NCBI GenBank assembly: GCA_043750195.1
Contig: JAYVCB010000163.1
Coordinates: forward strand, 1-53,928
Length of the DNA stretch: 53,928 bases
Origin: Planctomyces sp.
Lineage (GTDB): Bacteria > Planctomycetota > Planctomycetia > Planctomycetales > Planctomycetaceae
Reading direction: 5' to 3'
Program-made: the position numbers and the translations under genes
Part shown: piece by piece, positions 1 through 53,928 of the stretch
Numbering within the stretch: position 1 is the stretch's first letter
Layout: each line of letters opens with the position of its first letter
Notes under the pieces: generated by a model
Told to the model about the DNA's origin: nothing
What the model saw: the letters and a program-made list of their open reading frames with translations, nothing else
Database searches by the model: none

Positions 1-178
1 GCACGACCCTTCACGCAGACTCGGTTGTGAGCGAATGACCAAAGCCTACAATGCCGACCGTTGTGGCGAGTGCGGACACGCTCGCCGGTTTTTGACCGAG
101 CTGGCCGCTCGACATTTTGAGGAGTCATCGCGTGGTATCGCTCATTGAGCCGCGCGACATTTAGGGGAGAGTCTCATC

Positions 179-793
179 ATGGCTTACACGTTGCCCGAAT
201 TGCCTTACGCGGAAAATGCGCTCGAACCACACATCGACGCAAAGACGATGAATATCCATCGGACGAAGCACCATCAGGCTTACATCAACAACGTCAACGG
301 GGCGCTCGAAAAGCATCCGGAGCTGGCGGGGAAGTCGGTTGAGGATTTGGTCCGTGGGCTCGCGACGGTCCCGGAAGACATTCGCACGGTCGTCCGCAAC
401 AACGGCGGAGGACATGCCAATCACTCGTTGTTCTGGACGGTGATGAAGCCGAATGGCGGCGGTGAGCCGACCGGCGCGCTGGGCGAGGCGATCACCAAGG
501 CGTGTGGCAGCTTCGCGGCGTTCAAAGAGCAATTCGCCAAGGCCGCGACGACTCGGTTCGGCAGCGGCTGGGCTTGGCTGTCGGTCGATGCCAGCGGCGG
601 GTTGATGGTGGAAAGCACCGCCAATCAAGATTCGCCGCTGTCCGACGGACACACGCCGATTTTGGGGCTCGATGTTTGGGAGCACGCTTACTACTTGAAT
701 TATCAGAACCGCCGGCCGGACTACATCACCGCGTTCTTTAATGTCGTCAACTGGGATGAAGTCGCCCGCCGATACGCGGCCGCCAAGAAGTAG
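179..793 (+). CDS. sodA: Mn-type superoxide dismutase (Fe/Mn SOD family)
   Basis: 204-aa ORF with [21 protein letters not shown] (Mn-type signature) and [18 protein letters not shown]. The ATG is preceded by ggggaga. Confidence 0.93.
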
Positions 794-821
794 TGCGTCG
801 TCAAGACTTGAAACATGGGTT

Positions 822-886
822 GTGAGCGGCAAGGCGTTAGCCGCCGATCAGGCAGAATCAACGGCGGCTAGCGCCTCGCCGCTCAC
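822..886. repeat. Imperfect 24-bp inverted repeat (REP-like hairpin) downstream of sodA
   Basis: gtgagcggcaaggcgttagccgcc (822-845) pairs with ggcggctagcgcctcgccgctcac (863-886). There are 2 mismatches and a 17-nt loop. Confidence 0.8.
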
Positions 887-943
887 TCCCATGAATCCTT
901 GAAGACGCAGTTGTCTCTTTGGACTGAACCTCAAAGACTTAAA

Positions 944-974
944 GCCGGGCGTCCGCATGGAAGCCCGGCTTTTT
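944..974. terminator. Rho-independent-type terminator between convergent sodA and tadC
   Basis: Stem gccgggc (944-950) / gcccggc (963-969) followed by ttttt (970-974) and preceded by aaa, so it could act in both directions. Confidence 0.6.
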
Positions 975-993
975 GCGTTTCAGATTCTGCCGA

Positions 994-2301
994 TTACTGA
1001 GCAGTGCCTCGGATTTGCGGACGATTGACTCCGCGCGACGACGCGGCGCGTTGTTCATTCAAGCCTCCCAGTCCACCGGCATTGGTGAATTTGGAAAGTT
1101 CAATCACTGCCGGTCCCATCAAGAACATGAACACGGCTGGCATCAGGCAGAGGACGGTCGGGAACAGCAGCGAGAACGAGGCTTGATTGGCACGCTCGTC
1201 GGCGCGCTGCCGCAAGCTCTCACGCATCGTGTCCGAATAGTCGGTCAAGGCGTCGGACACGCTCGTGCCCATGCGTTCGGTCTGCGTGAGCAGCGAGGTG
1301 AAAGAATCGACCTGTGGCAGGTCGATGCGGTTGGCGAAGTTCTGCAAGGCTTCATTCAAATTGCCGACTTGGGCTTGGTCCACGGTGATCGACAGCTCTT
1401 GAGCCAACGCGGGATACACCGGCTTCAAGTCGTGTGCGATGCGGGCCAGCGAGGCCGGCACCGTCAGTCCCTGACTGACGCACATATTGAGCATGTCCAT
1501 CATGTCGGGGATCGCTTGTTCGACTTCGGCGCGGCGCGATTTCGCGCGACTCTTGACCATCAGAGACGGCAAGGCCCAGCCCAAGCCGGTCATGGCCACG
1601 GTTCCGACCAATAAGATTCGCTCCAGAATCGGCGGAGCCATCAGCACGCACACGCCACCCAGCAGCAGTGAGCCGATCATGAACAGGAACCGCGTGGCGG
1701 CGAGGTTCTCTCGTGCGTGAGGCGCGTAGTCCCCCGCCTGATTGAGTTCGCGAGCGAGCGTGTGCTTGGCTGTCTCGTTTTCCGGCAGGAACGACGCCAA
1801 GACCGGTGTCGCCGGGCCAAAGACGTAATCGCTGGTATCGACGGTCGGGACTTCATGCGGCTCGACGCGCGGAATCGCCGGGCTGCCCCGCCAGCCCGAT
1901 TGCGTCTGCGAACCAAACAGAGTGCGATCTTGCCAAGTGGTCTCGACGGCTCCGCTTGGTCGATAGACCGGCATGCCTTCGGCATTGATCGTTCGCCCCA
2001 CTGTCGTCGGCACGGCCGAGGCAGGCACTGCGGCCTCCGGCTTGAGAATCGAGACGGAGGGCGAGCCGGTTGTGGCCGTCACGTCGCGAGCCTGTTCGGC
2101 TTGGCGACGTTCCGTCTCTTGCAGTTCCTGTTGCAGACGGTCGAGCCGATTGAGTTCCTCATGCGGCCGCTGAGCCAGCAATCGCTCACGCCGTTTGCGA
2201 CGGATGATGTTGCCCAGCGCCAGCGCGATGATCACCGCGCACAGGCTGTAGAACGCCACTTGCAATTCGAAGGTCGTCAACATCGTTGAGTTTCCATCCA
2301 A
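994..2301 (-). CDS. tadC: Tad/Flp pilus assembly inner-membrane protein TadC (T2SS-F family)
   Basis: 435-aa ORF. The C-terminal half is T2SS-F/TadC-like (DMMDMLNMCVSQGLTVPASL, LLFPTVLCLMPAVFMFLMGPAV). The N-terminus has a TM segment plus a low-complexity linker. It starts 18 nt after tadB and is the last gene of the operon. Confidence 0.85.
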   Translation of the reverse strand: MDGNSTMLTTFELQVAFYSLCAVIIALALGNIIRRKRRERLLAQRPHEELNRLDRLQQELQETERRQAEQARDVTATTGSPSVSILKPEAAVPASAVPTTVGRTINAEGMPVYRPSGAVETTWQDRTLFGSQTQSGWRGSPAIPRVEPHEVPTVDTSDYVFGPATPVLASFLPENETAKHTLARELNQAGDYAPHARENLAATRFLFMIGSLLLGGVCVLMAPPILERILLVGTVAMTGLGWALPSLMVKSRAKSRRAEVEQAIPDMMDMLNMCVSQGLTVPASLARIAHDLKPVYPALAQELSITVDQAQVGNLNEALQNFANRIDLPQVDSFTSLLTQTERMGTSVSDALTDYSDTMRESLRQRADERANQASFSLLFPTVLCLMPAVFMFLMGPAVIELSKFTNAGGLGGLNEQRAASSRGVNRPQIRGTAQ

Positions 2302-2319
2302 TGACTGTCACCGCGTCGG

Positions 2320-3183
2320 TTATGTCCGTTGGCTGCCGCGCAGAATCGACAGCACCCACACTGCGCCGACCAGGTCCAGGATCACGGCGGCGATTGTCAA
2401 AAAGCGGCCCCAATAGGTACTCAGCAATTGATTCAGGTAGTTCGTGTCGCGAAACATGAAGAACGTGATGATGATCGGCGGCAAGGCGATCATCAGGATC
2501 GCCGTCCAGCGGCTGCCGATCGTGGCGGCTCGCAACCGGCCGAGGAACAGCAGGCGATCACGTACTGTCTGAGCCAATCGTTCCAGCACCATCACCAGAT
2601 CGCCGCCGGTCTCCTGATGCACGCCCAGCGACGTCACCAGGATATTGAGCGCAACCAGTCCGGTTCGATCCGGCAGATCGCGCATCGAGCTGGCGATGTC
2701 TTCTCCCATCTGCATCCGGCGAGCACAGACGCGCAGTTCGGAGCCGAGCGGTTCGGGCGTGTCTTCCGCGACCATCGCACAGCATTGGTCGATGCTGCGG
2801 CCGGTCTTCGCCGCGCGAGCCAGTTCTTCGATCATGCTCGGCAACTGCTGAGTCATCAGCCGCTGCCGCTGCATTCGCGCGAACATCACATACAACAACG
2901 GGAACAGGCCGCCCAACCCCACGCCCACTGAGGCCGTCAGCGGATTCTCTTGAAAGACGAGAATCAACCCGCCGACCACAATGCCGCTCAGCATGCACAG
3001 CATCAACAACGTCGTCGGCGAGATGTCCACGCTCGACTGGATCATGATCCGGTCGAACTCCGAGTTGATTCGGTTCGACACTTTGTCGTCATCGGTCGTG
3101 GCGAAGCGCTCTTGATGCCGCAAAATGCCGGCAAAGTTCGGCTGCGATTCAATCGGACGGTAGATCGGCAAGTCAGTGGCCAT
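2320..3183 (-). CDS. tadB: Tad/Flp pilus assembly inner-membrane protein TadB (T2SS-F family)
   Basis: 287-aa ORF with a T2SS-F domain (LPSMIEELARAAKTGRSIDQC) and flanking TM segments. It sits between cpaF and tadC. Confidence 0.85.
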   Translation of the reverse strand: MATDLPIYRPIESQPNFAGILRHQERFATTDDDKVSNRINSEFDRIMIQSSVDISPTTLLMLCMLSGIVVGGLILVFQENPLTASVGVGLGGLFPLLYVMFARMQRQRLMTQQLPSMIEELARAAKTGRSIDQCCAMVAEDTPEPLGSELRVCARRMQMGEDIASSMRDLPDRTGLVALNILVTSLGVHQETGGDLVMVLERLAQTVRDRLLFLGRLRAATIGSRWTAILMIALPPIIITFFMFRDTNYLNQLLSTYWGRFLTIAAVILDLVGAVWVLSILRGSQRT

Positions 3184-3191
3184 GATGAAGT

Positions 3192-3254
3192 CAGATTTCA
3201 GATTTGAGATTTCAAATGTCAGATTTCAAATTTGAGATTTGAGATTTGAAATAC
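3192..3254. repeat. Nine tandem heptamers [C/G]A[G/A]ATTT, AT-rich, inside the tad operon
   Basis: Units read cagattt cagattt gagattt caaatgt cagattt caaattt gagattt gagattt gaaatac. They fill most of the 77-nt gap between the cpaF stop and the tadB start and also have dyad symmetry (gatttcaaat / atttgaaat). Confidence 0.95.
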
Positions 3255-3260
3255 TGGAGT

Positions 3261-4613
3261 TCAGACCGTGGCTTGGTAGTTGACGCCGGAGCTCAATTCG
3301 CGGGACAGGAAGATCCCCTTGGGAGGTTCGTAGCCCATTGCGCTCAGGCGTTTGAAACAGATCGGTTCGTGGCCGGTTGAATAAAACGCGCCGCGCGCTT
3401 TCCCATCCGGGCCGATGCCGGTCATGCGGTACACAAAGATGTCTTCGATCAAGTACGAGCCATCGCGGCAGCCGCAGAGTTCAGAGACACGCGTCACTTT
3501 GCGTTCGCCGGTGCTCAAGCGCGACATGTGGACCAAGACATGAATCGCCGTCGAGATGTATTGCCGAGCGATCGAAGCCGGCAGATCCACGCCAGAGAGC
3601 GCGATCATCATCTCCAACCGATCGAGCGCGTCGCGCGTGTCGTTGGCGTGAACGGTGCTCATCGAGCCTTCGTGGCCGGTGTTCATGGCTTGCAGCATTT
3701 CCAACACTTCGCCGCCGCGAGCTTCGCCGACGATGATCCGATCCGGCCGCATTCGCAGACTGTTTTTCAATAAGTCGCGCTGATTGATCTCTCCTTTGCC
3801 TTCCACGTTGGCCGGCCGCATTTCCAACGAGACAACGTCTGGCTGCTGCAACTGCAATTCGGCCGTCTGCTCGATCGTGATGACTCGCTCGGTCGGCGAG
3901 ATGAAGCGGCTGACGTTGTTGAGCATCGTCGTCTTGCCAGCACCGGTGCCGCCGCTGATCAGCACGTTCAGCCGAGCGCGAATCGCCAAGATCAGGAAGT
4001 CGGCCATTTCCGGCGCGAGCGAGCCGAATCGAACCATGTCCTCGAACACCAGCGTGCGCTTGGCGAATTTACGAATCGAGATCGTCGGCCCCTTCAAAGC
4101 CAGGGGCGGGATCACCGCGTTCAGACGCGAGCCATCCGGCAGCTTGGCATCGACCATCGGCGAAACTTCGTCGATGCGCCGACCCGCTCGGCCGACCAGC
4201 CGGTGGATCAAACGCATCAAGTGCTGATCGTCGGCGAAGCGAATCTCGGTCGCTTCTAAGAGGCCGCGACGCTCGACGAACACGCGGTCCGGGCCGTTGA
4301 CCAGCACGTCGCTGACCTCCGGATCGTTCATCAGCGGCTCCAGCGGACCGAAACCGTAGATCTCGTCCATGATCTCGCGAACCATCAGGTCGCGCTGCTC
4401 CGGCGGTAACGCGACCGCCTCCATCGTGCAGAGATGCGTGGCCAAACCCCGCAACTGCGCACGCAGATCGTTCTCGTTGAGCTGTCCCGCCTTCGACAAG
4501 TCGATCGCGTCGATCATCCGTCGGTGCAGATGCGTCTTCAGCCGCTGAAACGCCTGGCGTCCATCGGTTGGTTTATTGAGTGTCGATTCCATGATGAGTG
4601 ACTCCAGTTCCAC
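3261..4613 (-). CDS. cpaF: CpaF/TadA-type pilus assembly ATPase
   Basis: 450 aa with Walker [22 protein letters not shown] and the [18 protein letters not shown] His-box region. GTG 4613 directly abuts the TAA of the upstream gene; an alternative ATG lies at 4592. Confidence 0.95.
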
Positions 4614-5924
4614 TTAATTCGTCAGTCGCAGGTTGGCGACGTATTTGTTCTTCTCACACCCAGCATCGGTCTCGTCCGAGGTCGCGACGGCAGATCGAGT
4701 CGCCAGCACCGCCGGTTGCAACACGATTTCACATTCGCACTCCGAGATTTCGCGAACGAACATCACTCGCCCGGCCACCATTTTTGTGACCTGCAACGAC
4801 GCGACGTGCGAGCAAACATCACCTTCAACCCGTTCATACAAGAAGACGACGCGGCTTTGACCGAGCACCGATCGGAATGCTTGAGCCAGCACGTTGCCGT
4901 CGACACCGCGCAGCCCCGCCATCGCCAGAGGCCCGTGATCGAAGAGCAGTTCTCCCCCGAACGATTCCAGATCGTCCGCCGACCAACCTTGTGAGATCTG
5001 CCGACGTAAATGGTTTTCCGTCAAATCTCCCGTCAGCGTGAGGACGAACGCATTCGACTTCGAGTTGCTCGACTGAGTTGCCGTCCGCAACGTGATCTCC
5101 GGAATGCCGTCCGCCGTGTTCGTGACTTCTCCCGTCGTGGAGTCGTAACCAAAGTGATCGGTGCCACGACGCTGATCAATGTCTCGCATCCATGTGGGAG
5201 CGGCCGTCTGCTGAGGATTGTTCGACACGCCGGTTTTGTCGGCCTTGTTGAGCGATACGGTTGAGTGCTTGTGAGACGTCTCTTGTTTCGCGTTCGCCTG
5301 TGCCAAGATCGCGAGTGGCAGTGTCGGGATCGGCAATCGATCGACTGACCTCAGTCCCCTGACCTGGAAGTTGAGAGACGCTTCGGCGACCGCCACCACA
5401 TTCGCATCGGTCGGCGCGTAGAAGGTTCGGAACGGGAGCGGGACTGCGGAGTGACGAGCGTCTGTGCAACGGGCGGCGACGGCCACGGAAGTCGGCTCGT
5501 GGTCGTTGGTCTCGACGAAAATGGGTTCGCCGGTGGCAGGATCATTCTTCAAGTTGCCGAAGCGAACGTCGTTCGCCGGATCGGTGCTGAGCGTCACTGG
5601 CTCACCGGCGACAAAGTTCTGAGCGGCGATCCGCGCGGCCGCAAAACGAGATTTCATTTGCAGGGCGGCGGGATCGAAATCGGGCCGCAAACGGTCATCG
5701 TTGGCCAACTCGCGAGCGGCGGCCAGCGCGGCCGCTTCCGCGGCGATTTGCAACTCACTTTTCGCGATGTCCAAGTGCAGGCGGTCGATCACCAAGGCCG
5801 CGCCAGCCAACACAGCGATCAGCGCCAACGCCAACGCCGGCATTAAAGTGCCAGCTCGGCGTGACGCGACTCGCAAGCGTGTTGACCGGGGAAGGTTTCG
5901 CATCGCCATCGAATCACAGACCAA
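4614..5924 (-). CDS. TadG-like pilus-associated protein (Tad N-terminal domain)
   Basis: 436 aa. The N-terminal TM segment plus LALIAVLAGAALVIDRLHLDIAKSELQIAAEAAALAAAREL is typical of the TadE/G-like Tad domain. The rest is not recognisable. Operon position supports the call. Confidence 0.65.
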   Translation of the reverse strand: MVCDSMAMRNLPRSTRLRVASRRAGTLMPALALALIAVLAGAALVIDRLHLDIAKSELQIAAEAAALAAARELANDDRLRPDFDPAALQMKSRFAAARIAAQNFVAGEPVTLSTDPANDVRFGNLKNDPATGEPIFVETNDHEPTSVAVAARCTDARHSAVPLPFRTFYAPTDANVVAVAEASLNFQVRGLRSVDRLPIPTLPLAILAQANAKQETSHKHSTVSLNKADKTGVSNNPQQTAAPTWMRDIDQRRGTDHFGYDSTTGEVTNTADGIPEITLRTATQSSNSKSNAFVLTLTGDLTENHLRRQISQGWSADDLESFGGELLFDHGPLAMAGLRGVDGNVLAQAFRSVLGQSRVVFLYERVEGDVCSHVASLQVTKMVAGRVMFVREISECECEIVLQPAVLATRSAVATSDETDAGCEKNKYVANLRLTN

Positions 5925-5943
5925 GGTTCCAACGGAAAGGGAA

Positions 5944-7071
5944 TCAGTTTCGCAGAGCAGTCGGCCCGCTGATCGAGGCCGCGGACTTCGGCCGTGCTCG
6001 CAACATCGAGCCGACTCGCGAGCGGACCCCTTTGCCTGCCGTACCGGGTTGCGTCACCGGGATGTCCGGATCTGTTGCAGGAGCCGGAACAGTTTCTTGA
6101 TTGGGGACGTCGCTGCTCCGGCTTCCGGAGTCGAGGAACACATTGTCTGGATCAAAATTGTCTTTCGTGGCATCCGTGGTGCTACTTCGGTTTGAATCTA
6201 ATCCAGAGCGGACTTCAAATTTTCTGCCGTCCTTATCCCATTGCATCGCGGCACCGCCGGTCCCGCGATAGGTTTCAGTGATGAAGGGCTTCTCTGGCTC
6301 TTCAGGTTTCACTTCGGGCTTGGTAACCACTTTTTTAAGGCCCATGATTTCCCAAAGTGTCGCGCGATCGGCGTTGTTCAATGCGATGCCTCCAGCTCCT
6401 TCGCCGTCGGGGTTGAAGCTGAACGAGATCGTGCCGCGCGGTTGAGCCACCAGTAACACATTGGTCTGGCTCGGCTCCAATTCCAGCGTGATCGAGTTGC
6501 CCGTGGGGAGCACCGGTGACTGTCGAAATCCCTTGTTCAAGGCCAGCACCCGCACCCCCTTGAGCAAGGTCAGGCTGACGCCTCCCAAACGCACGATGCG
6601 GTCGTCGAGTCCCCCCGCGCCCTGGGGGTCCAACGTGAAATGCACATCCACGTAATCGCCCGGCTTGATCAGACCGTCCAGAATTTCGGTCGCGTTCTTT
6701 ACGGTGATCGAGATGGCTTGCTTACCTTCGGCGACTTCGAGCGGTGAGTTCTCGCCCGGTTCGTACAACTCTGAGCCGCGCAATGGACTACCTGGCTGGA
6801 TTGCCTTTTTGACAACACGGCCGACTGTCACACGCGCTGAACGCAGGTGGTCTTCTTTGAGTTCTCGTACGGGAAACGGACCGAGTCCGATGTGCGTGTC
6901 AGAAATCTTTGTCCCTGGCGCGAGGTAAGCCGTCGCCAGCGGAATGTTGACGGTCTGCGCGCGTACGACTTTCTTCTCGACCGCAAACAACCCTTTGATG
7001 ACGTACAGGCCGATCAAGCCGCCCACCGCCACGAGCATCAACATCGTGACTTTTGCCGGAGTAAGTTTCAC
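5944..7071 (-). CDS. cpaB: CpaB/RcpC-like Flp pilus assembly protein with a long low-complexity C-terminal extension
   Basis: 375 aa with an N-terminal membrane anchor (VTMLMLVAVGGLIGLYVI) and a SAF/CpaB-like core (TVNIPLATAYLAPGTKISDTHI, VGRVVKKAIQPGSPL). A K/P/E- and S/T-rich tail of about 130 aa follows. Confidence 0.75.
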   Translation of the reverse strand: MKLTPAKVTMLMLVAVGGLIGLYVIKGLFAVEKKVVRAQTVNIPLATAYLAPGTKISDTHIGLGPFPVRELKEDHLRSARVTVGRVVKKAIQPGSPLRGSELYEPGENSPLEVAEGKQAISITVKNATEILDGLIKPGDYVDVHFTLDPQGAGGLDDRIVRLGGVSLTLLKGVRVLALNKGFRQSPVLPTGNSITLELEPSQTNVLLVAQPRGTISFSFNPDGEGAGGIALNNADRATLWEIMGLKKVVTKPEVKPEEPEKPFITETYRGTGGAAMQWDKDGRKFEVRSGLDSNRSSTTDATKDNFDPDNVFLDSGSRSSDVPNQETVPAPATDPDIPVTQPGTAGKGVRSRVGSMLRARPKSAASISGPTALRN

Positions 7072-7083
7072 CGCAGGTCTCCT

Positions 7084-7500
7084 TCATTCCCGAATCATGC
7101 AGGTTTCCGACAACAACGGGCGTCCTTGCAAGCTGTAGCCGATCGGCCACAACAGGTCCGGTGCGGCGTCGCTCATCGCGACCGTCACCAACACCGCGAC
7201 CACGTCCCCAGATTTCTCTCCCAACTGAGCTTCCACTTGGAGCGAGTTGTGAAATCGAGGGTGCAGCACCTTCAATACTTCGTCTTCGACATCTTCCGCC
7301 GTCGCGCCCGGCAAGCTGGCCTTTCGAGCCGCCACACGGCTCGCCTCGACCACTTCGCCGCGTGCGAAAAACAACATCGTGAACTCGAACAGCCCCGCCA
7401 ACATCAGCGCGAGAATCGGCAACGTCAGCGCCAACTCCATGCTGAGCACACCGGATCGGCGGTGGCGGATCGACTGGCGAGAGGCTTTCATGATTTCCAT
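7084..7500 (-). CDS. TadE-like pseudopilin
   Basis: ORF 7084..7530 trimmed to ATG 7500, because the upstream codons run into the palindrome at 7518-7568. RSGVLSMELALTLPILALMLAGLFEFTMLFFAR is a TadE-type N-terminus. Confidence 0.75.
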   Translation of the reverse strand: MEIMKASRQSIRHRRSGVLSMELALTLPILALMLAGLFEFTMLFFARGEVVEASRVAARKASLPGATAEDVEDEVLKVLHPRFHNSLQVEAQLGEKSGDVVAVLVTVAMSDAAPDLLWPIGYSLQGRPLLSETCMIRE

Positions 7501-7517
7501 TTCGCGACGCGAACAAC

Positions 7518-7568
7518 GTAGACGAGTCACTCCGTAACTCGAATCGAGTCACGGAGTGACTCGTCTAC
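7518..7568. repeat. GTAG-headed REPIN-like hairpin (family gtagacgagtcactccgt)
   Basis: Perfect 18-bp stem, gtagacgagtcactccgt (7518-7535) / acggagtgactcgtctac (7551-7568), with a 15-nt loop. The same 18-mer recurs at 38722-38739. Confidence 0.9.
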
Positions 7569-7569
7569 T

Positions 7570-8145
7570 TTAGAACCCCGGAAACTTCGGCAGCTTCCAC
7601 AGCACGATGACCCATGTCGCCAACGCCACCGGCGGTGCATAACCCATGACCCGCCGGGCTTGACGTTTAACGGCAGTTTCTGCTGCTGGCGGTAGCCCAT
7701 TCGGCGATTGGCCTCCCGCGAGATAAACCTCTTTGGTCCGAAACAGCCCGTGTGTCAAAACGCTGAAGGCCATCACTCCGACTGTGCCGAGAATCACGAA
7801 GATCGTGCTCAGAATCAGCACCATGCAGGTGGGCTTAAATCCGATCCAAACGCTCAACGCCCCCATCAGCTTCACGTCGCCACCGCCACCGCCGCCGATC
7901 ATCCACAAGACCCACATCATCCCGAACCCGGCCGCAAATGCCGCAGCCGCGTCGATCAATCCGGGCCGGCCGACTCCCTCGCCAAGCTGATTGAACAACG
8001 CCTGATACAGCAGTCCCGCGCCGAAGATCGGCAGGGTGATCTTGTTCGGAATCTTCTTGAGCCGGATGTCGCTGATCGCCGTCGAAAGCGTGAAGGCTCC
8101 GACGCAGGCCAAGTACACCACCAATTGCAAACTCAGTTCTGGCAT
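7570..8145 (-). CDS. cpaA: A24-family prepilin peptidase CpaA/TadV
   Basis: ORF trimmed to ATG 8145 (MPELSLQ...). Polytopic membrane protein with DIRLKKIPN and GGGGGDVKLMGAL, the two Asp contexts of type IV prepilin peptidases. First gene of the tad operon. Confidence 0.85.
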   Translation of the reverse strand: MPELSLQLVVYLACVGAFTLSTAISDIRLKKIPNKITLPIFGAGLLYQALFNQLGEGVGRPGLIDAAAAFAAGFGMMWVLWMIGGGGGGDVKLMGALSVWIGFKPTCMVLILSTIFVILGTVGVMAFSVLTHGLFRTKEVYLAGGQSPNGLPPAAETAVKRQARRVMGYAPPVALATWVIVLWKLPKFPGF

Positions 8146-8400
8146 GAGAATCCTCGACAGTTCTATTGCTTGAATGGCTCCACACAACGAGTGCGGCAAA
8201 GATACGACATAGGTTTGTCGCCGACACAAAGCCTCGCCAATCGTTGCTGTTTTTCCACGTTGATTATTGGCCGCATTCCGAACTACTGGCGTGGTCGGTT
8301 TTCCGCACGCGACCGCTTCGCGCCTTTCGAGTTTCTGAAATCGTCACGATCAGCAGAATCGCTACGACCGGCTCTTGTCTGATGTTGCGAACGATCGTTT

Positions 8401-8454
8401 AACCGCACGCCGCAGGCACGCGCTTCTCCGAGCACGTGCCTGCGGCGTGCGGTT
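8401..8454. repeat. Perfect 20-bp hairpin (REP-like)
   Basis: aaccgcacgccgcaggcacg (8401-8420) pairs with cgtgcctgcggcgtgcggtt (8435-8454); 14-nt loop. Confidence 0.9.
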
Positions 8455-8480
8455 ACTTGGAGACAGGTTGATGTTTGCGG

Positions 8481-8540
8481 GTAGACCGGACGCCTACGTC
8501 CGGTCGAATCGGCAGGTCCGGACGTAGGCGTCCGGACTAC
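8481..8540. repeat. GTAG-headed REPIN-like doublet
   Basis: gtagaccggacgcctacgtccggtc (8481-8505) pairs with gtccggacgtaggcgtccggactac (8516-8540); 2 mismatches. Each arm is itself a small palindrome (ccggacg..cgtccgg). Confidence 0.9.
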
Positions 8541-8675
8541 GGGTTGATTCGCGTAAAGCTCAATCTGAGTGCTAATAATCGACGGTTGGATGACTGCCTG
8601 GGAGAAACCACGGGAATATCTGCGGCTCTCCTGACTCATGGAGTCGGACAGCTCCCCTGCGCTAGCCTGAAAAGG

Positions 8676-11039
8676 ATGACTGCCGTGCCTCTCTCACTCG
8701 GCCCAAGATTTCTCGTCACCGCAATGTCGGCAGTTCTGAGCCTGATGATCGTGGGTTGTGGCGAACCGGTGCGTCCCGATCGGACGATCGAGTTCTCTCG
8801 CGATGGAAAGCAGGTCGCATTCCAACACGATCAAGAAGGAATCTTTGTTGCCGATCCTCACGGCGGTCCGGCCACGAAGATTTTTCAGCCGGATGAAACC
8901 GTCCTGGCCACCAGCCGTCCGCTGACCAGTCCCACTGACGGACGGTTGCTGTTTGCCACCGCACAACCGCTCGACGAAACCGAGCCGCGTCTCGCGCTTC
9001 CGGCCGGCCCGACACCGGCTGAAGGGCAGATCGTCGGTCGGATTCCGGTGCGCTTCATATGCTGGTTGCGCGAAGAACCGCAGGCCGATCATCCGGCCGA
9101 GGTGAGGAAACTCTTCAACGCGAAATGTGGGCATGTCGGCTATGTGTCAGCGGGGCTTGCGGTGCGCTGGCATCCGGACGGGAAGCATGTGCTATTCGTG
9201 GCCGCACTGGAGGACCGCCCCGATCAACACTCGATCTTTGAATTCAATTTGGAGTCCGAACAAACGCGGCGAATCTTTCCTCACTCTGGGCGCGCCATCC
9301 TGTGCGATTGGACTCCGAGCGGCTCCGCATTGGTCTGCGTGGTGGGAAACGGAGTGAATCAAAACCAGTCCTCACCCGCAGCGCCGGACGGCATCTGGAT
9401 CGGATCGCCAGACAAGAAAGATTCGTGGTGGCATGTGCCAGAGTCCGAGCAGTTGTCGTCCGGCGAACTGCCGTCGATGATCGAGTCGTTGCGAGCCAGT
9501 CGCCCGGCATGGACGAGAGATGACTCGCGGTTCGCATTCGTGTCACGCATGCCGAGCGATCCGTCGGAAACGACAATCAAACATCGGCTGCATCAGGTGG
9601 AATTCGCCAGCCGCACGATCAGCACGGTGGCTGAGTCGGACGGATTGTTCGCCGATCTGCACTGGTCTCCCGACGGCCGGCGATTGGGATTTCTCACACA
9701 GCCATCGAACGCCTCCGCGTCGCTCCGAATTCTCGAACCGACCGGAACAATTTCGGACGTGGCCGCGAGCCAACCGATCCGCAAATTTGCTGGGTTCGAT
9801 GCGACTGGCCGAAAGCTCGCTTACGTTGCGGTCAGTCCAATGAGTCCTCCATTGGAGTCGCCGGGGTGGGCGTTGCTGCTGAAGCCCGATCCGTTGTCGC
9901 TCGACAGCGTGTGGATCGCCGATGCCGATCTGGCCAATGCGAGCCGAGAAGTTTTCTCCGGTATGAGAGTGACCTTTCCCCTCTGGTCGCCCACCGAGGA
10001 TCGGCTCTCACTCTGGCTGACCTTCTCTCCGCGTTATCGCTCGCTGCTGTCGATGCTTCGCCAGTGGGGCCTGTGGCCGGGAGATCCCGCCGCGACCATC
10101 GACATCGGAACGGGAGAGGTTTCGTGGCTGGCCGTCTCACCGCAGGAAGAATTGCAGATCGGCCACTTTCATTTGCTGAAACGCAATCACGCGGAGGCTT
10201 GGCGTTGGTACGAGCAAGCTCGCCAGAAACTGCCGACAGCGCAATCGCCTCAGAACTGGATGGAGTTCACACAGCGGGTCGGCGCTCCGGAGAACTCGCA
10301 ACTCTTCGAGTTCCTCTGCCTCAAACGGTTGGGCCGCGACGACGAAGCAACAGAGAAGTTTTTGGAGTTCGAGCAGAGCTTCTTTCCATCCGCCGATTCA
10401 ACCCCAGAAGCTCAAACGCTGGATGCGACCGACGTCATGTTCGGTGCGATGGGACCGCAAGCCGAATTGCTCAAACATTTGATCCACGACTTGTACGTGG
10501 CCGAAGTCTTTCTGAGCGTCGATGCCCTGGACGATGCGCTGACGTATTTCCGTGCCGAGCCGCAACGCCCCGCCAGCGACGACGAGACGTTGAGTCGAGC
10601 GATTGTCCTCGCCCAACTTCTGCTGATCGCTCGCGACGCCGACGGTTATCTCAAGCACGCCACAAACGTCATCAGGCCGCTCGCTCTGCGGATGTGGAAG
10701 AAGCCCGCCGGCCAGCCGGAGAATGCCAACTTCGTGTTGCAGACAGCGACCGGGTTGTGTCTCGCTCCGTTATTCCGTTCGGATTTTCTGAGCCGCGTGT
10801 CGGACGCCGCGCTGCAAGAGAACATTCTTCTCTGGAAGGAAGAGCGAGGCCGTCTGGAAAGCGGTCTTCCAGCCGTTGCGGTTGATCTGATGCTGCGTGC
10901 CGCGGCGTTGAAACGGAACGACTTGGCCGAAGTGCAGGCTGCCGAAGAACGGATCGCTCACAACTCCGCCGGACGCGATCTGTTCGTCGGCAAGTCCATC
11001 GACGACGGGCTGGCCGGTTGGTTTGGCTTATTGCCTTAG
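8676..11039 (+). CDS. Lipoprotein with PD40/TolB-like beta-propeller repeats and a helical C-terminal half
   Basis: ORF 8475..11039 trimmed to ATG 8676. Signal peptide with lipobox LMIVGC. Repeats SRDGKQVAF, HPDGKHVLF, SPDGRRLGF and ATGRKLAY. The stop TAG (11037-11039) lies inside the terminus of the MITE-like element. Confidence 0.7.
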   Translation: MTAVPLSLGPRFLVTAMSAVLSLMIVGCGEPVRPDRTIEFSRDGKQVAFQHDQEGIFVADPHGGPATKIFQPDETVLATSRPLTSPTDGRLLFATAQPLDETEPRLALPAGPTPAEGQIVGRIPVRFICWLREEPQADHPAEVRKLFNAKCGHVGYVSAGLAVRWHPDGKHVLFVAALEDRPDQHSIFEFNLESEQTRRIFPHSGRAILCDWTPSGSALVCVVGNGVNQNQSSPAAPDGIWIGSPDKKDSWWHVPESEQLSSGELPSMIESLRASRPAWTRDDSRFAFVSRMPSDPSETTIKHRLHQVEFASRTISTVAESDGLFADLHWSPDGRRLGFLTQPSNASASLRILEPTGTISDVAASQPIRKFAGFDATGRKLAYVAVSPMSPPLESPGWALLLKPDPLSLDSVWIADADLANASREVFSGMRVTFPLWSPTEDRLSLWLTFSPRYRSLLSMLRQWGLWPGDPAATIDIGTGEVSWLAVSPQEELQIGHFHLLKRNHAEAWRWYEQARQKLPTAQSPQNWMEFTQRVGAPENSQLFEFLCLKRLGRDDEATEKFLEFEQSFFPSADSTPEAQTLDATDVMFGAMGPQAELLKHLIHDLYVAEVFLSVDALDDALTYFRAEPQRPASDDETLSRAIVLAQLLLIARDADGYLKHATNVIRPLALRMWKKPAGQPENANFVLQTATGLCLAPLFRSDFLSRVSDAALQENILLWKEERGRLESGLPAVAVDLMLRAAALKRNDLAEVQAAEERIAHNSAGRDLFVGKSIDDGLAGWFGLLP

Positions 11040-11154
11040 AGCGTCTAACGAAGAGAAATCTCAGTCGCAGGAGCGACTGAGCTACGTAGGCGAGTCGCTC
11101 CTGCGACTCGCATTCAGACGCCCGTCTCTGATTCATTCTGTAAGAGGCTCTTAG
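11035..11154 (-). mobile_element. 120-nt MITE-like palindromic element, copy 1 (inverted relative to copies 2 and 3)
   Basis: Termini are cttagagcgtctaacgaagaga / tcattctgtaagaggctcttag. The core is tcagtcgcaggagcgactgagCTACGTAGgcgagtcgctcctgcgactcg, two head-to-head GTAG hairpins. It aligns along its length with 19877-19996 and 36145-36264 and fills the whole gap between two convergent genes. Confidence 0.8.
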
Positions 11155-12065
11155 AATTCACCCACCGGTTCGTTCCCACCGCGAGTCGACAGTCTCTTAT
11201 AGACGTTCTGGTCGATGTTCGATGTGATGAGCTTCACATGGCCGTCCGCCATCACGAAGAACGAACCGGTCGCGTGGGAACTGCTGAAGTCATCGAAGTG
11301 AGCCGCGGGGCTGTTGGGGACATGGTCGGTCACTCCCAACACACGCTGAAAGCTTTCGTCGCCGCCCGCGACGACTCCCGCCCAAGTCGAATGCCAGTCC
11401 AAGTCGGCGCGCGTCTTTCGCTCACCAACCATCAGTGTCGAACTGGTGCCGTCCCTGATGTCGGCAAGGCGAATCCTCTGGTTGTGCATCAGCACTCCGT
11501 CCCCTTGGCACGTCATTCCGGGCGTGAAGCTCAAGCAAGCATCCAGATCATTAGTGCCAAAGTTGCCGACGTAATTCGCCGTCGCCAGCGTTGCCAAAGT
11601 TGTTCCCATCGCGTTCTTCAAAGCCCAAATCTCCGTCGAGGAATCCGACGGGCACCGAAAGACTGGCACAGCACGCACGATGTTGGCGGTGTTGGCTGCG
11701 TTAGAGACCGACAGTTTGAAATTGATCGCGTGATACAGCGCCGGCTGCTCAATGCGATGTAGCAGTTTGCTGGCCCAGCCCCAGCCGTTGAGGCCGTTGA
11801 CATCCGGTTGATTGGCGGTGACTCCAATCCAACCCTGTGGGAAGGTTTGATTGGTGTCGTGGTAGTTGTGCAGTGCCAGGCCAATCTGCTTGAGATTGTT
11901 TTGGCATTGTGACCGCCGCGCCGCTTCACGAGCTTGCTGCACGGCCGGCAACAGCAACGCGATCAAGACCGCGACAATGGCGATGACAACCAGCAATTCA
12001 ATCAACGTGAAGCCACGACGCAGTTGGAGGGCAGGGCGGGGACTTAATAGCCAATGAAATGACAT
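11151..12065 (-). CDS. DUF1559 protein with prepilin-type N-terminal methylation motif and H-X9-DG motif
   Basis: [38 protein letters not shown] at the N-terminus and [12 protein letters not shown] near the C-terminus. Confidence 0.9.
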
Positions 12066-12164
12066 CTAAAAAACTCCTTGCGCAGGAACGCTACGGCCAC
12101 GAAGTGCCGCAGCGAAAAAGAATGAAAGCCTGAGCGGGCGGGCAGAGAGGCCACGTCAACTCGT

Positions 12165-12245
12165 GTAGGTCAGCCTTTCCAGGCTGACCCGATCAACGAC
12201 CGGCGTGATTTGGCGCAATCGGGTCAGGCTGGAAAGCCTGACCTA
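12165..12245. repeat. GTAG-headed REPIN-like doublet (ggtcagcctttccaggctgacc type)
   Basis: gtaggtcagcctttccaggctgacccgat (12165-12193) pairs with atcgggtcaggctggaaagcctgaccta (12218-12245). Each arm is itself a hairpin. It overlaps the last codons and stop of the His-rich ORF. Confidence 0.9.
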
Positions 12246-12661
12246 GCAATTGCGGCGCAAGGCGGGCCGCGAGCAGGCGGCAGATCAAAGTCCGTAACGA
12301 CTGCGAAAACTCGCGGAGTCGTCGGTCGGAATTCCAGCACCACGTCGAGCAATGGCAACTCAACGACGCTGGGCGGCAGCGGGTGTTCCAGCAGGAAATG
12401 GCACAAGGAACAATCGTCGTGCGAATGCGACGGCGTTGGCTGTTGGTGCGGCGTTTCGGGCTGTGAGATCGGCTCAGCGTGATGATGGTGATTCTTGCAG
12501 CCAGCGTGCTGATGCTTGACGGGTTTCTTGCTCTCTGAGCATTTCTCGTGAGCGTGTCCCGGCGCATGCTCGTGCGTGTGGACGATGGCAGCGGTAGACG
12601 AGACCAGCAGCGAACTCGCTGCCAGCCAAGCCACCAAGCATCGTCCCAACCGGTTGAACAC
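12224..12661 (-). CDS. Secreted histidine-rich protein of unknown function
   Basis: 145 aa. GTG 12661 is preceded by ggaga. Signal-like CLVAWLAASSLLVSSTAA is followed by HTHEHAPGHAHEKC...HQHAGCKNHHHHAE...SHSHDDCSLCHF. The C-terminal codons are supplied by the repeat at 12218-12245. Confidence 0.55.
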   Translation of the reverse strand: MFNRLGRCLVAWLAASSLLVSSTAAIVHTHEHAPGHAHEKCSESKKPVKHQHAGCKNHHHHAEPISQPETPHQQPTPSHSHDDCSLCHFLLEHPLPPSVVELPLLDVVLEFRPTTPRVFAVVTDFDLPPARGPPCAAIARSGFPA

Positions 12662-12675
12662 GTTTCATTCTCCGT

Positions 12676-12750
12676 GGGGCAGGTTTTCAACCTGCCCGTC
12701 ACTCTTCCATCAAGCGAGTCTTTGTACTCGGCAGGTTGAAAACCTGCCCC
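12676..12750. repeat. REPIN-like doublet (ggcaggttttcaacctgcc type)
   Basis: ggggcaggttttcaacctgcccg (12676-12698) pairs with cggcaggttgaaaacctgcccc (12729-12750). Each arm is self-complementary (caggtt..aacctg). It lies in the divergent intergenic region between the His-rich gene and the Nramp-like gene. Confidence 0.9.
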
Positions 12751-12948
12751 ACGTTCATGGCCCCCTACGCAACGAGGCGGGATTCTGCTGGTTGACTTCC
12801 CGTCGATCAAGACCGTTCCTGGCTTTTGCAGAATCTTCACGCTCGCGATAGGGTGAGCGACACTTCTGGTTTTGAATCAATACCCTTCGAGTCCGCAGGC
12901 TGTGACTGACTCGCCCCAAACTCCAACTCTTCAGGAACGGTCTTAGAA

Positions 12949-14517
12949 ATGAATGACCAATCCAGTTCTGCTTCCGAGTCAAACCGGAGCGGCCAACTGC
13001 CACCGTGGGAGGTCGCTGAACTCCCGGAGCCGCTCCCGTTCTCGATCCGCAACGCATTCAAGATCATCGGCCCCGGTGCCATCCTGTTGGCGGCGTCGAT
13101 TGGTGGCGGCGAGTGGCTGATCGGACCGGCGATCACGATCCAGCACGGCCCCGGAGTTCTGTGGATCGCGACCGTCGCCATCGTGCTGCAATTGATCTTC
13201 AACCTCGAAGGCATTCGCTACACGCTTTACACGGGTGAGCCGGCGATCTCCGGCATCATGCGACTGAAACCCGGCTGCCGCTTTTGGGGGGGCGCGTATG
13301 TGTTGCTCACGGCGATGCAGCTCGGAGTTCCCGCGCTCGCGCCGGCCACGGCGGTGACGGTGTTCGGCATGATGATGGACCGTGTGCCGGTGGAGGCTCC
13401 CGAAGAGAAGGAACTCCGAGACGCCGAGAAGTCCGGTGATGTCACGGCGTCCTCGGCGCTGCAACAGCAACGCGAGCGGGCGGCCTCGGATCGCGGCAAG
13501 CTTCTTAAGATCACCTACGGAATCATCATCGTTACGCTGCTGATGCTGATGTTCGGCGGGACCATCGAGCGGATGCTGGAATGGTCGTCGTGGTTCATGA
13601 TCGCTTACATCTTCATCTTCTTGATCGCCGTTAATGTCTGGTTTGTGCCGGCTGAGCAGTGGTTGATCACGCTGCGCGGTTTCGTCAGTTTTGGCGAGTG
13701 GCCGCAAGGGGTCGAGCCGTTGCTGATGGCGACGTTCTTCGCGACGGCTGGGTCCGGAGGCATCGGCAACCTGACGATCTCGAATTGGATCCGCGACAAA
13801 GGCTTCGGCATGGGAGCGGTGGTCGGCGCGATTCCCAGCGCGGTCGGAGCGAAAGAGATCCGGCTGTCGCACGTCGGCAAGGTGTTCGCCATCACGTTGG
13901 ACAACATGCGGCGCTGGCGAATCTGGTGGCGGTATGTCGTGATCGATCAGGTTTGGGTGTGGGCACTCGGTTGTTTCTGCGGCATGTTCCTGAACGTGAA
14001 CCTCGCCCAAGCCATCATCAAGCCCGGCACGGACCTCTCGAAGATCGGAGCCGGCGCTTTTCAGGCTCAATACATGGCCGAGCACTTCTGGTCGGCATTG
14101 TGGATCCTGGGATTGCTCAACGGCTTTTGGATTCTGTTCTCGACGCAGTTGGGCAACACCGACGTCTTGATCCGCACGCTGACCGACACGCTGTGGACCG
14201 CCAGCTCGCGAGTCCGCTCCTGGCGCGATGGCTCGATTGCGAAGGTTTATTACTCGCTGCTGTTCGTGTTCACGGCCTGGGGATTGGTCGCGGTGCATCT
14301 GGGGAGCGCGATGACGCTCTTCAAGTACCTCGGCACGATGGCGGGCGTGGTCATGGCGATTGCCGGCGTGCAGCTTTATCTGGTCAACACGCGGCTGTTG
14401 CCTCGCGAACTGCAACCGAGTTGGTGGCGGAAAGCGGCGCTGCTGATCTGCTCGGCGGCCTATGGCACGATGTCGTTGATCGCGATTACGGATGTCGTGC
14501 GAAAGTGGTTCGCGTAG
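12949..14517 (+). CDS. Nramp-related polytopic membrane transporter (probable divalent metal transporter)
   Basis: 522 aa with about 11-12 hydrophobic segments. N-terminal FKIIGPGAILLAASIGGGEWLIGP resembles Nramp/MntH-related families. Substrate is not established. Confidence 0.7.
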   Translation: MNDQSSSASESNRSGQLPPWEVAELPEPLPFSIRNAFKIIGPGAILLAASIGGGEWLIGPAITIQHGPGVLWIATVAIVLQLIFNLEGIRYTLYTGEPAISGIMRLKPGCRFWGGAYVLLTAMQLGVPALAPATAVTVFGMMMDRVPVEAPEEKELRDAEKSGDVTASSALQQQRERAASDRGKLLKITYGIIIVTLLMLMFGGTIERMLEWSSWFMIAYIFIFLIAVNVWFVPAEQWLITLRGFVSFGEWPQGVEPLLMATFFATAGSGGIGNLTISNWIRDKGFGMGAVVGAIPSAVGAKEIRLSHVGKVFAITLDNMRRWRIWWRYVVIDQVWVWALGCFCGMFLNVNLAQAIIKPGTDLSKIGAGAFQAQYMAEHFWSALWILGLLNGFWILFSTQLGNTDVLIRTLTDTLWTASSRVRSWRDGSIAKVYYSLLFVFTAWGLVAVHLGSAMTLFKYLGTMAGVVMAIAGVQLYLVNTRLLPRELQPSWWRKAALLICSAAYGTMSLIAITDVVRKWFA

Positions 14518-14553
14518 TGCCGAATGGCGGTGAAGCCGCAGATATGTCGCCGT

Positions 14554-14632
14554 CATCGCTCCGCGTGACGAGCCGAACGCTTCACCGACGCGATTTGGCC
14601 ATTCGGCTCATCACGCGGAGCGATGATGGCTA
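14554..14632. repeat. REPIN-like doublet, family CGCTCCGCGTGAyGAGCCGAA (intergenic sibling of the intragenic copy at 32761)
   Basis: catcgctccgcgtgacgagccgaa (14554-14577) pairs with ttcggctcatcacgcggagcgatg (14602-14625). The right arm continues into atggCTAC. The TAG stop of the minus-strand hydrolase gene (14630-14632) is the TAG of that GTAG head. Confidence 0.9.
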
Positions 14633-15604
14633 CGTTGACGCCGGCAGCACCCAATCGCGCAACTGCGTCTGCAACCAATCGCCGTTGCCGGTCGCGAGGT
14701 AGCCGAGATGCCCGCCTCCCTCGGCGATGTGCAGCCGCACGTTGGCCGGTGGAGAGAGACGCTCGAAGGACGTGATCGGGATCAGCGGGTCGTTGCGTGA
14801 GGTCAGGATCAGCGTCGGGACTCGGATCGCGGGAATGAATTGCTCGGAGCTGCACCGCTGGTAGTAATCGTCCGCATTGCGATAGCCGGAACGCGGAGCG
14901 GTGTATTGGTCATCGAACTCGACGAGTCGGCGTGGTGTCCGAGCAAACGAGGGGGGCAAAAAGTCGATTCGTTGCCGCTGAAGCTCACGCAAGCGTTGCA
15001 ACAACTGCCGCACGAAGTAGGCGTCGTAATGCCGCTGCGGCCAGCGCGACAGGCCGTAGGTGCAACTTGCCAAATCAATCGGCGGATTGATCGCTGCTGC
15101 TCGAACGAGTTCCAAGGGGACTCGTTCAGGAGCCTCACCCAGCAATTTCAAAACGATGTTGCCGCCTAAAGAAAATCCGAACAACGAGACCGGTGAATTG
15201 GGACACCACTCGATCACCGCCCGCAACACCGCGAGCACATCGTCCGAGCAGCCTGCGTTATACGGCTTCAGTGCCAATCCGAAACCGGCTCCGCAGCCGC
15301 GCAGGTCCAATCGAAACGTGCGGACGCCGTGCTCGTTGAGCATTGCCGACATGCGGACCAAGTAGGAACTGCGATGACATCCGGCGAGTCCGTGCAGCAT
15401 CACGACGACCGGGCCTGCATTCGGCCAGTCCCGTGGGGAGTCGTCGTGAACGACCAGCGTGTCGCCGTCAGTCAAAGGGATATGGCGAATCACGGCACGT
15501 TCGTCGGGCAAGCGGCCGGGGAAGAATGCTCCGGCGAGCGTTTGGCGATGACCTCCCGCCAAGGCCCAGTGAGATCGGAATGGTGGAATTGTGATCGTCG
15601 GCAT
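14630..15604 (-). CDS. Alpha/beta-fold hydrolase (YheT/ABHD-like)
   Basis: ORF 14630..16366 trimmed to ATG 15604 (MPTITIPPF...). Contains MLHGLAG and the nucleophile elbow GFSLGGN; 324 aa. Confidence 0.85.
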   Translation of the reverse strand: MPTITIPPFRSHWALAGGHRQTLAGAFFPGRLPDERAVIRHIPLTDGDTLVVHDDSPRDWPNAGPVVVMLHGLAGCHRSSYLVRMSAMLNEHGVRTFRLDLRGCGAGFGLALKPYNAGCSDDVLAVLRAVIEWCPNSPVSLFGFSLGGNIVLKLLGEAPERVPLELVRAAAINPPIDLASCTYGLSRWPQRHYDAYFVRQLLQRLRELQRQRIDFLPPSFARTPRRLVEFDDQYTAPRSGYRNADDYYQRCSSEQFIPAIRVPTLILTSRNDPLIPITSFERLSPPANVRLHIAEGGGHLGYLATGNGDWLQTQLRDWVLPAST

Positions 15605-15686
15605 AGGGGTGGTATTCGAGCGAGTCGGTGTTATTCGTGCCACGCGGCTGACCAATGTTTCAACTTGAGAAAAGCGCGCTGATATG

Positions 15687-15746
15687 CAGCACGACGCGTG
15701 AGCGAGTGGTTGCTCGATAACAACCACTCGCTCACGCGTCGTGCTG
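15687..15746. repeat. Perfect 26-bp hairpin in a divergent intergenic region
   Basis: cagcacgacgcgtgagcgagtggttg (15687-15712) pairs with caaccactcgctcacgcgtcgtgctg (15721-15746); 8-nt loop. Confidence 0.9.
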
Positions 15747-15820
15747 GTGTCGCACGCTCGTCTTCCGATAGAGTCCCGCGCCGCTGATGGAGCGGCGAAT
15801 TGATCTGTTGAGGAGCAACG

Positions 15821-17449
15821 ATGCGTGCGACGAAGGTGTTGTTCTGGCTGGCTCAGTTGGCGGGCGTGGCGGCGACGATCTGGTTGTTGTGGGGATCGGA
15901 TCTGCCACTGGGTGTTCCCAACGAATGGACTTGGGATCGCATTCAGTTCGATGACGCGACCTTCAAAGAGACCGCGTTGGGTTGGGGCATCGCGGCTCTG
16001 GCGACCGTCGGTTATTTGCTGTTTTGCTTGTTCGCCGACCGCCGTGTGCTGGAAGCAAATCGCTGGGAGATGACCGGTTGGCTGGCGGCGCTGGTGATCG
16101 GCGGCGCGACTTGGCACGGCATCGTTCAGGAGTGTCCGCCGGAGCCGCATCGGCTGAACAAGGTCGGCTGGGTGCTGTGGTATCACGGCTTTCAAGGCTA
16201 CTACGAAGAAGCGAAAGGCCGCGCGAGCCAAGAGCCGGACTACCTCGCGAAGTATGCCGAGCGGATGCGCGAAGGAGACGTCTTGCACTTCGGCACGCAT
16301 CCGCCCGGATTCATTCTGTTGCACAAGTCGATCATCAGGTTCTTGACCCGCTTCCCGAAGTTGCAACCGATGCTGTTGGAGTATCAGCCGGACTCGGTGC
16401 GCGAAGGGATTCAGATCATCGCCGTGAACTCGGCGAGAACGACGATGCCACTGACGGACGTGGACCGAGCAGCGTTGTGGCTGTCTGGATTGCTGGCCGC
16501 GCTGGCGGCGATGAGCACGGTCGTGCCGCTATTTTTTCTCGCGCGTCAGGCCTGCGGACGCGAGGTGGCGTGGCGAGCGGTCTGCCTGTGGCCGTTGATC
16601 CCTGCCTTAGCAGTGTTTCATCCAGTCTCGGATTTATGGCTGCCGTTCTTCGCGACATCGTTCCTCGCAGTCTGGGGGCGAGCATGGTCTCAACGGTCCA
16701 TCGCGGCCGGATTGCTCGCCGGTCTGGTGATGTTTCTGGGGATGACGTTGAGCCTCGCGATGTTGCCGATCGCATTTCTCGCCGCGCTGTGGACGCTGGC
16801 CGATTGCGCGTTCGGTGAAGCCATCGAGCCGTTTGGCACTCGCGTGAAAGAATTGGCGCAGTGCGTCGCGGCCGCGTTGACGACGTTCGCCATTTTTGTC
16901 GGGCTGACGTGGTGGCTGTACTCGCTCGACCTGCCGAGCGTGTGGATGCAGAACTTTCACAATCACGCCGGCTTCTACGCGAAGTATCCGCGCACGTTTT
17001 CGTCCTGGCTGCTAGTCAATCCCATCGAGTTGGCACTAGCGGCTGGCACGCCGATCTTTCTCATTGCCGCTTTGAGTTGGCTGACCAGCACGAAAGGTTG
17101 TCTGCGCTCCGGCCGCTCTTTGGCGAGCTTTCGGTTGTGGTGTTTCGTGACGCTGGCCGTGTTGTGGCTGAGCGGCAAGAACTCCGGCGAGGCGGCTCGG
17201 CTGTGGATCTTCTTGATGCCGTGGCTGCTGTGGGTCTCCAGCCGCGAGCCGGAAATCACCGCCAAGATCGTCAACGGCCCCGGCCAAACGCTCCCCGAAT
17301 ACACTGGCACACCCGCGCGCGGCTGGTTGCTGCTGATGGTTCTGCAAGCGATCGTCTGCACGGCGACGGTCAGCCGAGTGGATGGGTTTCACTTCAAGAC
17401 GACCGTGCCGGTGCCAGCCGTGACCGATCAACCGTCGGGCGAAAAGTAA
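15821..17449 (+). CDS. Polytopic membrane protein, possibly a GT-C-type (ArnT/PMT-like) glycosyltransferase
   Basis: 542 aa with at least 10 TM segments and a loop containing HFGTHPPGFILL. The functional assignment is weak. Confidence 0.5.
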   Translation: MRATKVLFWLAQLAGVAATIWLLWGSDLPLGVPNEWTWDRIQFDDATFKETALGWGIAALATVGYLLFCLFADRRVLEANRWEMTGWLAALVIGGATWHGIVQECPPEPHRLNKVGWVLWYHGFQGYYEEAKGRASQEPDYLAKYAERMREGDVLHFGTHPPGFILLHKSIIRFLTRFPKLQPMLLEYQPDSVREGIQIIAVNSARTTMPLTDVDRAALWLSGLLAALAAMSTVVPLFFLARQACGREVAWRAVCLWPLIPALAVFHPVSDLWLPFFATSFLAVWGRAWSQRSIAAGLLAGLVMFLGMTLSLAMLPIAFLAALWTLADCAFGEAIEPFGTRVKELAQCVAAALTTFAIFVGLTWWLYSLDLPSVWMQNFHNHAGFYAKYPRTFSSWLLVNPIELALAAGTPIFLIAALSWLTSTKGCLRSGRSLASFRLWCFVTLAVLWLSGKNSGEAARLWIFLMPWLLWVSSREPEITAKIVNGPGQTLPEYTGTPARGWLLLMVLQAIVCTATVSRVDGFHFKTTVPVPAVTDQPSGEK

Positions 17450-17451
17450 TC

Positions 17452-17513
17452 TCACGCGAAGGCGCGGAGCCGCGAAGAAGACTGATCCTTCGCGGCTCCG
17501 CGCCTTCGCGTGA
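17452..17513. repeat. Perfect 26-bp hairpin between convergent genes (probable bidirectional terminator/REP)
   Basis: tcacgcgaaggcgcggagccgcgaag (17452-17477) pairs with cttcgcggctccgcgccttcgcgtga (17488-17513); 10-nt loop. Confidence 0.9.
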
Positions 17514-17520
17514 CACCTCG

Positions 17521-19164
17521 TCACCGTGCTGTCTCCAGCTTGCCGCGATAGAACTCCAACGCCTCACGGTACTCGGCCAGTTCGTCGTCGCTGAGCACGT
17601 CTTTGTTGCGAGCGAGTTCTTCTTCGCAGCGCTGGATGAGGTAGCGAACTTGGTCGCGACGAGGACGGATTGCCGATTCCTGGTACTCGACGAATGTCGG
17701 AGCGGAGTGGGCGAATCGAACGCGACCGTTCGGCAGCTTTTCGAAACACCGGATCGCAATCCAACACGACTCTTCGTGCATGAGTTGCTCGTCGACTTGC
17801 GTCACAAAATGACCGTCGTCGCGCCTCTTACCTTTCGGTTGGAACGATTTGTGAATTCGTCCATCGACCAACAAGTCAATTCGATCGAGTTCAAATTTGC
17901 TTTCAATCGAGCCGTGATAGGCGGCCACGTTAATCAGCCCGTTCGGCCGTCGCCGCATTGTGATTGCCGCACCCAGCGGGGTATTGCTCACTTTGAGTGC
18001 CAGCATCGGCCCAGTCGTTACGAAGCTGCGTCCCTCGCCGAGTCGCTGCTGCCAGAGTTCGGGAGTGAATTTCTCTTTGCCAAGATCGACATAGACTCGG
18101 CTGAAGCCAGCGGGGACCGGATGCACGCCGTTGGCAGTGCCGGCGGTCGGGCGCATGCGCAGGCCGCAGTTGAGCATCGCGTAGTATTGCTCCCAGCCGA
18201 AGTGCAGCCAGCCGAGTTCGGTGAAGCCATCGTTGTCGGTCTCGATGCGCGGGTTGTCGCGCCAGTTGTTTTCGATGGTCCAGGACTTGAACGCGAACTC
18301 GGTGCGCCAGATGTGATTGTTCGACAGCGGGTACAAGTCCGCCTTCATCACCGGCGCGATGATCGGCGTCCAGGCCCACGAATGCTTTTCGAGATCGAGC
18401 AACGCGTCTTGCTTGTGGGCCTCGTCGGCCACCGCCCTCAGCGGCGGAATCCCGATCTTTAGCGGTGCCTTCTGCCCGAGGATCAGTACCGCGCCGAGCG
18501 TGTGTCGCTTCTCGCCGACGGAGAAGATTTCGTACTCGGTGTTGAGCGGCACGATCGCGTGCGTCGGATCGGCGAAGATTGGATCGTTCGGGATCGTTTG
18601 CGGATCGACTCGGCCTTTCTCCGGCAGCGTGTGAGTCACCGTGACCCACTGCGACATCGGATAGACCATGTTGAGGTCTTCGGCCAGCACGACGTTCGAG
18701 AGTTCGGAGATGGGGCGATGCACGTGCGTGTCGCCGGAATACCAGCCTCGCTCAACCATGTTGATCCAGCGTTTGAGTTCGATCTTCACGTCGAGCGGCT
18801 GAGTGCCGACGTCGATCTCTTTCGTCGCGGTCAGGTACTCCTTGCCACGCTCGACAGTAAGCGTGTACTTGCCGGGCGGTAGCTCGACGACGAACGGATG
18901 AGCCGACAGCGTCGTGTGCTTCTCGATGCTCTTCTGGTCGCGTGCCTTGTCGTGGACGATGGCCGAGCCTTTCAGATCGGCCGACTTCGCGAAGAACCAT
19001 TTCGCTCCGTCCGCTGACTGGATGTAAAGCCGAGCCGGCAACAGTTGGCCGGAATCGGCGTCGCGAATTTCACCCTGCAAGGCTGCGGCAGGTAACTCGC
19101 CGGTGATCAACGGCAGCACAAAAGCCGTCAGACCGACGATCATCAACACACGCGCGAGTGACAT
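17521..19164 (-). CDS. CehA/McbA-family (PHP-like) metallohydrolase, secreted
   Basis: ORF trimmed to ATG 19164 (MSLARVLMIVGLTAFVLPL signal). Has an N-terminal beta-sandwich-like segment (GEIRDADSGQLLPARLYIQ) and then WYSGDTHVHR. Confidence 0.7.
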   Translation of the reverse strand: MSLARVLMIVGLTAFVLPLITGELPAAALQGEIRDADSGQLLPARLYIQSADGAKWFFAKSADLKGSAIVHDKARDQKSIEKHTTLSAHPFVVELPPGKYTLTVERGKEYLTATKEIDVGTQPLDVKIELKRWINMVERGWYSGDTHVHRPISELSNVVLAEDLNMVYPMSQWVTVTHTLPEKGRVDPQTIPNDPIFADPTHAIVPLNTEYEIFSVGEKRHTLGAVLILGQKAPLKIGIPPLRAVADEAHKQDALLDLEKHSWAWTPIIAPVMKADLYPLSNNHIWRTEFAFKSWTIENNWRDNPRIETDNDGFTELGWLHFGWEQYYAMLNCGLRMRPTAGTANGVHPVPAGFSRVYVDLGKEKFTPELWQQRLGEGRSFVTTGPMLALKVSNTPLGAAITMRRRPNGLINVAAYHGSIESKFELDRIDLLVDGRIHKSFQPKGKRRDDGHFVTQVDEQLMHEESCWIAIRCFEKLPNGRVRFAHSAPTFVEYQESAIRPRRDQVRYLIQRCEEELARNKDVLSDDELAEYREALEFYRGKLETAR

Positions 19165-19205
19165 TTGGAAACTCCAAAAACGTTTGGCCGGCAGGACGTC
19201 TCTAT

Positions 19206-19284
19206 TTTTCTCCCTCCATTTTGGCCAGCTCATTCAAGATCTTGATGTTGCTGGCGAAAAATGTGGGGCGGAAAATGAAGGCAG
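19206..19284. repeat. Imperfect palindrome of the gctggcggaaaatgaagg family
   Basis: ttttctccctccattttggccagc (19206-19229) versus gctggcgaaaaatgtggggcggaaaatgaaggcag (19250-19284). Related copies lie at 24810-24880 and 36032-36125. Confidence 0.7.
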
Positions 19285-19285
19285 A

Positions 19286-19804
19286 TCAATCGAGAGTTGG
19301 ATGAGAATGGCAATTCGATCGATACCATCGATAAGCGATGCGGAACGGCGGCGAGAATTGTTCGGGAGCACGTGCCAGCCAGTCGTCGATTTCAGTCAGT
19401 TCGTAAAACGCGCCGCCGGCGATCTCGCCGGGATCGAACTGCGGCGGCGTGTCGGTGATGGTGCGATAGAGGACCGTGAACTCGTTCGCCGTCTCCCGCC
19501 CGGCGGGAAAGTTGGCGAGCCGTTCGATCGGTGCCGTCAGGCCGAGTTCTTCCTGCAACTCGCGTGGTGCGGTCTCGTCGTAGTTTTCTCCCGCAGAGAC
19601 ATGTCCCGATGCGGATGACGTGTAACACAGCGGATACTCGTCCTTCGTCGCCGATCGCTGCTGCAACAGCAACCGGCCGCGTGAATCAAAGACGAAGATC
19701 GACACCGCTCGGTGGAAGAATTTCCGACGATGAACTTCGGATCGAGCCATCTGGCCGATCACTTGGTCTTGGTCATCAACGATGTCGAAGAGTTCTTCGG
19801 ACAT
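19286..19804 (-). CDS. NUDIX hydrolase
   Basis: 172 aa with a complete Nudix box, GHVSAGENYDETAPRELQEELGL (G-x5-E-x7-REUxEExGU). Confidence 0.9.
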   Translation of the reverse strand: MSEELFDIVDDQDQVIGQMARSEVHRRKFFHRAVSIFVFDSRGRLLLQQRSATKDEYPLCYTSSASGHVSAGENYDETAPRELQEELGLTAPIERLANFPAGRETANEFTVLYRTITDTPPQFDPGEIAGGAFYELTEIDDWLARAPEQFSPPFRIAYRWYRSNCHSHPTLD

Positions 19805-19876
19805 ATGAGTTCGCTCTTTGTGACCGCATTCATGCGGTCGAATGAAAAGGCCCCGATGAATCTGGGCACTACAGGG

Positions 19877-19996
19877 CTAGTAGCGCCTAACCGAAGGAAT
19901 CTCGATCGACGTCTTGAATGCGAGTCGCGGGAGCGACTCGCCTACGTAGCTCAGTCGCTCCTGCGACTGAGATTTCAATTCGTGAGACGCACTATG
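19877..19996 (+). mobile_element. 120-nt MITE-like palindromic element, copy 2
   Basis: ctagtagcgcctaaccgaaggaat...gaatgcgagtcgcgggagcgactcgcCTACGTAGctcagtcgctcctgcgactgagatttcaattcgtgagacgcactatg. The stop of the minus-strand nuclease gene (19992-19994) lies in its right terminus. Confidence 0.8.
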
Positions 19997-20390
19997 GCAC
20001 TTGGTCCAGCACGCTCGAATCGACGTAGATCGGCAAGTGAGGTTCGTAGTGGACGGCCAGAGCGACGGCGTCGCTGGGGCGGCTGTCGACTTCGACCAGG
20101 TTGCCCCCTTGGCGGATGCGCAGCTTGGCGAAGTAGGTGTGCTCGCGCAAGTCGTTGATGACGATGCTTTCGATTTCGCCGCCCAGGGCCGCGACGGTGG
20201 CCTTGAGTAAGTCGTGAGTCAGCGGGCGCTGCGGGTATTCCTTTTTGACGCGACGGTCGATGCTGGTGGCCTCAAACAGGCCAATCAAGATCGGCAGCAT
20301 TCGCTCGCCATCGACCGCACGCAGGTAGATCACCTGCTGGTCGCTGACTTCACTAATCATGATGCGGGCAAGTTCCATCGGCACGAGCAC
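19992..20390 (-). CDS. Bifunctional nuclease family protein (DUF151/BFN)
   Basis: 132 aa with LPILIGLFEATSI, RPLTHDLL and SRPSDAVALA, typical of DUF151. The GTG 20390 start is uncertain; an ATG lies at 20378. Confidence 0.85.
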   Translation of the reverse strand: MLVPMELARIMISEVSDQQVIYLRAVDGERMLPILIGLFEATSIDRRVKKEYPQRPLTHDLLKATVAALGGEIESIVINDLREHTYFAKLRIRQGGNLVEVDSRPSDAVALAVHYEPHLPIYVDSSVLDQVP

Positions 20391-20617
20391 GGGACACCTC
20401 TTGTGAATAGGTCAGCCGGCAAGATGCTTCCGGCGAGTTCGCGGGATTATAGGAGTCGCCTCACGAACGCGGCAGCGTCTTGCCTTGAGCAATCAAAGCG
20501 GTCCCGATCCATTGACTGCCCGACTGATTGCCCGACCCCCGAACGACCGCTAGAGTCTGCCCTCCTCGCTGTGAGGAATGGATTCGACACAACCAGCATT
20601 CGGAGTTTGGTGTCTTC

Positions 20618-21679
20618 ATGAGCGACGACCGAGCGGCGATCGAGGCGGCAGCGGGGGATTCCATCGAGAAACTGAGCCAGGGATACCGGAAAATCCGCGA
20701 GCAGATGGCGCAGGTCATCGTCGGCCAGAATGAAGTCATCGACCAGTTATTGATCGCCATGTTCAGCCGCGGGCATTGCTTGCTGGAAGGGGTGCCGGGA
20801 CTCGCCAAGACGTTGATGATCAGCACGCTGGCCCGCTGCTTGTCGATGTCGTTTGCTCGCATCCAATTCACACCCGACTTGATGCCCGCCGACATCACCG
20901 GCACCGAGGTTTTGCAAGAAAACAAAAGCACCGGCCAGCGCGAGTTTCGCTTCATCACCGGCCCGCTGTTCCACAACGTCATCCTGGCCGACGAAATCAA
21001 CCGCACACCCCCGAAGACTCAAGCCGCGTTGCTGGAAGCGATGCAGGAACGCCAAGTCACCGTCGGTCAAACGCGGCACATCTTGGCGGACCCGTTCTTC
21101 GTGCTCGCCACGCAGAATCCCATCGAGCAGGAAGGGACGTATGCGCTGCCGGAAGCTCAGCAAGACCGCTTCATGTTCAAGGTCCACGTCGGCTATCCGA
21201 ACTTCGCTGAAGAAAAGCAAATCGCCAAGCAGACGACCGGCATCCACAACGACGCCGTTGAAGCCGTCCTCGACGACGATGACATCATCGAACTGCAACG
21301 CATCGTCCGCCAAGTGCCGGTGACCGACCACGTCGTCGAATACGCTCTCGCACTCGCACGTCAAACGCGAGTCCGTCAAGACGGCACGCCCGCCTTCATC
21401 AACGAATGGCTGAGCTGGGGAGCCGGCCCGCGCGCCGTCCAATACTTGCTGCTCGGCGGCAAGACCCGAGCATTGCTCAGCGGCCGCACGCACGTCAGCA
21501 CCGACGACATCATCGAGATGGCCAAACCAGTCCTCCGCCACCGCATCGTCCTCAACTTCGCCGCCGAATCCGAAGGCATCACCCCCGACCACGTCATCGA
21601 CAAGCTGATCGCATCGACCCCGGCCAAAGAAGGCGAACTCTCTCGCGACCCCCGCTTCCAAAAAATCTTCGCGGCGTGA
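20618..21679 (+). CDS. MoxR-family AAA+ ATPase
   Basis: ORF trimmed to ATG 20618. Contains Walker A GVPGLAKT, Walker B ILADEINR and [14 protein letters not shown]. Confidence 0.93.
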
Positions 21680-21779
21680 AGCGATCCGTCATGAGCTTGG
21701 CCAGCATCAGAAAGTCGTGTCGCGCGGTTTCGTTTCATTGGTAGGGCGTGCGATCGTTCTTGTGAGCGGAGGTCTGACC

Positions 21780-23036
21780 ATGAAAGCGAATTGGTTTTGC
21801 CGTGGCATCGTCGTGCTTGTGTTCTGTGTGTTGCGCAGTCCCGTTGATGCCGAGGAGCTTGGATTTCCGAAGGGCTGCGTTGAACTACAAAAAGTGCCGT
21901 CAGAATCACAAATCGTGTTCGATGACACATTTTCGAGCAGGGACTCCATCCTGTTCCGTCTGTTTCGGACATCGGGGACGTTCGTGGCTTGGGACACGGA
22001 TACCGGGAAATGGCTGGCGAGGCGGTCGGCTCCCAATGCGCTCGCCCACGAGTGGCAGTTTTCTCCTGACGGAAAACTGCTGGCCGTGCCGGTTCATGGC
22101 TTCGCCAGGATCGTCCAGTTGTTTGAGGTCGGGGCAAAGGATCAACAGGGAGTGCCGCAGCTACGACTCATCACCGAATTGCAGACAAAACTGACTCCAC
22201 TCAAAAAGGGACAGCCGGATCCGAATCCACCCTGGATGCCATACCTAAAGGTCGCGTGGACTCCCGATAGCAAGACGTTGATCGTGCGATACAACTACCA
22301 CCGCAATACGACCGAGTCTCAAATCCTATTCTGGTCGTTCACCGATAAGCCGAGTGTCTTGGCTGACCCAAACGAGGACGATCAGGGAGCAAGAGCCTGG
22401 AAACCTTGGGCGAAGCTGGAATTTGAAGAGCTTGTGCAAATCGCGGTGTCGCCGGACAACCGAACGCTTGGGGTGATCGAACATTTTGTTCGCCCTCCCA
22501 ATGGATATTTCTTCGATCTTCAAACCGCCCAACAGCGCGAAAAATTCGACTTTGACCGAAACCGAGACCTGAAGAATCCGAACGTCGGCGATGCTGGGAA
22601 TTACATCCCACAGTTTTCCGCAGACAGCAAGACTTTGGCGGTTCATGGGCACCGTTACTTCACACTTTGGAACACGGATCCGCCAGCGCCACGAGTCAAC
22701 ATGCTTCGCCGAGACTTCAGCGAAATCATGGGAACCTCGCACGACTTCGCTTTCACTTCTGACAACCGATGGCTGCTGACGTGCAACATTGCTCGAAATG
22801 AAGAGTTTCTCCGCCGCAAAGGAGGAGTGCTGCAAGTTCGAGACGCGCAAACCGGAGACGTTCGCCACGAAGTGAGCTTCCCGGAACAGCTTGGTCTGCT
22901 GTACCGAATCAGCGACCTGCCTGACCATCGAGTGTTGCTTCGATTTTGGTCGCGCAAGGGATACCGCCAGTTCTTGTGGCACACCGACGACCTCCTCCGC
23001 TACGCTGTCGAACACGGCACGCCCCCGCCGCGTTGA
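21780..23036 (+). CDS. Secreted beta-propeller-like repeat protein, function unknown
   Basis: ORF trimmed to ATG 21780 (signal MKANWFCRGIVVLVFCVLRSPVDA). Repeats FSPDGKLLAV, WTPDSKTLIV, VSPDNRTLGV, FSADSKTLAV and FTSDNRWLL. GC looks somewhat lower than in the neighbours, from hand counts of a few lines. Confidence 0.6.
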   Translation: MKANWFCRGIVVLVFCVLRSPVDAEELGFPKGCVELQKVPSESQIVFDDTFSSRDSILFRLFRTSGTFVAWDTDTGKWLARRSAPNALAHEWQFSPDGKLLAVPVHGFARIVQLFEVGAKDQQGVPQLRLITELQTKLTPLKKGQPDPNPPWMPYLKVAWTPDSKTLIVRYNYHRNTTESQILFWSFTDKPSVLADPNEDDQGARAWKPWAKLEFEELVQIAVSPDNRTLGVIEHFVRPPNGYFFDLQTAQQREKFDFDRNRDLKNPNVGDAGNYIPQFSADSKTLAVHGHRYFTLWNTDPPAPRVNMLRRDFSEIMGTSHDFAFTSDNRWLLTCNIARNEEFLRRKGGVLQVRDAQTGDVRHEVSFPEQLGLLYRISDLPDHRVLLRFWSRKGYRQFLWHTDDLLRYAVEHGTPPPR

Positions 23037-23062
23037 GATTGATTTCGTGCATTGGTGAGAAC

Positions 23063-23653
23063 ATGCCACAAGTCGTCGTTCTTGGTGGATCGAACGGAGC
23101 CGGGAAGACCACCGCCTCACGCGCGGTGTTGCGGGATGTTTACCAGATCGGCACGTTCGTCAACGCGGACTTCATTGCTCAGGGATTGAATGGATTCGAT
23201 CCGGAAACTGTGGCCTTTCAAGCTGGCCGATTGATGCTCAAGCGTTTGAAAGAACTGACCGATGAGCAGCAGGATTTCGCGTTCGAGACGACATTGTCCG
23301 GGAAGGCATACGCAACTTGGCTGCGGAGATTGCGTGAGTCAGGCTATCGCGTCGCTTTGTTGTACTATTGGTTGGAATCCCCGGAACTCGCGATCGCGCG
23401 AGTCGCGAGCCGGGTGAGGCGTGGCGGTCATCATGTCCCCGCCGACACGATTCGCCAACGCTGGTCGAGAAGCGTCGAAAACTTGTTTCGACTCTATTTG
23501 CCATTGGCGGATGACTGGTCACTTTTCAACAATACGCACGATGGTGAGCCAAGGCTGATTGCCATCGGTCATGGCGCTTTTTCGCGTGACATCCACGATC
23601 CAAGCAGTTGGGAACTCCTGACGAAAGCCGCGAATCATGATCGACCGAGTTAA
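23063..23653 (+). CDS. Zeta-toxin/COG4185-like P-loop kinase-fold protein
   Basis: ORF trimmed to ATG 23063. Contains VVLGGSNGAGKTT (Walker A), FVNADFIAQGL, FAFETTLSG and RVRRGGHHVPADTIRQRW; 196 aa. Confidence 0.8.
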   Translation: MPQVVVLGGSNGAGKTTASRAVLRDVYQIGTFVNADFIAQGLNGFDPETVAFQAGRLMLKRLKELTDEQQDFAFETTLSGKAYATWLRRLRESGYRVALLYYWLESPELAIARVASRVRRGGHHVPADTIRQRWSRSVENLFRLYLPLADDWSLFNNTHDGEPRLIAIGHGAFSRDIHDPSSWELLTKAANHDRPS

Positions 23654-23849
23654 AAATCCTTCCGTTCCAGTTTCTTCCGAGGAACTCGAAGCCGCCGCGC
23701 AACGGGCGGCTCGAGAAGCCGTGCTCGAACATGCTCGGCTGGGATTTCCAGTTTGCGGGCTTGAGGATGGTCAAGTCCGTTGGTTCAGCCCGGCTGAAAC
23801 GCTGGCAAGACACGTTCGACCGACCCCGGAACCGCAGACGAACTCGTAA
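23637..23849 (+). CDS. Small ORF overlapping the 3' end of the zeta-like gene (candidate partner/antitoxin)
   Basis: 70 aa. Its ATG 23637 lies 17 nt inside the upstream gene, which suggests translational coupling. Acidic/helical N-terminus, then [17 protein letters not shown]. No family recognised with certainty. Confidence 0.45.
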
Positions 23850-23875
23850 AGCGACATCTCGAAAGGTTTGAGTTC

Positions 23876-24796
23876 GTGAAGTCTACTCACAAGCATCTGC
23901 GTCCCGAAGTCATCTCGCGTGTTGCTCGTTTGGAAATCCAAGCGCGGCAAATCGTCGAAGGTTTTTTGTCGGGCGGGCATCGCAGTCCGTACTTTGGGCA
24001 GTCGGTCGAGTTCGTGCAGCATCGCGAGTACGTCCCTGGTGACGACGTGCGGCGCATCGACTGGAAGGTGTGGTCGAAGACCGACAAGGTTTATGTGAAG
24101 CTCTACGAGGAAGACACGAACTTGCGGACGACGCTGATCGTGGACCTCAGCGAGTCGATGCGGTTCGGCAGCGGAGCGAGTCGTTCACCGCACGGGTTGG
24201 CGACGAAGTACGACTACGCCTGTACGACGGCCGCGACGCTGGCGCATTTGCTACTGCGGCAACAAGACTCGGTCGGGCTGGTGGCGTTCGACGAGGCGAT
24301 CCGCACGCAAATCCCGCCGCACACCAAACGATCGCATCTCAACGATATCTTGCTGGCCCTCGAAGCCGAAGAGCCGAAGCAGAAGACTGACATCTTCGAC
24401 GTGCTGCGCCACGTCGCCGAGGCTCAAGGCCGCCGAGGCATGATCGTGCTGATCTCTGATCTGCTCGTGCCGCGGCCGGGGCTGTTCAAAGGACTGAAAC
24501 TGCTGCGACATCGCGGCCACGACGTGCTCGTCTTTCATGTGCTCGACGACGAGGAACTCGACTTCAACTTCACCGGCACGACGAAGTTCGAGGGCATGGA
24601 AGAACTCGGCGACGTGCTCTGCGATCCGCGCTCGCTGCGCGACGGGTATCTCGCCGCGATGCACTCGTACTTGGACGAACTCCGCCGCTTCTGCGCTCAG
24701 CAAACCATCGACTACCGCACCATCCGCACTAGCGAGCACATCGACGCCGTCCTGCTGGCCTACATGCACCACCGCATCGGCATGGTCCGGCATTGA
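23876..24796 (+). CDS. DUF58 domain protein (MoxR-associated, vWA-like)
   Basis: 306 aa with a GTG start. Contains [33 protein letters not shown], the DUF58 hallmark. Confidence 0.9.
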
Positions 24797-24809
24797 GATT
24801 CTTGCGGCT

Positions 24810-24880
24810 CCATTTTCCGCCTTTCATTTTTCGCCAGCTCAAAAACAAGCTGGCGGAAAATGAAGGGCGAAAGATGATGG
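24810..24880. repeat. Imperfect palindrome of the gctggcggaaaatgaagggcgaaa family
   Basis: ccattttccgcctttcatttttcgccagc (24810-24838), loop, then agctggcggaaaatgaagggcgaaagatgatgg (24848-24880). Confidence 0.75.
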
Positions 24881-24950
24881 CGGATGTGGGCGAGGTTCAA
24901 ATATCTTGTCGCTGTTTGATGCGCGCGAAACCATCTTCGGAGGCGGAGAC

Positions 24951-27842
24951 ATGAGTCGTGTTCTTTGGTGTTTTATTGGCTGCTGGTGCGTCATCACTGC
25001 TGTTGCGACAAGTTTCGCGGATGACGCCAAGGCGATGGCTCCCGACTTCAATACACAGGTCGCGCCGATCTTCAAGAAGTACTGCAACGGCTGCCACAAC
25101 GCCGACGAGAAGGAAGGCGGACTGATCCTGGAGTCGTTTGACTCGGCGTTGAAAGGTGGCAAGCGCGGTGCGGTCATCGTCCCTGGAAAGAGTGACCTCA
25201 GCCGGTTGGTGCTCAGCGTTGAGAAGAAGGTCAAGCCGGTGATGCCGCCGGAAGGGAACGCAGGGCCGAAGCCGGAGGAGATCGCAATCCTCAGGGCGTG
25301 GGTCGATGCTGGAGCGAAGGGGCCGACCGGGCAGGCTCCCGATCCGACGGTGCTCGTCACTCCGAAGATCGCAACGAAGGGACAGGTGCGGCAGCCGATT
25401 CAGGCGCTCGCGTGGTCGCGCGATGTGGCGACCGTTGCGATCGCTCGGCAGGGGCGAGCCGAGTTGGTCCGCATCCCCCCGACTCCCGGCGAGATCGCTC
25501 GCGGTGTGCCGGACTCTAAGACTCTAGTCCGAGAACTTGTTGGGCTGCGCGGTGTCATTAACGATATCGGAGTTGCTCACGATTTGAGTTTCGTCTTCGC
25601 GGCGGCCGGTGAGCCGGGAGTGTTTGGCGAAGTGCGATTCTTCAAGGTGGTGGATGGTTCGCCGATTCGGACGATTCAAGGGCATCGCGATGCCGTCTAT
25701 GCGGCCGAGTTGAGTCCCGACGGCAAGCTGCTCGCGACGGGGAGCTACGACCAGAAGGTCAAACTTTGGAATGTTGAGACCGGCGCGGAGTTGCGGACTC
25801 TGCACGGCCACAATGATGCGGTGTACGACGTCGCGTTTCATCCGAACGGTCAAATCCTGGCGAGCGCGTCGGGAGATCGAACGGTGAAGCTGTGGAACGT
25901 CGCGACCGGCGAGCGGCTCGACACGCTCAATCAACCGGAGAAGGAACAGTACGCGGTCGCGTTCAGCCTCGACGGCAAGCGGATCGTGGCCGGCGGCGTC
26001 GATAAACGGATTCGCGTGTGGGACATCACGGCCGGAGGTAAAGAGGGGACGAACCCGATTGCGTTCTCGCGGTACGCTCACGAAGGGGGAATCCTCAAGC
26101 TCATCTTTTCGCCGGATGGAAAGATGCTGGTCTCGTCGGCCGAGGATCGACGCATCAAGTTGTGGGAGACGCAGTCGTTCACGCAGCTCAAAGTGTTGGA
26201 GACTCAGCCCGATTGGCCGCAGGCGCTGGCGATCTCGCCGGACAGCTCGACGTTGATGGTCGGCCGATTGGATGGATCGTTGCAGTCGTACCCGATCGCA
26301 AACGCCGGCGCGGGACTCGTCGCCTCGACGCCGCTGACGGGCGATCCGATTCCGCCGCTCGCCAGCGAGTCGGCTCCGATGCAAACGGTCGATGAAGTCG
26401 AGCCGAACGATGCGTTCGCTCAAGCTCAAGCGATTTCGCTGCCAGCGACGGTCAATGGCAAGTTCGCGGCGGCAGGCGATCACGACCTCTTCCGCTTCGA
26501 GGCCAAGGCCGGACATGTCTGGATGCTGGAAACGAACGCCGCCCGCAAAGGCTCGCCCGCTGACACGAAAATCGAAGTGCTCACTCCCGATGGCCGACCG
26601 GTGCAGCGGCTCGTGCTGCAAGCCGTCCGCGAGACGTACAACGAGTTCCGACCGATCGACTCCAACGGCCCGGACATCCGCTTGAAGAACTGGGAAGAGA
26701 TGGACCTCAACCAGTTCCTCTACATTGGCGGCGAAGTGCTCAAAACGTTTCGAATGCCGCAAGGCCCGGACTCTGGAATGCAGATGTATGCCAACGGTGG
26801 CAAGCGGATCGACTACTTCGACACGAGTGCCACGATCCATGCGCTTGACGAAGTTTGCTACATCGTCGAGCCGTATCCTGTCGGCACGAAGCTGATCGAC
26901 AACGGGTTGCCGGTCTATCCGCTGAATTACGAGAACGACGATGACGGCGAACGCAAATTCGGCAACGACAGCCGCCTGAGTTTTACAGTGCCGGCCGACG
27001 GCACGTATCTCGTGAAAGTCACCGACGTGCGTGGCTTCGGCGGCGACAAGCACGACTACTCACTGACCATCCGCCCTCCGAAGCCCGACTTTACTCCGTC
27101 GCTCGCCGGAGGCAAAGACGCGACCGTCGCCGCCAGCAGCGGCACACGAGTCACTTTCCAGATCGACCGCACAGACGGTTTCGACGGCGACGTCCGCTTC
27201 GACGTCACGGGCCTGCCCGAAGGCTTTTCGATTTCAACTCCGACTGTCGTTCAAGCGGGCCACACGCAAACGCGCGCGGTCCTGAGCACGTCGCTCGATG
27301 CCAAAGAGAAAGCTCCGCCGAAGGAAGCCTGGGCGAACGTGAAGATCTCCGCGACGGCGATCATTCACGGACAGTCGGTTACGAAAGAGGCCGGCACGCT
27401 GGGTGAGATCAAGCTCGCAGACAAAGCGAAGTTCGCCGTGTTCCTCACGCCCGATCGGCAACCGCTCAAGGCCGCCGAGAACAACGCCGCTCCGCGCGCC
27501 GATTCACCGCCGAAGCCAGACGACATCCCGGAACTCATCATCGCGCCCGGCACGACGATCACCGCGATGCTACGCATCGAGCGAGCTGACAAGTTCAACA
27601 ACGAGCTACGCTTCGATATCGACAATCTGTCGCATGGCGTGATTGTGGACAACATCGGACTCAGTGGCGTGATGATCCGCCAAGGTGAAACGGAACGTCA
27701 AATCTTCCTCACGGCGTCAAGCTGGGTGCCGGAATCAACTCGGTTGATCTACGGCATTTCGCAGCAAGAGGGGAATCAAGCGTCGCGACCGGTGCGGCTC
27801 ATTGTGCGCAAGCCGCAACAGACCGCAGTGACCTCTCCGTAG
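24951..27842 (+). CDS. Secreted PSCyt1 (planctomycete cytochrome c) - WD40 repeat - PPC-domain protein
   Basis: ORF trimmed to ATG 24951. Has a signal peptide and a CNGCH haem site within FKKYCNGCHNADEKEGGL. At least 6 WD40 repeats (GHRDAVYAAELSPDGKLLATGSYDQKVKLWN and others). A pre-peptidase C-terminal-like VEPNDAFAQAQAISLPATVNGKFAAAGDHDLFRF is also present. Confidence 0.9.
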   Translation: MSRVLWCFIGCWCVITAVATSFADDAKAMAPDFNTQVAPIFKKYCNGCHNADEKEGGLILESFDSALKGGKRGAVIVPGKSDLSRLVLSVEKKVKPVMPPEGNAGPKPEEIAILRAWVDAGAKGPTGQAPDPTVLVTPKIATKGQVRQPIQALAWSRDVATVAIARQGRAELVRIPPTPGEIARGVPDSKTLVRELVGLRGVINDIGVAHDLSFVFAAAGEPGVFGEVRFFKVVDGSPIRTIQGHRDAVYAAELSPDGKLLATGSYDQKVKLWNVETGAELRTLHGHNDAVYDVAFHPNGQILASASGDRTVKLWNVATGERLDTLNQPEKEQYAVAFSLDGKRIVAGGVDKRIRVWDITAGGKEGTNPIAFSRYAHEGGILKLIFSPDGKMLVSSAEDRRIKLWETQSFTQLKVLETQPDWPQALAISPDSSTLMVGRLDGSLQSYPIANAGAGLVASTPLTGDPIPPLASESAPMQTVDEVEPNDAFAQAQAISLPATVNGKFAAAGDHDLFRFEAKAGHVWMLETNAARKGSPADTKIEVLTPDGRPVQRLVLQAVRETYNEFRPIDSNGPDIRLKNWEEMDLNQFLYIGGEVLKTFRMPQGPDSGMQMYANGGKRIDYFDTSATIHALDEVCYIVEPYPVGTKLIDNGLPVYPLNYENDDDGERKFGNDSRLSFTVPADGTYLVKVTDVRGFGGDKHDYSLTIRPPKPDFTPSLAGGKDATVAASSGTRVTFQIDRTDGFDGDVRFDVTGLPEGFSISTPTVVQAGHTQTRAVLSTSLDAKEKAPPKEAWANVKISATAIIHGQSVTKEAGTLGEIKLADKAKFAVFLTPDRQPLKAAENNAAPRADSPPKPDDIPELIIAPGTTITAMLRIERADKFNNELRFDIDNLSHGVIVDNIGLSGVMIRQGETERQIFLTASSWVPESTRLIYGISQQEGNQASRPVRLIVRKPQQTAVTSP

Positions 27843-27891
27843 CCGCACTCGCCAGAGTGCGGGCCGCCCGCGTTCTGGCGAACGCGGCTAC
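27839..27891. repeat. GTAG-headed imperfect palindrome overlapping the stop codon of the PSCyt1-WD40 gene
   Basis: gtagccgcactcgccagagtgcggg versus cccgcgttctggcgaacgcggctac (4 mismatches in 25). The TAG of the head (27840-27842) is the gene's stop codon. Confidence 0.8.
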
Positions 27892-27935
27892 GGTTTGAAA
27901 TGTCCTTCCGTTGACCTAACGAAAGATCCGTCGAA

Positions 27936-28133
27936 CTACGATGCCATGATCGCGTAGTAGGTCCAACCGGAGGCGATCGACATCGCGATCAGCGTGTAGA
28001 TAAACAGAGCCGAGAGCATCTTGCAGATGGACCGCCCGGCCGATTGGTCGGCGGCGACGAACTCGGCGAGTTCCGATTTGTCGAAGAGTTCTTCGGAGGT
28101 GGCGGTGGACTCGTGGCTATGTGCTTCGGACAT
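27936..28133 (-). CDS. Small single-TM membrane protein, unknown function
   Basis: 65 aa with an acidic N-terminus and then one hydrophobic helix, MLSALFIYTLIAMSIASGWTYYAI. Confidence 0.45.
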   Translation of the reverse strand: MSEAHSHESTATSEELFDKSELAEFVAADQSAGRSICKMLSALFIYTLIAMSIASGWTYYAIMAS

Positions 28134-28362
28134 CGAACAGGCTCCGGGTTCAGCGGCGTATGGGAAGAATTCAAAACTCGTCCGGCGGACGAATTAGCAA
28201 GCTTGAAGTCGGGCGGATTCTGAGGAAATCCTACAGACGTGTCGAGTTCAGCAGCGACTTTTCCGAATCCCCCGTAACAATCCTGCCGTGGATGAATTGG
28301 AACATGAGATGCCCGGCTTTTGAAAAGTCCGGGCATCTTGAGTGCGAAATCAGGAGGCCATC

Positions 28363-28662
28363 ATGCCCTTGTACGAATATGTGATCGTTAATGCCGACGG
28401 CACTGACGGAGATACCTTTGAAGTGCTGCAACGAATCAGCGATCCACCGCTGAAGAAGCATCCGGAGACGAGTCAAAAAGTCCGCCGCATCATGTCGTCT
28501 CCCAGCGTCAAGAAGCCCTATCGCGGAGGGAAAATCACGGGAGACACCAGCAATAAGAACCTGGAGAAACTGGGGTTCACCAAGTACCAAAAATCCAAGA
28601 CGGGGACTTACGAGAAGGTTCTCGGATCAGGCCCGGATCTGATTAAACGAGATGCTGAGTAA
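28363..28662 (+). CDS. FmdB-like protein lacking the zinc-ribbon cysteines
   Basis: ATG 28363 is preceded by aggagg. MPLYEYVIVNADGTDGDTFEVLQRISDPPL matches the MPxYEY...FEvlq framework of FmdB-family CxxC-CxxC proteins, but both Cys pairs are absent. It ends 12 nt before the sulfatase gene. Confidence 0.6.
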   Translation: MPLYEYVIVNADGTDGDTFEVLQRISDPPLKKHPETSQKVRRIMSSPSVKKPYRGGKITGDTSNKNLEKLGFTKYQKSKTGTYEKVLGSGPDLIKRDAE

Positions 28663-28674
28663 TCCAATCGGAAT

Positions 28675-30204
28675 TTGATCGGGAGATTGATCGTGAACTG
28701 TTTCCGCTGGTTGATCTCGCTGGTTCTGGTTTTGGAATTTGTCTCTTCCGTCTCCGCCGCGGACGCGATCCGTCCCAACATCGTCTTCATTCTGGCGGAC
28801 GATCTCGGCTACGGAGAGCTTGGCTGCTTCGGGCAGACAAAGATCAAGACACCGAACCTCGATAAGCTGGCTTCCGAGGGGATGCGGTTGACGCAGCATT
28901 ATTCGGGCAATGCCGTGTGTGCTCCGTCGCGGTGTGTGTTGATGACCGGCAAGCATCCGGGGCACGCTTTCATTCGGAACAATCGCAGCACGCCGCCAGA
29001 GGGGCAGTATCCGATTCCGGCCGACACCGTCACGCTGCCGAAGTTGCTTGGCAAACAGGGCTACGTTTGCGGTGGGTTCGGTAAGTGGGGGTTGGGCGGG
29101 CCGGGGTCCACCGGCGAACCGCTCAAGCAAGGGATGAATCGCTTCTTCGGATTCAATTGCCAAGGAGTCGCTCACAACCACTATCCAACACATTTGTGGG
29201 ACGACGACAAGCAAGTGCGGCTCAACAACCCGGACTTCGACGCGCATCAAAACAAGCTCGCCGCCGGAGCCAATCCCAATGACCCCGCCAGCTATGCGGG
29301 GTTCTTCGGCAAAGAGTTCGCTCAAGACGTCATCATGGAGCAAGCCCTGCGGTTTGTGCGTGACAACAAGAGCCGCCCGTTCTTCTTGTATGTGCCCAGC
29401 ACGATTCCGCATCTGGCCATTCAAGTGCCGGAAGATTCGCTGGCCGAGTATGCCGGCAAGTTCGACGATCCGCCGTATGTCGGTGGCAAAGGTTACTTGC
29501 CGCATCGGCAACCACGAGCGGCTTACGCCGCGATGATCTCGCGGTTGGATCGCGACGTCGGACGGATCGTGTCGCTCGTGCGCGAACTTGGCCTCGAAGA
29601 GAACACGCTGTTCGTATTCAGTTCCGACAACGGCCCGGCCTATGACGGCATCGGCGGGACCGACGCGGACTTCTTCAATTCCGCCGGTCCATTGCGCGGC
29701 AAGAAAGGTTCGCTGTACGAGGGAGGCTTCCGAGTCCCGACGATTGCACGTTGGAAAGGGAAGATCCCCGCCGGCACGGCTCGTGATCGAGTCAGCGGCT
29801 TTGAAGACTGGTTGCCGACGCTGTTGGAAGTTGCCGGTGCGAAGGACGCGATTCCGAAGGACATCGACGGTCTCAGTCTGCTGCCAACGCTGCGCGGCGA
29901 ATCGCAATCCGAGCGTCCGTTCTTGTACCGCGAGTTCCCGGACTACAGTGGCCAGCAGTCCGTGCGCGTCGGCGATTGGAAGGCGGTTCGGCAGTATCTC
30001 AAAGCGAAGGGGAAAGCCGCTGATGCGGATTCCGCGAAAGTCATCGTGAAGACGGAGCTCTATAACCTGAAAGATGACCTCGCCGAATCAAAGGATGTCG
30101 CCGCCGAGCATCCAGACGTTGTGGCCAAGCTCGAAAAGTTAATGCACGAGCAGCACGTCCCGTCCGCGGAGTTTCCGTTTGCGACGTTGGATCGAGCGAA
30201 GTAA
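28675..30204 (+). CDS. Formylglycine-dependent sulfatase (arylsulfatase family)
   Basis: Signal peptide, PNIVFILADDLGYGELG and the CAPSRCVLMTGK (C-x-P-x-R) motif. The start is uncertain: TTG 28675, TTG 28687 or GTG 28693. Confidence 0.93.
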   Translation: MIGRLIVNCFRWLISLVLVLEFVSSVSAADAIRPNIVFILADDLGYGELGCFGQTKIKTPNLDKLASEGMRLTQHYSGNAVCAPSRCVLMTGKHPGHAFIRNNRSTPPEGQYPIPADTVTLPKLLGKQGYVCGGFGKWGLGGPGSTGEPLKQGMNRFFGFNCQGVAHNHYPTHLWDDDKQVRLNNPDFDAHQNKLAAGANPNDPASYAGFFGKEFAQDVIMEQALRFVRDNKSRPFFLYVPSTIPHLAIQVPEDSLAEYAGKFDDPPYVGGKGYLPHRQPRAAYAAMISRLDRDVGRIVSLVRELGLEENTLFVFSSDNGPAYDGIGGTDADFFNSAGPLRGKKGSLYEGGFRVPTIARWKGKIPAGTARDRVSGFEDWLPTLLEVAGAKDAIPKDIDGLSLLPTLRGESQSERPFLYREFPDYSGQQSVRVGDWKAVRQYLKAKGKAADADSAKVIVKTELYNLKDDLAESKDVAAEHPDVVAKLEKLMHEQHVPSAEFPFATLDRAK

Positions 30205-30225
30205 TTACCCGGTGATGGCGTGACG

Positions 30226-30293
30226 TTTCATGGTTCTGCCCCCATCGTTCTGCCAAGAAGTTTTGGCAGAACGATGGAGGCAGAACGATGAAA
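30226..30293. repeat. 31-bp-arm palindrome (ggcagaacgatgg type) between convergent genes
   Basis: tttcatggttctgcccccatcgttctgccaa (30226-30256) pairs with ttggcagaacgatggaggcagaacgatgaaa (30263-30293); 2 mismatches. Confidence 0.9.
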
Positions 30294-30317
30294 AACGCGA
30301 TTGGCTGCGGGATAGGA

Positions 30318-31733
30318 TTATTGGATGAGGTTCTTTCGTAGCTCCGCGAGTAGCTGATCGACTTCTGATGGGTCATAACCGAGCGGGGTCGCGTAGTTTG
30401 GTCGGTATTTCAGTCGCGTCCGCAAGGGAATCAGTGCTCGCGAATCGCTCGACGGCGGGAACGGCGTTTTCCCGGTGAGTCGTTGTAGCGATTGGCTGGC
30501 TGCGGCGATGGCGAGAAACCGCTGCATCTGACCGTCCCAGTTGGGTTGCCACTCGGCATCGGACTTCGCGTCGATCACTCGATGCAGCAGTTGCGTTGCT
30601 TGAGCGGCGTCGTAGTGCGAGGACTCCAGCGAGCGCAACCAACTGGTCAGGTCATCGCTGGCTCGTTGAGCGGCCGTGACCACTTCGTTGGCCGGGGCAG
30701 AACGCAGCCGTGACTGCCCCATCACTGCGAGCAATGACTCTAAAGATTTTTCGGACGCCGTTCCGTGAGCCAGGAATTTCGCGGATGGAATTGACCACGA
30801 TCCCCAGCGTGGCGTTCCCAGCGGTTGGCGAAGCGTCGGACGTCCGAGCGTCGGTTCCGTGAGATCGTGGTGGCAGGCATTGCAATCGAACTCGGCGAAG
30901 TCCGGCAGAACGTGAGACGCATTGTCGTGAACGGCCTGCTTGGCTCGAGCGGCGGCGATATCGGACATCGCTTTGGCCGAGGCGGCCTGGCCGATAGCCC
31001 AGAGTCGAACTTCTTGTCCCGGATCTTGCTGAGTTTCCAGCGTGGCATCCCAGTGCCTGGGCAGCATCGAGTGGAACGACGACATCTCAAACGCTAATCG
31101 CGGATGCCCCGCCGCGATGAGATCGTGATCGACCGTCGCGGCCGGAGAGCCGATATGGCAGGCGACGCACGTTTCCGCACGAGTGGTCAGAGAACGCAGG
31201 TCGCGAAAACCCAACTCCGACTTCTGTGTTGTTGAGAGAAACTTCCAAGTGCGAATGGTGTGCTTCGCGATCCAATCACCCGCCGCTCCGTGGCAGCTTT
31301 CACAGCCGACGCCGTATTCGAGCACGAACCGATCGCCATGATTTGGTTTCGAATCTCTGGAGGAAGAGTGACACGCCAGGCAGCGAGCATGTTGGTGAGC
31401 GCCAATGCTCACTCCCGCGTCGTTCTTCAGGTCGAGCTTCTTGGCCATCGCGACCGAGACGTCATTGAAGAGGATCTCGTAAGCACGTCGGTGCATCGTA
31501 TCGCGTTGCTGCCAGGCTCCCGCTTCGCCGCCAACCAGCGAGCGTGCGCCGTGACAGCTCACGGCATTGCAACCGGCGACTCCGATCAATTGATGACCTA
31601 GTCCCTCGGAGTTGCTCGCTGCCGGAGCGGGCGGAACTGTCGCTTGCAACGAATCTGCCGCATGAGCGGTCAGCGCTTCCATCGGTGCCGACACAGCGCT
31701 GGCCACCGCCACTAATCGGAGTATCCAATTCAT
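30318..31733 (-). CDS. Secreted multihaem c-type cytochrome
   Basis: ORF trimmed to ATG 31733 (MNWILRLVAVASAVSAP signal). Four CxxCH sites (CLACH, CESCH, CVACH, CNACH) plus one CNAVSCH (C-x4-CH). Confidence 0.85.
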   Translation of the reverse strand: MNWILRLVAVASAVSAPMEALTAHAADSLQATVPPAPAASNSEGLGHQLIGVAGCNAVSCHGARSLVGGEAGAWQQRDTMHRRAYEILFNDVSVAMAKKLDLKNDAGVSIGAHQHARCLACHSSSRDSKPNHGDRFVLEYGVGCESCHGAAGDWIAKHTIRTWKFLSTTQKSELGFRDLRSLTTRAETCVACHIGSPAATVDHDLIAAGHPRLAFEMSSFHSMLPRHWDATLETQQDPGQEVRLWAIGQAASAKAMSDIAAARAKQAVHDNASHVLPDFAEFDCNACHHDLTEPTLGRPTLRQPLGTPRWGSWSIPSAKFLAHGTASEKSLESLLAVMGQSRLRSAPANEVVTAAQRASDDLTSWLRSLESSHYDAAQATQLLHRVIDAKSDAEWQPNWDGQMQRFLAIAAASQSLQRLTGKTPFPPSSDSRALIPLRTRLKYRPNYATPLGYDPSEVDQLLAELRKNLIQ

Positions 31734-31941
31734 CGCGCGCTTCCTTATGGCAGGCATCAAGTCCACTGGGGAGTCTCACCTATAGATCGAGTGGTGTGTC
31801 GTGGATTTCGAGAATTCAACGGCGATTCTGGCGAGCTTCCTGTTGATGGCTCGTGCGATGCAAGAAGTCGTCACTCCGCGACGAATGAAATGACTCTTCG
31901 TAACCCGCACGTTGAGAATTCCCGCGACAACTCGCAGGCGA

Positions 31942-32080
31942 GCGGGGCGGCGTCAGCCCCCCGGTTGTCATTAGCCATCGTGACCACCGGGGGGCAGACG
32001 CCCAATGGCATTCACGTTGTGAGCGGCACGGCGCTAGCCGCCGGTATTTCGCGAGTGCCATTGGGCTGACGCCGCCCCGC
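31942..32080. repeat. 139-nt composite nested palindrome
   Basis: Outer perfect 18-bp stem gcggggcggcgtcagccc (31942-31959) / gggctgacgccgccccgc (32063-32080). Inner stems are ccccccggt/accgggggg (31957-31965 / 31986-31994) and cccaatggca/tgccattggg (32001-32010 / 32057-32066). Confidence 0.85.
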
Positions 32081-32102
32081 GCGCCAGAATGTCTGTTGAG
32101 AA

Positions 32103-33848
32103 CTACGGTCGCAACGGCGCAATGACTCGCGAGGCATGTTGCTTGTTGAGCTGCACGGTGTTCGTCGCCGTGACAGCGTTCGCGGGGAACTCCAAGCCGA
32201 GCGGTTCGCCGGTATTCGGGTTCGGTTCAAAGAACGGAGCGCCGGTGCTGGCGACGGTGACTCGGATGCGATGTCCCTTCGCGAAGATTTGGCTGATCCA
32301 GCCGACTTCAAAGGCAACCTTCTCGACCTTGCCGGGCGTGAAGAACACTTCCTGCTCGAAGCCGTCGCGATAACGGCCGCGGCGGATGTAATCGACCAGC
32401 AGGATCGAGCGACCGTCGGGATAAACGTCACAGACGCGGACGATGAAGTCGGTGTCCTTTGCCGATGACGTGACGAATAACTCCGTCTTCACGAGTCCCG
32501 TCCATTCCACCGGTTCGGTGAGCGGTTCGGTCGTGAAGGTGCGGACCTCGGCCTGCTCTTCAAACTTGCGAGCGTCTGCCGCGCCGGGAAAGCCCTTGTT
32601 GTTCGGGATGTTGGCCGGCTTCAGCGGATCGGCCAAAAATGTTGCGTCGGCGTCGGCTTCGGTCGGCGATGAATTCGTCAGCCTGCCGCCGTCGCGCAGG
32701 AAGTACGACGTCGGTGTCGCAGAGATCGGCCAGTCATTCGTCTCTCGCCAGATGTTGCCAACGTAGCCGTCACGCTCCGCGTGACGAGCCGAACGCTCGT
32801 TCGACGCCGATCCTGAATCCGATGCCGGTGAAGCGTTCGACTCGTCTCGCGGAGCGAGACGGCTACGTTCCTCACCCATGACGTAGTACCGCACCGTCGG
32901 GTCACGATCGACACCGTTGTCTCGCCCCTTCAGCCAGAAGTCGAACCAACGAACGAGATGGCTCTCAGCATCGAACTTTGCGTTCTCTGGAAAGGTCATC
33001 TCGCTGACCTTGTTGGTGTTCTTGCCGAGATATCCGCCGTGCAGCCACGGGCCGATAAGCAGTTGTTGCTTGCCGCGCGAATTCGGGCCGGCACGATGCT
33101 GCCGCCCGCGATAGCTCTCGATCGAGCCGATATTCATGAAGTCGAACCAACTGCCGATCGTGAAGCAGGGGACGTCCATCTTGTCGAAGTGCCGCGAGCA
33201 ATCTTCCTGCTTCCAATAGTCATCGAACGTCGGATGCTTGAACCACTCGACCCGCAACGCGAGGTTGTGAGCCGGCTCGCGGCAGACGGCGTCCATCCCT
33301 TTGAACCGCTCCGGCCGAGTCGTCCCACCGATGCGATAGCCTTCTTGGTAGAGGCTCAATCCTGTGTCGATCATGTATTGCGCGACCAGATGCGGCGGGC
33401 GAGTCACGGCTAAAAAGTTCTGAGCGAACCCAGCCTGCGAACTGCCGAAAGTACCAATCTTTCCCGTGGACCATTTCTGTATGGCGAGCCATTCGACTGT
33501 GTCGTATCCGTCCTGCAATTCGCCCCAGCCGAGCGCTCGATAGCCGACCCATGTCCCTTCCGACTTTCCCGCTCCGCGATAGTTCTCGGCACAGACGACA
33601 TAGCCGGCCTTCGCCAGCCGAGCGTTTCCCTGCCGAGTCCCAACGCCTTTCAAGTCGGCATAGCGCTGCTCGTACAACACCGGCCACGGGCCGTCACCCG
33701 GCGGGAAGTAAAGATACGCCGAGAGCTTCGTCCCATCGCGCATCGGAATCATCATCTGCTCTTCGCGCACAACGCCGAGGTCGATCGGTTCCTGCGCGAA
33801 GGCCGACGACAGGGAGACGAGGCAGAATCCAATCAAAAGCACGCGCAT
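32103..33848 (-). CDS. CocE/NonD-family (S15 X-Pro dipeptidyl-peptidase-like) hydrolase, secreted, with a repeat-derived in-frame insertion
   Basis: 581 aa with a signal peptide. Contains PVLYEQRYAD and GTFGSSQAGFAQ (nucleophile region), and a C-terminal jelly-roll part. Codons for ERSRLAPRDESNASPASDSGSASNERSARHAERDGYV are encoded by the palindrome at 32761-32868. Confidence 0.88.
   Translation of the reverse strand: MRVLLIGFCLVSLSSAFAQEPIDLGVVREEQMMIPMRDGTKLSAYLYFPPGDGPWPVLYEQRYADLKGVGTRQGNARLAKAGYVVCAENYRGAGKSEGTWVGYRALGWGELQDGYDTVEWLAIQKWSTGKIGTFGSSQAGFAQNFLAVTRPPHLVAQYMIDTGLSLYQEGYRIGGTTRPERFKGMDAVCREPAHNLALRVEWFKHPTFDDYWKQEDCSRHFDKMDVPCFTIGSWFDFMNIGSIESYRGRQHRAGPNSRGKQQLLIGPWLHGGYLGKNTNKVSEMTFPENAKFDAESHLVRWFDFWLKGRDNGVDRDPTVRYYVMGEERSRLAPRDESNASPASDSGSASNERSARHAERDGYVGNIWRETNDWPISATPTSYFLRDGGRLTNSSPTEADADATFLADPLKPANIPNNKGFPGAADARKFEEQAEVRTFTTEPLTEPVEWTGLVKTELFVTSSAKDTDFIVRVCDVYPDGRSILLVDYIRRGRYRDGFEQEVFFTPGKVEKVAFEVGWISQIFAKGHRIRVTVASTGAPFFEPNPNTGEPLGLEFPANAVTATNTVQLNKQHASRVIAPLRP
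32761..32868. repeat. 108-nt GTAG-headed REPIN-like element located inside a coding sequence
   Basis: acgtagccgtcacgctccgcgtgacgagccgaacgct (32761-32797) pairs with agcgttcgactcgtctcgcggagcgagacggctacgt (32832-32868). There are 3 mismatches in 37 and a 34-nt spacer. It belongs to the same family as 14554-14632. Confidence 0.9.
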
Positions 33849-33948
33849 GATTCACGCTCCGAGGATCAAGATAAAAAACGACTCGCGAGGCCGCTCGCCA
33901 GCCGCCACATCTGATCGACTCGTGGCCGACGCTGCCAGCGTCGGCGAA

Positions 33949-34046
33949 GTAACCCGAAGCGTCAGCGAGGGCGGGCGCTCCGAACGACGATGATCCTGTG
34001 ATGGATTGTCGGTGAAGCGCCCGCCCTCGCTGAAGCTTCGGGTTAC
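33949..34046. repeat. 31-bp-arm palindrome (GTAA-headed)
   Basis: gtaacccgaagcgtcagcgagggcgggcgct (33949-33979) pairs with agcgcccgccctcgctgaagcttcgggttac (34016-34046); 1 mismatch and a 36-nt spacer. It is preceded by a small hairpin, gccgacgc tgcca gcgtcggc (33925-33945). Confidence 0.9.
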
Positions 34047-34050
34047 GATG

Positions 34051-36006
34051 TCACGGCAAATCCCACACGGTTCCGTACGCTCCTTCGCGTTCGAAGTGAT
34101 CGAGCAGTCGCCGATAAAAATCGTGATTCGCGAGCGTGCTGCTGTCGCCGATGACGATCAGTTTGCGGCGTGCTCGCGTGAGAGCGACGTTCGTGCGGCG
34201 CGTGTCGGCGAGGAAGCCGACTTCGCCGGCCGTGTTCGAGCGCACCAGCGAGATCACGACCGCTTCTTTCTCGCGGCCTTGGAAGCCATCCACGGTGTCG
34301 ATCTCGATCGCCGCGTTGTCGAGCAGCGTTCGTAGCAGCCGGGCTTGTGCGGCATACGGAGTGATGATCGCGATCTCGGACGGAGTGACGCCCGCTGCGA
34401 GTAGCTCCTGAACTTGCCGAGCGACGATGTCTGCTTCTCCCGGATTATTGCGGCTCGAACCATCGGCCTCGGCCTGTTCAACACAGTCCGAGCCGGCCGT
34501 ATCGATGAATTGCATCGCCGTTTGAGTGAAAGGGCAGGGGGCGACGTGAGGCAGATCGGCCAAGACATGCTCTCTCACGCAGTCGGCGGCGATCAGCGAG
34601 GAATCGTAGAACTCGTCGGAAGAGAACCGCATGATTTGCTCGTGCATCCGGTACTGCGTCGTGAGCTGCCGCGAGATGACATCACCGCAACTCGCGACAA
34701 GCCGCTCCATCAGGCTGATGTCAAAGCCGAGTTGCTTCGCTGCGTTCGACAGGATCGTCGGCGGCAACTGCCAATGATCGCCCGCCAGCACCAGCCGTTT
34801 GGCTCGCAGCAACGGAATCCAACAAGCCGGCTCGGTGGTCTGAGCCGCCTCGTCGATCACCGCCAAGTCGAACTGCAACTTGCCGAGCAACTCGTCATCC
34901 AGCCCCGTCAGCGTCGCACACACGACCGTTGCTGATTCGAGCAAGTGCGCGACCAGCCGTTCTTCCAACTTCCGAGCATCGGCCAGCAATCGATTGGCCT
35001 CGTCCCGTTGATCACGTCGCGCACCTTTCTCCGGAGCGGTTCGCGTGAATTTGCTCGCCTGACGCCGCAGTGCCCACGCTTGTTTCTTCCACTCACGAGC
35101 CAACTTCAAATCGGGATGCGCCGCCACTTGCAGGTCGAGCGTGTGCTCGCGCAGCTCCGGCAACACGCGAGCCGGATGCCCCACGCGAATCGCTCGCTCA
35201 CCCGCCGCCAGCAAGCGTTCCAACAGATTATCGACCGCCAGATTGCTGGGAGCACACGCGAGCACACGCTCGCCGCGCTGCACGGCCTGCCGAATGAGTT
35301 CGACAACCGCCGTCGTCTTCCCCGTCCCCGGCGGACCATGAATGACCGCGACCTCTTTCGCCGCCAACGCATGAGCCACGGCCGCGCATTGCGATTCATC
35401 AAGCTGCTCGGCATCCGCTGTGTAGCCGCATTTCGCCAGAACGCGGGCATCTGGCCCAAGCCCCGCGTTCTGGCGAAGCGCGGCGACACAGTCATCGAAC
35501 TCCGGCGGTTCCTCACCGAGCAACTTTCGCTTCAGCGCCGCAAGCCGGCCGTGATCCGCAGCCGCCACTTGCTTGAGTGCCGCTCGCTGTCGCTCGCGCG
35601 AGATTTCATCCGACGACCAGTCCAATCGAAACGTCTGCCGATCATTGCTCGGTTCCGGAGACTGAGTCAGTGCGACCGTGATCGTCTCGCGATCACGGCC
35701 GGTGACGACGCCGCGACACGCGACACTTTCCGTGGCGTGCTCTTCGGAGAGAACGACCGGACTGCCGGAGTTCAGCTTCGTCCACGGCAATTCAACGCGC
35801 CGATCGCGCTTGCCCAGCGTGAGCAGCACTCGCCCACCGAACCCGGCCGCTTCCTCGCGAATCGCCAGGCTGAGCAGGCATCGGCCGGATCGCTCGGCGG
35901 ACTCGCCGCCCGTCTGCCGAGACAGCTTCACGACGTCGTGGGCTTCCGCTTCGGCTTCCAGTTCGAGGCACCGCAGCAGGTTTTGAAAATGGTCGGTGGA
36001 GTTCAT
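34051..36006 (-). CDS. Superfamily-1 helicase of the Upf1/IGHMBP2-like (AAA_11/AAA_12) type
   Basis: 651 aa with an N-terminal barrel-like region. Contains Walker A GPPGTGKTT, motif II VIDEAAQ, TVDGFQGREKEAVVISLVRSN and NVALTRARRKLIVIGD. Confidence 0.9.
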   Translation of the reverse strand: MNSTDHFQNLLRCLELEAEAEAHDVVKLSRQTGGESAERSGRCLLSLAIREEAAGFGGRVLLTLGKRDRRVELPWTKLNSGSPVVLSEEHATESVACRGVVTGRDRETITVALTQSPEPSNDRQTFRLDWSSDEISRERQRAALKQVAAADHGRLAALKRKLLGEEPPEFDDCVAALRQNAGLGPDARVLAKCGYTADAEQLDESQCAAVAHALAAKEVAVIHGPPGTGKTTAVVELIRQAVQRGERVLACAPSNLAVDNLLERLLAAGERAIRVGHPARVLPELREHTLDLQVAAHPDLKLAREWKKQAWALRRQASKFTRTAPEKGARRDQRDEANRLLADARKLEERLVAHLLESATVVCATLTGLDDELLGKLQFDLAVIDEAAQTTEPACWIPLLRAKRLVLAGDHWQLPPTILSNAAKQLGFDISLMERLVASCGDVISRQLTTQYRMHEQIMRFSSDEFYDSSLIAADCVREHVLADLPHVAPCPFTQTAMQFIDTAGSDCVEQAEADGSSRNNPGEADIVARQVQELLAAGVTPSEIAIITPYAAQARLLRTLLDNAAIEIDTVDGFQGREKEAVVISLVRSNTAGEVGFLADTRRTNVALTRARRKLIVIGDSSTLANHDFYRRLLDHFEREGAYGTVWDLP

Positions 36007-36031
36007 GGGGTCGTGCGATCTCTGTTCGGAC

Positions 36032-36125
36032 GGGCTGGCGGAAAATGGAGGGCGAAAAATGAAGGCAGGCGACAGACCACTTGTCGTCTGTGGTTCATCT
36101 TTCGCCCTTCATCTTATGCCAGCCC
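36032..36125. repeat. About 94-nt palindrome of the gctggcggaaaatggagggcgaaaaatgaagg family
   Basis: gggctggcggaaaatggagggcgaaaaatgaaggcaggcgacagaccac ... gtggttcatctttcgcccttcatcttatgccagccc. Confidence 0.8.
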
Positions 36126-36144
36126 AATCCGGAGCGAACCCTAC

Positions 36145-36264
36145 CTAAGAGCGTCTAACAGAATGAAACCCGATCGACGTTCGGAATGCGAGTCGCGGGA
36201 GCGACTCGCCAACGTAGCTCAGTCGCTCCCGCGACTGAGATCTCATTCTGTGAGACGCTCTAAG
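36145..36264 (+). mobile_element. 120-nt MITE-like palindromic element, copy 3
   Basis: Termini are ctaagagcgtctaacagaatga / tcattctgtgagacgctctaag (20 of 22 complementary). The core is gaatgcgagtcgcgggagcgactcgccaacgtagctcagtcgctcccgcgactgaga. Confidence 0.85.
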
Positions 36265-36519
36265 CATCTCTCAGAGGCCGGAGTGAGTCGCTTGCCGAGC
36301 GATCGCCGGCAAACGAAGAACGCTTGAAGCGATTGGGAAAACTGCACCGGCCGGCTTTGGCCAGCACGACCGCTCTGATCGGACCCGGCTTTCTAGATTC
36401 GCCAGGCGCTTTGACCAGACAGGTTTAGCTGACCGCGCAAGTCTTCCGATGACGAATGGGAGGGGACTTGGCTGATCGCAGCACGCCCCGGACGAAAACG
36501 CCAGCTTGAAGAGTCCATC

Positions 36520-37968
36520 ATGCGATACGACTTAATTGTCCTGGGGCACGATCAACACGGCCGGCTGGCCGCGCTGGAGGCCGCCCAATGCGACAAGCGT
36601 GTGGCGTTGATCGAATGCCGCAATGACGAAGCGCCGCCGACTCAGTCGCTCCGCGATGCGGCATTGCTCCTGACTGGATTGCGCTCGCGTGAGAAATCGC
36701 TTCAACGGTGCGTCCGCGATCGCCGAGAAACGATGCAGCAACTGTGGCAAGTCTCGAACGATGCTGCGCAACAGGAAGCGGTCTCGTTCGAGACGCGCTT
36801 GAGTCAGCACGGAGTCGAACTCATCGACGGGCGGCCGCAGTTTGTCGGGCCGAATGAAGTTGAGGTCAGCACTCACTCGAACGGGACGCGACTGCTGACA
36901 GCCGACAACATTTTGTTGGCCGTCGGCACGAAGCCGATTCGGCCAAACTGGATACCGTTCGACGGTCAGACGATCCTCGACAGCGATGAATTGTTGGCGC
37001 TGCCGCGGCTGCCGAAGTCGATGATCGTGATCGGTGCCGACCTCGCGGCATTAGAGTCCGCGATGTTCTTCGCCGCGCTCGGAACGCGCGTGGTCTTCGT
37101 CGATCCGCAGCCGAGACTGCTGGCGTCTTGGGATCGGGAGCTCATCCATCGGTTCCGACAACAAGCGTTGCGTTGCGGTGTCCGATTCCGGTTCGGCCGG
37201 TCGGTTCAGGCCATCGAGAAAACTTACGATGATCGCGCGTCCGTTCGATTGGTGGGAGGCAAAACCTTGCTGGCGGAGTGTGTGCTGTACGCCGCCGGTC
37301 GCTGCGGCAACACGAGTTCGCTGAATCTCAGCGCGGCCGGTTTACTGCCCGATGAGCAAGGTCGCTTGTGGTGCAACGAGCAGGGCCAGACATGGATCAA
37401 ACACATTTATGGAATTGGTGACGTCGTCGGTTTTCCGGTTCTCGCCCGCACATCGTTGAATCAAAGTCGCCGAGTGATCGAATCTCTGTTTGGGCTGGAG
37501 TCGAACGCCGCGTCGCCGATTTCTCACGGGCTGTTGACGATTCCCGAACTCGCGATGGTCGGTGCGACGGAAGAACAACTCGGCCACGACCTCGTTGCCT
37601 ACGAAGTCGGAGTCGCGCGGTTTGCGGACATGTCGCGCGGTCAGATCAGCGGTTCGCCGTCGGCAATGCTGAAGCTGCTCTTCCATCGTGAATCGTTGGA
37701 GCTTCTGGGGGTTCACTGCCTGAGCGAGTCGGCAACCGAACTGATCCGCCTCGGCGAGACGGTGATGTCACTCGGCGGAACGGTCGAGTCGTTTCTCGAC
37801 AAGAACTTGGGCGAAGCACCGCTGACGGCGTGTTATCGACAAGCTGCCGAGAACGGACTCGCATGCCTTGCGGACGAGTCGCTCGCAACTCCGCGTCCCC
37901 CCAAATTCCAATCGCGATCCAGAAAAGCATCAGCGAAACATCGCCGGCTGGTGCCAAGTCCACGCTGA
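36520..37968 (+). CDS. SthA-like pyridine nucleotide-disulfide oxidoreductase homologue with degenerate cofactor motifs
   Basis: 482 aa and colinear with soluble transhydrogenase (YAAGRCGNTSSL, IYGIGDVVGFPVLA, LKLLFHRESLELLGVHC). The FAD GxGxxG reads GHDQHG, the redox-centre region is missing, and the NAD GxGxxG reads GADLAA. Confidence 0.75.
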   Translation: MRYDLIVLGHDQHGRLAALEAAQCDKRVALIECRNDEAPPTQSLRDAALLLTGLRSREKSLQRCVRDRRETMQQLWQVSNDAAQQEAVSFETRLSQHGVELIDGRPQFVGPNEVEVSTHSNGTRLLTADNILLAVGTKPIRPNWIPFDGQTILDSDELLALPRLPKSMIVIGADLAALESAMFFAALGTRVVFVDPQPRLLASWDRELIHRFRQQALRCGVRFRFGRSVQAIEKTYDDRASVRLVGGKTLLAECVLYAAGRCGNTSSLNLSAAGLLPDEQGRLWCNEQGQTWIKHIYGIGDVVGFPVLARTSLNQSRRVIESLFGLESNAASPISHGLLTIPELAMVGATEEQLGHDLVAYEVGVARFADMSRGQISGSPSAMLKLLFHRESLELLGVHCLSESATELIRLGETVMSLGGTVESFLDKNLGEAPLTACYRQAAENGLACLADESLATPRPPKFQSRSRKASAKHRRLVPSPR

Positions 37969-37976
37969 GATTCCCC

Positions 37977-38039
37977 GTAGCTCGGCTCTCCAGGGCCGAG
38001 CAAACCTGCGCCGATCTCGGCGCTGGAGAGCCGAGCTAC
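37977..38039. repeat. GTAG-headed REPIN-like palindrome
   Basis: gtagctcggctctccag (37977-37993) pairs with ctggagagccgagctac (38023-38039). An inner pair gccgag/ctcggc is also present. Confidence 0.9.
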
Positions 38040-38251
38040 AGGCTTTTCGGATCGCTTCTGTTTTCCGATGGTGACCCGGGGCCGAGTCAAACCGGCTGTG
38101 CTCCACTCGCACAGCAGCGCGTTCCGGAACGCCAACGAGGCTGACGCTCCCGGTATTTACTTTGAGCGGAATGGCGCTAGCCACCGGTGTCGTGGGATCG
38201 ATTTCCCATGTCAAAACCGGCGGCGAGCGCCATGCCGCTCGCCACCGAGAT

Positions 38252-38644
38252 TCACTGACCACCACCCAGCCACCAGCCGAGCCACACGGCCAACAGGCAG
38301 AACACGACATTCGCAGCCATGTTGAGTAGAGCCAGCGCGAACGTGTCATCGTGAGCCAGCATCAGCGTGTCAAAGCTGAAGGCCGAGAACGTCGTCAGCG
38401 CACCGAGTCCGCCAGTGACCAGCAGCAACCGCCATTCGTCGCTCAGTTGCTCGCGTCGGTACAACGCCATCAGCACACCGATGGCGAAGCAGCCGACCAC
38501 GTTGACCAACAGAGTGCTCAGCGGCCAGAAACGTCCAAGTGTGCTTTCCAGCAACCGGCGGCAGAGTTCGTTCGAGGCATGTCGCGCGACGGCACCGATC
38601 GCGCCGCCGATCGCCACCAACAACACGCCGAGCCACGGACGCAT
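38252..38644 (-). CDS. crcB: Fluoride ion channel CrcB/FluC
   Basis: 130 aa with four TM segments. Contains GGAIGAVAR, STLLVNVVGCFAIG and GGLGALTTFSAFS. Confidence 0.92.
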   Translation of the reverse strand: MRPWLGVLLVAIGGAIGAVARHASNELCRRLLESTLGRFWPLSTLLVNVVGCFAIGVLMALYRREQLSDEWRLLLVTGGLGALTTFSAFSFDTLMLAHDDTFALALLNMAANVVFCLLAVWLGWWLGGGQ

Positions 38645-38656
38645 GATTTCCCCACC

Positions 38657-38683
38657 GTAGGCACAGGCGGCTCGCCTGTGCCT
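38657..38683. repeat. GTAG-headed 11-bp hairpin (aggcacaggcg type)
   Basis: gtAGGCACAGGCGgctCGCCTGTGCCT, immediately upstream of the crcB start. Confidence 0.8.
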
Positions 38684-38720
38684 CTTCGTTCAACGTCAAA
38701 CCTCGCCGGGACGCAAGAAA

Positions 38721-38774
38721 CGTAGACGAGTCACTCCGTGATTCGAATTCGAGTCACTCCGTGACTCGCCTACG
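38721..38774. repeat. GTAG-headed palindrome, same family as 7518-7568
   Basis: cgtagacgagtcactccgtgattcgaattcgagtcactccgtgactcgcctacg. The 18-mer gtagacgagtcactccgt is identical to 7518-7535. Confidence 0.9.
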
Positions 38775-38790
38775 TTGTGGCTACACCGCA

Positions 38791-40050
38791 TTACTTCCCC
38801 TCGGCGATCTTCCACAGAAACGCATCACTCCGAATGAAGAGCGCGTTGCCATCAATCGCCGGCGTGCTCTGAATGATGTCGGCCGGGTCATTCTTGCCGA
38901 GCGTGAGTTCGCTCTTGCCGACGACTTCGCCCTTCTCGCCACCAAGCTGCACGACTTGGCAAACTCCGGTCTCGCTGACGAAGTACAACCGATCTGCGGT
39001 CGCGACCGGAGACGCGGTGAACGGCCCCTCAAGCCGCAGTTGCCACGCCGTCTGGCCGTCTTCGACATTCGCACATGCCAGCACTCCGGCTCCACCGAGC
39101 ACATAAGCCTTCTTACCGAGCACCAGCGGAGTGGGCGTTGCCGGGCCGAGCTTGGCGACATTCCAAAGTTGTTTCGGTTCGGACTTGCCCGCTTCGGTTT
39201 GCAGGACGGTCAATCCATTCGAGGGGACATAAGCGAGACCCTCCGAGACGGTCAGCGAAGGAATTGTCGACGCACCGCTTTTGTAGGTCCAAACGACTTC
39301 GCCTGATTGCGGTTTGACCGCTTCGACACCAGCGGACGACTGCAACAGCGCGAGCGTTTCGCCAGTGGCGGCATCTTTCAGCGGCGACGGCGACGTCCAA
39401 CTGGCTCGCTTCGGACGAGTCCGTTTCCAGCGTGACTCGCCGGTGTAGACATCCAAGCCGTTCGCGAACGAGTCGGCATCATTCTCCGTCTGAGCGACCA
39501 GCGTGTCACCAATCACGATCGGTGACGAGGCCATGCCCAGACTGTTGCTGCAATTCGGAAAGTCGTGCGTGATGCCTCGGAACCACTGCAAGTTGCCGTC
39601 GAGGTCGAGGCAGACGATGTCGTTGCTCGAAAAGAGCGCGAAGATTCGCTGCCCATCACTGCACGGCGATGAGGCCGCTGTGCAGGTCTTCGGATGCGTC
39701 ATGGTGCGACCAGTCGCCCAGAACTGACGCTCCCACAACTTCTGTCCCTTCGCAACATCGAAGCACAACACATGCAACCGATCCTGAGCAAAGCCGCTGC
39801 TGCACGTCACGAAGACGCGACCATTCACCACGATCGGACTGCCCAACCCGCGTCCCGGCAACGCGACCTTCCAACCAATGTTTTGCGGCTTGTCACCATC
39901 GACCCATTCGGTCGGCAGCTTGGAGTCCAACGCGACCGCGGACGAATCACTGCCGCGGAACTGTCGCCAATCAGCGAAACTGGATGGGACAATCAACAAA
40001 CTGGCAAGAACCACAAGCCACGATCCGCTGGCACTCTTCGAGCATGTCAT
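38791..40050 (-). CDS. PQQ-like beta-propeller repeat protein (BamB-like fold), secreted
   Basis: 419 aa with a signal peptide. Starts with WRQFRGSDSS and repeated motifs follow, such as GSPIVVNGRVFV, DGNLQWF and SPVATADRLYFVSETG. Confidence 0.8.
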   Translation of the reverse strand: MTCSKSASGSWLVVLASLLIVPSSFADWRQFRGSDSSAVALDSKLPTEWVDGDKPQNIGWKVALPGRGLGSPIVVNGRVFVTCSSGFAQDRLHVLCFDVAKGQKLWERQFWATGRTMTHPKTCTAASSPCSDGQRIFALFSSNDIVCLDLDGNLQWFRGITHDFPNCSNSLGMASSPIVIGDTLVAQTENDADSFANGLDVYTGESRWKRTRPKRASWTSPSPLKDAATGETLALLQSSAGVEAVKPQSGEVVWTYKSGASTIPSLTVSEGLAYVPSNGLTVLQTEAGKSEPKQLWNVAKLGPATPTPLVLGKKAYVLGGAGVLACANVEDGQTAWQLRLEGPFTASPVATADRLYFVSETGVCQVVQLGGEKGEVVGKSELTLGKNDPADIIQSTPAIDGNALFIRSDAFLWKIAEGK

Positions 40051-40089
40051 TTTGAGCCTCCACGAGTCGGAGATTCGGCCGTAGCCGTC

Positions 40090-40329
40090 TCACAGAGAAT
40101 AGATCGGCACCGAAACTTCACGCCCCGCTTTACGGCGATTCCGCAAGCTGTCTTGAATCGTCTTCAGAACATTGGCTGAAAAGAACCTCGCGCCGCAATG
40201 CGGGCAAACGCCAGCCGGCACATTTTCAAAGAGCACATGCTTGCGCTTCACGACGCGGTGCAGCGTGACTCGCCGACCAACGACGGCGTGACCGCAATGC
40301 TCACATTTTTCACCATCCCAAAATGACAT
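40090..40329 (-). CDS. YgiT-type zinc-ribbon protein (MqsA N-terminal-domain-like, no HTH)
   Basis: 79 aa. CEHCG ... NVPAGVCPHCGARFF is the two-CxxC YgiT/MqsA zinc-finger layout. It starts 15 nt after the DUF4258 reading frame. Confidence 0.75.
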   Translation of the reverse strand: MSFWDGEKCEHCGHAVVGRRVTLHRVVKRKHVLFENVPAGVCPHCGARFFSANVLKTIQDSLRNRRKAGREVSVPIYSL

Positions 40330-40344
40330 CGTTCTTTCCTTACG

Positions 40345-40617
40345 TTAAACGGGATTGTCCGCATAGACCGTGATGACGCGAATCTTGCCGCCGGATGACA
40401 GTTGGCAAACGATCCCAATTGTCCGGCCGTCGAAAGTCTCATCGATCAACTCGTATTTCTATTCTCGTGGCCAATTGCGTCGCATGCGATCCGTCAACAG
40501 TCCGCATTCAACGTCGTAGATGTCGAACCCATCCTCGTCGGCCTCTTCGATCGCGTGTTCGGTCAAGTAATAGAGACCTTCACTGACCAACGATTGAATG
40601 AGACCGATTTTGCTCAC
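40345..40617 (-). pseudogene. DUF4258-like toxin gene interrupted by an in-frame TAG
   Basis: My own translation from GTG 40617 (ggag 9-12 nt upstream): MSKIGLIQSLVSEGLYYLTEHAIEEADEDGFDIYDVECGLLTDRMRRNWPRE. A TAG follows at 40459-40461. The same frame then continues KYELIDETFDGRTIGIVCQLSSGGKIRVITVYADNPV to the TAA at 40345-40347. Neither half reaches the 60-aa cut-off of the ORF track. Confidence 0.7.
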
Positions 40618-40637
40618 AACTCATCACTCCGCCAAGG

Positions 40638-41783
40638 CTACTTCTGCGATGTCGTTTGAGCAGGCTGCGAAGGCAGGCCCTGGCCAGACAAGTCAGCGAC
40701 GCGAAGCTGAAACTCGTACCGCTGAGCCCAGTCATCCTTCTGTTCGTTCTGGCAAAGCTTCAGCAGGATCGTGTTGGCACCGGGCTTCAGTTCGCCGCGC
40801 ACTCGGTATTGGTCGATGGCCATGCCGCGATGGTATTCGTCGCGGCCGAACAACAGCTTGCCGTTGACCCAAATCTTCCAAGCGTTCGGCGTGCCGAGCC
40901 GGAATTCGACGACACGCGCGCCCGGGCTGTGAAACTCGGTCGTCAGATACATGGCCGCTCCTTTGTACGGAGCGATTTGCTTGGCGATGTTGACGATGCC
41001 GTACTCGTGGTCGGTCGCGACCTTGTCCCAGGCGACCTCCCCCTTCTGGCCTTCGTACTTGGCGGCGATGTCGAGCTTTTCTTCGGGCGGGTAAGCGATG
41101 TCGAAGCCCTTCAGACCCTCGTTGTCGAACGGGCCGACGACTCGCCACGACGTCAGAAAGCCGAAGTGCTTCTGGAGGTCAATCTCTTCCTTCAATCCCT
41201 TGAGCTGTTTGGCAATCGTTTTGACTTGGTCATCGTCGGTCGCGCCGGACAAGGCTTTCTTGAACGCGGCCTTCGCGTCGTCGTCGGCTTTGTCCTTGAG
41301 CGACTTCTCGCCAGAAGCAATCAGCCGAGCGACCGCATCGCGGCGAAACTCCGGACTCGGATCGAGCAGCAGGTCCGGGATGATCCGATCCGGTGCGGAG
41401 TTATCCACACGCACCAGCAACTCATAGGCGAGACGTCGGCCCCGCGGATCTTGCTCGACATCGCGAATCAGCTTTTCGAGCGATTCCTTCGGCAACGACT
41501 TTCCCGCCTTGAGCGTCCGGTCCGCGATGGACTCGACCGCACCGCGCAGATAATTCGCCGCGAGCGGATTCGCGTCACGGAATCCCCTCAGCACGGCGGG
41601 CAAGGCGGACACGTCCTGTTGCGACAATTCGACAACCGCTTGATTCGCCTCGCGGTTGCCCCGCCCTTCGCGGCCGACAGCCTTAATCGCCTGCACCAGC
41701 GTCGCAGTATCGGCGGCGATGCAGTGCAGAGGCGGAATCAAGAGCGTCGCGATCAAAACAACACGGACCGTCGAACGTGGCAT
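40638..41783 (-). CDS. Secreted protein with N-terminal HEAT/ARM-like helical repeats and a C-terminal beta-sandwich, function unknown
   Basis: ORF 40638..42596 trimmed to ATG 41783 (MPRSTVRVVLIATLLIPPLHCIAA signal). The sequence upstream of that ATG is not protein-like. Confidence 0.65.
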   Translation of the reverse strand: MPRSTVRVVLIATLLIPPLHCIAADTATLVQAIKAVGREGRGNREANQAVVELSQQDVSALPAVLRGFRDANPLAANYLRGAVESIADRTLKAGKSLPKESLEKLIRDVEQDPRGRRLAYELLVRVDNSAPDRIIPDLLLDPSPEFRRDAVARLIASGEKSLKDKADDDAKAAFKKALSGATDDDQVKTIAKQLKGLKEEIDLQKHFGFLTSWRVVGPFDNEGLKGFDIAYPPEEKLDIAAKYEGQKGEVAWDKVATDHEYGIVNIAKQIAPYKGAAMYLTTEFHSPGARVVEFRLGTPNAWKIWVNGKLLFGRDEYHRGMAIDQYRVRGELKPGANTILLKLCQNEQKDDWAQRYEFQLRVADLSGQGLPSQPAQTTSQK

Positions 41784-42695
41784 GGCATCCTCGTGCAGCA
41801 GAAGGTGGGAGAGTGTGGAGCGATCTGTGGTACCTTGGTGAGCGGTCATCCGCTCACAGTCCAAATCGTAGCGGATCGACTGGCCTGCGAAAGCGAACGG
41901 AGGTTGTTCAATCTGAGGCGCGGCCGCCCCAGCTCGCCATAAAGTCTCTGGGATGGCCGAGGGAGGTCTTGTCAGTCGTGTGCGATTGGCTGGCGATGGT
42001 GAACAAGTCTTTGCACAATGTTCGGCGTCCGATTCCCTGCTGGCGGGAGTGCAGCGCATGTCCGACGTTCGCGCGATTCGAGTCTTCAGCGCCTCGCCGA
42101 GGGATTGGGCGATGGAGCGGCGGGGTGTCGCCGTCGGGTGGAAGAGCTTGAGCAACTCTAGGTCGGCTGTCACCGACCAGCGGCTCGCGATCGCAGGCGG
42201 ACGCTCACTCGCGAGTCTCCCGGCGAGCGATGGCCCACCAGTCATCAGTGCTCGTTCCATCGGACCGAAGACCGACTGAGAGGAGTGTAGAGCATCGCCG
42301 ACATCCACACGATTCGCATCTTCATCACCTTGCCGGGGAGAAGTGGAGGTGTGGGCGATGAAAGACATGATTGACTTACTCAACGACCCGAAGAAAGGAT
42401 TGGCAACCAAATGTCTCCCATGGATGGCGAAACAAACAAACCGGCGAATGCCCCCGACGTTCTCGATGACTGCCGCGCTATGTTGCGGTTTGCATTGAGG
42501 GAAGCATTGCCATTGTCCGACGAATTGCGCGGCGATGTCGCGTGCATGGATCTTGCTCTCAAACACTTCTGGGTAAGTGGCCCGTATGACGATCAAGCGA
42601 GTGTTAGTACGCCGTCATTGTCGTCACCATTTACTTCGCACCGAGCCAAATCCAAAAAAAATCGTAGAGCTGACCCCGGACCGAGCGAGGATGTC

Positions 42696-43470
42696 GTGCC
42701 AAAGATCCGCCTGCATTGCTGGTTGTGGTTGTTGATGCTGGGGCAATTCACCGAGTTCGTGCTCGGCGAAGAGACATCGCGGTTTGTGCGGACTCAGGCG
42801 GGAGAGCTACCGATCATCTTGTCGGCTCCGCACGGCGGGAAATTGGATGTGCCCGATGTGGCCGTTCGCAAAGGTGAGGGATTGGCGAAAGGCGGCAGTG
42901 GGGTTCGTAGTCGATCGCGACGCTGGCACGGAAGAGTTGGCTCAGCAAGTGGCGGAGTCGATCGAAAAGCGATTCGGTAAGAAGCCGTACTTTGTGATCG
43001 CCCGGTCGCATCGCAAGTATCTCGATCCGAATCGGCCGCCGGAGATCGCTTACGAGGACGCCGACGGGAAGCCGGTGTACGACGCTTATCACTTGGCTCT
43101 CAGAAACTCGTGCCGCGAGGTGCAACAGAAGTTTCACAAAGGATTGCTGCTCGACATTCATGGACAGGCAACGGAGAAGGACACGGTGTTTCGCGGGACG
43201 CAGTGCGGCAAGACCGTGACGCTGCTGCGCGAGCGATTCGGCGAGGCAGCACAAGTTGGCGAGACAACTTGTTCGGTCGTTTGAAGACGCATGGCTGGAA
43301 GGTGCATCCCGATCCGCTCGATGGCCGTGAGGAAGCCGCCTTTCGTGGCGGCTACACAAGGGCCGAGTGCTCTGTATCAGTCCGCACCCGGAACTCACCG
43401 ACGGCCAAGAGCAACTCTTGCTGCACGCCGTCGATTGGGCTGCCGCAAGGTGACGAGTGCGCCCCAACTT
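42696..43470 (+). pseudogene. N-formylglutamate amidohydrolase-family gene with at least 2 frameshifts
   Basis: Homology runs across frames. LPIILSAPHGGKLDVPDV is in the frame of ORF 42411. FVVDRDAGTEELAQ...IARSHRKYLDPNRP...LLLDIHGQ is in the frame of ORF 42784. NLFGRLKTHGWKVHPDPLDGREEAAFRGGYT is in the frame of ORF 43110. The junctions lie near the gggg run at about 42895 and near 43258. The 3' end is unclear. Confidence 0.7.
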
Positions 43471-45604
43471 ATCCGATGATGACGCGCGGTTGCCGAGCCG
43501 GGTCAGGCTCGGCTTTGATGATCAGTTCGCGTACCATCCACGGGACGTTGCCTTCACCGAACAGCACGAAACCCAAGTTCATCGCCAGCGGGTTTTCGTC
43601 GGACCAGCCGAAGTGCAGCTCCGGAGGCGTACCGGATTTTGAAAGTTCCAGCGCGATCGACGCCAGCGTGTGGGCGATCGAGGCGCATTTCGTCACACGG
43701 ATAATGAAGCGGCCTTCCTCTTCGGTCACTTCGATGATCGGAGAATGATAGAACTCGCTGACATCGCCGAGCGTCGCCTCGACGAACACGATCGGCATGT
43801 TGGGGTCGAGATGATGCTCCCGCCGGATTTGTTCCTCTTTGTGAGCGAGCGTCCGATCGGCACCCGTTCGATGAGGAACCAGCACCGGAAATTCCAGGTG
43901 GCGCAGGGCATCCCACAGGAAGTGCGACTCGTTGTTGACGAAGCGAAAGCTGACCAAGCGCGGTTCCGTGCTTCGCAGCCAACGAGACGTCAGCGACGAC
44001 ACAAACACGACCCCGATGAAGCAACTGGCGATGACCATGCCTTCGGGCTTTTCGATCATGATCATCGTGGTCACGTAGAAGAACACCACCGCGATGAAAA
44101 CGTACGGCCACGCGATCCGGCTGGCTGTCGAGCCTGTTCGTTTAAGGTACTGGTCGATGACCGTCGCGACGCAAGCGCTGGTGATCAACACCATCACGCC
44201 GGTTGCGTACGCACCACCTTGAGCTTGCACGTCGGCTTGAAAGATCGCCGTCACCAGCAGATTGATGAACGTAAATAGCACCACAAGCGCACGAGTCTTC
44301 TTGGCCCATTCCGGAGCCATGCCTAAGCGCGGCAAATAGCGCGGCACGAGGTTCAACAAACCGGACATCGCGCTCGCCCCGGCGAACCACAGAATCAGCA
44401 CGGTGCTGATGTCGTAGATCGTGCCGAACACGTCGCCAAACAGCGAATTGAGTTCGAGTTTCCCACCACCATGTGCGAGATACGCCAGCGCGCGGTTCGC
44501 GGCACCTCCGCCAGTTTGCAATTCTTCCGCCGGGATCAGCGTCGAGACGACCATCGACGAGCCGAGCAAATACACCGACATGATTGCCGCCGCCGAGATC
44601 AGCAGCTTGCGCGCATTGCAAATACGGCCGGCCGGTTGATCGAACGTGTCGGTCGCGTCGCCTCGAATCAACGGCATGACCGCCACGCCGGTCTCGAAAC
44701 CGCTCAAGCCCAGCGCGAGCTTCGGAAAGAACAACACGCTTACGAGCGCGACCGATCCCCAGCCCGAGCCTTGCACTGGCGAATGCGGTAGCAGCCAATC
44801 CCCTTCTTGCACCTTCTGCCACCAATCCGCGATGGCCTGTGGGTGCTCGGCGAGATACTTCAAACCGCTGCCGATCACCACCGCGTTCAACGTCAAGTAC
44901 ACCGCGACCAGCGCGACCGCGAGCCCAATGACTTCGCTGAAACCTTTCAGAAACACGGCACCTAGCAGAACTAGCATGAACATCGTCAGCAGGATTTGTC
45001 CTTGCAGCCAATCGGGCATGTCCTGCCAGAACGGGTTGTGGACAAGGTGTTCGGCAGCATCGGCGGCGGACAAGGTTTTTGTGATGACGTAATCGGTCGC
45101 CGCGAAGCCCAACAACGTGAGCACCATGAACTTGCCGGCCCAACCGCGAACCAGCTTCTCCAACATCGCAATCGAGCCTTGTCCGTGAAACGATTGCCCC
45201 GCCACATAACAGTAAACCGGCAACGCTCCGAACAATGTGACCAACACCAGCAACACGGTCGCCAGCGGCGCAAGTCGTCCGGCGGCCTCAAAGGCCATCG
45301 ACGGCTGATAGCCCAGCGTGCTGAAGTAGTCCACACCGGTCAGGCAGAGGATCCAGATCCAAAAACTCTGGTGTCCGTGCGGCGCATCGTGTCCGATCAC
45401 CGGAGATGGGTCGTGCGCGGACGCAGTCCCCGGTTCGCGATTGGGTGGAGCGGCGGCACTCGCGGTGTTTGGTTTTTGTGACGAGCCGTCGCTCACCACG
45501 GACGGCTCAGCCTGCGCGGCCGGTGGGCGCGGCTCGGTCGCACCACTGATTTTTGCGAACATGGAATTCGGCCACGACCGGCTAAGTCTGTTCGAGCGGC
45601 TCAC
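43469..45604 (-). CDS. APC-superfamily-like polytopic transporter with a C-terminal cytoplasmic domain
   Basis: 711 aa with about 12 TM segments, beginning FWIWILCLTGVDYFSTLGYQPSMAF, and a soluble C-terminal region of about 200 aa. Start is GTG 45604 or ATG 45561. Substrate unknown. Confidence 0.7.
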   Translation of the reverse strand: MSRSNRLSRSWPNSMFAKISGATEPRPPAAQAEPSVVSDGSSQKPNTASAAAPPNREPGTASAHDPSPVIGHDAPHGHQSFWIWILCLTGVDYFSTLGYQPSMAFEAAGRLAPLATVLLVLVTLFGALPVYCYVAGQSFHGQGSIAMLEKLVRGWAGKFMVLTLLGFAATDYVITKTLSAADAAEHLVHNPFWQDMPDWLQGQILLTMFMLVLLGAVFLKGFSEVIGLAVALVAVYLTLNAVVIGSGLKYLAEHPQAIADWWQKVQEGDWLLPHSPVQGSGWGSVALVSVLFFPKLALGLSGFETGVAVMPLIRGDATDTFDQPAGRICNARKLLISAAAIMSVYLLGSSMVVSTLIPAEELQTGGGAANRALAYLAHGGGKLELNSLFGDVFGTIYDISTVLILWFAGASAMSGLLNLVPRYLPRLGMAPEWAKKTRALVVLFTFINLLVTAIFQADVQAQGGAYATGVMVLITSACVATVIDQYLKRTGSTASRIAWPYVFIAVVFFYVTTMIMIEKPEGMVIASCFIGVVFVSSLTSRWLRSTEPRLVSFRFVNNESHFLWDALRHLEFPVLVPHRTGADRTLAHKEEQIRREHHLDPNMPIVFVEATLGDVSEFYHSPIIEVTEEEGRFIIRVTKCASIAHTLASIALELSKSGTPPELHFGWSDENPLAMNLGFVLFGEGNVPWMVRELIIKAEPDPARQPRVIIG

Positions 45605-45812
45605 ATTGCGGAGGACTCAGCCGAACTCCGCGTGAGAACGGTCGAACGCTAACAGCGCAGGCTCTTCACTCGCAATGGTCGTGTTTCTGAACGACGCAAC
45701 CGGCTGGCTCAGCCAAACGTTGTGACGGATCAAATTCAGGAGCGTGCTGGATGCTCCAGTTCCAATCTCGATTCTTCGCTCAACCGTTTGAACCCATGCT
45801 TCCTTCCGCCGA

Positions 45813-46793
<981 letters not shown>

Positions 46794-46935
46794 GATCCAC
46801 CGCTCCTAAAAAATTCTTGGAGTGCTTTTGGTTTCGACGACTCGCGAACGTCGCGAGTGGAACCAAGAAGCATTTCGCATGTGGTGGCTGGCGACCTAAT
46901 CCGGTGCTGGCTGCCGATCGCGTCGTGCTTGCAAG

Positions 46936-46950
46936 TGAGATTCACTCTCA
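46936..46950. promoter_or_regulatory. Candidate Fur-box-like 7-1-7 dyad upstream of hemP
   Basis: tgagatt c actctca matches 5 of 7 positions as an inverted repeat. It lies about 120 nt upstream of the hemP ATG. This is only weak sequence evidence. Confidence 0.25.
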
Positions 46951-47069
46951 ACACAATGCGAACGATACAGGTTGGCTGCGGTATTTCAATCTCGTGGCAT
47001 ACCAATTTTGGAAACTTGCAGCTCGGGAATTCGACTTCAATTTCCGGCTGTTCGAGAAAGGCAGTCCCC

Positions 47070-47234
47070 ATGTCTGACGAAGGCGAACCGCCCAAGTCTT
47101 GCGAAAAACCGATCGTCCGCGAAATTACCTCGGACGAGTTACTCCGTGGTCAATCCGAACTCTTGATCCGTCACGGTGAGGAGATTTACCGGCTCAAATT
47201 GACTCGCAATCAGAAGTTGATCCTGCAGAAGTGA
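47070..47234 (+). CDS. hemP: Hemin uptake protein HemP
   Basis: 54 aa read from ATG 47070 within ORF 46857..47234. ITSDELLRGQSELLIRHGEEIYRLKLTRNQKLILQK matches the HemP family C-terminal pattern. Confidence 0.8.
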   Translation: MSDEGEPPKSCEKPIVREITSDELLRGQSELLIRHGEEIYRLKLTRNQKLILQK

Positions 47235-47265
47235 AGTAGGTTTGAGTTGAGTTGCGGCTGGCACA

Positions 47266-47300
47266 CAAAAAAAGCAGCCGGCTTGCGCCGGCTGCCTTTT
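47266..47300. terminator. Bidirectional rho-independent terminator between hemP and the oxidoreductase gene
   Basis: aaaaaaa GCAGCCGGC ttgc GCCGGCTGC ctttt. The stems are at 47274-47282 and 47287-47295. Confidence 0.8.
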
Positions 47301-47330
47301 GAGATTCTGAAACCGGCCATCAAAAAACGC

Positions 47331-48731
<1,401 letters not shown>

Positions 48732-48864
48732 GGCACATCCTCCGAAAAGCTGAGATTCAGCCGAGTATTCCGCTGTCAGACGTGAGCGGCTTCTCTCGAC
48801 TGACGAAACGTCGACGAGGAGTCTAGGCAGGATCAGCGACGATGAAAACTAATGACGCCCGTTG

Positions 48865-48907
48865 CCGAGTCGCTCCGCGACTCGGATCGGCGTCGCGGAG
48901 CGACGCC
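48865..48907. repeat. Two tandem small hairpins related to the MITE core, followed by a CTAC head
   Basis: ccgagtcgc tcc gcgactcgg (48865-48885) and ggcgtcgc gga gcgacgcc (48889-48907), then gctacgtta, where tta is the stop of the next minus-strand gene. Confidence 0.8.
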
Positions 48908-48913
48908 GCTACG

Positions 48914-49183
48914 TTACGCGTCCGTCAACTCGAACATCCCGTGCCCGGCGGACTTCAACTTTCCTTGTTTGACCAACTCTTCCCAGATCCGCATCGAAAA
49001 TTGATTCGGCGGTGAGATCGCGATGATGCTGGATTTGCCGCCGCTCGACATCGGGCCATAGCCCAGCCGCGACTCATCATCGAGCCGAGTCATTTTTAGA
49101 CGCTTTCGGAACGCCTTCAGAGCCATCTTGAGTTCTTCCTTCGAGGGAGCTTCGGGCGACGGAGTTGCTTGTGCCTCTGACAT
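48914..49183 (-). CDS. Small soluble protein, unknown function
   Basis: ORF 48914..49507 trimmed to ATG 49183 (MSEAQATPSPEAPSKEELKMALKAFRKRLKMTRLDDESRLGYGP...); 89 aa. Confidence 0.5.
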   Translation of the reverse strand: MSEAQATPSPEAPSKEELKMALKAFRKRLKMTRLDDESRLGYGPMSSGGKSSIIAISPPNQFSMRIWEELVKQGKLKSAGHGMFELTDA

Positions 49184-49367
49184 GAGATGTTCCTTTCGAT
49201 GCGGCCACAGTAGCAACTGACGGAATCGGAATCGAGTGCCTGAACCCTCCGTTGATTTCCGCGATGCGACTTGCGACAGTCCTGCCCGACTGAGGAGTTT
49301 GCAGACCGCACTGTTCGGCAGGTGCGGTTTTTTGTTGAGTCGCCGCGAGGTGTTGGGAGTTGTCCAA

Positions 49368-49844
49368 ATGACGGAATTACTGGTCAGCCTGAGCGATTTG
49401 GTTGTCGCCGCTTGGAGTCTGTTGAAGGCCGTGAGCGGCTTGTTGCTGCCGTGGTTTCCGTTGGCAGTGTGGATCGGCTTTTGGCTGTGCGCTGTGAATT
49501 GGAACAAGTTGCGCGAGGTTCTGGTTTCTAAGGGTGGCCTGCTGGGGGTGCTGTTGATCGGTGCGATTTGCGTGTTGATTTGGGGTGTCGTCGCTCCGCC
49601 TGAGAGCGGCAGTCATTACCTCTTCGGTCTCACGCTCAGCAACTTCGTTGGCAAGTTAGTCTATGTGACTGCGCTGTTCTGCTTGATGTTTCTTTGCGGC
49701 AGCGTCCAACTCTCCGGCTGCTGCCAGCAATGGTGTGAAGTGACGATGCCCGATCCGCATGCTCACGGCGATCATGGACACCGCGAGCACGACTCTCAGG
49801 GACACTCCGCCGGTCATGTCGACCACGGTCACACCAGTCATTGA
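49368..49844 (+). CDS. Membrane protein with a His-rich C-terminal tail
   Basis: ORF trimmed to ATG 49368. Four hydrophobic segments, then CCQQWCEVTMPDPHAHGDHGHREHDSQGHSAGHVDHGHTSH. Confidence 0.55.
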   Translation: MTELLVSLSDLVVAAWSLLKAVSGLLLPWFPLAVWIGFWLCAVNWNKLREVLVSKGGLLGVLLIGAICVLIWGVVAPPESGSHYLFGLTLSNFVGKLVYVTALFCLMFLCGSVQLSGCCQQWCEVTMPDPHAHGDHGHREHDSQGHSAGHVDHGHTSH

Positions 49845-49847
49845 CCG

Positions 49848-50252
49848 CTACGAGCGGATTTCGAGGGCGACTGGTCCCCACAAGCCGCCCGGCTGATGGG
49901 GCGGTGTTCCGACCCAGAGCGTCAGTTGCACGACCAATTCGTTGTGCAGCGTGAGGTGCGGGGTGATTTCAAACTCCGCACTATCTTCGTCGATCTCGAT
50001 CCCGCCAAGCCGCTGCTGGTTGATGTCCACCCAAGCTGCACCGCGCACGCCTTGGAACACGACCCAGACGTGTTCGTGCGGTTCGAGGTTTGTCGGTTGA
50101 TTGAACATTCGGCGGAACTCGGCGCGGCCGCAACTGCTCCCCTCGAAGATCTTCTGCCAACTCGCGGGAAGCGTGACGCGGCGCGGTGGCTCGTCGCGAT
50201 CTAACCGCTGAACCTCCCAAGGGCCTTTCAAAAACATGCGATGAACCGACAT
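49848..50252 (-). CDS. Stand-alone galactose-binding-like (GH2 N-terminal sugar-binding-type) beta-sandwich protein
   Basis: ORF 49848..50858 trimmed to ATG 50252. Contains LKGPWEVQ, LPASWQ, GRAEFRRMF, VWVVFQGVRGAAWVDINQQRLG and FEITPHL; 134 aa. It starts 14 nt after argG. Confidence 0.55.
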   Translation of the reverse strand: MSVHRMFLKGPWEVQRLDRDEPPRRVTLPASWQKIFEGSSCGRAEFRRMFNQPTNLEPHEHVWVVFQGVRGAAWVDINQQRLGGIEIDEDSAEFEITPHLTLHNELVVQLTLWVGTPPHQPGGLWGPVALEIRS

Positions 50253-50266
50253 GGGGGCAGCCTTGG

Positions 50267-51481
50267 TCAATAGCTTCGCGGCGTCGTTCGCCCCTGCACT
50301 CGTCCCGGCAAACCTTGAATCCTCAAAAAACCTTCGGCGTCGGTTTGGTTGTAGCTGCCGCCGCCTTCCATCGTGGCGATGCCTTCGTCGTAGAGGCTGT
50401 TGGGGCTGCTGCGCGCGGCGGTGATGATGTTGCCTTTGTAGAGCTTCAGCGTGACGTCGCCGGTGACGTGGCGTTGAGCGTTTTGGTTGAACGCCAACAG
50501 AGCGTCCATCTTCGCGTGATACCAGAAGCCGTAGTAAACCATCTCGGCGACTTCCGGCGCGAGGCGGTCGCGGAGGTGCATCAGGTCGCGGTCCATCGTC
50601 AGTTGCTCGACGACTCGGTGAGCGTGATACAGGATCGTCATGCCGGGAGCCTCGTACACGCCGCGGCTCTTCATGCCAACAAAACGGTTCTCGACCATGT
50701 CGATGATGCCGACTCCGTTCCGGCCGCCGATGGTGTTGAGTTCCTTGACCATTTGGAGCGCCGACTTCTTCTGTCCGTTGAGCGACACCGGCACGCCCGA
50801 CTCGAAATGAATCGTGAGCGTCTCCGACTTGTCGGGAGCGGCCATCGGAGTGACGCACATGCCGAACTCGACCAGTTCGACGCCGTTGGTTGTCAGCGCT
50901 TCGAGTTGGCCCGCTTCATAGCTGATGTGCAGACAGTTTTCGTCGGACGAGTAAGGCTTTGAGACAGACGCCTTCACCGGGATGTTCTTTGCGGCACAGT
51001 AGTCGATCATCGCCATCCGGCCGGGGAACGCGGCCCGATACTTTTCGATGCGCCACGGAGCGATGATCTTGACCGCCGGGTTGAGCGCCTCGGCCGCGAG
51101 CTGGAAGCGGCACTGATCGTTTCCTTTGCCGGTGGCTCCGTGAGCGAACGCTTCGGCCCCGACTTCGCGGCAGATTTTGACGCACTCCTTCGCGATCAGC
51201 GGCCGAGCGATCGACGTTCCCAGCAAGTACCAGCCTTCGTACTTCGCCTGAAACTGCATGATTGGAATCGCGAAGTCGCGGCACAGTTCCTCCTGAACAT
51301 CGACGATGCGCGACGACTTCGCTCCGCAATTCTTCGCCTTCTGCATGATCGCCTCGCGATCCTCGCATGGCTGGCCGAGGTCCACATACACCGCGTGGCA
51401 GTCGTAGCCTTGCTCCTGCAGCCAGCAGAGAATCACAGACGTATCGAGACCACCCGAATAAGCCAAAACGCACGACGGCAT
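50267..51481 (-). CDS. argG: Argininosuccinate synthase
   Basis: ORF 50267..51772 trimmed to ATG 51481. Contains AYSGGLDTS, HGATGKGNDQCRFQL and SSDENCLHISYEAG; 404 aa. Confidence 0.95.
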   Translation of the reverse strand: MPSCVLAYSGGLDTSVILCWLQEQGYDCHAVYVDLGQPCEDREAIMQKAKNCGAKSSRIVDVQEELCRDFAIPIMQFQAKYEGWYLLGTSIARPLIAKECVKICREVGAEAFAHGATGKGNDQCRFQLAAEALNPAVKIIAPWRIEKYRAAFPGRMAMIDYCAAKNIPVKASVSKPYSSDENCLHISYEAGQLEALTTNGVELVEFGMCVTPMAAPDKSETLTIHFESGVPVSLNGQKKSALQMVKELNTIGGRNGVGIIDMVENRFVGMKSRGVYEAPGMTILYHAHRVVEQLTMDRDLMHLRDRLAPEVAEMVYYGFWYHAKMDALLAFNQNAQRHVTGDVTLKLYKGNIITAARSSPNSLYDEGIATMEGGGSYNQTDAEGFLRIQGLPGRVQGRTTPRSY

Positions 51482-51579
51482 GAAGTCACCTTCCCGACAG
51501 AATACTGGAACCCAAACAACGAAACGGGTGCCGATTCTGGTTAGGGTGCGTGTTGACGGCAAGCGACGGCTCACTCGCC

Positions 51580-51963
51580 TTATTCTGGCAGAATGCGTGG
51601 CCCGTCTGACTTGTAGGCGCCGTAGCCCCCTTGTTCGCGGCGGCCGTGATACCAGCCGAGCCAGACTCGTTTGGTAAAGAGGCAGCCGTGATAGTCCCAG
51701 CCCCAAGTCCCTTCGTGGGCGCAACGGTAGTCGCCGCGATGGGGAGCACCACCTCCGACGTAGCCGCCCCATTCATGGCAGCCATACGACGGGTGTGCCC
51801 ACGGGGCCACGCACTGTGGCCATCCCGCGCAGGCGTGGCGGTCGTGGGACTCGCAGCTTGGACATTGATTATCGCTGGCGCTGAGCGGTCTGATGAACGC
51901 TGCCAGCAAACCCGTGGCGAGCAGAAGTCGAATTCGGAATCCGATTCGGTGAGGTGTGGCCAT
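51580..51963 (-). CDS. Small secreted Cys/His/Trp/Gly-rich protein, unknown function
   Basis: ORF trimmed to ATG 51963 (signal MATPHRIGFRIRLLLATGLLAAFIRPLSA). The mature part contains CPSCESHDRHACAGWPQC and EGTWGWDYHGC. Confidence 0.5.
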   Translation of the reverse strand: MATPHRIGFRIRLLLATGLLAAFIRPLSASDNQCPSCESHDRHACAGWPQCVAPWAHPSYGCHEWGGYVGGGAPHRGDYRCAHEGTWGWDYHGCLFTKRVWLGWYHGRREQGGYGAYKSDGPRILPE

Positions 51964-52052
51964 CCTGGCAGCTCCTGATTCGTCGGCCGATTTACGGCGC
52001 GGCGAGTGTTTCAATCGAAGTTGAGAATTCGACCCGGAAGGGGCTCCGCTGG

Positions 52053-53928
52053 TTACCCAAACGGATTGCGGTTGAATTTCTGGTATGGCAATCGTGTGTT
52101 GCGGACTCTGACTTCGTCGGCAATCACGTTCGCGTCCGGAGGCAGGAAGCCTAGCGCGCCGTAGAACGTGACCACGTCGTCTTGATCGACGCCGTCACCG
52201 CTGACCCCGAAGCCACCGACCAACGGGCTACCGGGAGCACCGCCGGCATAGACCGGAGTGCTGCCGGGGAAGAAGACGATGCCGTTTTGATTTTCCGGGT
52301 TTTTGGGATCACGGAAATTCGTGCCGGGATGGAAGGAATCAAAGCCGAGCACCGTCCGGAAATCGGACGCCCTGGCTGGACCGCCGTTATTCTCGACGGC
52401 ATGGACGGCGACGTTCGGACGATTCGACGCGAGAAAATTTGTCTGGAAGACGGGGACTCCCCCGACCGTTTCATTGAGGATCGAGAAATCTCCGGGCCGG
52501 CTGCCATCGACCCCTTGTGGAAAGCGCGGCTCGACCAGGAAGCGGAATGTCCGATTGGTGAAGGCGGTCCCTTTGGGGACATCGGCCACGCCGTTGTTGT
52601 CGTCATCGACCTGGTCCACGAATTGGAGATCCGGACCGGCGTAATAGACCGTGTTCCGCGCTTTGGCCACGGCCACGTCAATCGAAAAGATCGTCGAGTC
52701 GTGCATGCGGTACAGGCCCAGCACGTTGCCATTGGCATCCGCGACCGCCAGCACCATGCTCGCGGCGGCACCAGGATTCGTGCTGACTCGACTCACTTGC
52801 GCCTGATTGTTGGCATCAAACGTGGCGATGTTTGGGATTTGGACTTCCAGGCGAATGGCGGCACGTACCCGACGTCCGTCATCGGCCGCGCCCAACCGCG
52901 ACTCCGTGTTGCCGGCCACAATGAGGCCTTGTTCGATGATTCTCCGGACTTGGGCCGTTGTCATCGGATTTGGCGTTCCCGCAGGCGAATCATGGGGCAA
53001 GACCAGCCAGCCTTCGCCAATGACTCGGCCTTTCGCGGCGGTGACATCCGCCACGGTTCGAATCGTCGCCCCGATGGCATGGGCCGCAGCCGCTGTGGCA
53101 TTCTGCGCGCGGAGAATCGACAAAGTATTTCCGGAGATATTGGTGACAGCGATCACTTCGCTATCAATTCTGATTGAGAAGTCGATGGTGGCCGGGTTGG
53201 CATCGATCGGAGGAAACACGGACCCATCCGGCACGACGAGCGTTGCCGCAACGTTGCTTAAAGCGGTCGCAACACTGGAGGTCACCTTCAACGCCTGGTT
53301 TGCACCGCTACCAGTGGCGAGTTGCTTTCCCGCGGCGTGGTTGTCGGCTTTGCTGCCATCTTGTGCGCGGGCGACTGTCAGCGTTTTTGTCCCGACGTTG
53401 ACAGCAGTCACCAACAAGACCTCCTTATCGAGTCGAACCTTGAACGGGGTCGCGGGCAACCCGGTCGCGTCGGTCACCACCAGCGAAGTGGCTGTCGAGT
53501 TGATGGCTGTGGCGAGCTTCACGCTGCCCTGCTGAATCCTGTCGGCAATGGCTTCAATGGTCCGCACACCCGTAACACCGGGTTCCGGGCCAATGATCTG
53601 AAGATTGATTCCCACCAGATCGATTCGCCCAAACGGAATTGGGAAATCGCCGCCGTAGATACGGTCAGTCGCCAGTGTCAGGCCGCCAAACTGAGCACCG
53701 CCCACGGCAAAGAGAGCCGCATATTCGGCTTCCAAAACTTTGGGAGCGTTCGTCCGGTCGAATTCGGTTTGGGCGTTTGGAAAATTCTGTTCGAACGTCG
53801 CGTCGCCGATGGCTCCGGGACCGGCCCCGTCAGGATCACTCGTGCCGGGGAAGAAAACTCCAATGCCGCCAATGACGTCGAGCAGGCCGCGATAAATCGG
53901 CAGGCCGCCGGGTAGAGTTGCGATGCCG
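52053..53928 (-). CDS. Large secreted protein ending in a GlcG/HbpS-like (DUF336) domain; 5' end outside the window
   Basis: The C-terminal GGFGVSGDGVDQDDVV is the GlcG/HbpS signature. My own translation shows the frame stays open from 53735 to the window edge (…GIGVFFPGTSDPDGAGPGAIGDATFEQNFPNAQTEFDRTNAPKV-LEAEY…). The gene is therefore truncated by the window. Confidence 0.7.
   Translation of the reverse strand, partial: GIATLPGGLPIYRGLLDVIGGIGVFFPGTSDPDGAGPGAIGDATFEQNFPNAQTEFDRTNAPKVLEAEYAALFAVGGAQFGGLTLATDRIYGGDFPIPFGRIDLVGINLQIIGPEPGVTGVRTIEAIADRIQQGSVKLATAINSTATSLVVTDATGLPATPFKVRLDKEVLLVTAVNVGTKTLTVARAQDGSKADNHAAGKQLATGSGANQALKVTSSVATALSNVAATLVVPDGSVFPPIDANPATIDFSIRIDSEVIAVTNISGNTLSILRAQNATAAAAHAIGATIRTVADVTAAKGRVIGEGWLVLPHDSPAGTPNPMTTAQVRRIIEQGLIVAGNTESRLGAADDGRRVRAAIRLEVQIPNIATFDANNQAQVSRVSTNPGAAASMVLAVADANGNVLGLYRMHDSTIFSIDVAVAKARNTVYYAGPDLQFVDQVDDDNNGVADVPKGTAFTNRTFRFLVEPRFPQGVDGSRPGDFSILNETVGGVPVFQTNFLASNRPNVAVHAVENNGGPARASDFRTVLGFDSFHPGTNFRDPKNPENQNGIVFFPGSTPVYAGGAPGSPLVGGFGVSGDGVDQDDVVTFYGALGFLPPDANVIADEVRVRNTRLPYQKFNRNPFG

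Follow-up and report, generated by a model that had tools for sequence, protein, structure and literature searches.

A 112-bp MITE-like element built around a GTAG-tagged REP doublet, and its empty sites, in Planctomycetes

Described relatives of the element

GTAG-tagged REPs are defined as stem-loops with a stem of 6-13 bp, a small loop, and an unpaired GTAG at one end, and families of them have been reported in Planctomycetes, namely in R. baltica (Di Nocera et al., 2013, PMC3733652). In Opitutus terrae they form "tail-tail" dimers with the GTAG inside and the units only 1-2 bp apart (PMC3733652). The closest precedent for the element described here is the GTAG dimer within a long palindrome, as in GTAG-15 of Anabaena variabilis and CGTC-1 of H. 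neapolitanus, for which no "empty" palindromes have been found (Di Nocera et al., 2013, PMC3733652). Both there and here an inverted pair of GTAG-plus-hairpin units is central in a longer conserved palindrome, which is intergenic and mostly downstream of genes. Unlike those dimers, the present one has a 0-bp spacer and is a heterodimer with three compensated stem-base pairs, and the 3-bp target duplication and exact empty sites documented below are a point outside that account (PMC3733652). The R. baltica families GTAG-20 and GTAG-21 belong to a different sequence family and encode other peptides. The element is a new sequence family, of a kind (a GTAG REP doublet in a longer palindrome) that is already described.

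REPINs (Bertels and Rainey, 2011, PMC3116915; Nunvar et al., 2010) are likewise inverted doublets with rare singlets and two strongly conserved REPs, and they share with the present element an alternative twin-hairpin fold, hundreds of copies, and an extragenic location. In contrast to REPINs, its GTAG motifs point inward without a spacer, it has true terminal inverted repeats (TIRs) and a target-site duplication (TSD), and no RAYT was found in the limited sequence searched. Bacterial MITEs derived from DDE elements, such as Correia/NEMIS, RUP, Nezha, and Chunjie (PMC10969869), resemble it in being near 100-250 bp, non-coding, and intergenic, with TIRs, a short TSD, strong secondary structure, and presence/absence between strains; they differ in that here the centre is best conserved and is itself a REP doublet common to elements with different arms. 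A 3-bp T-A-rich TSD (TAA/TTA) and ends that begin with GAG are also found in the IS5 family (IS1031 group) and in PIF/Harbinger with its Tourist-like MITEs. Canonical Harbinger elements, which are related to the IS5 family, have been described as producing 3-bp TSDs (PMC12730594).

Three copies, their empty sites, and the duplicated target

The window, the whole stretch of DNA that was analysed, comprises 53,928 nt of a Planctomyces sp. contig (JAYVCB010000163.1). A sequence-only reading had placed three copies of a 120-nt repeat at 11035-11154, 19877-19996, and 36145-36264, and both the coordinates and a full-length alignment were verified, with a mean column identity of 85% and a near-invariant stretch across the three copies in the central ~60 nt. 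The two halves made up of GTAG and hairpin (26 nt each) occur exactly three times in the window within three mismatches, against 0.00 expected from shuffles, and a profile search of the window with the 112-nt element (nhmmer) returned the three known copies and no others; the three repeats are confirmed as real copies, none being expected by chance. The proposed TIR exists, with a different length: the supposed 22 nt consist of an 18-nt TIR, TAA as a 3-bp direct repeat, and a single base of flank, so that the element proper is 112 nt in each copy, not 120. The left TIR reads GAGCGTCTAACAGAATGA, and TIRs are also present in at least 13 copies from other MAGs. The features are as follows.

11039-11150, minus strand: copy 1, element proper (112 nt), by alignment; absent in loci L099-L102; nhmmer score 112
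11036-11038: copy 1, left TSD (TTA); the empty site of L102 has one TTA
11151-11153: copy 1, right TSD (TTA), which serves the minus-strand DUF1559 gene as its TAA stop
11060-11111: copy 1, core, with REP-a at 11060-11085 (minus) and REP-b at 11086-11111 (plus), joined at CTAC-GTAG
about 19880-19991, plus strand: copy 2, element proper (112 nt); nhmmer 19882-19991; uncertain by 1 nt, 19881-19992 being also possible
19877-19879: copy 2, distal target copy (CTA; TAG on the gene strand), from comparison of the window with L097
19992-19994, minus strand: copy 2, proximal target copy, identical with the TAG that stops the BFN/DUF151 nuclease gene
19920-19971: copy 2, core, with REP-b at 19920-19945 (minus) and REP-a at 19946-19971 (plus)
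36149-36260, plus strand: copy 3, element proper (112 nt), the best preserved copy
36146-36148: copy 3, left TAA direct repeat, from sequence and flank statistics
36261-36263: copy 3, right TAA direct repeat, from sequence and flank statistics
36149-36166, plus strand: copy 3, left TIR, GAGCGTCTAACAGAATGA
36243-36260, minus strand: copy 3, right TIR (reverse complement GAGCGTCTCACAGAATGA); the two TIRs are complementary at 17/18 positions
36188-36239: copy 3, core, with REP-b at 36188-36213 (minus; its GTAG mutated to GTTG) and REP-a at 36214-36239 (plus)

At copy 1, which lies between two convergent genes, the element is precisely absent from four orthologous loci (L099-L102) of relatives with 85-90% nucleotide identity and the same gene order. 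In these empty sites the two convergent genes overlap in TTAG, with the site of L102 reading ..TTGCC TTA GAAGTC.. around a single TTA, and the window carries the 112-nt element and a second TTA in addition. The convergent genes end, as had been described, with TAG at 11037-11039 and with a minus-strand TAA at 11151-11153; the left TTA together with the first element base, G, forms the TAG stop of the 784/854-aa gene. Similarly, copy 2, situated between the stop of the BFN/DUF151 gene (at 19992-19994, again as described) and the start of a NUDIX gene, is empty in L097 and L098 (85-90% nucleotide identity), where the equivalent of window positions 19874-19991 (118 nt) is missing and a single TAG is kept, the gap in the relatives adjoining the TAG of the nuclease gene. 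In reverse complement the window reads CCATAG[TGCGTC...GCGCTAC]TAGCCC at this place and L097 reads CCGTAGCTT; the direct repeats can be set as CTA/CTA or TAG/TAT, the register of the duplication being ambiguous by 1 nt. The BFN protein of the window, taken with either of two alternative starts, has no exact protein match on record. Copy 3 lies in the divergent intergenic region between an SF1 helicase gene and a Pyr_redox gene.

What had been read as stops inside the termini of the element is therefore a duplicated target, completed by the terminal G of the element. With one copy of the target left on either side and G as the first base of the element, both neighbouring stops are regenerated. 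The proteins are thus unchanged: their lengths are 784 and 304 aa at copy 1 and 132 aa at copy 2, whether the element is there or not. To the question of whether the native stops had been replaced by the element, the answer is thus no: the target overlapped the stop codons, and its duplication restored them.

The repeats are TTA/TTA at copy 1, where the empty site confirms them, and TAA/TAA at copy 3. For the 13 copies that have both ends, the flanks of 3 nt match as direct repeats at 26 of 39 positions, compared with 19.3 by permutation (p = 0.006). The bases next to the repeats hardly vary on the side of the element (G and C) and do vary on that of the flank, and this sets the duplication at 3 bp. 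The target consensus is about Y-TWA-R, with TTA, TAA, TAA, and TTA in the best-preserved copies, and in this genome of 59% G+C such A/T-rich targets lie largely at stop codons. The element has in this respect the 3-bp TSD at TWA/TNA targets of IS5 and PIF/Harbinger, with the exception of copy 2 and some diverged copies, whose flanks are non-TWA; several diverged copies have matching non-TA flanks (TCC/TCA, AAG/AAA).

These comparisons show that the whole 112-bp unit is what is present or absent at orthologous sites. The view of the repeat as a non-autonomous, MITE-like element is supported, copies 1 and 2 being precisely absent at syntenic sites with one 3-bp target left, and this presence/absence polymorphism, which had been named as the point on which mobility would stand or fall, favours mobility. 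The unit has the TIRs, target-site duplication, and polymorphism of a MITE, as well as its small size (<~300 bp) without coding capacity: the 112 nt contain only long spurious frames sharing a repeat-encoded peptide, and the common peptide ECES(R/Q)ERLA(Y/N)VAQSL... noticed earlier is indeed present in three overlapping ORFs. Presence/absence of a copy without long arms was also seen between L076 and L081, where the boundaries are not definable. Logan contigs from four metagenomes were compared with copy 1 in search of element-skipping reads and gave no joints there, because contigs break at the repeat.

The twin-hairpin core and its spread

The core had been correctly described as a pair of GTAG hairpins that meet at CTAC-GTAG. 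Its two GTAG-tagged REP hairpins form a "tail-to-tail" heterodimer with spacer 0, the units being GTAG-CTCAGTCGC and GTAG-GCGAGTCGC, each with GTAG, a 9-bp stem, and a 3-4-nt loop; both have the short stem (6-13 bp), small loop, and unpaired GTAG end of a GTAG-tagged REP. The hairpins REP-a and REP-b differ in three stem-base pairs in a compensated way, so that a single strand is expected to fold as twin hairpins on a TIR stem and not as one long hairpin; the predicted fold of copy 3 likewise has two 9-bp hairpins closed by the TIR stem, with folding z-scores of -8.9 (DNA) and -4.8/-4.2 (RNA). One long cruciform hairpin was rejected, as the loop bases show all four combinations without covariation and the stems are internally compensated. 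An 11-nt likeness of REP-a to the tRNA D-arm was judged coincidental. A tRNA search with ARAGORN found nothing.

The element is not confined to the three sites: about 16 planctomycete MAGs carry the exact core, at no fewer than 89 loci in all, and in source-like metagenomes contig depths add up to ~8900 over the core and to ~13 over the flanks. This wider spread, and the stronger conservation of the core than of the arms, had not been seen in the sequence-only reading. The loci had been chosen for carrying one exact 26-mer from the core. Among them, the parts of the core outside that 26-mer reach 0.93-0.97 in conservation, as against 0.76 in the TIR and 0.59 in the spacer, and the choice of loci partly accounts, as an ascertainment effect, for the many copies in which the arms have decayed or are unrecognisable and the core is intact. 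In one pair of orthologous copies, the core has 0 mismatches in ~58 nt while its surroundings are 12-15% diverged. A core kept well beyond the arms across many species implies sequence-specific recognition, probably by the mobilising enzyme, a RAYT-type protein, or a host factor.

Window-type copies have a constant architecture, the core pattern lying 52 nt from one end and 34 nt from the other; another arm type, with equally constant distances of 43/47 nt, carries the same core. Several copies have an AM_0621-type arm variant, C-TA-GTGCGTCT...AGACGCAC-TA-G, at whose flanks TA fits about as well as a 3-bp repeat. Doublets far outnumber singlets, with 1 true singlet among about 95 copies, and exact REP-b singlets (CTAC without a following G) are found only 3 times in all JGI metagenome contigs; in one of these matches the two units are arranged the other way round, with GTAG outside, and stand 62 nt apart. 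The copies lie mostly downstream of genes (47 in tandem, 13 in convergent, and 8 in divergent contexts), with no bias in orientation relative to the flanking genes (22 against 25) and with orientations mixed within the one 54-kb window and within 8-kb blocks. As in GTAG REPs, copy number is high and the repeats are mainly extragenic, inverted dimers, all copies being TT dimers. The window also holds at least five other GTAG/TCC-loop REP doublet families, a related arm scaffold with a different palindromic core lies at window positions 790-905, and L103 has, at the site of copy 1, a related arm scaffold with a different GTAG REP pair.

Candidate movers and what the element means

The best explanation, with a probability of about 0.6, is that the repeat is a 112-bp non-autonomous MITE with a GTAG-REP doublet, moved in trans by a cut-and-duplicate (DDE-type) transposase. 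Its hosts are freshwater and sediment Planctomycetes, and the transposase would be encoded elsewhere in the genome and make 3-bp staggered cuts, as expected of a DDE enzyme. The A/T-rich targets lie largely at stop codons, and the duplicated target restores both stops. The best guess for the enzyme would be the IS5 family (IS1031-like) or PIF/Harbinger relatives; the IS1031 group has 3-bp repeats and GAG ends. Counting against the DDE reading, a classical MITE is best conserved at its terminal repeats and here the reverse is seen, no transposase was found in the sequence searched, and many copies have unrecognisable arms with an intact core.

A conserved centre is in keeping with recognition of the REP doublet by a protein, which has been proposed for RAYTs and REPINs, and in the corresponding, less likely account the inverted doublet itself would be the replicative unit, moved as ssDNA by a single-copy RAYT (Y1/HUH) encoded elsewhere, with the arms as lineage-specific extensions of the palindrome. 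A GTAG tag on each hairpin is typical of RAYT-associated REPs (PMC3733652), a twin-hairpin "clover" fold is likewise predicted for REPINs (PMC3116915), and the scarcity of singlets, with the inverted doublet as the conserved unit, the conservation of the REPs above all surroundings (as predicted for recognition by a RAYT dimer), the further REP doublet families in the window, and the report of many RAYTs with cognate repeats in R. baltica all speak for it. At both empty sites, however, the whole 112-nt unit with TIRs has moved and a 3-bp target has been duplicated, unlike in the IS200/IS605-like mechanism, where insertion involves neither a target duplication nor TIRs. Y1 transposases of the IS200/IS605 type do not duplicate their target. 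The duplication thus argues, for the 112-nt unit, against the RAYT or IS200/IS605-type mover that the sequence-only reading had proposed to look for, and favours a DDE-type enzyme; the mixed orientations within the window and 8-kb blocks and the lack of bias relative to genes also stand against a REPIN, as does the outcome of the RAYT searches given below. Among enzymes that do duplicate a target, an IS630/Tc1-mariner-type mover, which inserts at TA (often within CTAG) and duplicates TA, would agree with the TA in all well-preserved flanks, with the C-TA...TA-G ends of the AM_0621-type copies, and, perfectly, with copy 2. It is nevertheless quite improbable, since a 2-bp duplication leaves TIRs unequal by one base in copies 1 and 3, L003, and L084, where 3 bp is symmetric, and since the matching non-TA flanks of several diverged copies do not suit it.

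The scaffold with another palindromic core at 790-905, the other GTAG REP pair that L103 carries where the window has copy 1, and the core common to two arm types could be taken to mean that REP doublets insert repeatedly and independently into the centre of an older palindromic MITE, the loop being a hotspot and the 112-nt unit not one family. The end-to-core distances are identical within each type, though, and core-less scaffolds were absent from about 0.8 Mb, where the search gave only noise (a parallel observation exists for the long palindromes with GTAG-15 dimers of Anabaena); each composite would therefore have formed once and then spread as a unit, and repeated nesting is very unlikely. 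Even less credit is given to an immobile, conserved regulatory structure at fixed sites, such as a bidirectional terminator or an mRNA 3'-end stabiliser. The fold is very stable, most copies are downstream of genes, the REP-a hairpin followed by ATTTCATTTT fits a loose terminator consensus in one orientation only, and the core was kept after insertion in one orthologous pair; yet regulation as the sole explanation is contradicted by two of the three sites in the window, where presence or absence is precise and comes with a duplicated target, orientation is unbiased with respect to transcription, copy 3 sits in a divergent promoter region, and an Rfam scan of the element gave no match at gathering thresholds, only sub-threshold hairpin/miRNA noise. 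Individual copies may still have been put to secondary use.

The earlier statement that the window holds no transposase or RAYT gene agrees with a Pfam scan of 36 of its 45 predicted ORFs, in which no transposase family was found, and at least four larger ORFs outside that scan are syntenic with relatives' genes annotated as non-transposases. Across the window and 92 loci (~0.9 Mb), a motif screen of ORFs (HUH/YxxNP) gave no credible RAYT, and tblastn with an approximate E. coli RayT sequence gave no credible match. No transposase or RAYT lies beside the three rare REP-b singlets, and neither the window nor the 8-kb blocks around 95 copies yielded a full-length IS ending in these TIRs. When the ORFs of ~0.76 Mb around the 95 copies were clustered all against all, no transposase-like ORF recurred, and the clusters were only the multi-copy families common in planctomycetes (DUF1559 and others).

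Beside the DDE-moved MITE, a chimeric arrangement that relies on two unrelated systems is entertained tentatively, as a minor possibility, in which a DDE transposase would use the outer ends for cut-and-duplicate insertion and a RAYT-type or other sequence-specific protein would maintain the REP doublet by binding, cleavage, or copy correction. If true, this would explain the identical core across about 16 species despite diverging arms and flanks, and the arms would be a vehicle that spreads REP doublets (REPINs) with target duplication, aimed at stop codons.

In practical terms, repeats of this kind break metagenome assemblies, with contigs ending at the core, give rise to spurious long ORFs with a common peptide, and mark strain-level differences in freshwater Planctomycetes. 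Copy 1 further illustrates that an insertion on the common stop codons of two overlapping convergent genes can keep both reading frames intact. With its exact empty sites, the element shows cleanly and in checkable form, for a phylum that has been little studied, a REP doublet travelling inside a TIR/TSD element; the case bears on the way in which REPs and REPINs are moved and on the question of whether RAYTs are needed by all of them.

Anatomy and predicted fold of the element

The three stretches that a sequence-only reading had grouped as a non-autonomous, MITE-like repeat of 120 nt (11035-11154 on the reverse strand, 19877-19996, and 36145-36264) are one repeat, which aligns end to end without large gaps. 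The element within them measures 112 nt.

11039-11150, minus strand: copy 1
~19880-19991, plus strand: copy 2
36149-36260, plus strand: copy 3, the best preserved

Mean column identity across the three copies is 85%, with a near-invariant central ~60 nt, and each half of the core (GTAG, a 9-bp stem, and a 4-nt loop) has exactly three matches at ≤3 mismatches in the window, where window shuffles expect 0.00. A profile HMM of the element finds the three known copies and no others in the window. The peptide ECES(R/Q)ERLA(Y/N)VAQSL, encoded by the repeat in three long overlapping ORFs, is spurious, as had been proposed, and the genes beside the copies are real (a 784/854-aa beta-propeller/TPR-like protein, a DUF1559 prepilin-like protein, the BFN (DUF151) nuclease, a NUDIX hydrolase, an SF1 helicase, and a pyridine-nucleotide-disulphide oxidoreductase).

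Copy 3 reads C-TAA-[GAGCGTCTAACAGAATGA ... 112 nt ... TCATTCTGTGAGACGCTC]-TAA-G. Its ends are indeed inverted, and the 22 nt originally ascribed to each terminal inverted repeat (TIR) comprise an 18-nt TIR (17/18), a 3-bp direct repeat, and one flanking base. The core consists, as described earlier, of two GTAG hairpins joined at CTAC|GTAG (GCGAGTCGC-GGGA-GCGACTCGC-CTAC|GTAG-CTCAGTCGC-TCCY-GCGACTGAG), which are inverted to each other with the GTAG tags facing inward and no spacer, an arrangement termed a "tail-tail" dimer (Di Nocera et al., PMC3733652). The two REP units differ at three stem-foot base pairs (GCG..CGC vs. CTC..GAG) with full compensation inside each unit, and their first loop bases occur in all four combinations without covariation; a single long hairpin was therefore rejected, and a single strand is predicted to fold as twin hairpins closed by a TIR-TIR stem (fold z-scores of -8.9 for DNA and of -4.8 and -4.2 for RNA).

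Within the extra ~18 nt of the left arm (window 36168-36185 and its equivalents in other copies) lies AGACGTTC, which nearly duplicates the right terminus AGACGCTC and is able to pair with the left one (in locus L025, GAACGTCT...AGACGTTC forms a perfect 8 bp); the left arm may therefore hold a small hairpin nested in it or a second version of the end. In all three copies (window 19946-19957 in copy 2), REP-a, one of the two REP units, opens with GTAGCTCAGTCG, which agrees over 11 nt with the 5' D-arm consensus of many tRNAs; a tRNA origin was rejected and the likeness judged coincidental, since ARAGORN predicts no tRNA. The element has no Rfam family or tRNA match.

Empty sites, stop codons, and target duplication

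Homologs of BFN at 95-98% identity led to contigs syntenic with the window over 12.6-31 kb at 85-90% nucleotide identity, and in two of these (L097 and L098) window 19874-19991 has no counterpart: the relatives read ..GTGCCG-TAG-CTTGTTGTCGTGCCCC.., and the window ..GTGCCA-TAG-[element]-TAG-CCCTGTAGTGCCC.. around copy 2. Similarly, orthologs sharing 86-88% identity with the 784-aa protein led to four loci (L099-L102) without copy 1, in which the convergent genes share a four-base overlap, TTAG, the plus-strand gene ending in TAG and the DUF1559 gene in TAA on the other strand. The window differs from them by exactly the 112-nt element and a second TTA (..TTGCC-TTA-[GAGCGTCT...AGAGGCTC]-TTA-GAATTC..). 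The unit that moves is the 112-nt element, and the mobility first proposed is borne out by presence and absence at both syntenic sites. A profile search of ~150 kb of syntenic relatives found no copy, and both insertions are therefore specific to the window's lineage.

The stop codons reported inside the element termini are present because the target overlapped the stops: the duplication leaves the target at both ends, and the first G of the element completes TAG. No native stop was replaced to any effect on the proteins, which keep the same lengths with or without the element (784, 304, and 132 aa).

Flanks were compared for 13 copies with both ends recognizable, from the window and seven MAGs. 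The triplets flanking the TIRs match each other as direct repeats at 26/39 positions, vs. 19.3 with permuted partners (p = 0.006), for example TAA/TAA (three times), TTA/TTA, TCC/TCA, and AAG/AAA; those of copy 2 can be read as CTA/CTA or, one base over, as TAG/TAT. The G and C beside the triplets hardly vary within the element but do vary in the flank, and thus belong to the TIR, leaving a duplication of 3 bp. The insertion target is roughly Y-TWA-R.

Distribution, arm types, and neighboring repeats

Searching with an exact 26-mer across the CTAC|GTAG junction extended the family beyond the window, to at least 89 8-kb blocks from ~16 planctomycete MAGs of lakes, groundwater, glacier-fed streams, and sediments, a single MAG supplying more than 50 blocks. 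Summed contig depth in metagenomes containing the window's genome is ~8900 for the core, 100-750 for the arms, and ~13 for unique flanks. One core occurs in two arm types, the window type with 4-nt loops and arms as in copy 3, and the AM_0621 type with 3-nt loops and ~35-nt arms (CTAGTGCGTCTTCAAGGCTTGA..TTCGGGTT / AACCCGAA..AGCCTTGAAGACGCACTAG), which have only the terminal G(A/T)GCGTCT in common. End-to-core distances are constant within each type (52/34 and 43/47 nt); each composite therefore arose once and then spread as a unit. Among 16 window-type copies, column identity reaches 0.93-0.97 in core parts not used for selection, against 0.76 for the TIRs and 0.59 for the left spacer, and an orthologous insertion in two species (L025/L064) shows 0 core differences in ~58 nt, with arms and neighbors 12-15% different. 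Single REP units account for 1 in ~95 copies and for three exact matches in all JGI metagenome contigs. Gene contexts are mostly downstream (47 tandem, 13 convergent, and 8 divergent), and the copies show no bias in their orientation to transcription (22 against 25). In L091 (~2440-2600, the place of L081 7830-7960), the arrangement of both REP units is reversed: GTAG faces outward, and 62 nt separate the units. The metagenome collection yielded just three non-doublet matches, of which this is one.

REP-type repeats are very abundant in this genome, and further kinds of repeat were noted as well.

Window 19250-19291, 24797-24883, 36034-36123; L096 ~10400-10493: dispersed repeat GCTGGCG(A/G)AAAATG.GGGGCG.AAAATGAAGGCAG, often an inverted pair
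Window 12166-12245; L093 ~10400-10481: inverted pair TAGGTCAGCCTTTCCAGGCTGACC / GGTCAGGCTGGAAAGCCTGACCTA
Window 790-905: second palindromic element, with arms TAGTGCGTCGTCAAGACTTGAA ... CCTTGAAGACGCAGTT resembling AM_0621-type arms and a different central inverted pair, GTGAGCGGCAAGGCGTTAGCCGCCG / CGGCGGCTAGCGCCTCGCCGCTCAC
Window 32016-32050 (single, with its own inverted flanks GCCCAATGGCA), 38159-38250: further copies of the 790-905 core
Window 7515-7571, 38719-38776, 32760-32869, 14546-14633, 37974-38042, 48853-48905: hairpins tagged GTAG (or GTTG/GTCG) with TCC/GGA loops, at least five additional families, as inverted doublets whose GTAG tags face outward (the classic REPIN layout)

The intergenic sites of copies 1 and 2 are insertion hotspots, since different small palindromic repeats occupy them in other strains. 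The BFN-NUDIX spacer holds copy 2 in the window, a pair of the first listed repeat in the relative L096, and the TAGGTCAGCCTTTCCAGGCTGACC / GGTCAGGCTGGAAAGCCTGACCTA unit in the relative L093, and thus three different small repeats in three lineages. At the convergent junction of copy 1, a 77%-identity ortholog (L103 4590-4725) carries a different element, in which arms CTAGTGCTTTGTCAAAGCTTGA.../...TCTTTGCTTTGACATACCAC enclose another pair of GTAG REPs (CCACGTTCTGGCGAACGTGGCTAC), with two further REP-like hairpins on its flanks. One inverted pair of the first listed repeat directly adjoins copy 3.

At window 3191-3267, 7-nt units (TCAGATT/TGAGATT/TCAAATG; 14-nt spacing in the repeat search) form a short tandem array between two type II/Tad secretion genes. 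In the syntenic block at window 21680-23880, small cassettes differ among L093 (7849-8669), L096, and L097 (Zeta_toxin/AAA_33, ParE, PemK, and DUF4926/DUF6883), and the window has instead a 439-aa ORF (21717-23036) with no Pfam match. One TPR/SIR2_2-like gene in L093-L095 (17738-20074) encodes 514, 690, and 778 aa in contigs otherwise 99.9% identical, owing to a variable number of ~130-260-nt internal repeats.

Mobility and relation to known systems

The sequence-only reading of a mobile, non-autonomous, MITE-like element is upheld, with a probability of about 0.9, and refined in its TIR, its duplication, and the cause of the stop codons. Also in agreement with that reading, no transposase was found in the window by Pfam scans of 36/45 predicted ORFs (at least four larger ORFs outside the scans are syntenic with annotated non-transposase genes), and no RAYT by motif screen and tblastn. 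The RAYT searches were likewise negative across ~0.9 Mb of loci, and the surroundings of 95 copies contained no recurrent transposase-like ORF.

The insertion boundaries and the 3-bp duplication make a DDE-type enzyme that acts on the TIRs, and whose staggered cuts would leave the duplication, the favored mechanism, with moderate confidence. Repeats of 3 bp and GAG ends are features of the IS1031 group of IS5. Harbinger elements of the canonical type, which are related to the bacterial IS5 family, duplicate 3 bp (PMC12730594). Movement may alternatively be driven by a RAYT or depend on both kinds of enzyme, a model kept in play by the unusual conservation of the REP doublet, the near-absence of singlets, and a genome full of other GTAG/TCC-loop REP doublets. 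The conservation and the scarcity of singlets match what Bertels and Rainey predicted for a RAYT dimer that recognizes a doublet, as does the twin-hairpin fold (PMC3116915). Purely RAYT-driven movement is countered by the duplication itself, since Y1/HUH enzymes of the IS200/IS605-RAYT type are not known to make any.

GTAG REPs have been described previously, including tail-tail dimers, heterodimers, and several families of the planctomycete R. baltica (Di Nocera et al., PMC3733652), which differ in sequence from the present element. The closest precedent is given by many GTAG-15 dimers of Anabaena variabilis and all CGTC-1 dimers of H. neapolitanus, which lie inside long conserved palindromes never found without a REP (PMC3733652), the same pattern as here. 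The 3-bp duplication, exact empty sites, stop-codon targeting, and core invariance across species are new relative to that work. The element represents a new family, from Planctomycetes of freshwater and sediment, that belongs at once to two known kinds, MITEs and GTAG-REP dimers in long palindromes, and it would be of greater interest if its core and arms depended on two different enzymes.

Follow-up and report, generated by a model that had tools for sequence, protein, structure and literature searches.

Background

GTAG REPs are multi-copy elements with a GTAG head, a short stem-loop whose stem measures 5–13 bp, and inverted units set apart by a spacer of 20–100 nt, which are mostly intergenic and in a minority of cases lie within ORFs of known proteins. 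Their cognate transposase is a RAYT (a Y1 HUH enzyme), whose gene forms a REPtron where it is bordered by the same REPs. Intragenic GTAG REPs, including dimers that encode 20–30 aa, were reported in a survey that distinguished 24 named GTAG families (Di Nocera, De Gregorio & Rocco 2013, BMC Genomics 14:522; PMC3733652). GTAG REPs were found there in Planctomycetes (R. baltica), and the intragenic ones were most numerous in the PVC bacterium Opitutus terrae. In the same study, Xanthomonas recB had different REPs at approximately one site, and REPs were described that were inserted in pre-existing palindromes.

A second relevant system is the RPEs (Ogata et al. 2000). According to the passages that cite this work in PMC3733652 and PMC10969869, RPEs occur in frame in many unrelated genes and are translated in a way compatible with fold and function; RPE-4 and RPE-6 are given as CGTC-type elements and RPE-1 as ~150 bp long (PMC3733652). 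In addition, a review lists bacterial MITEs (ERIC, Nezha and others) with in-frame ORF fusions (PMC10969869). In-frame intragenic palindromes are an already described class, comprising RPEs as well as GTAG and CGTC REPs from several phyla.

Here we analysed a palindromic element within a hydrolase gene of a planctomycete. The family to which it belongs shares with GTAG REPs the architecture outlined above and, as far as related MAGs show, probably also the multi-copy, mostly intergenic distribution. It could not be assigned to any of the 24 named families and differs from GTAG REPs in its high intragenic share and in having longer intragenic spacers than its 24-nt intergenic type. With the RPEs, as these are described in the sources named, it has in common that an in-frame palindrome yields an extra, fold-compatible peptide, whereas that description sets the two apart in sequence, in phylum and in the head, which is GTAG and not CGTC. 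The genomes differ as well, Rickettsia being reduced and intracellular and the planctomycete large and free-living. The element is RPE-like in behaviour, a likeness that rests on description, and is not classed as an RPE. As in MITEs, which are short and non-autonomous with inverted ends, in-frame fusion with host ORFs is possible (PMC10969869), but the planctomycete element has neither a target-site duplication nor IS-derived terminal repeats, and its ends are GTAG REP units. Taken singly, the case is ordinary, namely another palindromic repeat read as a harmless surface loop.

Anatomy of the element and its family

The window, i.e. the whole stretch of 53,928 nt that was analysed, has its longest short-range inverted repeat at positions 32760–32869. 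These 110 nt lie wholly within the minus-strand ORF 32103–33848 and in frame with it. The arms (32760–32797 and 32832–32869) are 38 nt each, are 92% complementary with three mismatches and enclose a spacer of 34 nt. An earlier note on this DNA had described a repeat of 108 nt; the repeat is real, its arms are one base longer per end than was claimed, and the translation quoted for it inside the ORF is correct.

On the coding strand, the element begins with REP unit 1 (5′ arm, minus strand, 32832–32869), consisting of the head AACGTAGCC, a mini-hairpin and the tail AGTCGAACGCT, and encoding a peptide that ends in RSRLAPRDESNA. The mini-hairpin, CGTCTCGC-TCC-GCGAGACG (32843–32861 in plus-strand numbering), is backed by covariation in the family. 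The spacer (minus strand, 32798–32831) encodes a low-complexity S/A/D/G/N stretch. It is followed by REP unit 2 (3′ arm, minus strand, 32760–32797) in inverted orientation, which encodes the terminal SARHAERDGYV and whose mini-hairpin CGTCACGC-TCC-GCGTGACG (plus-strand 32768–32786) is a compensated A-T/T-A variant of that in unit 1. GTAG heads (AACGTAGCC...GGCTACGTT) stand at both ends of the element and in nearly all aligned family copies. Across 162 distinct arms, the unit is composed of the GTAG head, an 8-bp stem (five variable pairs plus CGC/GCG) and a TCC loop; the variable pairs are Watson-Crick in 93–99%, with covariation at pair 1 (A-T/T-A), pair 2 (C-G/G-C) and pair 4 (G-C/A-T/C-G). 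As RNA, the whole element folds into one long hairpin of −82 kcal/mol (z = −9.5). GTAG ends, short stem-loop units, inverted pairing and presence/absence polymorphism are thus all found, as in GTAG-type REPs. The segment within the hydrolase gene is a non-autonomous mobile palindrome made of a pair of inverted, GTAG-headed REP units (REPIN-type, 109–110 nt). For such a dimer we use the term REPIN in the sense of Bertels and Rainey (2011).

The 21-nt core CGCTCCGCGTGAYGAGCCGAA had four matches in the window at ≤3 mismatches, compared to none in 100 shuffles. Two of these are the arms in the hydrolase gene and the other two are the arms of a sibling dimer at 14546–14633, so that the earlier assignment to a REPIN-like repeated family with an intergenic sibling was borne out, with two copies of the REP dimer family in the window. 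The sibling belongs to the common type with 24 nt between the cores and is flanked by minus-strand ORFs, by the stop of 14630–16366 and the start of 12979–14556. In GTDB genomes we found at least 110 core-bearing stretches, nearly all in planctomycete MAGs and many at contig ends. The family is defined by the core CGCTCCGCG and the tail GAGCCGAA, and its hosts are uncultured freshwater/groundwater planctomycete MAGs. Inverted pairs make up 79 of the 135 elements in related genomes, and 24-nt spacing is the modal architecture (43 of the 79 pairs). Pairs of this type are mostly not deep inside ORFs (41/46); the intragenic share is 5/46 for them versus 12/34 for dimers with longer spacers (p = 0.012). 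The 109-nt '42-type' dimer forms a defined subfamily, which is present also in two unrelated genes (loci L153 and L169).

Rfam gave no match in any part of the window. Fourteen of its ORFs (13 of them ≤224 aa) were compared with Pfam, and none had a Y1_Tnp (RAYT) domain; the results were TadE, NUDIX, BFN, abhydrolase, PQQ_2 or nothing. A scripted search of the flanks in the fetched loci yielded no RAYT candidate among the ORFs between REP clusters. One REP-flanked ORF, in locus L130, was considered as a RAYT and rejected as it encodes a thioredoxin/PDZ protein.

The host protein

The ORF at 32103–33848 (minus strand) encodes a secreted serine hydrolase of the CocE/NonD (S15) family with 581 aa, according to Pfam and Foldseek, and the insert corresponds to aa 326–363. 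Peptidase_S15 (PF02129) matches aa 38–271 and PepX_C (PF08530) aa 311–575, while the insert segment itself has no Pfam match. Foldseek aligned the protein to cocaine esterase (1l7q/1ju3) with TM 0.76–0.78; the three-domain fold is common to both, although sequence identity is only ~25%. S137, D236 and H270 align with the CocE triad, in invariant alignment columns. The alpha/beta-hydrolase domain, the Ser-Asp-His triad and the C-terminal jelly-roll domain of CocE/NonD enzymes are all present. The dN/dS values of the carriers were 0.06–0.09 in all comparisons, and four diverged carriers all retain the open frame of 581 aa. The hydrolase gene is functional, with its sequence constrained, its triad intact and its fold predicted.

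An AlphaFold model built on an alignment of 120 sequences reached a pLDDT of 88.5 and a pTM of 0.87 (with 28 sequences the mean pLDDT was 57, which was unusable). Only residues 331–358 are below 50, and this low-pLDDT insert is placed between the strands 319–324 and 366–370. The insert is probably a disordered, low-complexity surface loop near the junction of the hydrolase and jelly-roll domains, in line with the tolerated loop proposed earlier. From the sequence comparisons, we take the element to be translated as a surface loop in a working hydrolase. The site aligns to CocE residues ~342–345 (VMGI-DE-WRDETDWP), where CocE has a turn of 2–3 residues, the orthologues a loop of 8 aa and the window protein one of 38 aa. 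When the 38 aa of the insert were searched by phmmer in a library of 1.84 billion representative proteins, nothing was returned at E ≤ 0.001, an uninformative result with a query this short and of such low complexity in a library of that size.

Comparison with orthologues

At the position of the insert, 107 of 116 close homologues carry the 8-aa loop AVGEEGAP, which is conserved down to 69% identity. Orthologues read MG-AVGEEGAP-GN, the ancestral loop being the 24 nt GCCGTCGGCGAAGAGGGCGCTCCT; the DNA of the empty CocE loop is ATGGGAGCCGTCGGCGAAGAGGGCGCTCCTGGCAAC. The insert is missing from most orthologues exactly at the loop, as the alignment proposed in the earlier note was meant to reveal. 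In place of these 24 nt, the window has 114 nt (32760–32873), which makes it longer by 90 nt or 30 codons. Besides the element, they include the four bases GAGG (coding strand; minus strand, 32870–32873) between the Gly325 codon and the element, as seen in the junction comparison with the empty orthologues L001, L009, L200 and L201. Deleting the 108 nt of the original description does keep the frame, but a clean insertion of 36 codons whose removal restores the ancestor does not fit, since 38 codons (the 110-nt element plus four bases) replace 8. From the window allele, 20 of the 24 ancestral loop bases are missing. There is no target-site duplication; the flanks, GGTGAGG and GGCAAC, have no direct repeat.

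The gene order helicase–CocE–cytochrome c554 marks filled and empty genes as orthologues. Among the closest orthologues, 8 have a filled loop and all others an empty one; a metagenome scan added only about seven further close orthologues. Three orthologues at dS ~0.7–1.1 from the window gene carry the same insert, and its spacer drifts between orthologues (50–76% identity), that of the window being 60–76% identical to theirs. The arms are 88–100% identical across lineages whose synonymous sites differ at 46–61%. The view that the insertion is recent had to be given up, given the same insert in orthologues at dS ~0.7–1.1 and the drifted spacers.

Four element types (A, B, C and D) were found in this one loop across different orthologues. 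Type A is carried by the window, L003, L005 and L006 at the identical position and with the identical length of 114 nt, apart from an extra 12-nt duplication at the 3′ end of the L006 insert. The asymmetric arms are oriented alike in these carriers (T-A variant 5′, A-T variant 3′), and the loss of ancestral bases is identical. Nevertheless, the carriers lie apart from one another in the host tree, which is well supported and showed type-A monophyly in 0 of 200 bootstraps, and the same scattered pattern was seen for type B in two lineages. The near flanks (150 or 300 nt) and the distal gene gave congruent trees, and the flanks track the host phylogeny to the junction; for instance, L005 has TAT at 12 nt upstream and AAT at 6 nt downstream in common with its empty sister L014. 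Among themselves, the CocE spacers are no more similar than they are to the copy in the unrelated gene of L153, therefore spacer comparison cannot separate a single from a multiple origin. The pattern is puzzling: orthologues with the same element type do not form a clade, although they agree at the junctions, and the DNA on either side looks like that of their own lineage.

Origin of the insert

Our main reading, to which we assign a probability of about 85%, is that a mobile REP dimer landed in the hydrolase coding sequence and is read through as a disordered loop, while the enzyme remained constrained. The landing site would be a short turn where the C-terminal jelly-roll domain begins, with a beta-strand on either side (RYYVMG | GNIWRE). 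The insertion event or later trimming would have removed the missing ancestral bases, with the frame kept. Because two of the three frames of a REP unit are free of stop codons, the element could be read through, giving the 38-aa loop (EERSRLAPRDESNA...SARHAERDGYV). The element was presumably mobilised by a RAYT-type Y1 transposase that acted in trans, as holds for GTAG REPs generally; this enzyme is assumed, in view of the negative searches of the window and the fetched flanks. The identity of the arms may come from gene conversion with genomic copies or from selection on the REP hairpin and not on the peptide. One permissive loop per protein would gather insertions, those elsewhere being purged.

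Vertical descent from one insertion fails to account for the non-monophyletic type-A carriers, judging from these trees. Identical junctions in non-sister lineages together with native flanks point to lateral transfer of the insert alone or else to integration at a target. For the former, a quite conceivable course is that, after one insertion-plus-deletion event, the insert passed laterally from one related planctomycete lineage to another. This would account for the agreement of the four type-A carriers in position, length, arm orientation and lost bases, and for the scattered occurrence of types A and B. The flanks that follow the host phylogeny up to the L005/L014 junction and the congruent trees of near flanks and distal gene speak against it, unless transfer proceeded by a route such as natural transformation, in which the 114-nt heterology would escape mismatch repair and flank mismatches would be corrected to the recipient. 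That repair-corrected step has to be supposed, which counts against this course.

More tentatively, the loop itself may be the true target, into which REP dimers of several subfamilies inserted independently, in a site- or structure-specific manner and at the same junction. The four element types in one 24-nt loop and the flanks native to each host lineage would fit, as would the '42-type' copies in L153 and L169 and the CocE spacers that are as distant from each other as from the former. Precedents are the published REPs in pre-existing palindromes and at about one site of recB (PMC3733652). A parallel exists also in TIGR03032 orthologues, with many different inserts at a single loop. However, an identical 20-base loss in four independent events is hard to obtain without a deterministic mechanism of junction formation, and we know of none for REPs. 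Moreover, the flanks of 18 family copies show no common target sequence, and selection that purges insertions elsewhere would explain the repeated filling equally well. Homing-like, presumably RAYT-catalysed integration in the strict sense appears unlikely to us; here the same dimer would have entered one codon position independently in four or more lineages, and a second subfamily in two or more, with the same ancestral bases replaced on each occasion and the flanks left native. If true, it would be the first defined natural target for REPIN integration, as opposed to random insertion plus selection.

We consider it improbable that the element was domesticated, i.e. that an mRNA or ssDNA hairpin (which could affect the stability of the mRNA or pause translation where the domains meet) or the peptide has taken on a role for the host. 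Since conservation of the arms by far exceeds that of synonymous sites, some function of the hairpin is conceivable and may exist; compensatory changes that preserve the hairpin of each unit and the stability of the folded RNA are in agreement with this. Yet copies between genes and within unrelated proteins have arms that are conserved to the same degree, hence this conservation belongs to the family and not to the hydrolase gene. Furthermore, the insert is dispensable to most orthologues, and all compensated variants exist in the family pool, so that gene conversion explains them. The silent inactivation of the enzyme suggested in the earlier note, with the open frame kept by chance, is highly improbable. 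A foreign segment of 38 aa and so stable a hairpin within a coding region might suggest a pseudogene, but the low dN/dS over dS up to 1.2, the intact frames, the invariant triad and the confidently predicted fold contradict it.

Several other explanations were considered and rejected. Ordinary homologous transfer of a long patch disagrees with near-flank trees that are congruent with the rest of the gene and with flanks that track the host. An ancestral insert with later loss disagrees with the empty loops, which are homologous to the outgroup loop at the DNA level and vary with the host lineages. Paralogues under concerted evolution were dismissed as filled and empty genes have the same neighbours. 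MITEs are marked by terminal inverted repeats plus a target-site duplication; here there is no such duplication or direct repeat, and 20 ancestral bases are missing instead. The patchy distribution at one site also raised the possibility of an intein or homing element. Inteins are self-splicing domains of at least ~130 aa with an N-terminal Cys or Ser nucleophile and a C-terminal HN followed by Cys, Ser or Thr, whereas the insert has 38 low-complexity residues (EERSRLAP...RDGYV) followed by Gly, and no splicing motifs.

Other in-frame copies in the lineage

The same family occurs in frame in at least nine other Pfam-confirmed genes of the lineage. They include genes for VIT+VWA, two Ser/Thr kinases, PSCyt2|PSD1, DUF4915, DUF7133, FG-GAP and ABC_tran proteins, with Pfam domains on one or both sides of the copy or a domain split by it. 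In-frame copies are seen in TIGR03032 genes as well. The intragenic copies share the reading frame RS[RH]HAPRDEPNA...SA[RH]HAERDGYV. As far as sequences allow, in-frame REP dimers appear to be present in many real genes, in one preferred frame, across a clade of uncultured freshwater/groundwater planctomycetes. This clade is a natural data set on loops that tolerate insertions of 30–45 aa, and it is suited to study the movement of REP dimers, single permissive loops being filled repeatedly by different elements. In genome annotation, such segments should not be taken for frameshifts, pseudogenes or novel domains.

The statement that intragenic in-frame copies are rare was overstated, considering the published cases (PMC3733652, PMC10969869), these further genes and the helicase gene next door, which has an in-frame palindrome of its own. 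Of the helicase genes compared, those of the window and L001 have this insert, whereas those of L009 and L007 do not.

The REP dimer in the hydrolase gene

By reading the sequence from 32600 to 33050 and with a repeat finder, we located an inverted repeat, the longest among the short-range inverted repeats of the window. Its 38-nt arms, at positions 32760-32797 and 32832-32869, are 92% complementary with three mismatches and leave a 34-nt spacer between them. The whole repeat lies inside ORF 32103-33848 on the minus strand, which encodes 581 aa with the Pfam domains Peptidase_S15 (aa 38-271) and PepX_C (aa 311-575). Across the element this ORF is translated as ...YYVMG-EERSRLAPRDESNASPASDSGSASNERSARHAERDGYV-GNIWRETNDWP..., in agreement with an earlier note on this DNA, the main idea of which, translation of a REP-type palindrome into a protein loop, proved right. 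The 21-nt core matched the window four times at up to three mismatches, compared to no match in 100 shuffles. These matches are the two arms of this element and the two arms of a sibling dimer at 14546-14633, which is indeed intergenic, flanked by two minus-strand ORFs.

Each arm is one REP unit: the head (A)ACGTAGCC is followed by an 8-bp stem, made up of CGC/GCG and five variable pairs and enclosing a TCC loop, and then by the tail GAGCCGAAYG. The same anatomy characterises GTAG-type REPs and their dimers in the definition of Di Nocera et al. 2013 (PMC3733652), where Planctomycetes are among the listed hosts. Over 162 distinct arms, taken from related loci as well as the window, the five variable pairs were 93-99% Watson-Crick and covaried (pair 1: A-T 65, T-A 18; pair 2: C-G 77, G-C 8; pair 4: G-C 43, A-T 32, C-G 10). 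Two of the three mismatches between the window arms are such a compensated pair (GTCTCGC/GCGAGAC versus GTCACGC/GCGTGAC); the hairpin of each unit is preserved, with the long hairpin paying for it. Folded as RNA, the whole element has a predicted energy of -82 kcal/mol (z = -9.5).

When GTDB was scanned for the core pattern, each species being represented by one genome, at least 110 stretches were obtained. Among the matches listed, nearly all came from planctomycete MAGs of lakes and groundwater, many of them at contig ends, as repeats do, and 79 of 135 elements were inverted pairs. The commonest core-to-core spacing among these was 24 nt (43 of the 79 pairs), as in the intergenic sibling. 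A gene for the expected partner, a RAYT transposase, was not found in the window or the fetched flanks; family membership suggests mobilisation by a RAYT-type enzyme. No Rfam family matched anywhere in the window.

Replacement of an ancestral loop in a living gene

A homology search returned thousands of relatives. The loop could be delimited in 116 of the best 120, and 107 of these have eight residues (consensus AVGEEGAP) between YYVMG and GNxWR, down to 69% identity; hence, the long segment in the window protein is derived. At the DNA level, the empty site reads ATGGGA-GCCGTCGGCGAAGAGGGCGCTCCT-GGCAAC and the filled site of the window ATGGGT-GAGG-[AACGTAGCC...GGCTACGTT]-GGCAAC, and comparison of these junctions revealed no target duplication. 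Thus 114 nt (32760-32873, 38 codons, aa 326-363) stand in place of 24 nt, a net gain of 90 nt. Of the clean 36-codon insertion proposed earlier, the in-frame arithmetic holds, but the actual event replaced 24 nt by 38 codons; the segment is absent from most homologues, precisely at this loop. The order helicase, CocE, cytochrome c554 is conserved around both filled and empty genes, which identifies them as orthologues and rules out paralogy.

The proposal that the insertion silently inactivated the enzyme is rejected. Outside the loop, dN/dS was 0.06-0.09 in every pairwise comparison with a carrier (an orthologue with an insert in the loop) at dS 0.4-1.2. The catalytic positions of cocaine esterase are matched in the alignment by the nucleophile Ser137, Asp236 and His270, whose columns are invariant in 120 sequences. 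Since a shallow alignment gave a poor AlphaFold model, we used one built from these 120 sequences (mean pLDDT 88.5, pTM 0.87). Here, pLDDT fell below 50 only at residues 331-354 and 356-358, between strands 319-324 and 366-370, and at the three-residue stretch 174-176. The model superposes on cocaine esterase with a TM of 0.76-0.78, and the insertion site aligns to residues ~342-345 of that enzyme, where it has a two- to three-residue turn instead of the 38-aa insert. The low dN/dS, intact triad and confident predicted fold together support a living hydrolase gene in which the insert would form a floppy, tolerated surface loop.

In-frame copies elsewhere

Intragenic in-frame copies had been regarded as rare, which does not agree with our data. 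Among the matches listed, 27 elements are embedded in open frames by 60 codons or more. All nine that were tested against Pfam are in real genes, with domains at one or both sides of the element or interrupted by it: a VIT+VWA protein, two Ser/Thr kinases (one also with FGE-sulfatase and WD40 domains), a protein with the element between PSCyt2 and PSD1, DUF4915/TIGR03032 and DUF7133 proteins with split domains, an FG-GAP protein, a DUF4175 protein and an ABC ATPase. The CocE copy and nearly all others share the reading frame RS[RH]HAPRDEPNA...SA[RH]HAERDGYV, the choice of frame being limited by a TAG in one frame of each unit and usually a TGA in another. Pairs with a spacer other than 24 nt were more often deep in ORFs (12 of 34) than those with 24 nt (5 of 46; Fisher p = 0.012, among the matches listed).

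A palindrome of a different GTAG family is found in frame at 35418-35491 in the neighboring SF1 helicase gene (34051-36006, minus strand); its arms are CTGTGTAGCCGCATTTCGCCAGAACGCGGG and CCCGCGTTCTGGCGAAGCGCGGCGACACAG, and it encodes CVAALRQNAGLGPDARVLAKCGYT. The L001 orthologue shares this palindrome, L009 and L007 lack it, and another member of its family lies at 27837-27893.

The class of in-frame intragenic palindromes is already in the literature: PMC3733652 and PMC10969869 describe the RPEs of Rickettsia as such a class. Intragenic GTAG and CGTC REPs occur in several species, most in Opitutus terrae, their dimers encode 20-30 aa, and Xanthomonas recB has different REPs at about the same site (PMC3733652). 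The weight of the present case lies in the commonness of the event in this clade and in the unexplained same-junction, non-monophyletic distribution described below.

Age and origin of the insert

The insertion was presumed recent, yet the same element, with the same place, length and arm asymmetry, is present in the orthologues L003, L005 and L006 (the last with an extra 12-nt duplication at the 3' end), whose genes differ from the window gene by dS 0.72-1.06. Identity between carriers is 82-100% in the arms (88-100% when compared with the window) but 50-76% in the 42-nt middle, which is near the neutral expectation. The same arms also occur in intergenic copies and in unrelated genes, so their conservation is a property of the family. 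In orthologous in-frame dimers of an FG-GAP protein from two MAGs (L188, 677-779; L189, 3366-3468), the arms are likewise conserved and the spacer strongly diverged. One arm shows a compensated G-C to A-T change with both states common in the family pool, a pattern that points to gene conversion among copies or selection on the hairpin.

Four element types occupy the same 24-nt loop across orthologues: the window element (type A; window, L003, L005, L006), a 131-nt dimer of a subfamily with the stem CTGTCGC/GCGACAG (type B; L004, L007), a single related unit (type C; L008) and an unrelated 50-nt palindrome (type D; L011). Type B arms are repeated at further, apparently intergenic, loci. The type D palindrome (GGAGTTCCGACTTCAGGCGG-TTCCGCTGAG-CCGCCTAAAGGCGGAACTCC; L011 3470-3560, CocE orthologue, 86% identical) gives a loop of 20 aa and had no other copy in 201 fetched loci.

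Protein and codon trees from which the loop was left out place the type A carriers in scattered positions: the window sits beside the empty L001, L009 and L010, L005 beside the empty L014 and L003 beside L007, a type B carrier, with L006 in a basal position. Type A carriers were monophyletic in 0 of 200 bootstraps.

Two readings remain. The allele may have arisen once, with the insert alone passed between lineages; this is favored by the junctions, the orientation and the loss of 20 bases, which are all identical. In transformation, for example, mismatch repair would correct the flanks but miss so large a heterology. Alternatively, the dimer may have entered the same position several times by a targeted reaction. 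Against a single origin and in favor of repeated targeted insertion, the flanks are native to each lineage at the single-base level (L005 has a TAT, 12 nt upstream, and an AAT, 6 nt downstream, in common with its empty sister L014), and trees from 150 or 300 nt beside the loop agree with those from the remaining gene. Moreover, the same 109-nt dimer exists in two unrelated genes, with spacers differing from the CocE copies no more than these differ among themselves. Later loss of the insert is ruled out as the cause of the scatter, because the empty loops share homology with the loop of the outgroup and vary in parallel with the host lineages, and hence are ancestral.

Repeated filling of one loop is general, as a second family shows: at the TIGR03032 site IHEMxW / ... 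/ ELWFINTRF, nine of 22 orthologues have an extra segment, differing in sequence, and one of the nine is a type A dimer. Selection purging insertions elsewhere would sufficiently explain different elements at one loop, but not the same element with the same junction.

Within the TIGR03032/DUF4915 proteins (alignment A4), P0125 has peptides of the form SFNRTPQARAFPSIQAASHDQNAHACGLRLNE at two sites, one of which is similarly occupied in P0123 and P0130; this suggests yet another repeat family translated in frame. The MAG CAMDPK01 (L201, L138, L139, L156) has the REP family and an empty CocE loop, showing that the family can be present with this site unfilled. Its label, 'Candidatus Kuenenia stuttgartiensis', looks wrong, since its gene content matches 'Planctomyces sp.' MAGs.

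Other palindromes in the window

At least three further families of GTAG/CTAC-headed palindromes, e.g. AACGTAGACGAGTCACTCCGTGA... and CCCGTAGCTCGGCTCTCCAGGGCCGAG, lie mostly between genes (7515-7571, 38719-38776, 48860-48913, 11063-11108, 37974-38042, 8481-8540); thus, several REP families coexist in ~54 kb. At 15687-15746, ~207 codons into the 578-aa ORF 14630-16366 (minus strand), perfect inverted repeats of 26 nt flank an 8-nt spacer. The alpha/beta-hydrolase domain of this ORF starts only at aa 319; perhaps the repeat is a further in-frame palindrome, or perhaps the 5' end of the ORF has been placed too far out.

Another palindrome family is represented in the gap between the CocE and helicase genes (33949-34046; 31-nt arms, 97% complementary, 36-nt spacer, GTAAC head, GTAACCCGAAGCGTCAGCGAGGGCGGGCGCT). 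Nested G+C-rich inverted repeats (I20, I22, I24; 31937-32085) lie just downstream of the CocE stop codon, before the cytochrome c554-like gene 30318-31766. Finally, an inverted repeat at 30226-30293 (31-nt arms, 6-nt spacer, TTTCATGGTTCTGCCCCCATCGTTCTGCCAA / TTGGCAGAACGATGGAGGCAGAACGATGAAA), A+T-richer than the REPs, possibly serves as a bidirectional terminator for the convergent ORFs 28675-30204 (+) and 30318-31766 (-), between which it lies.
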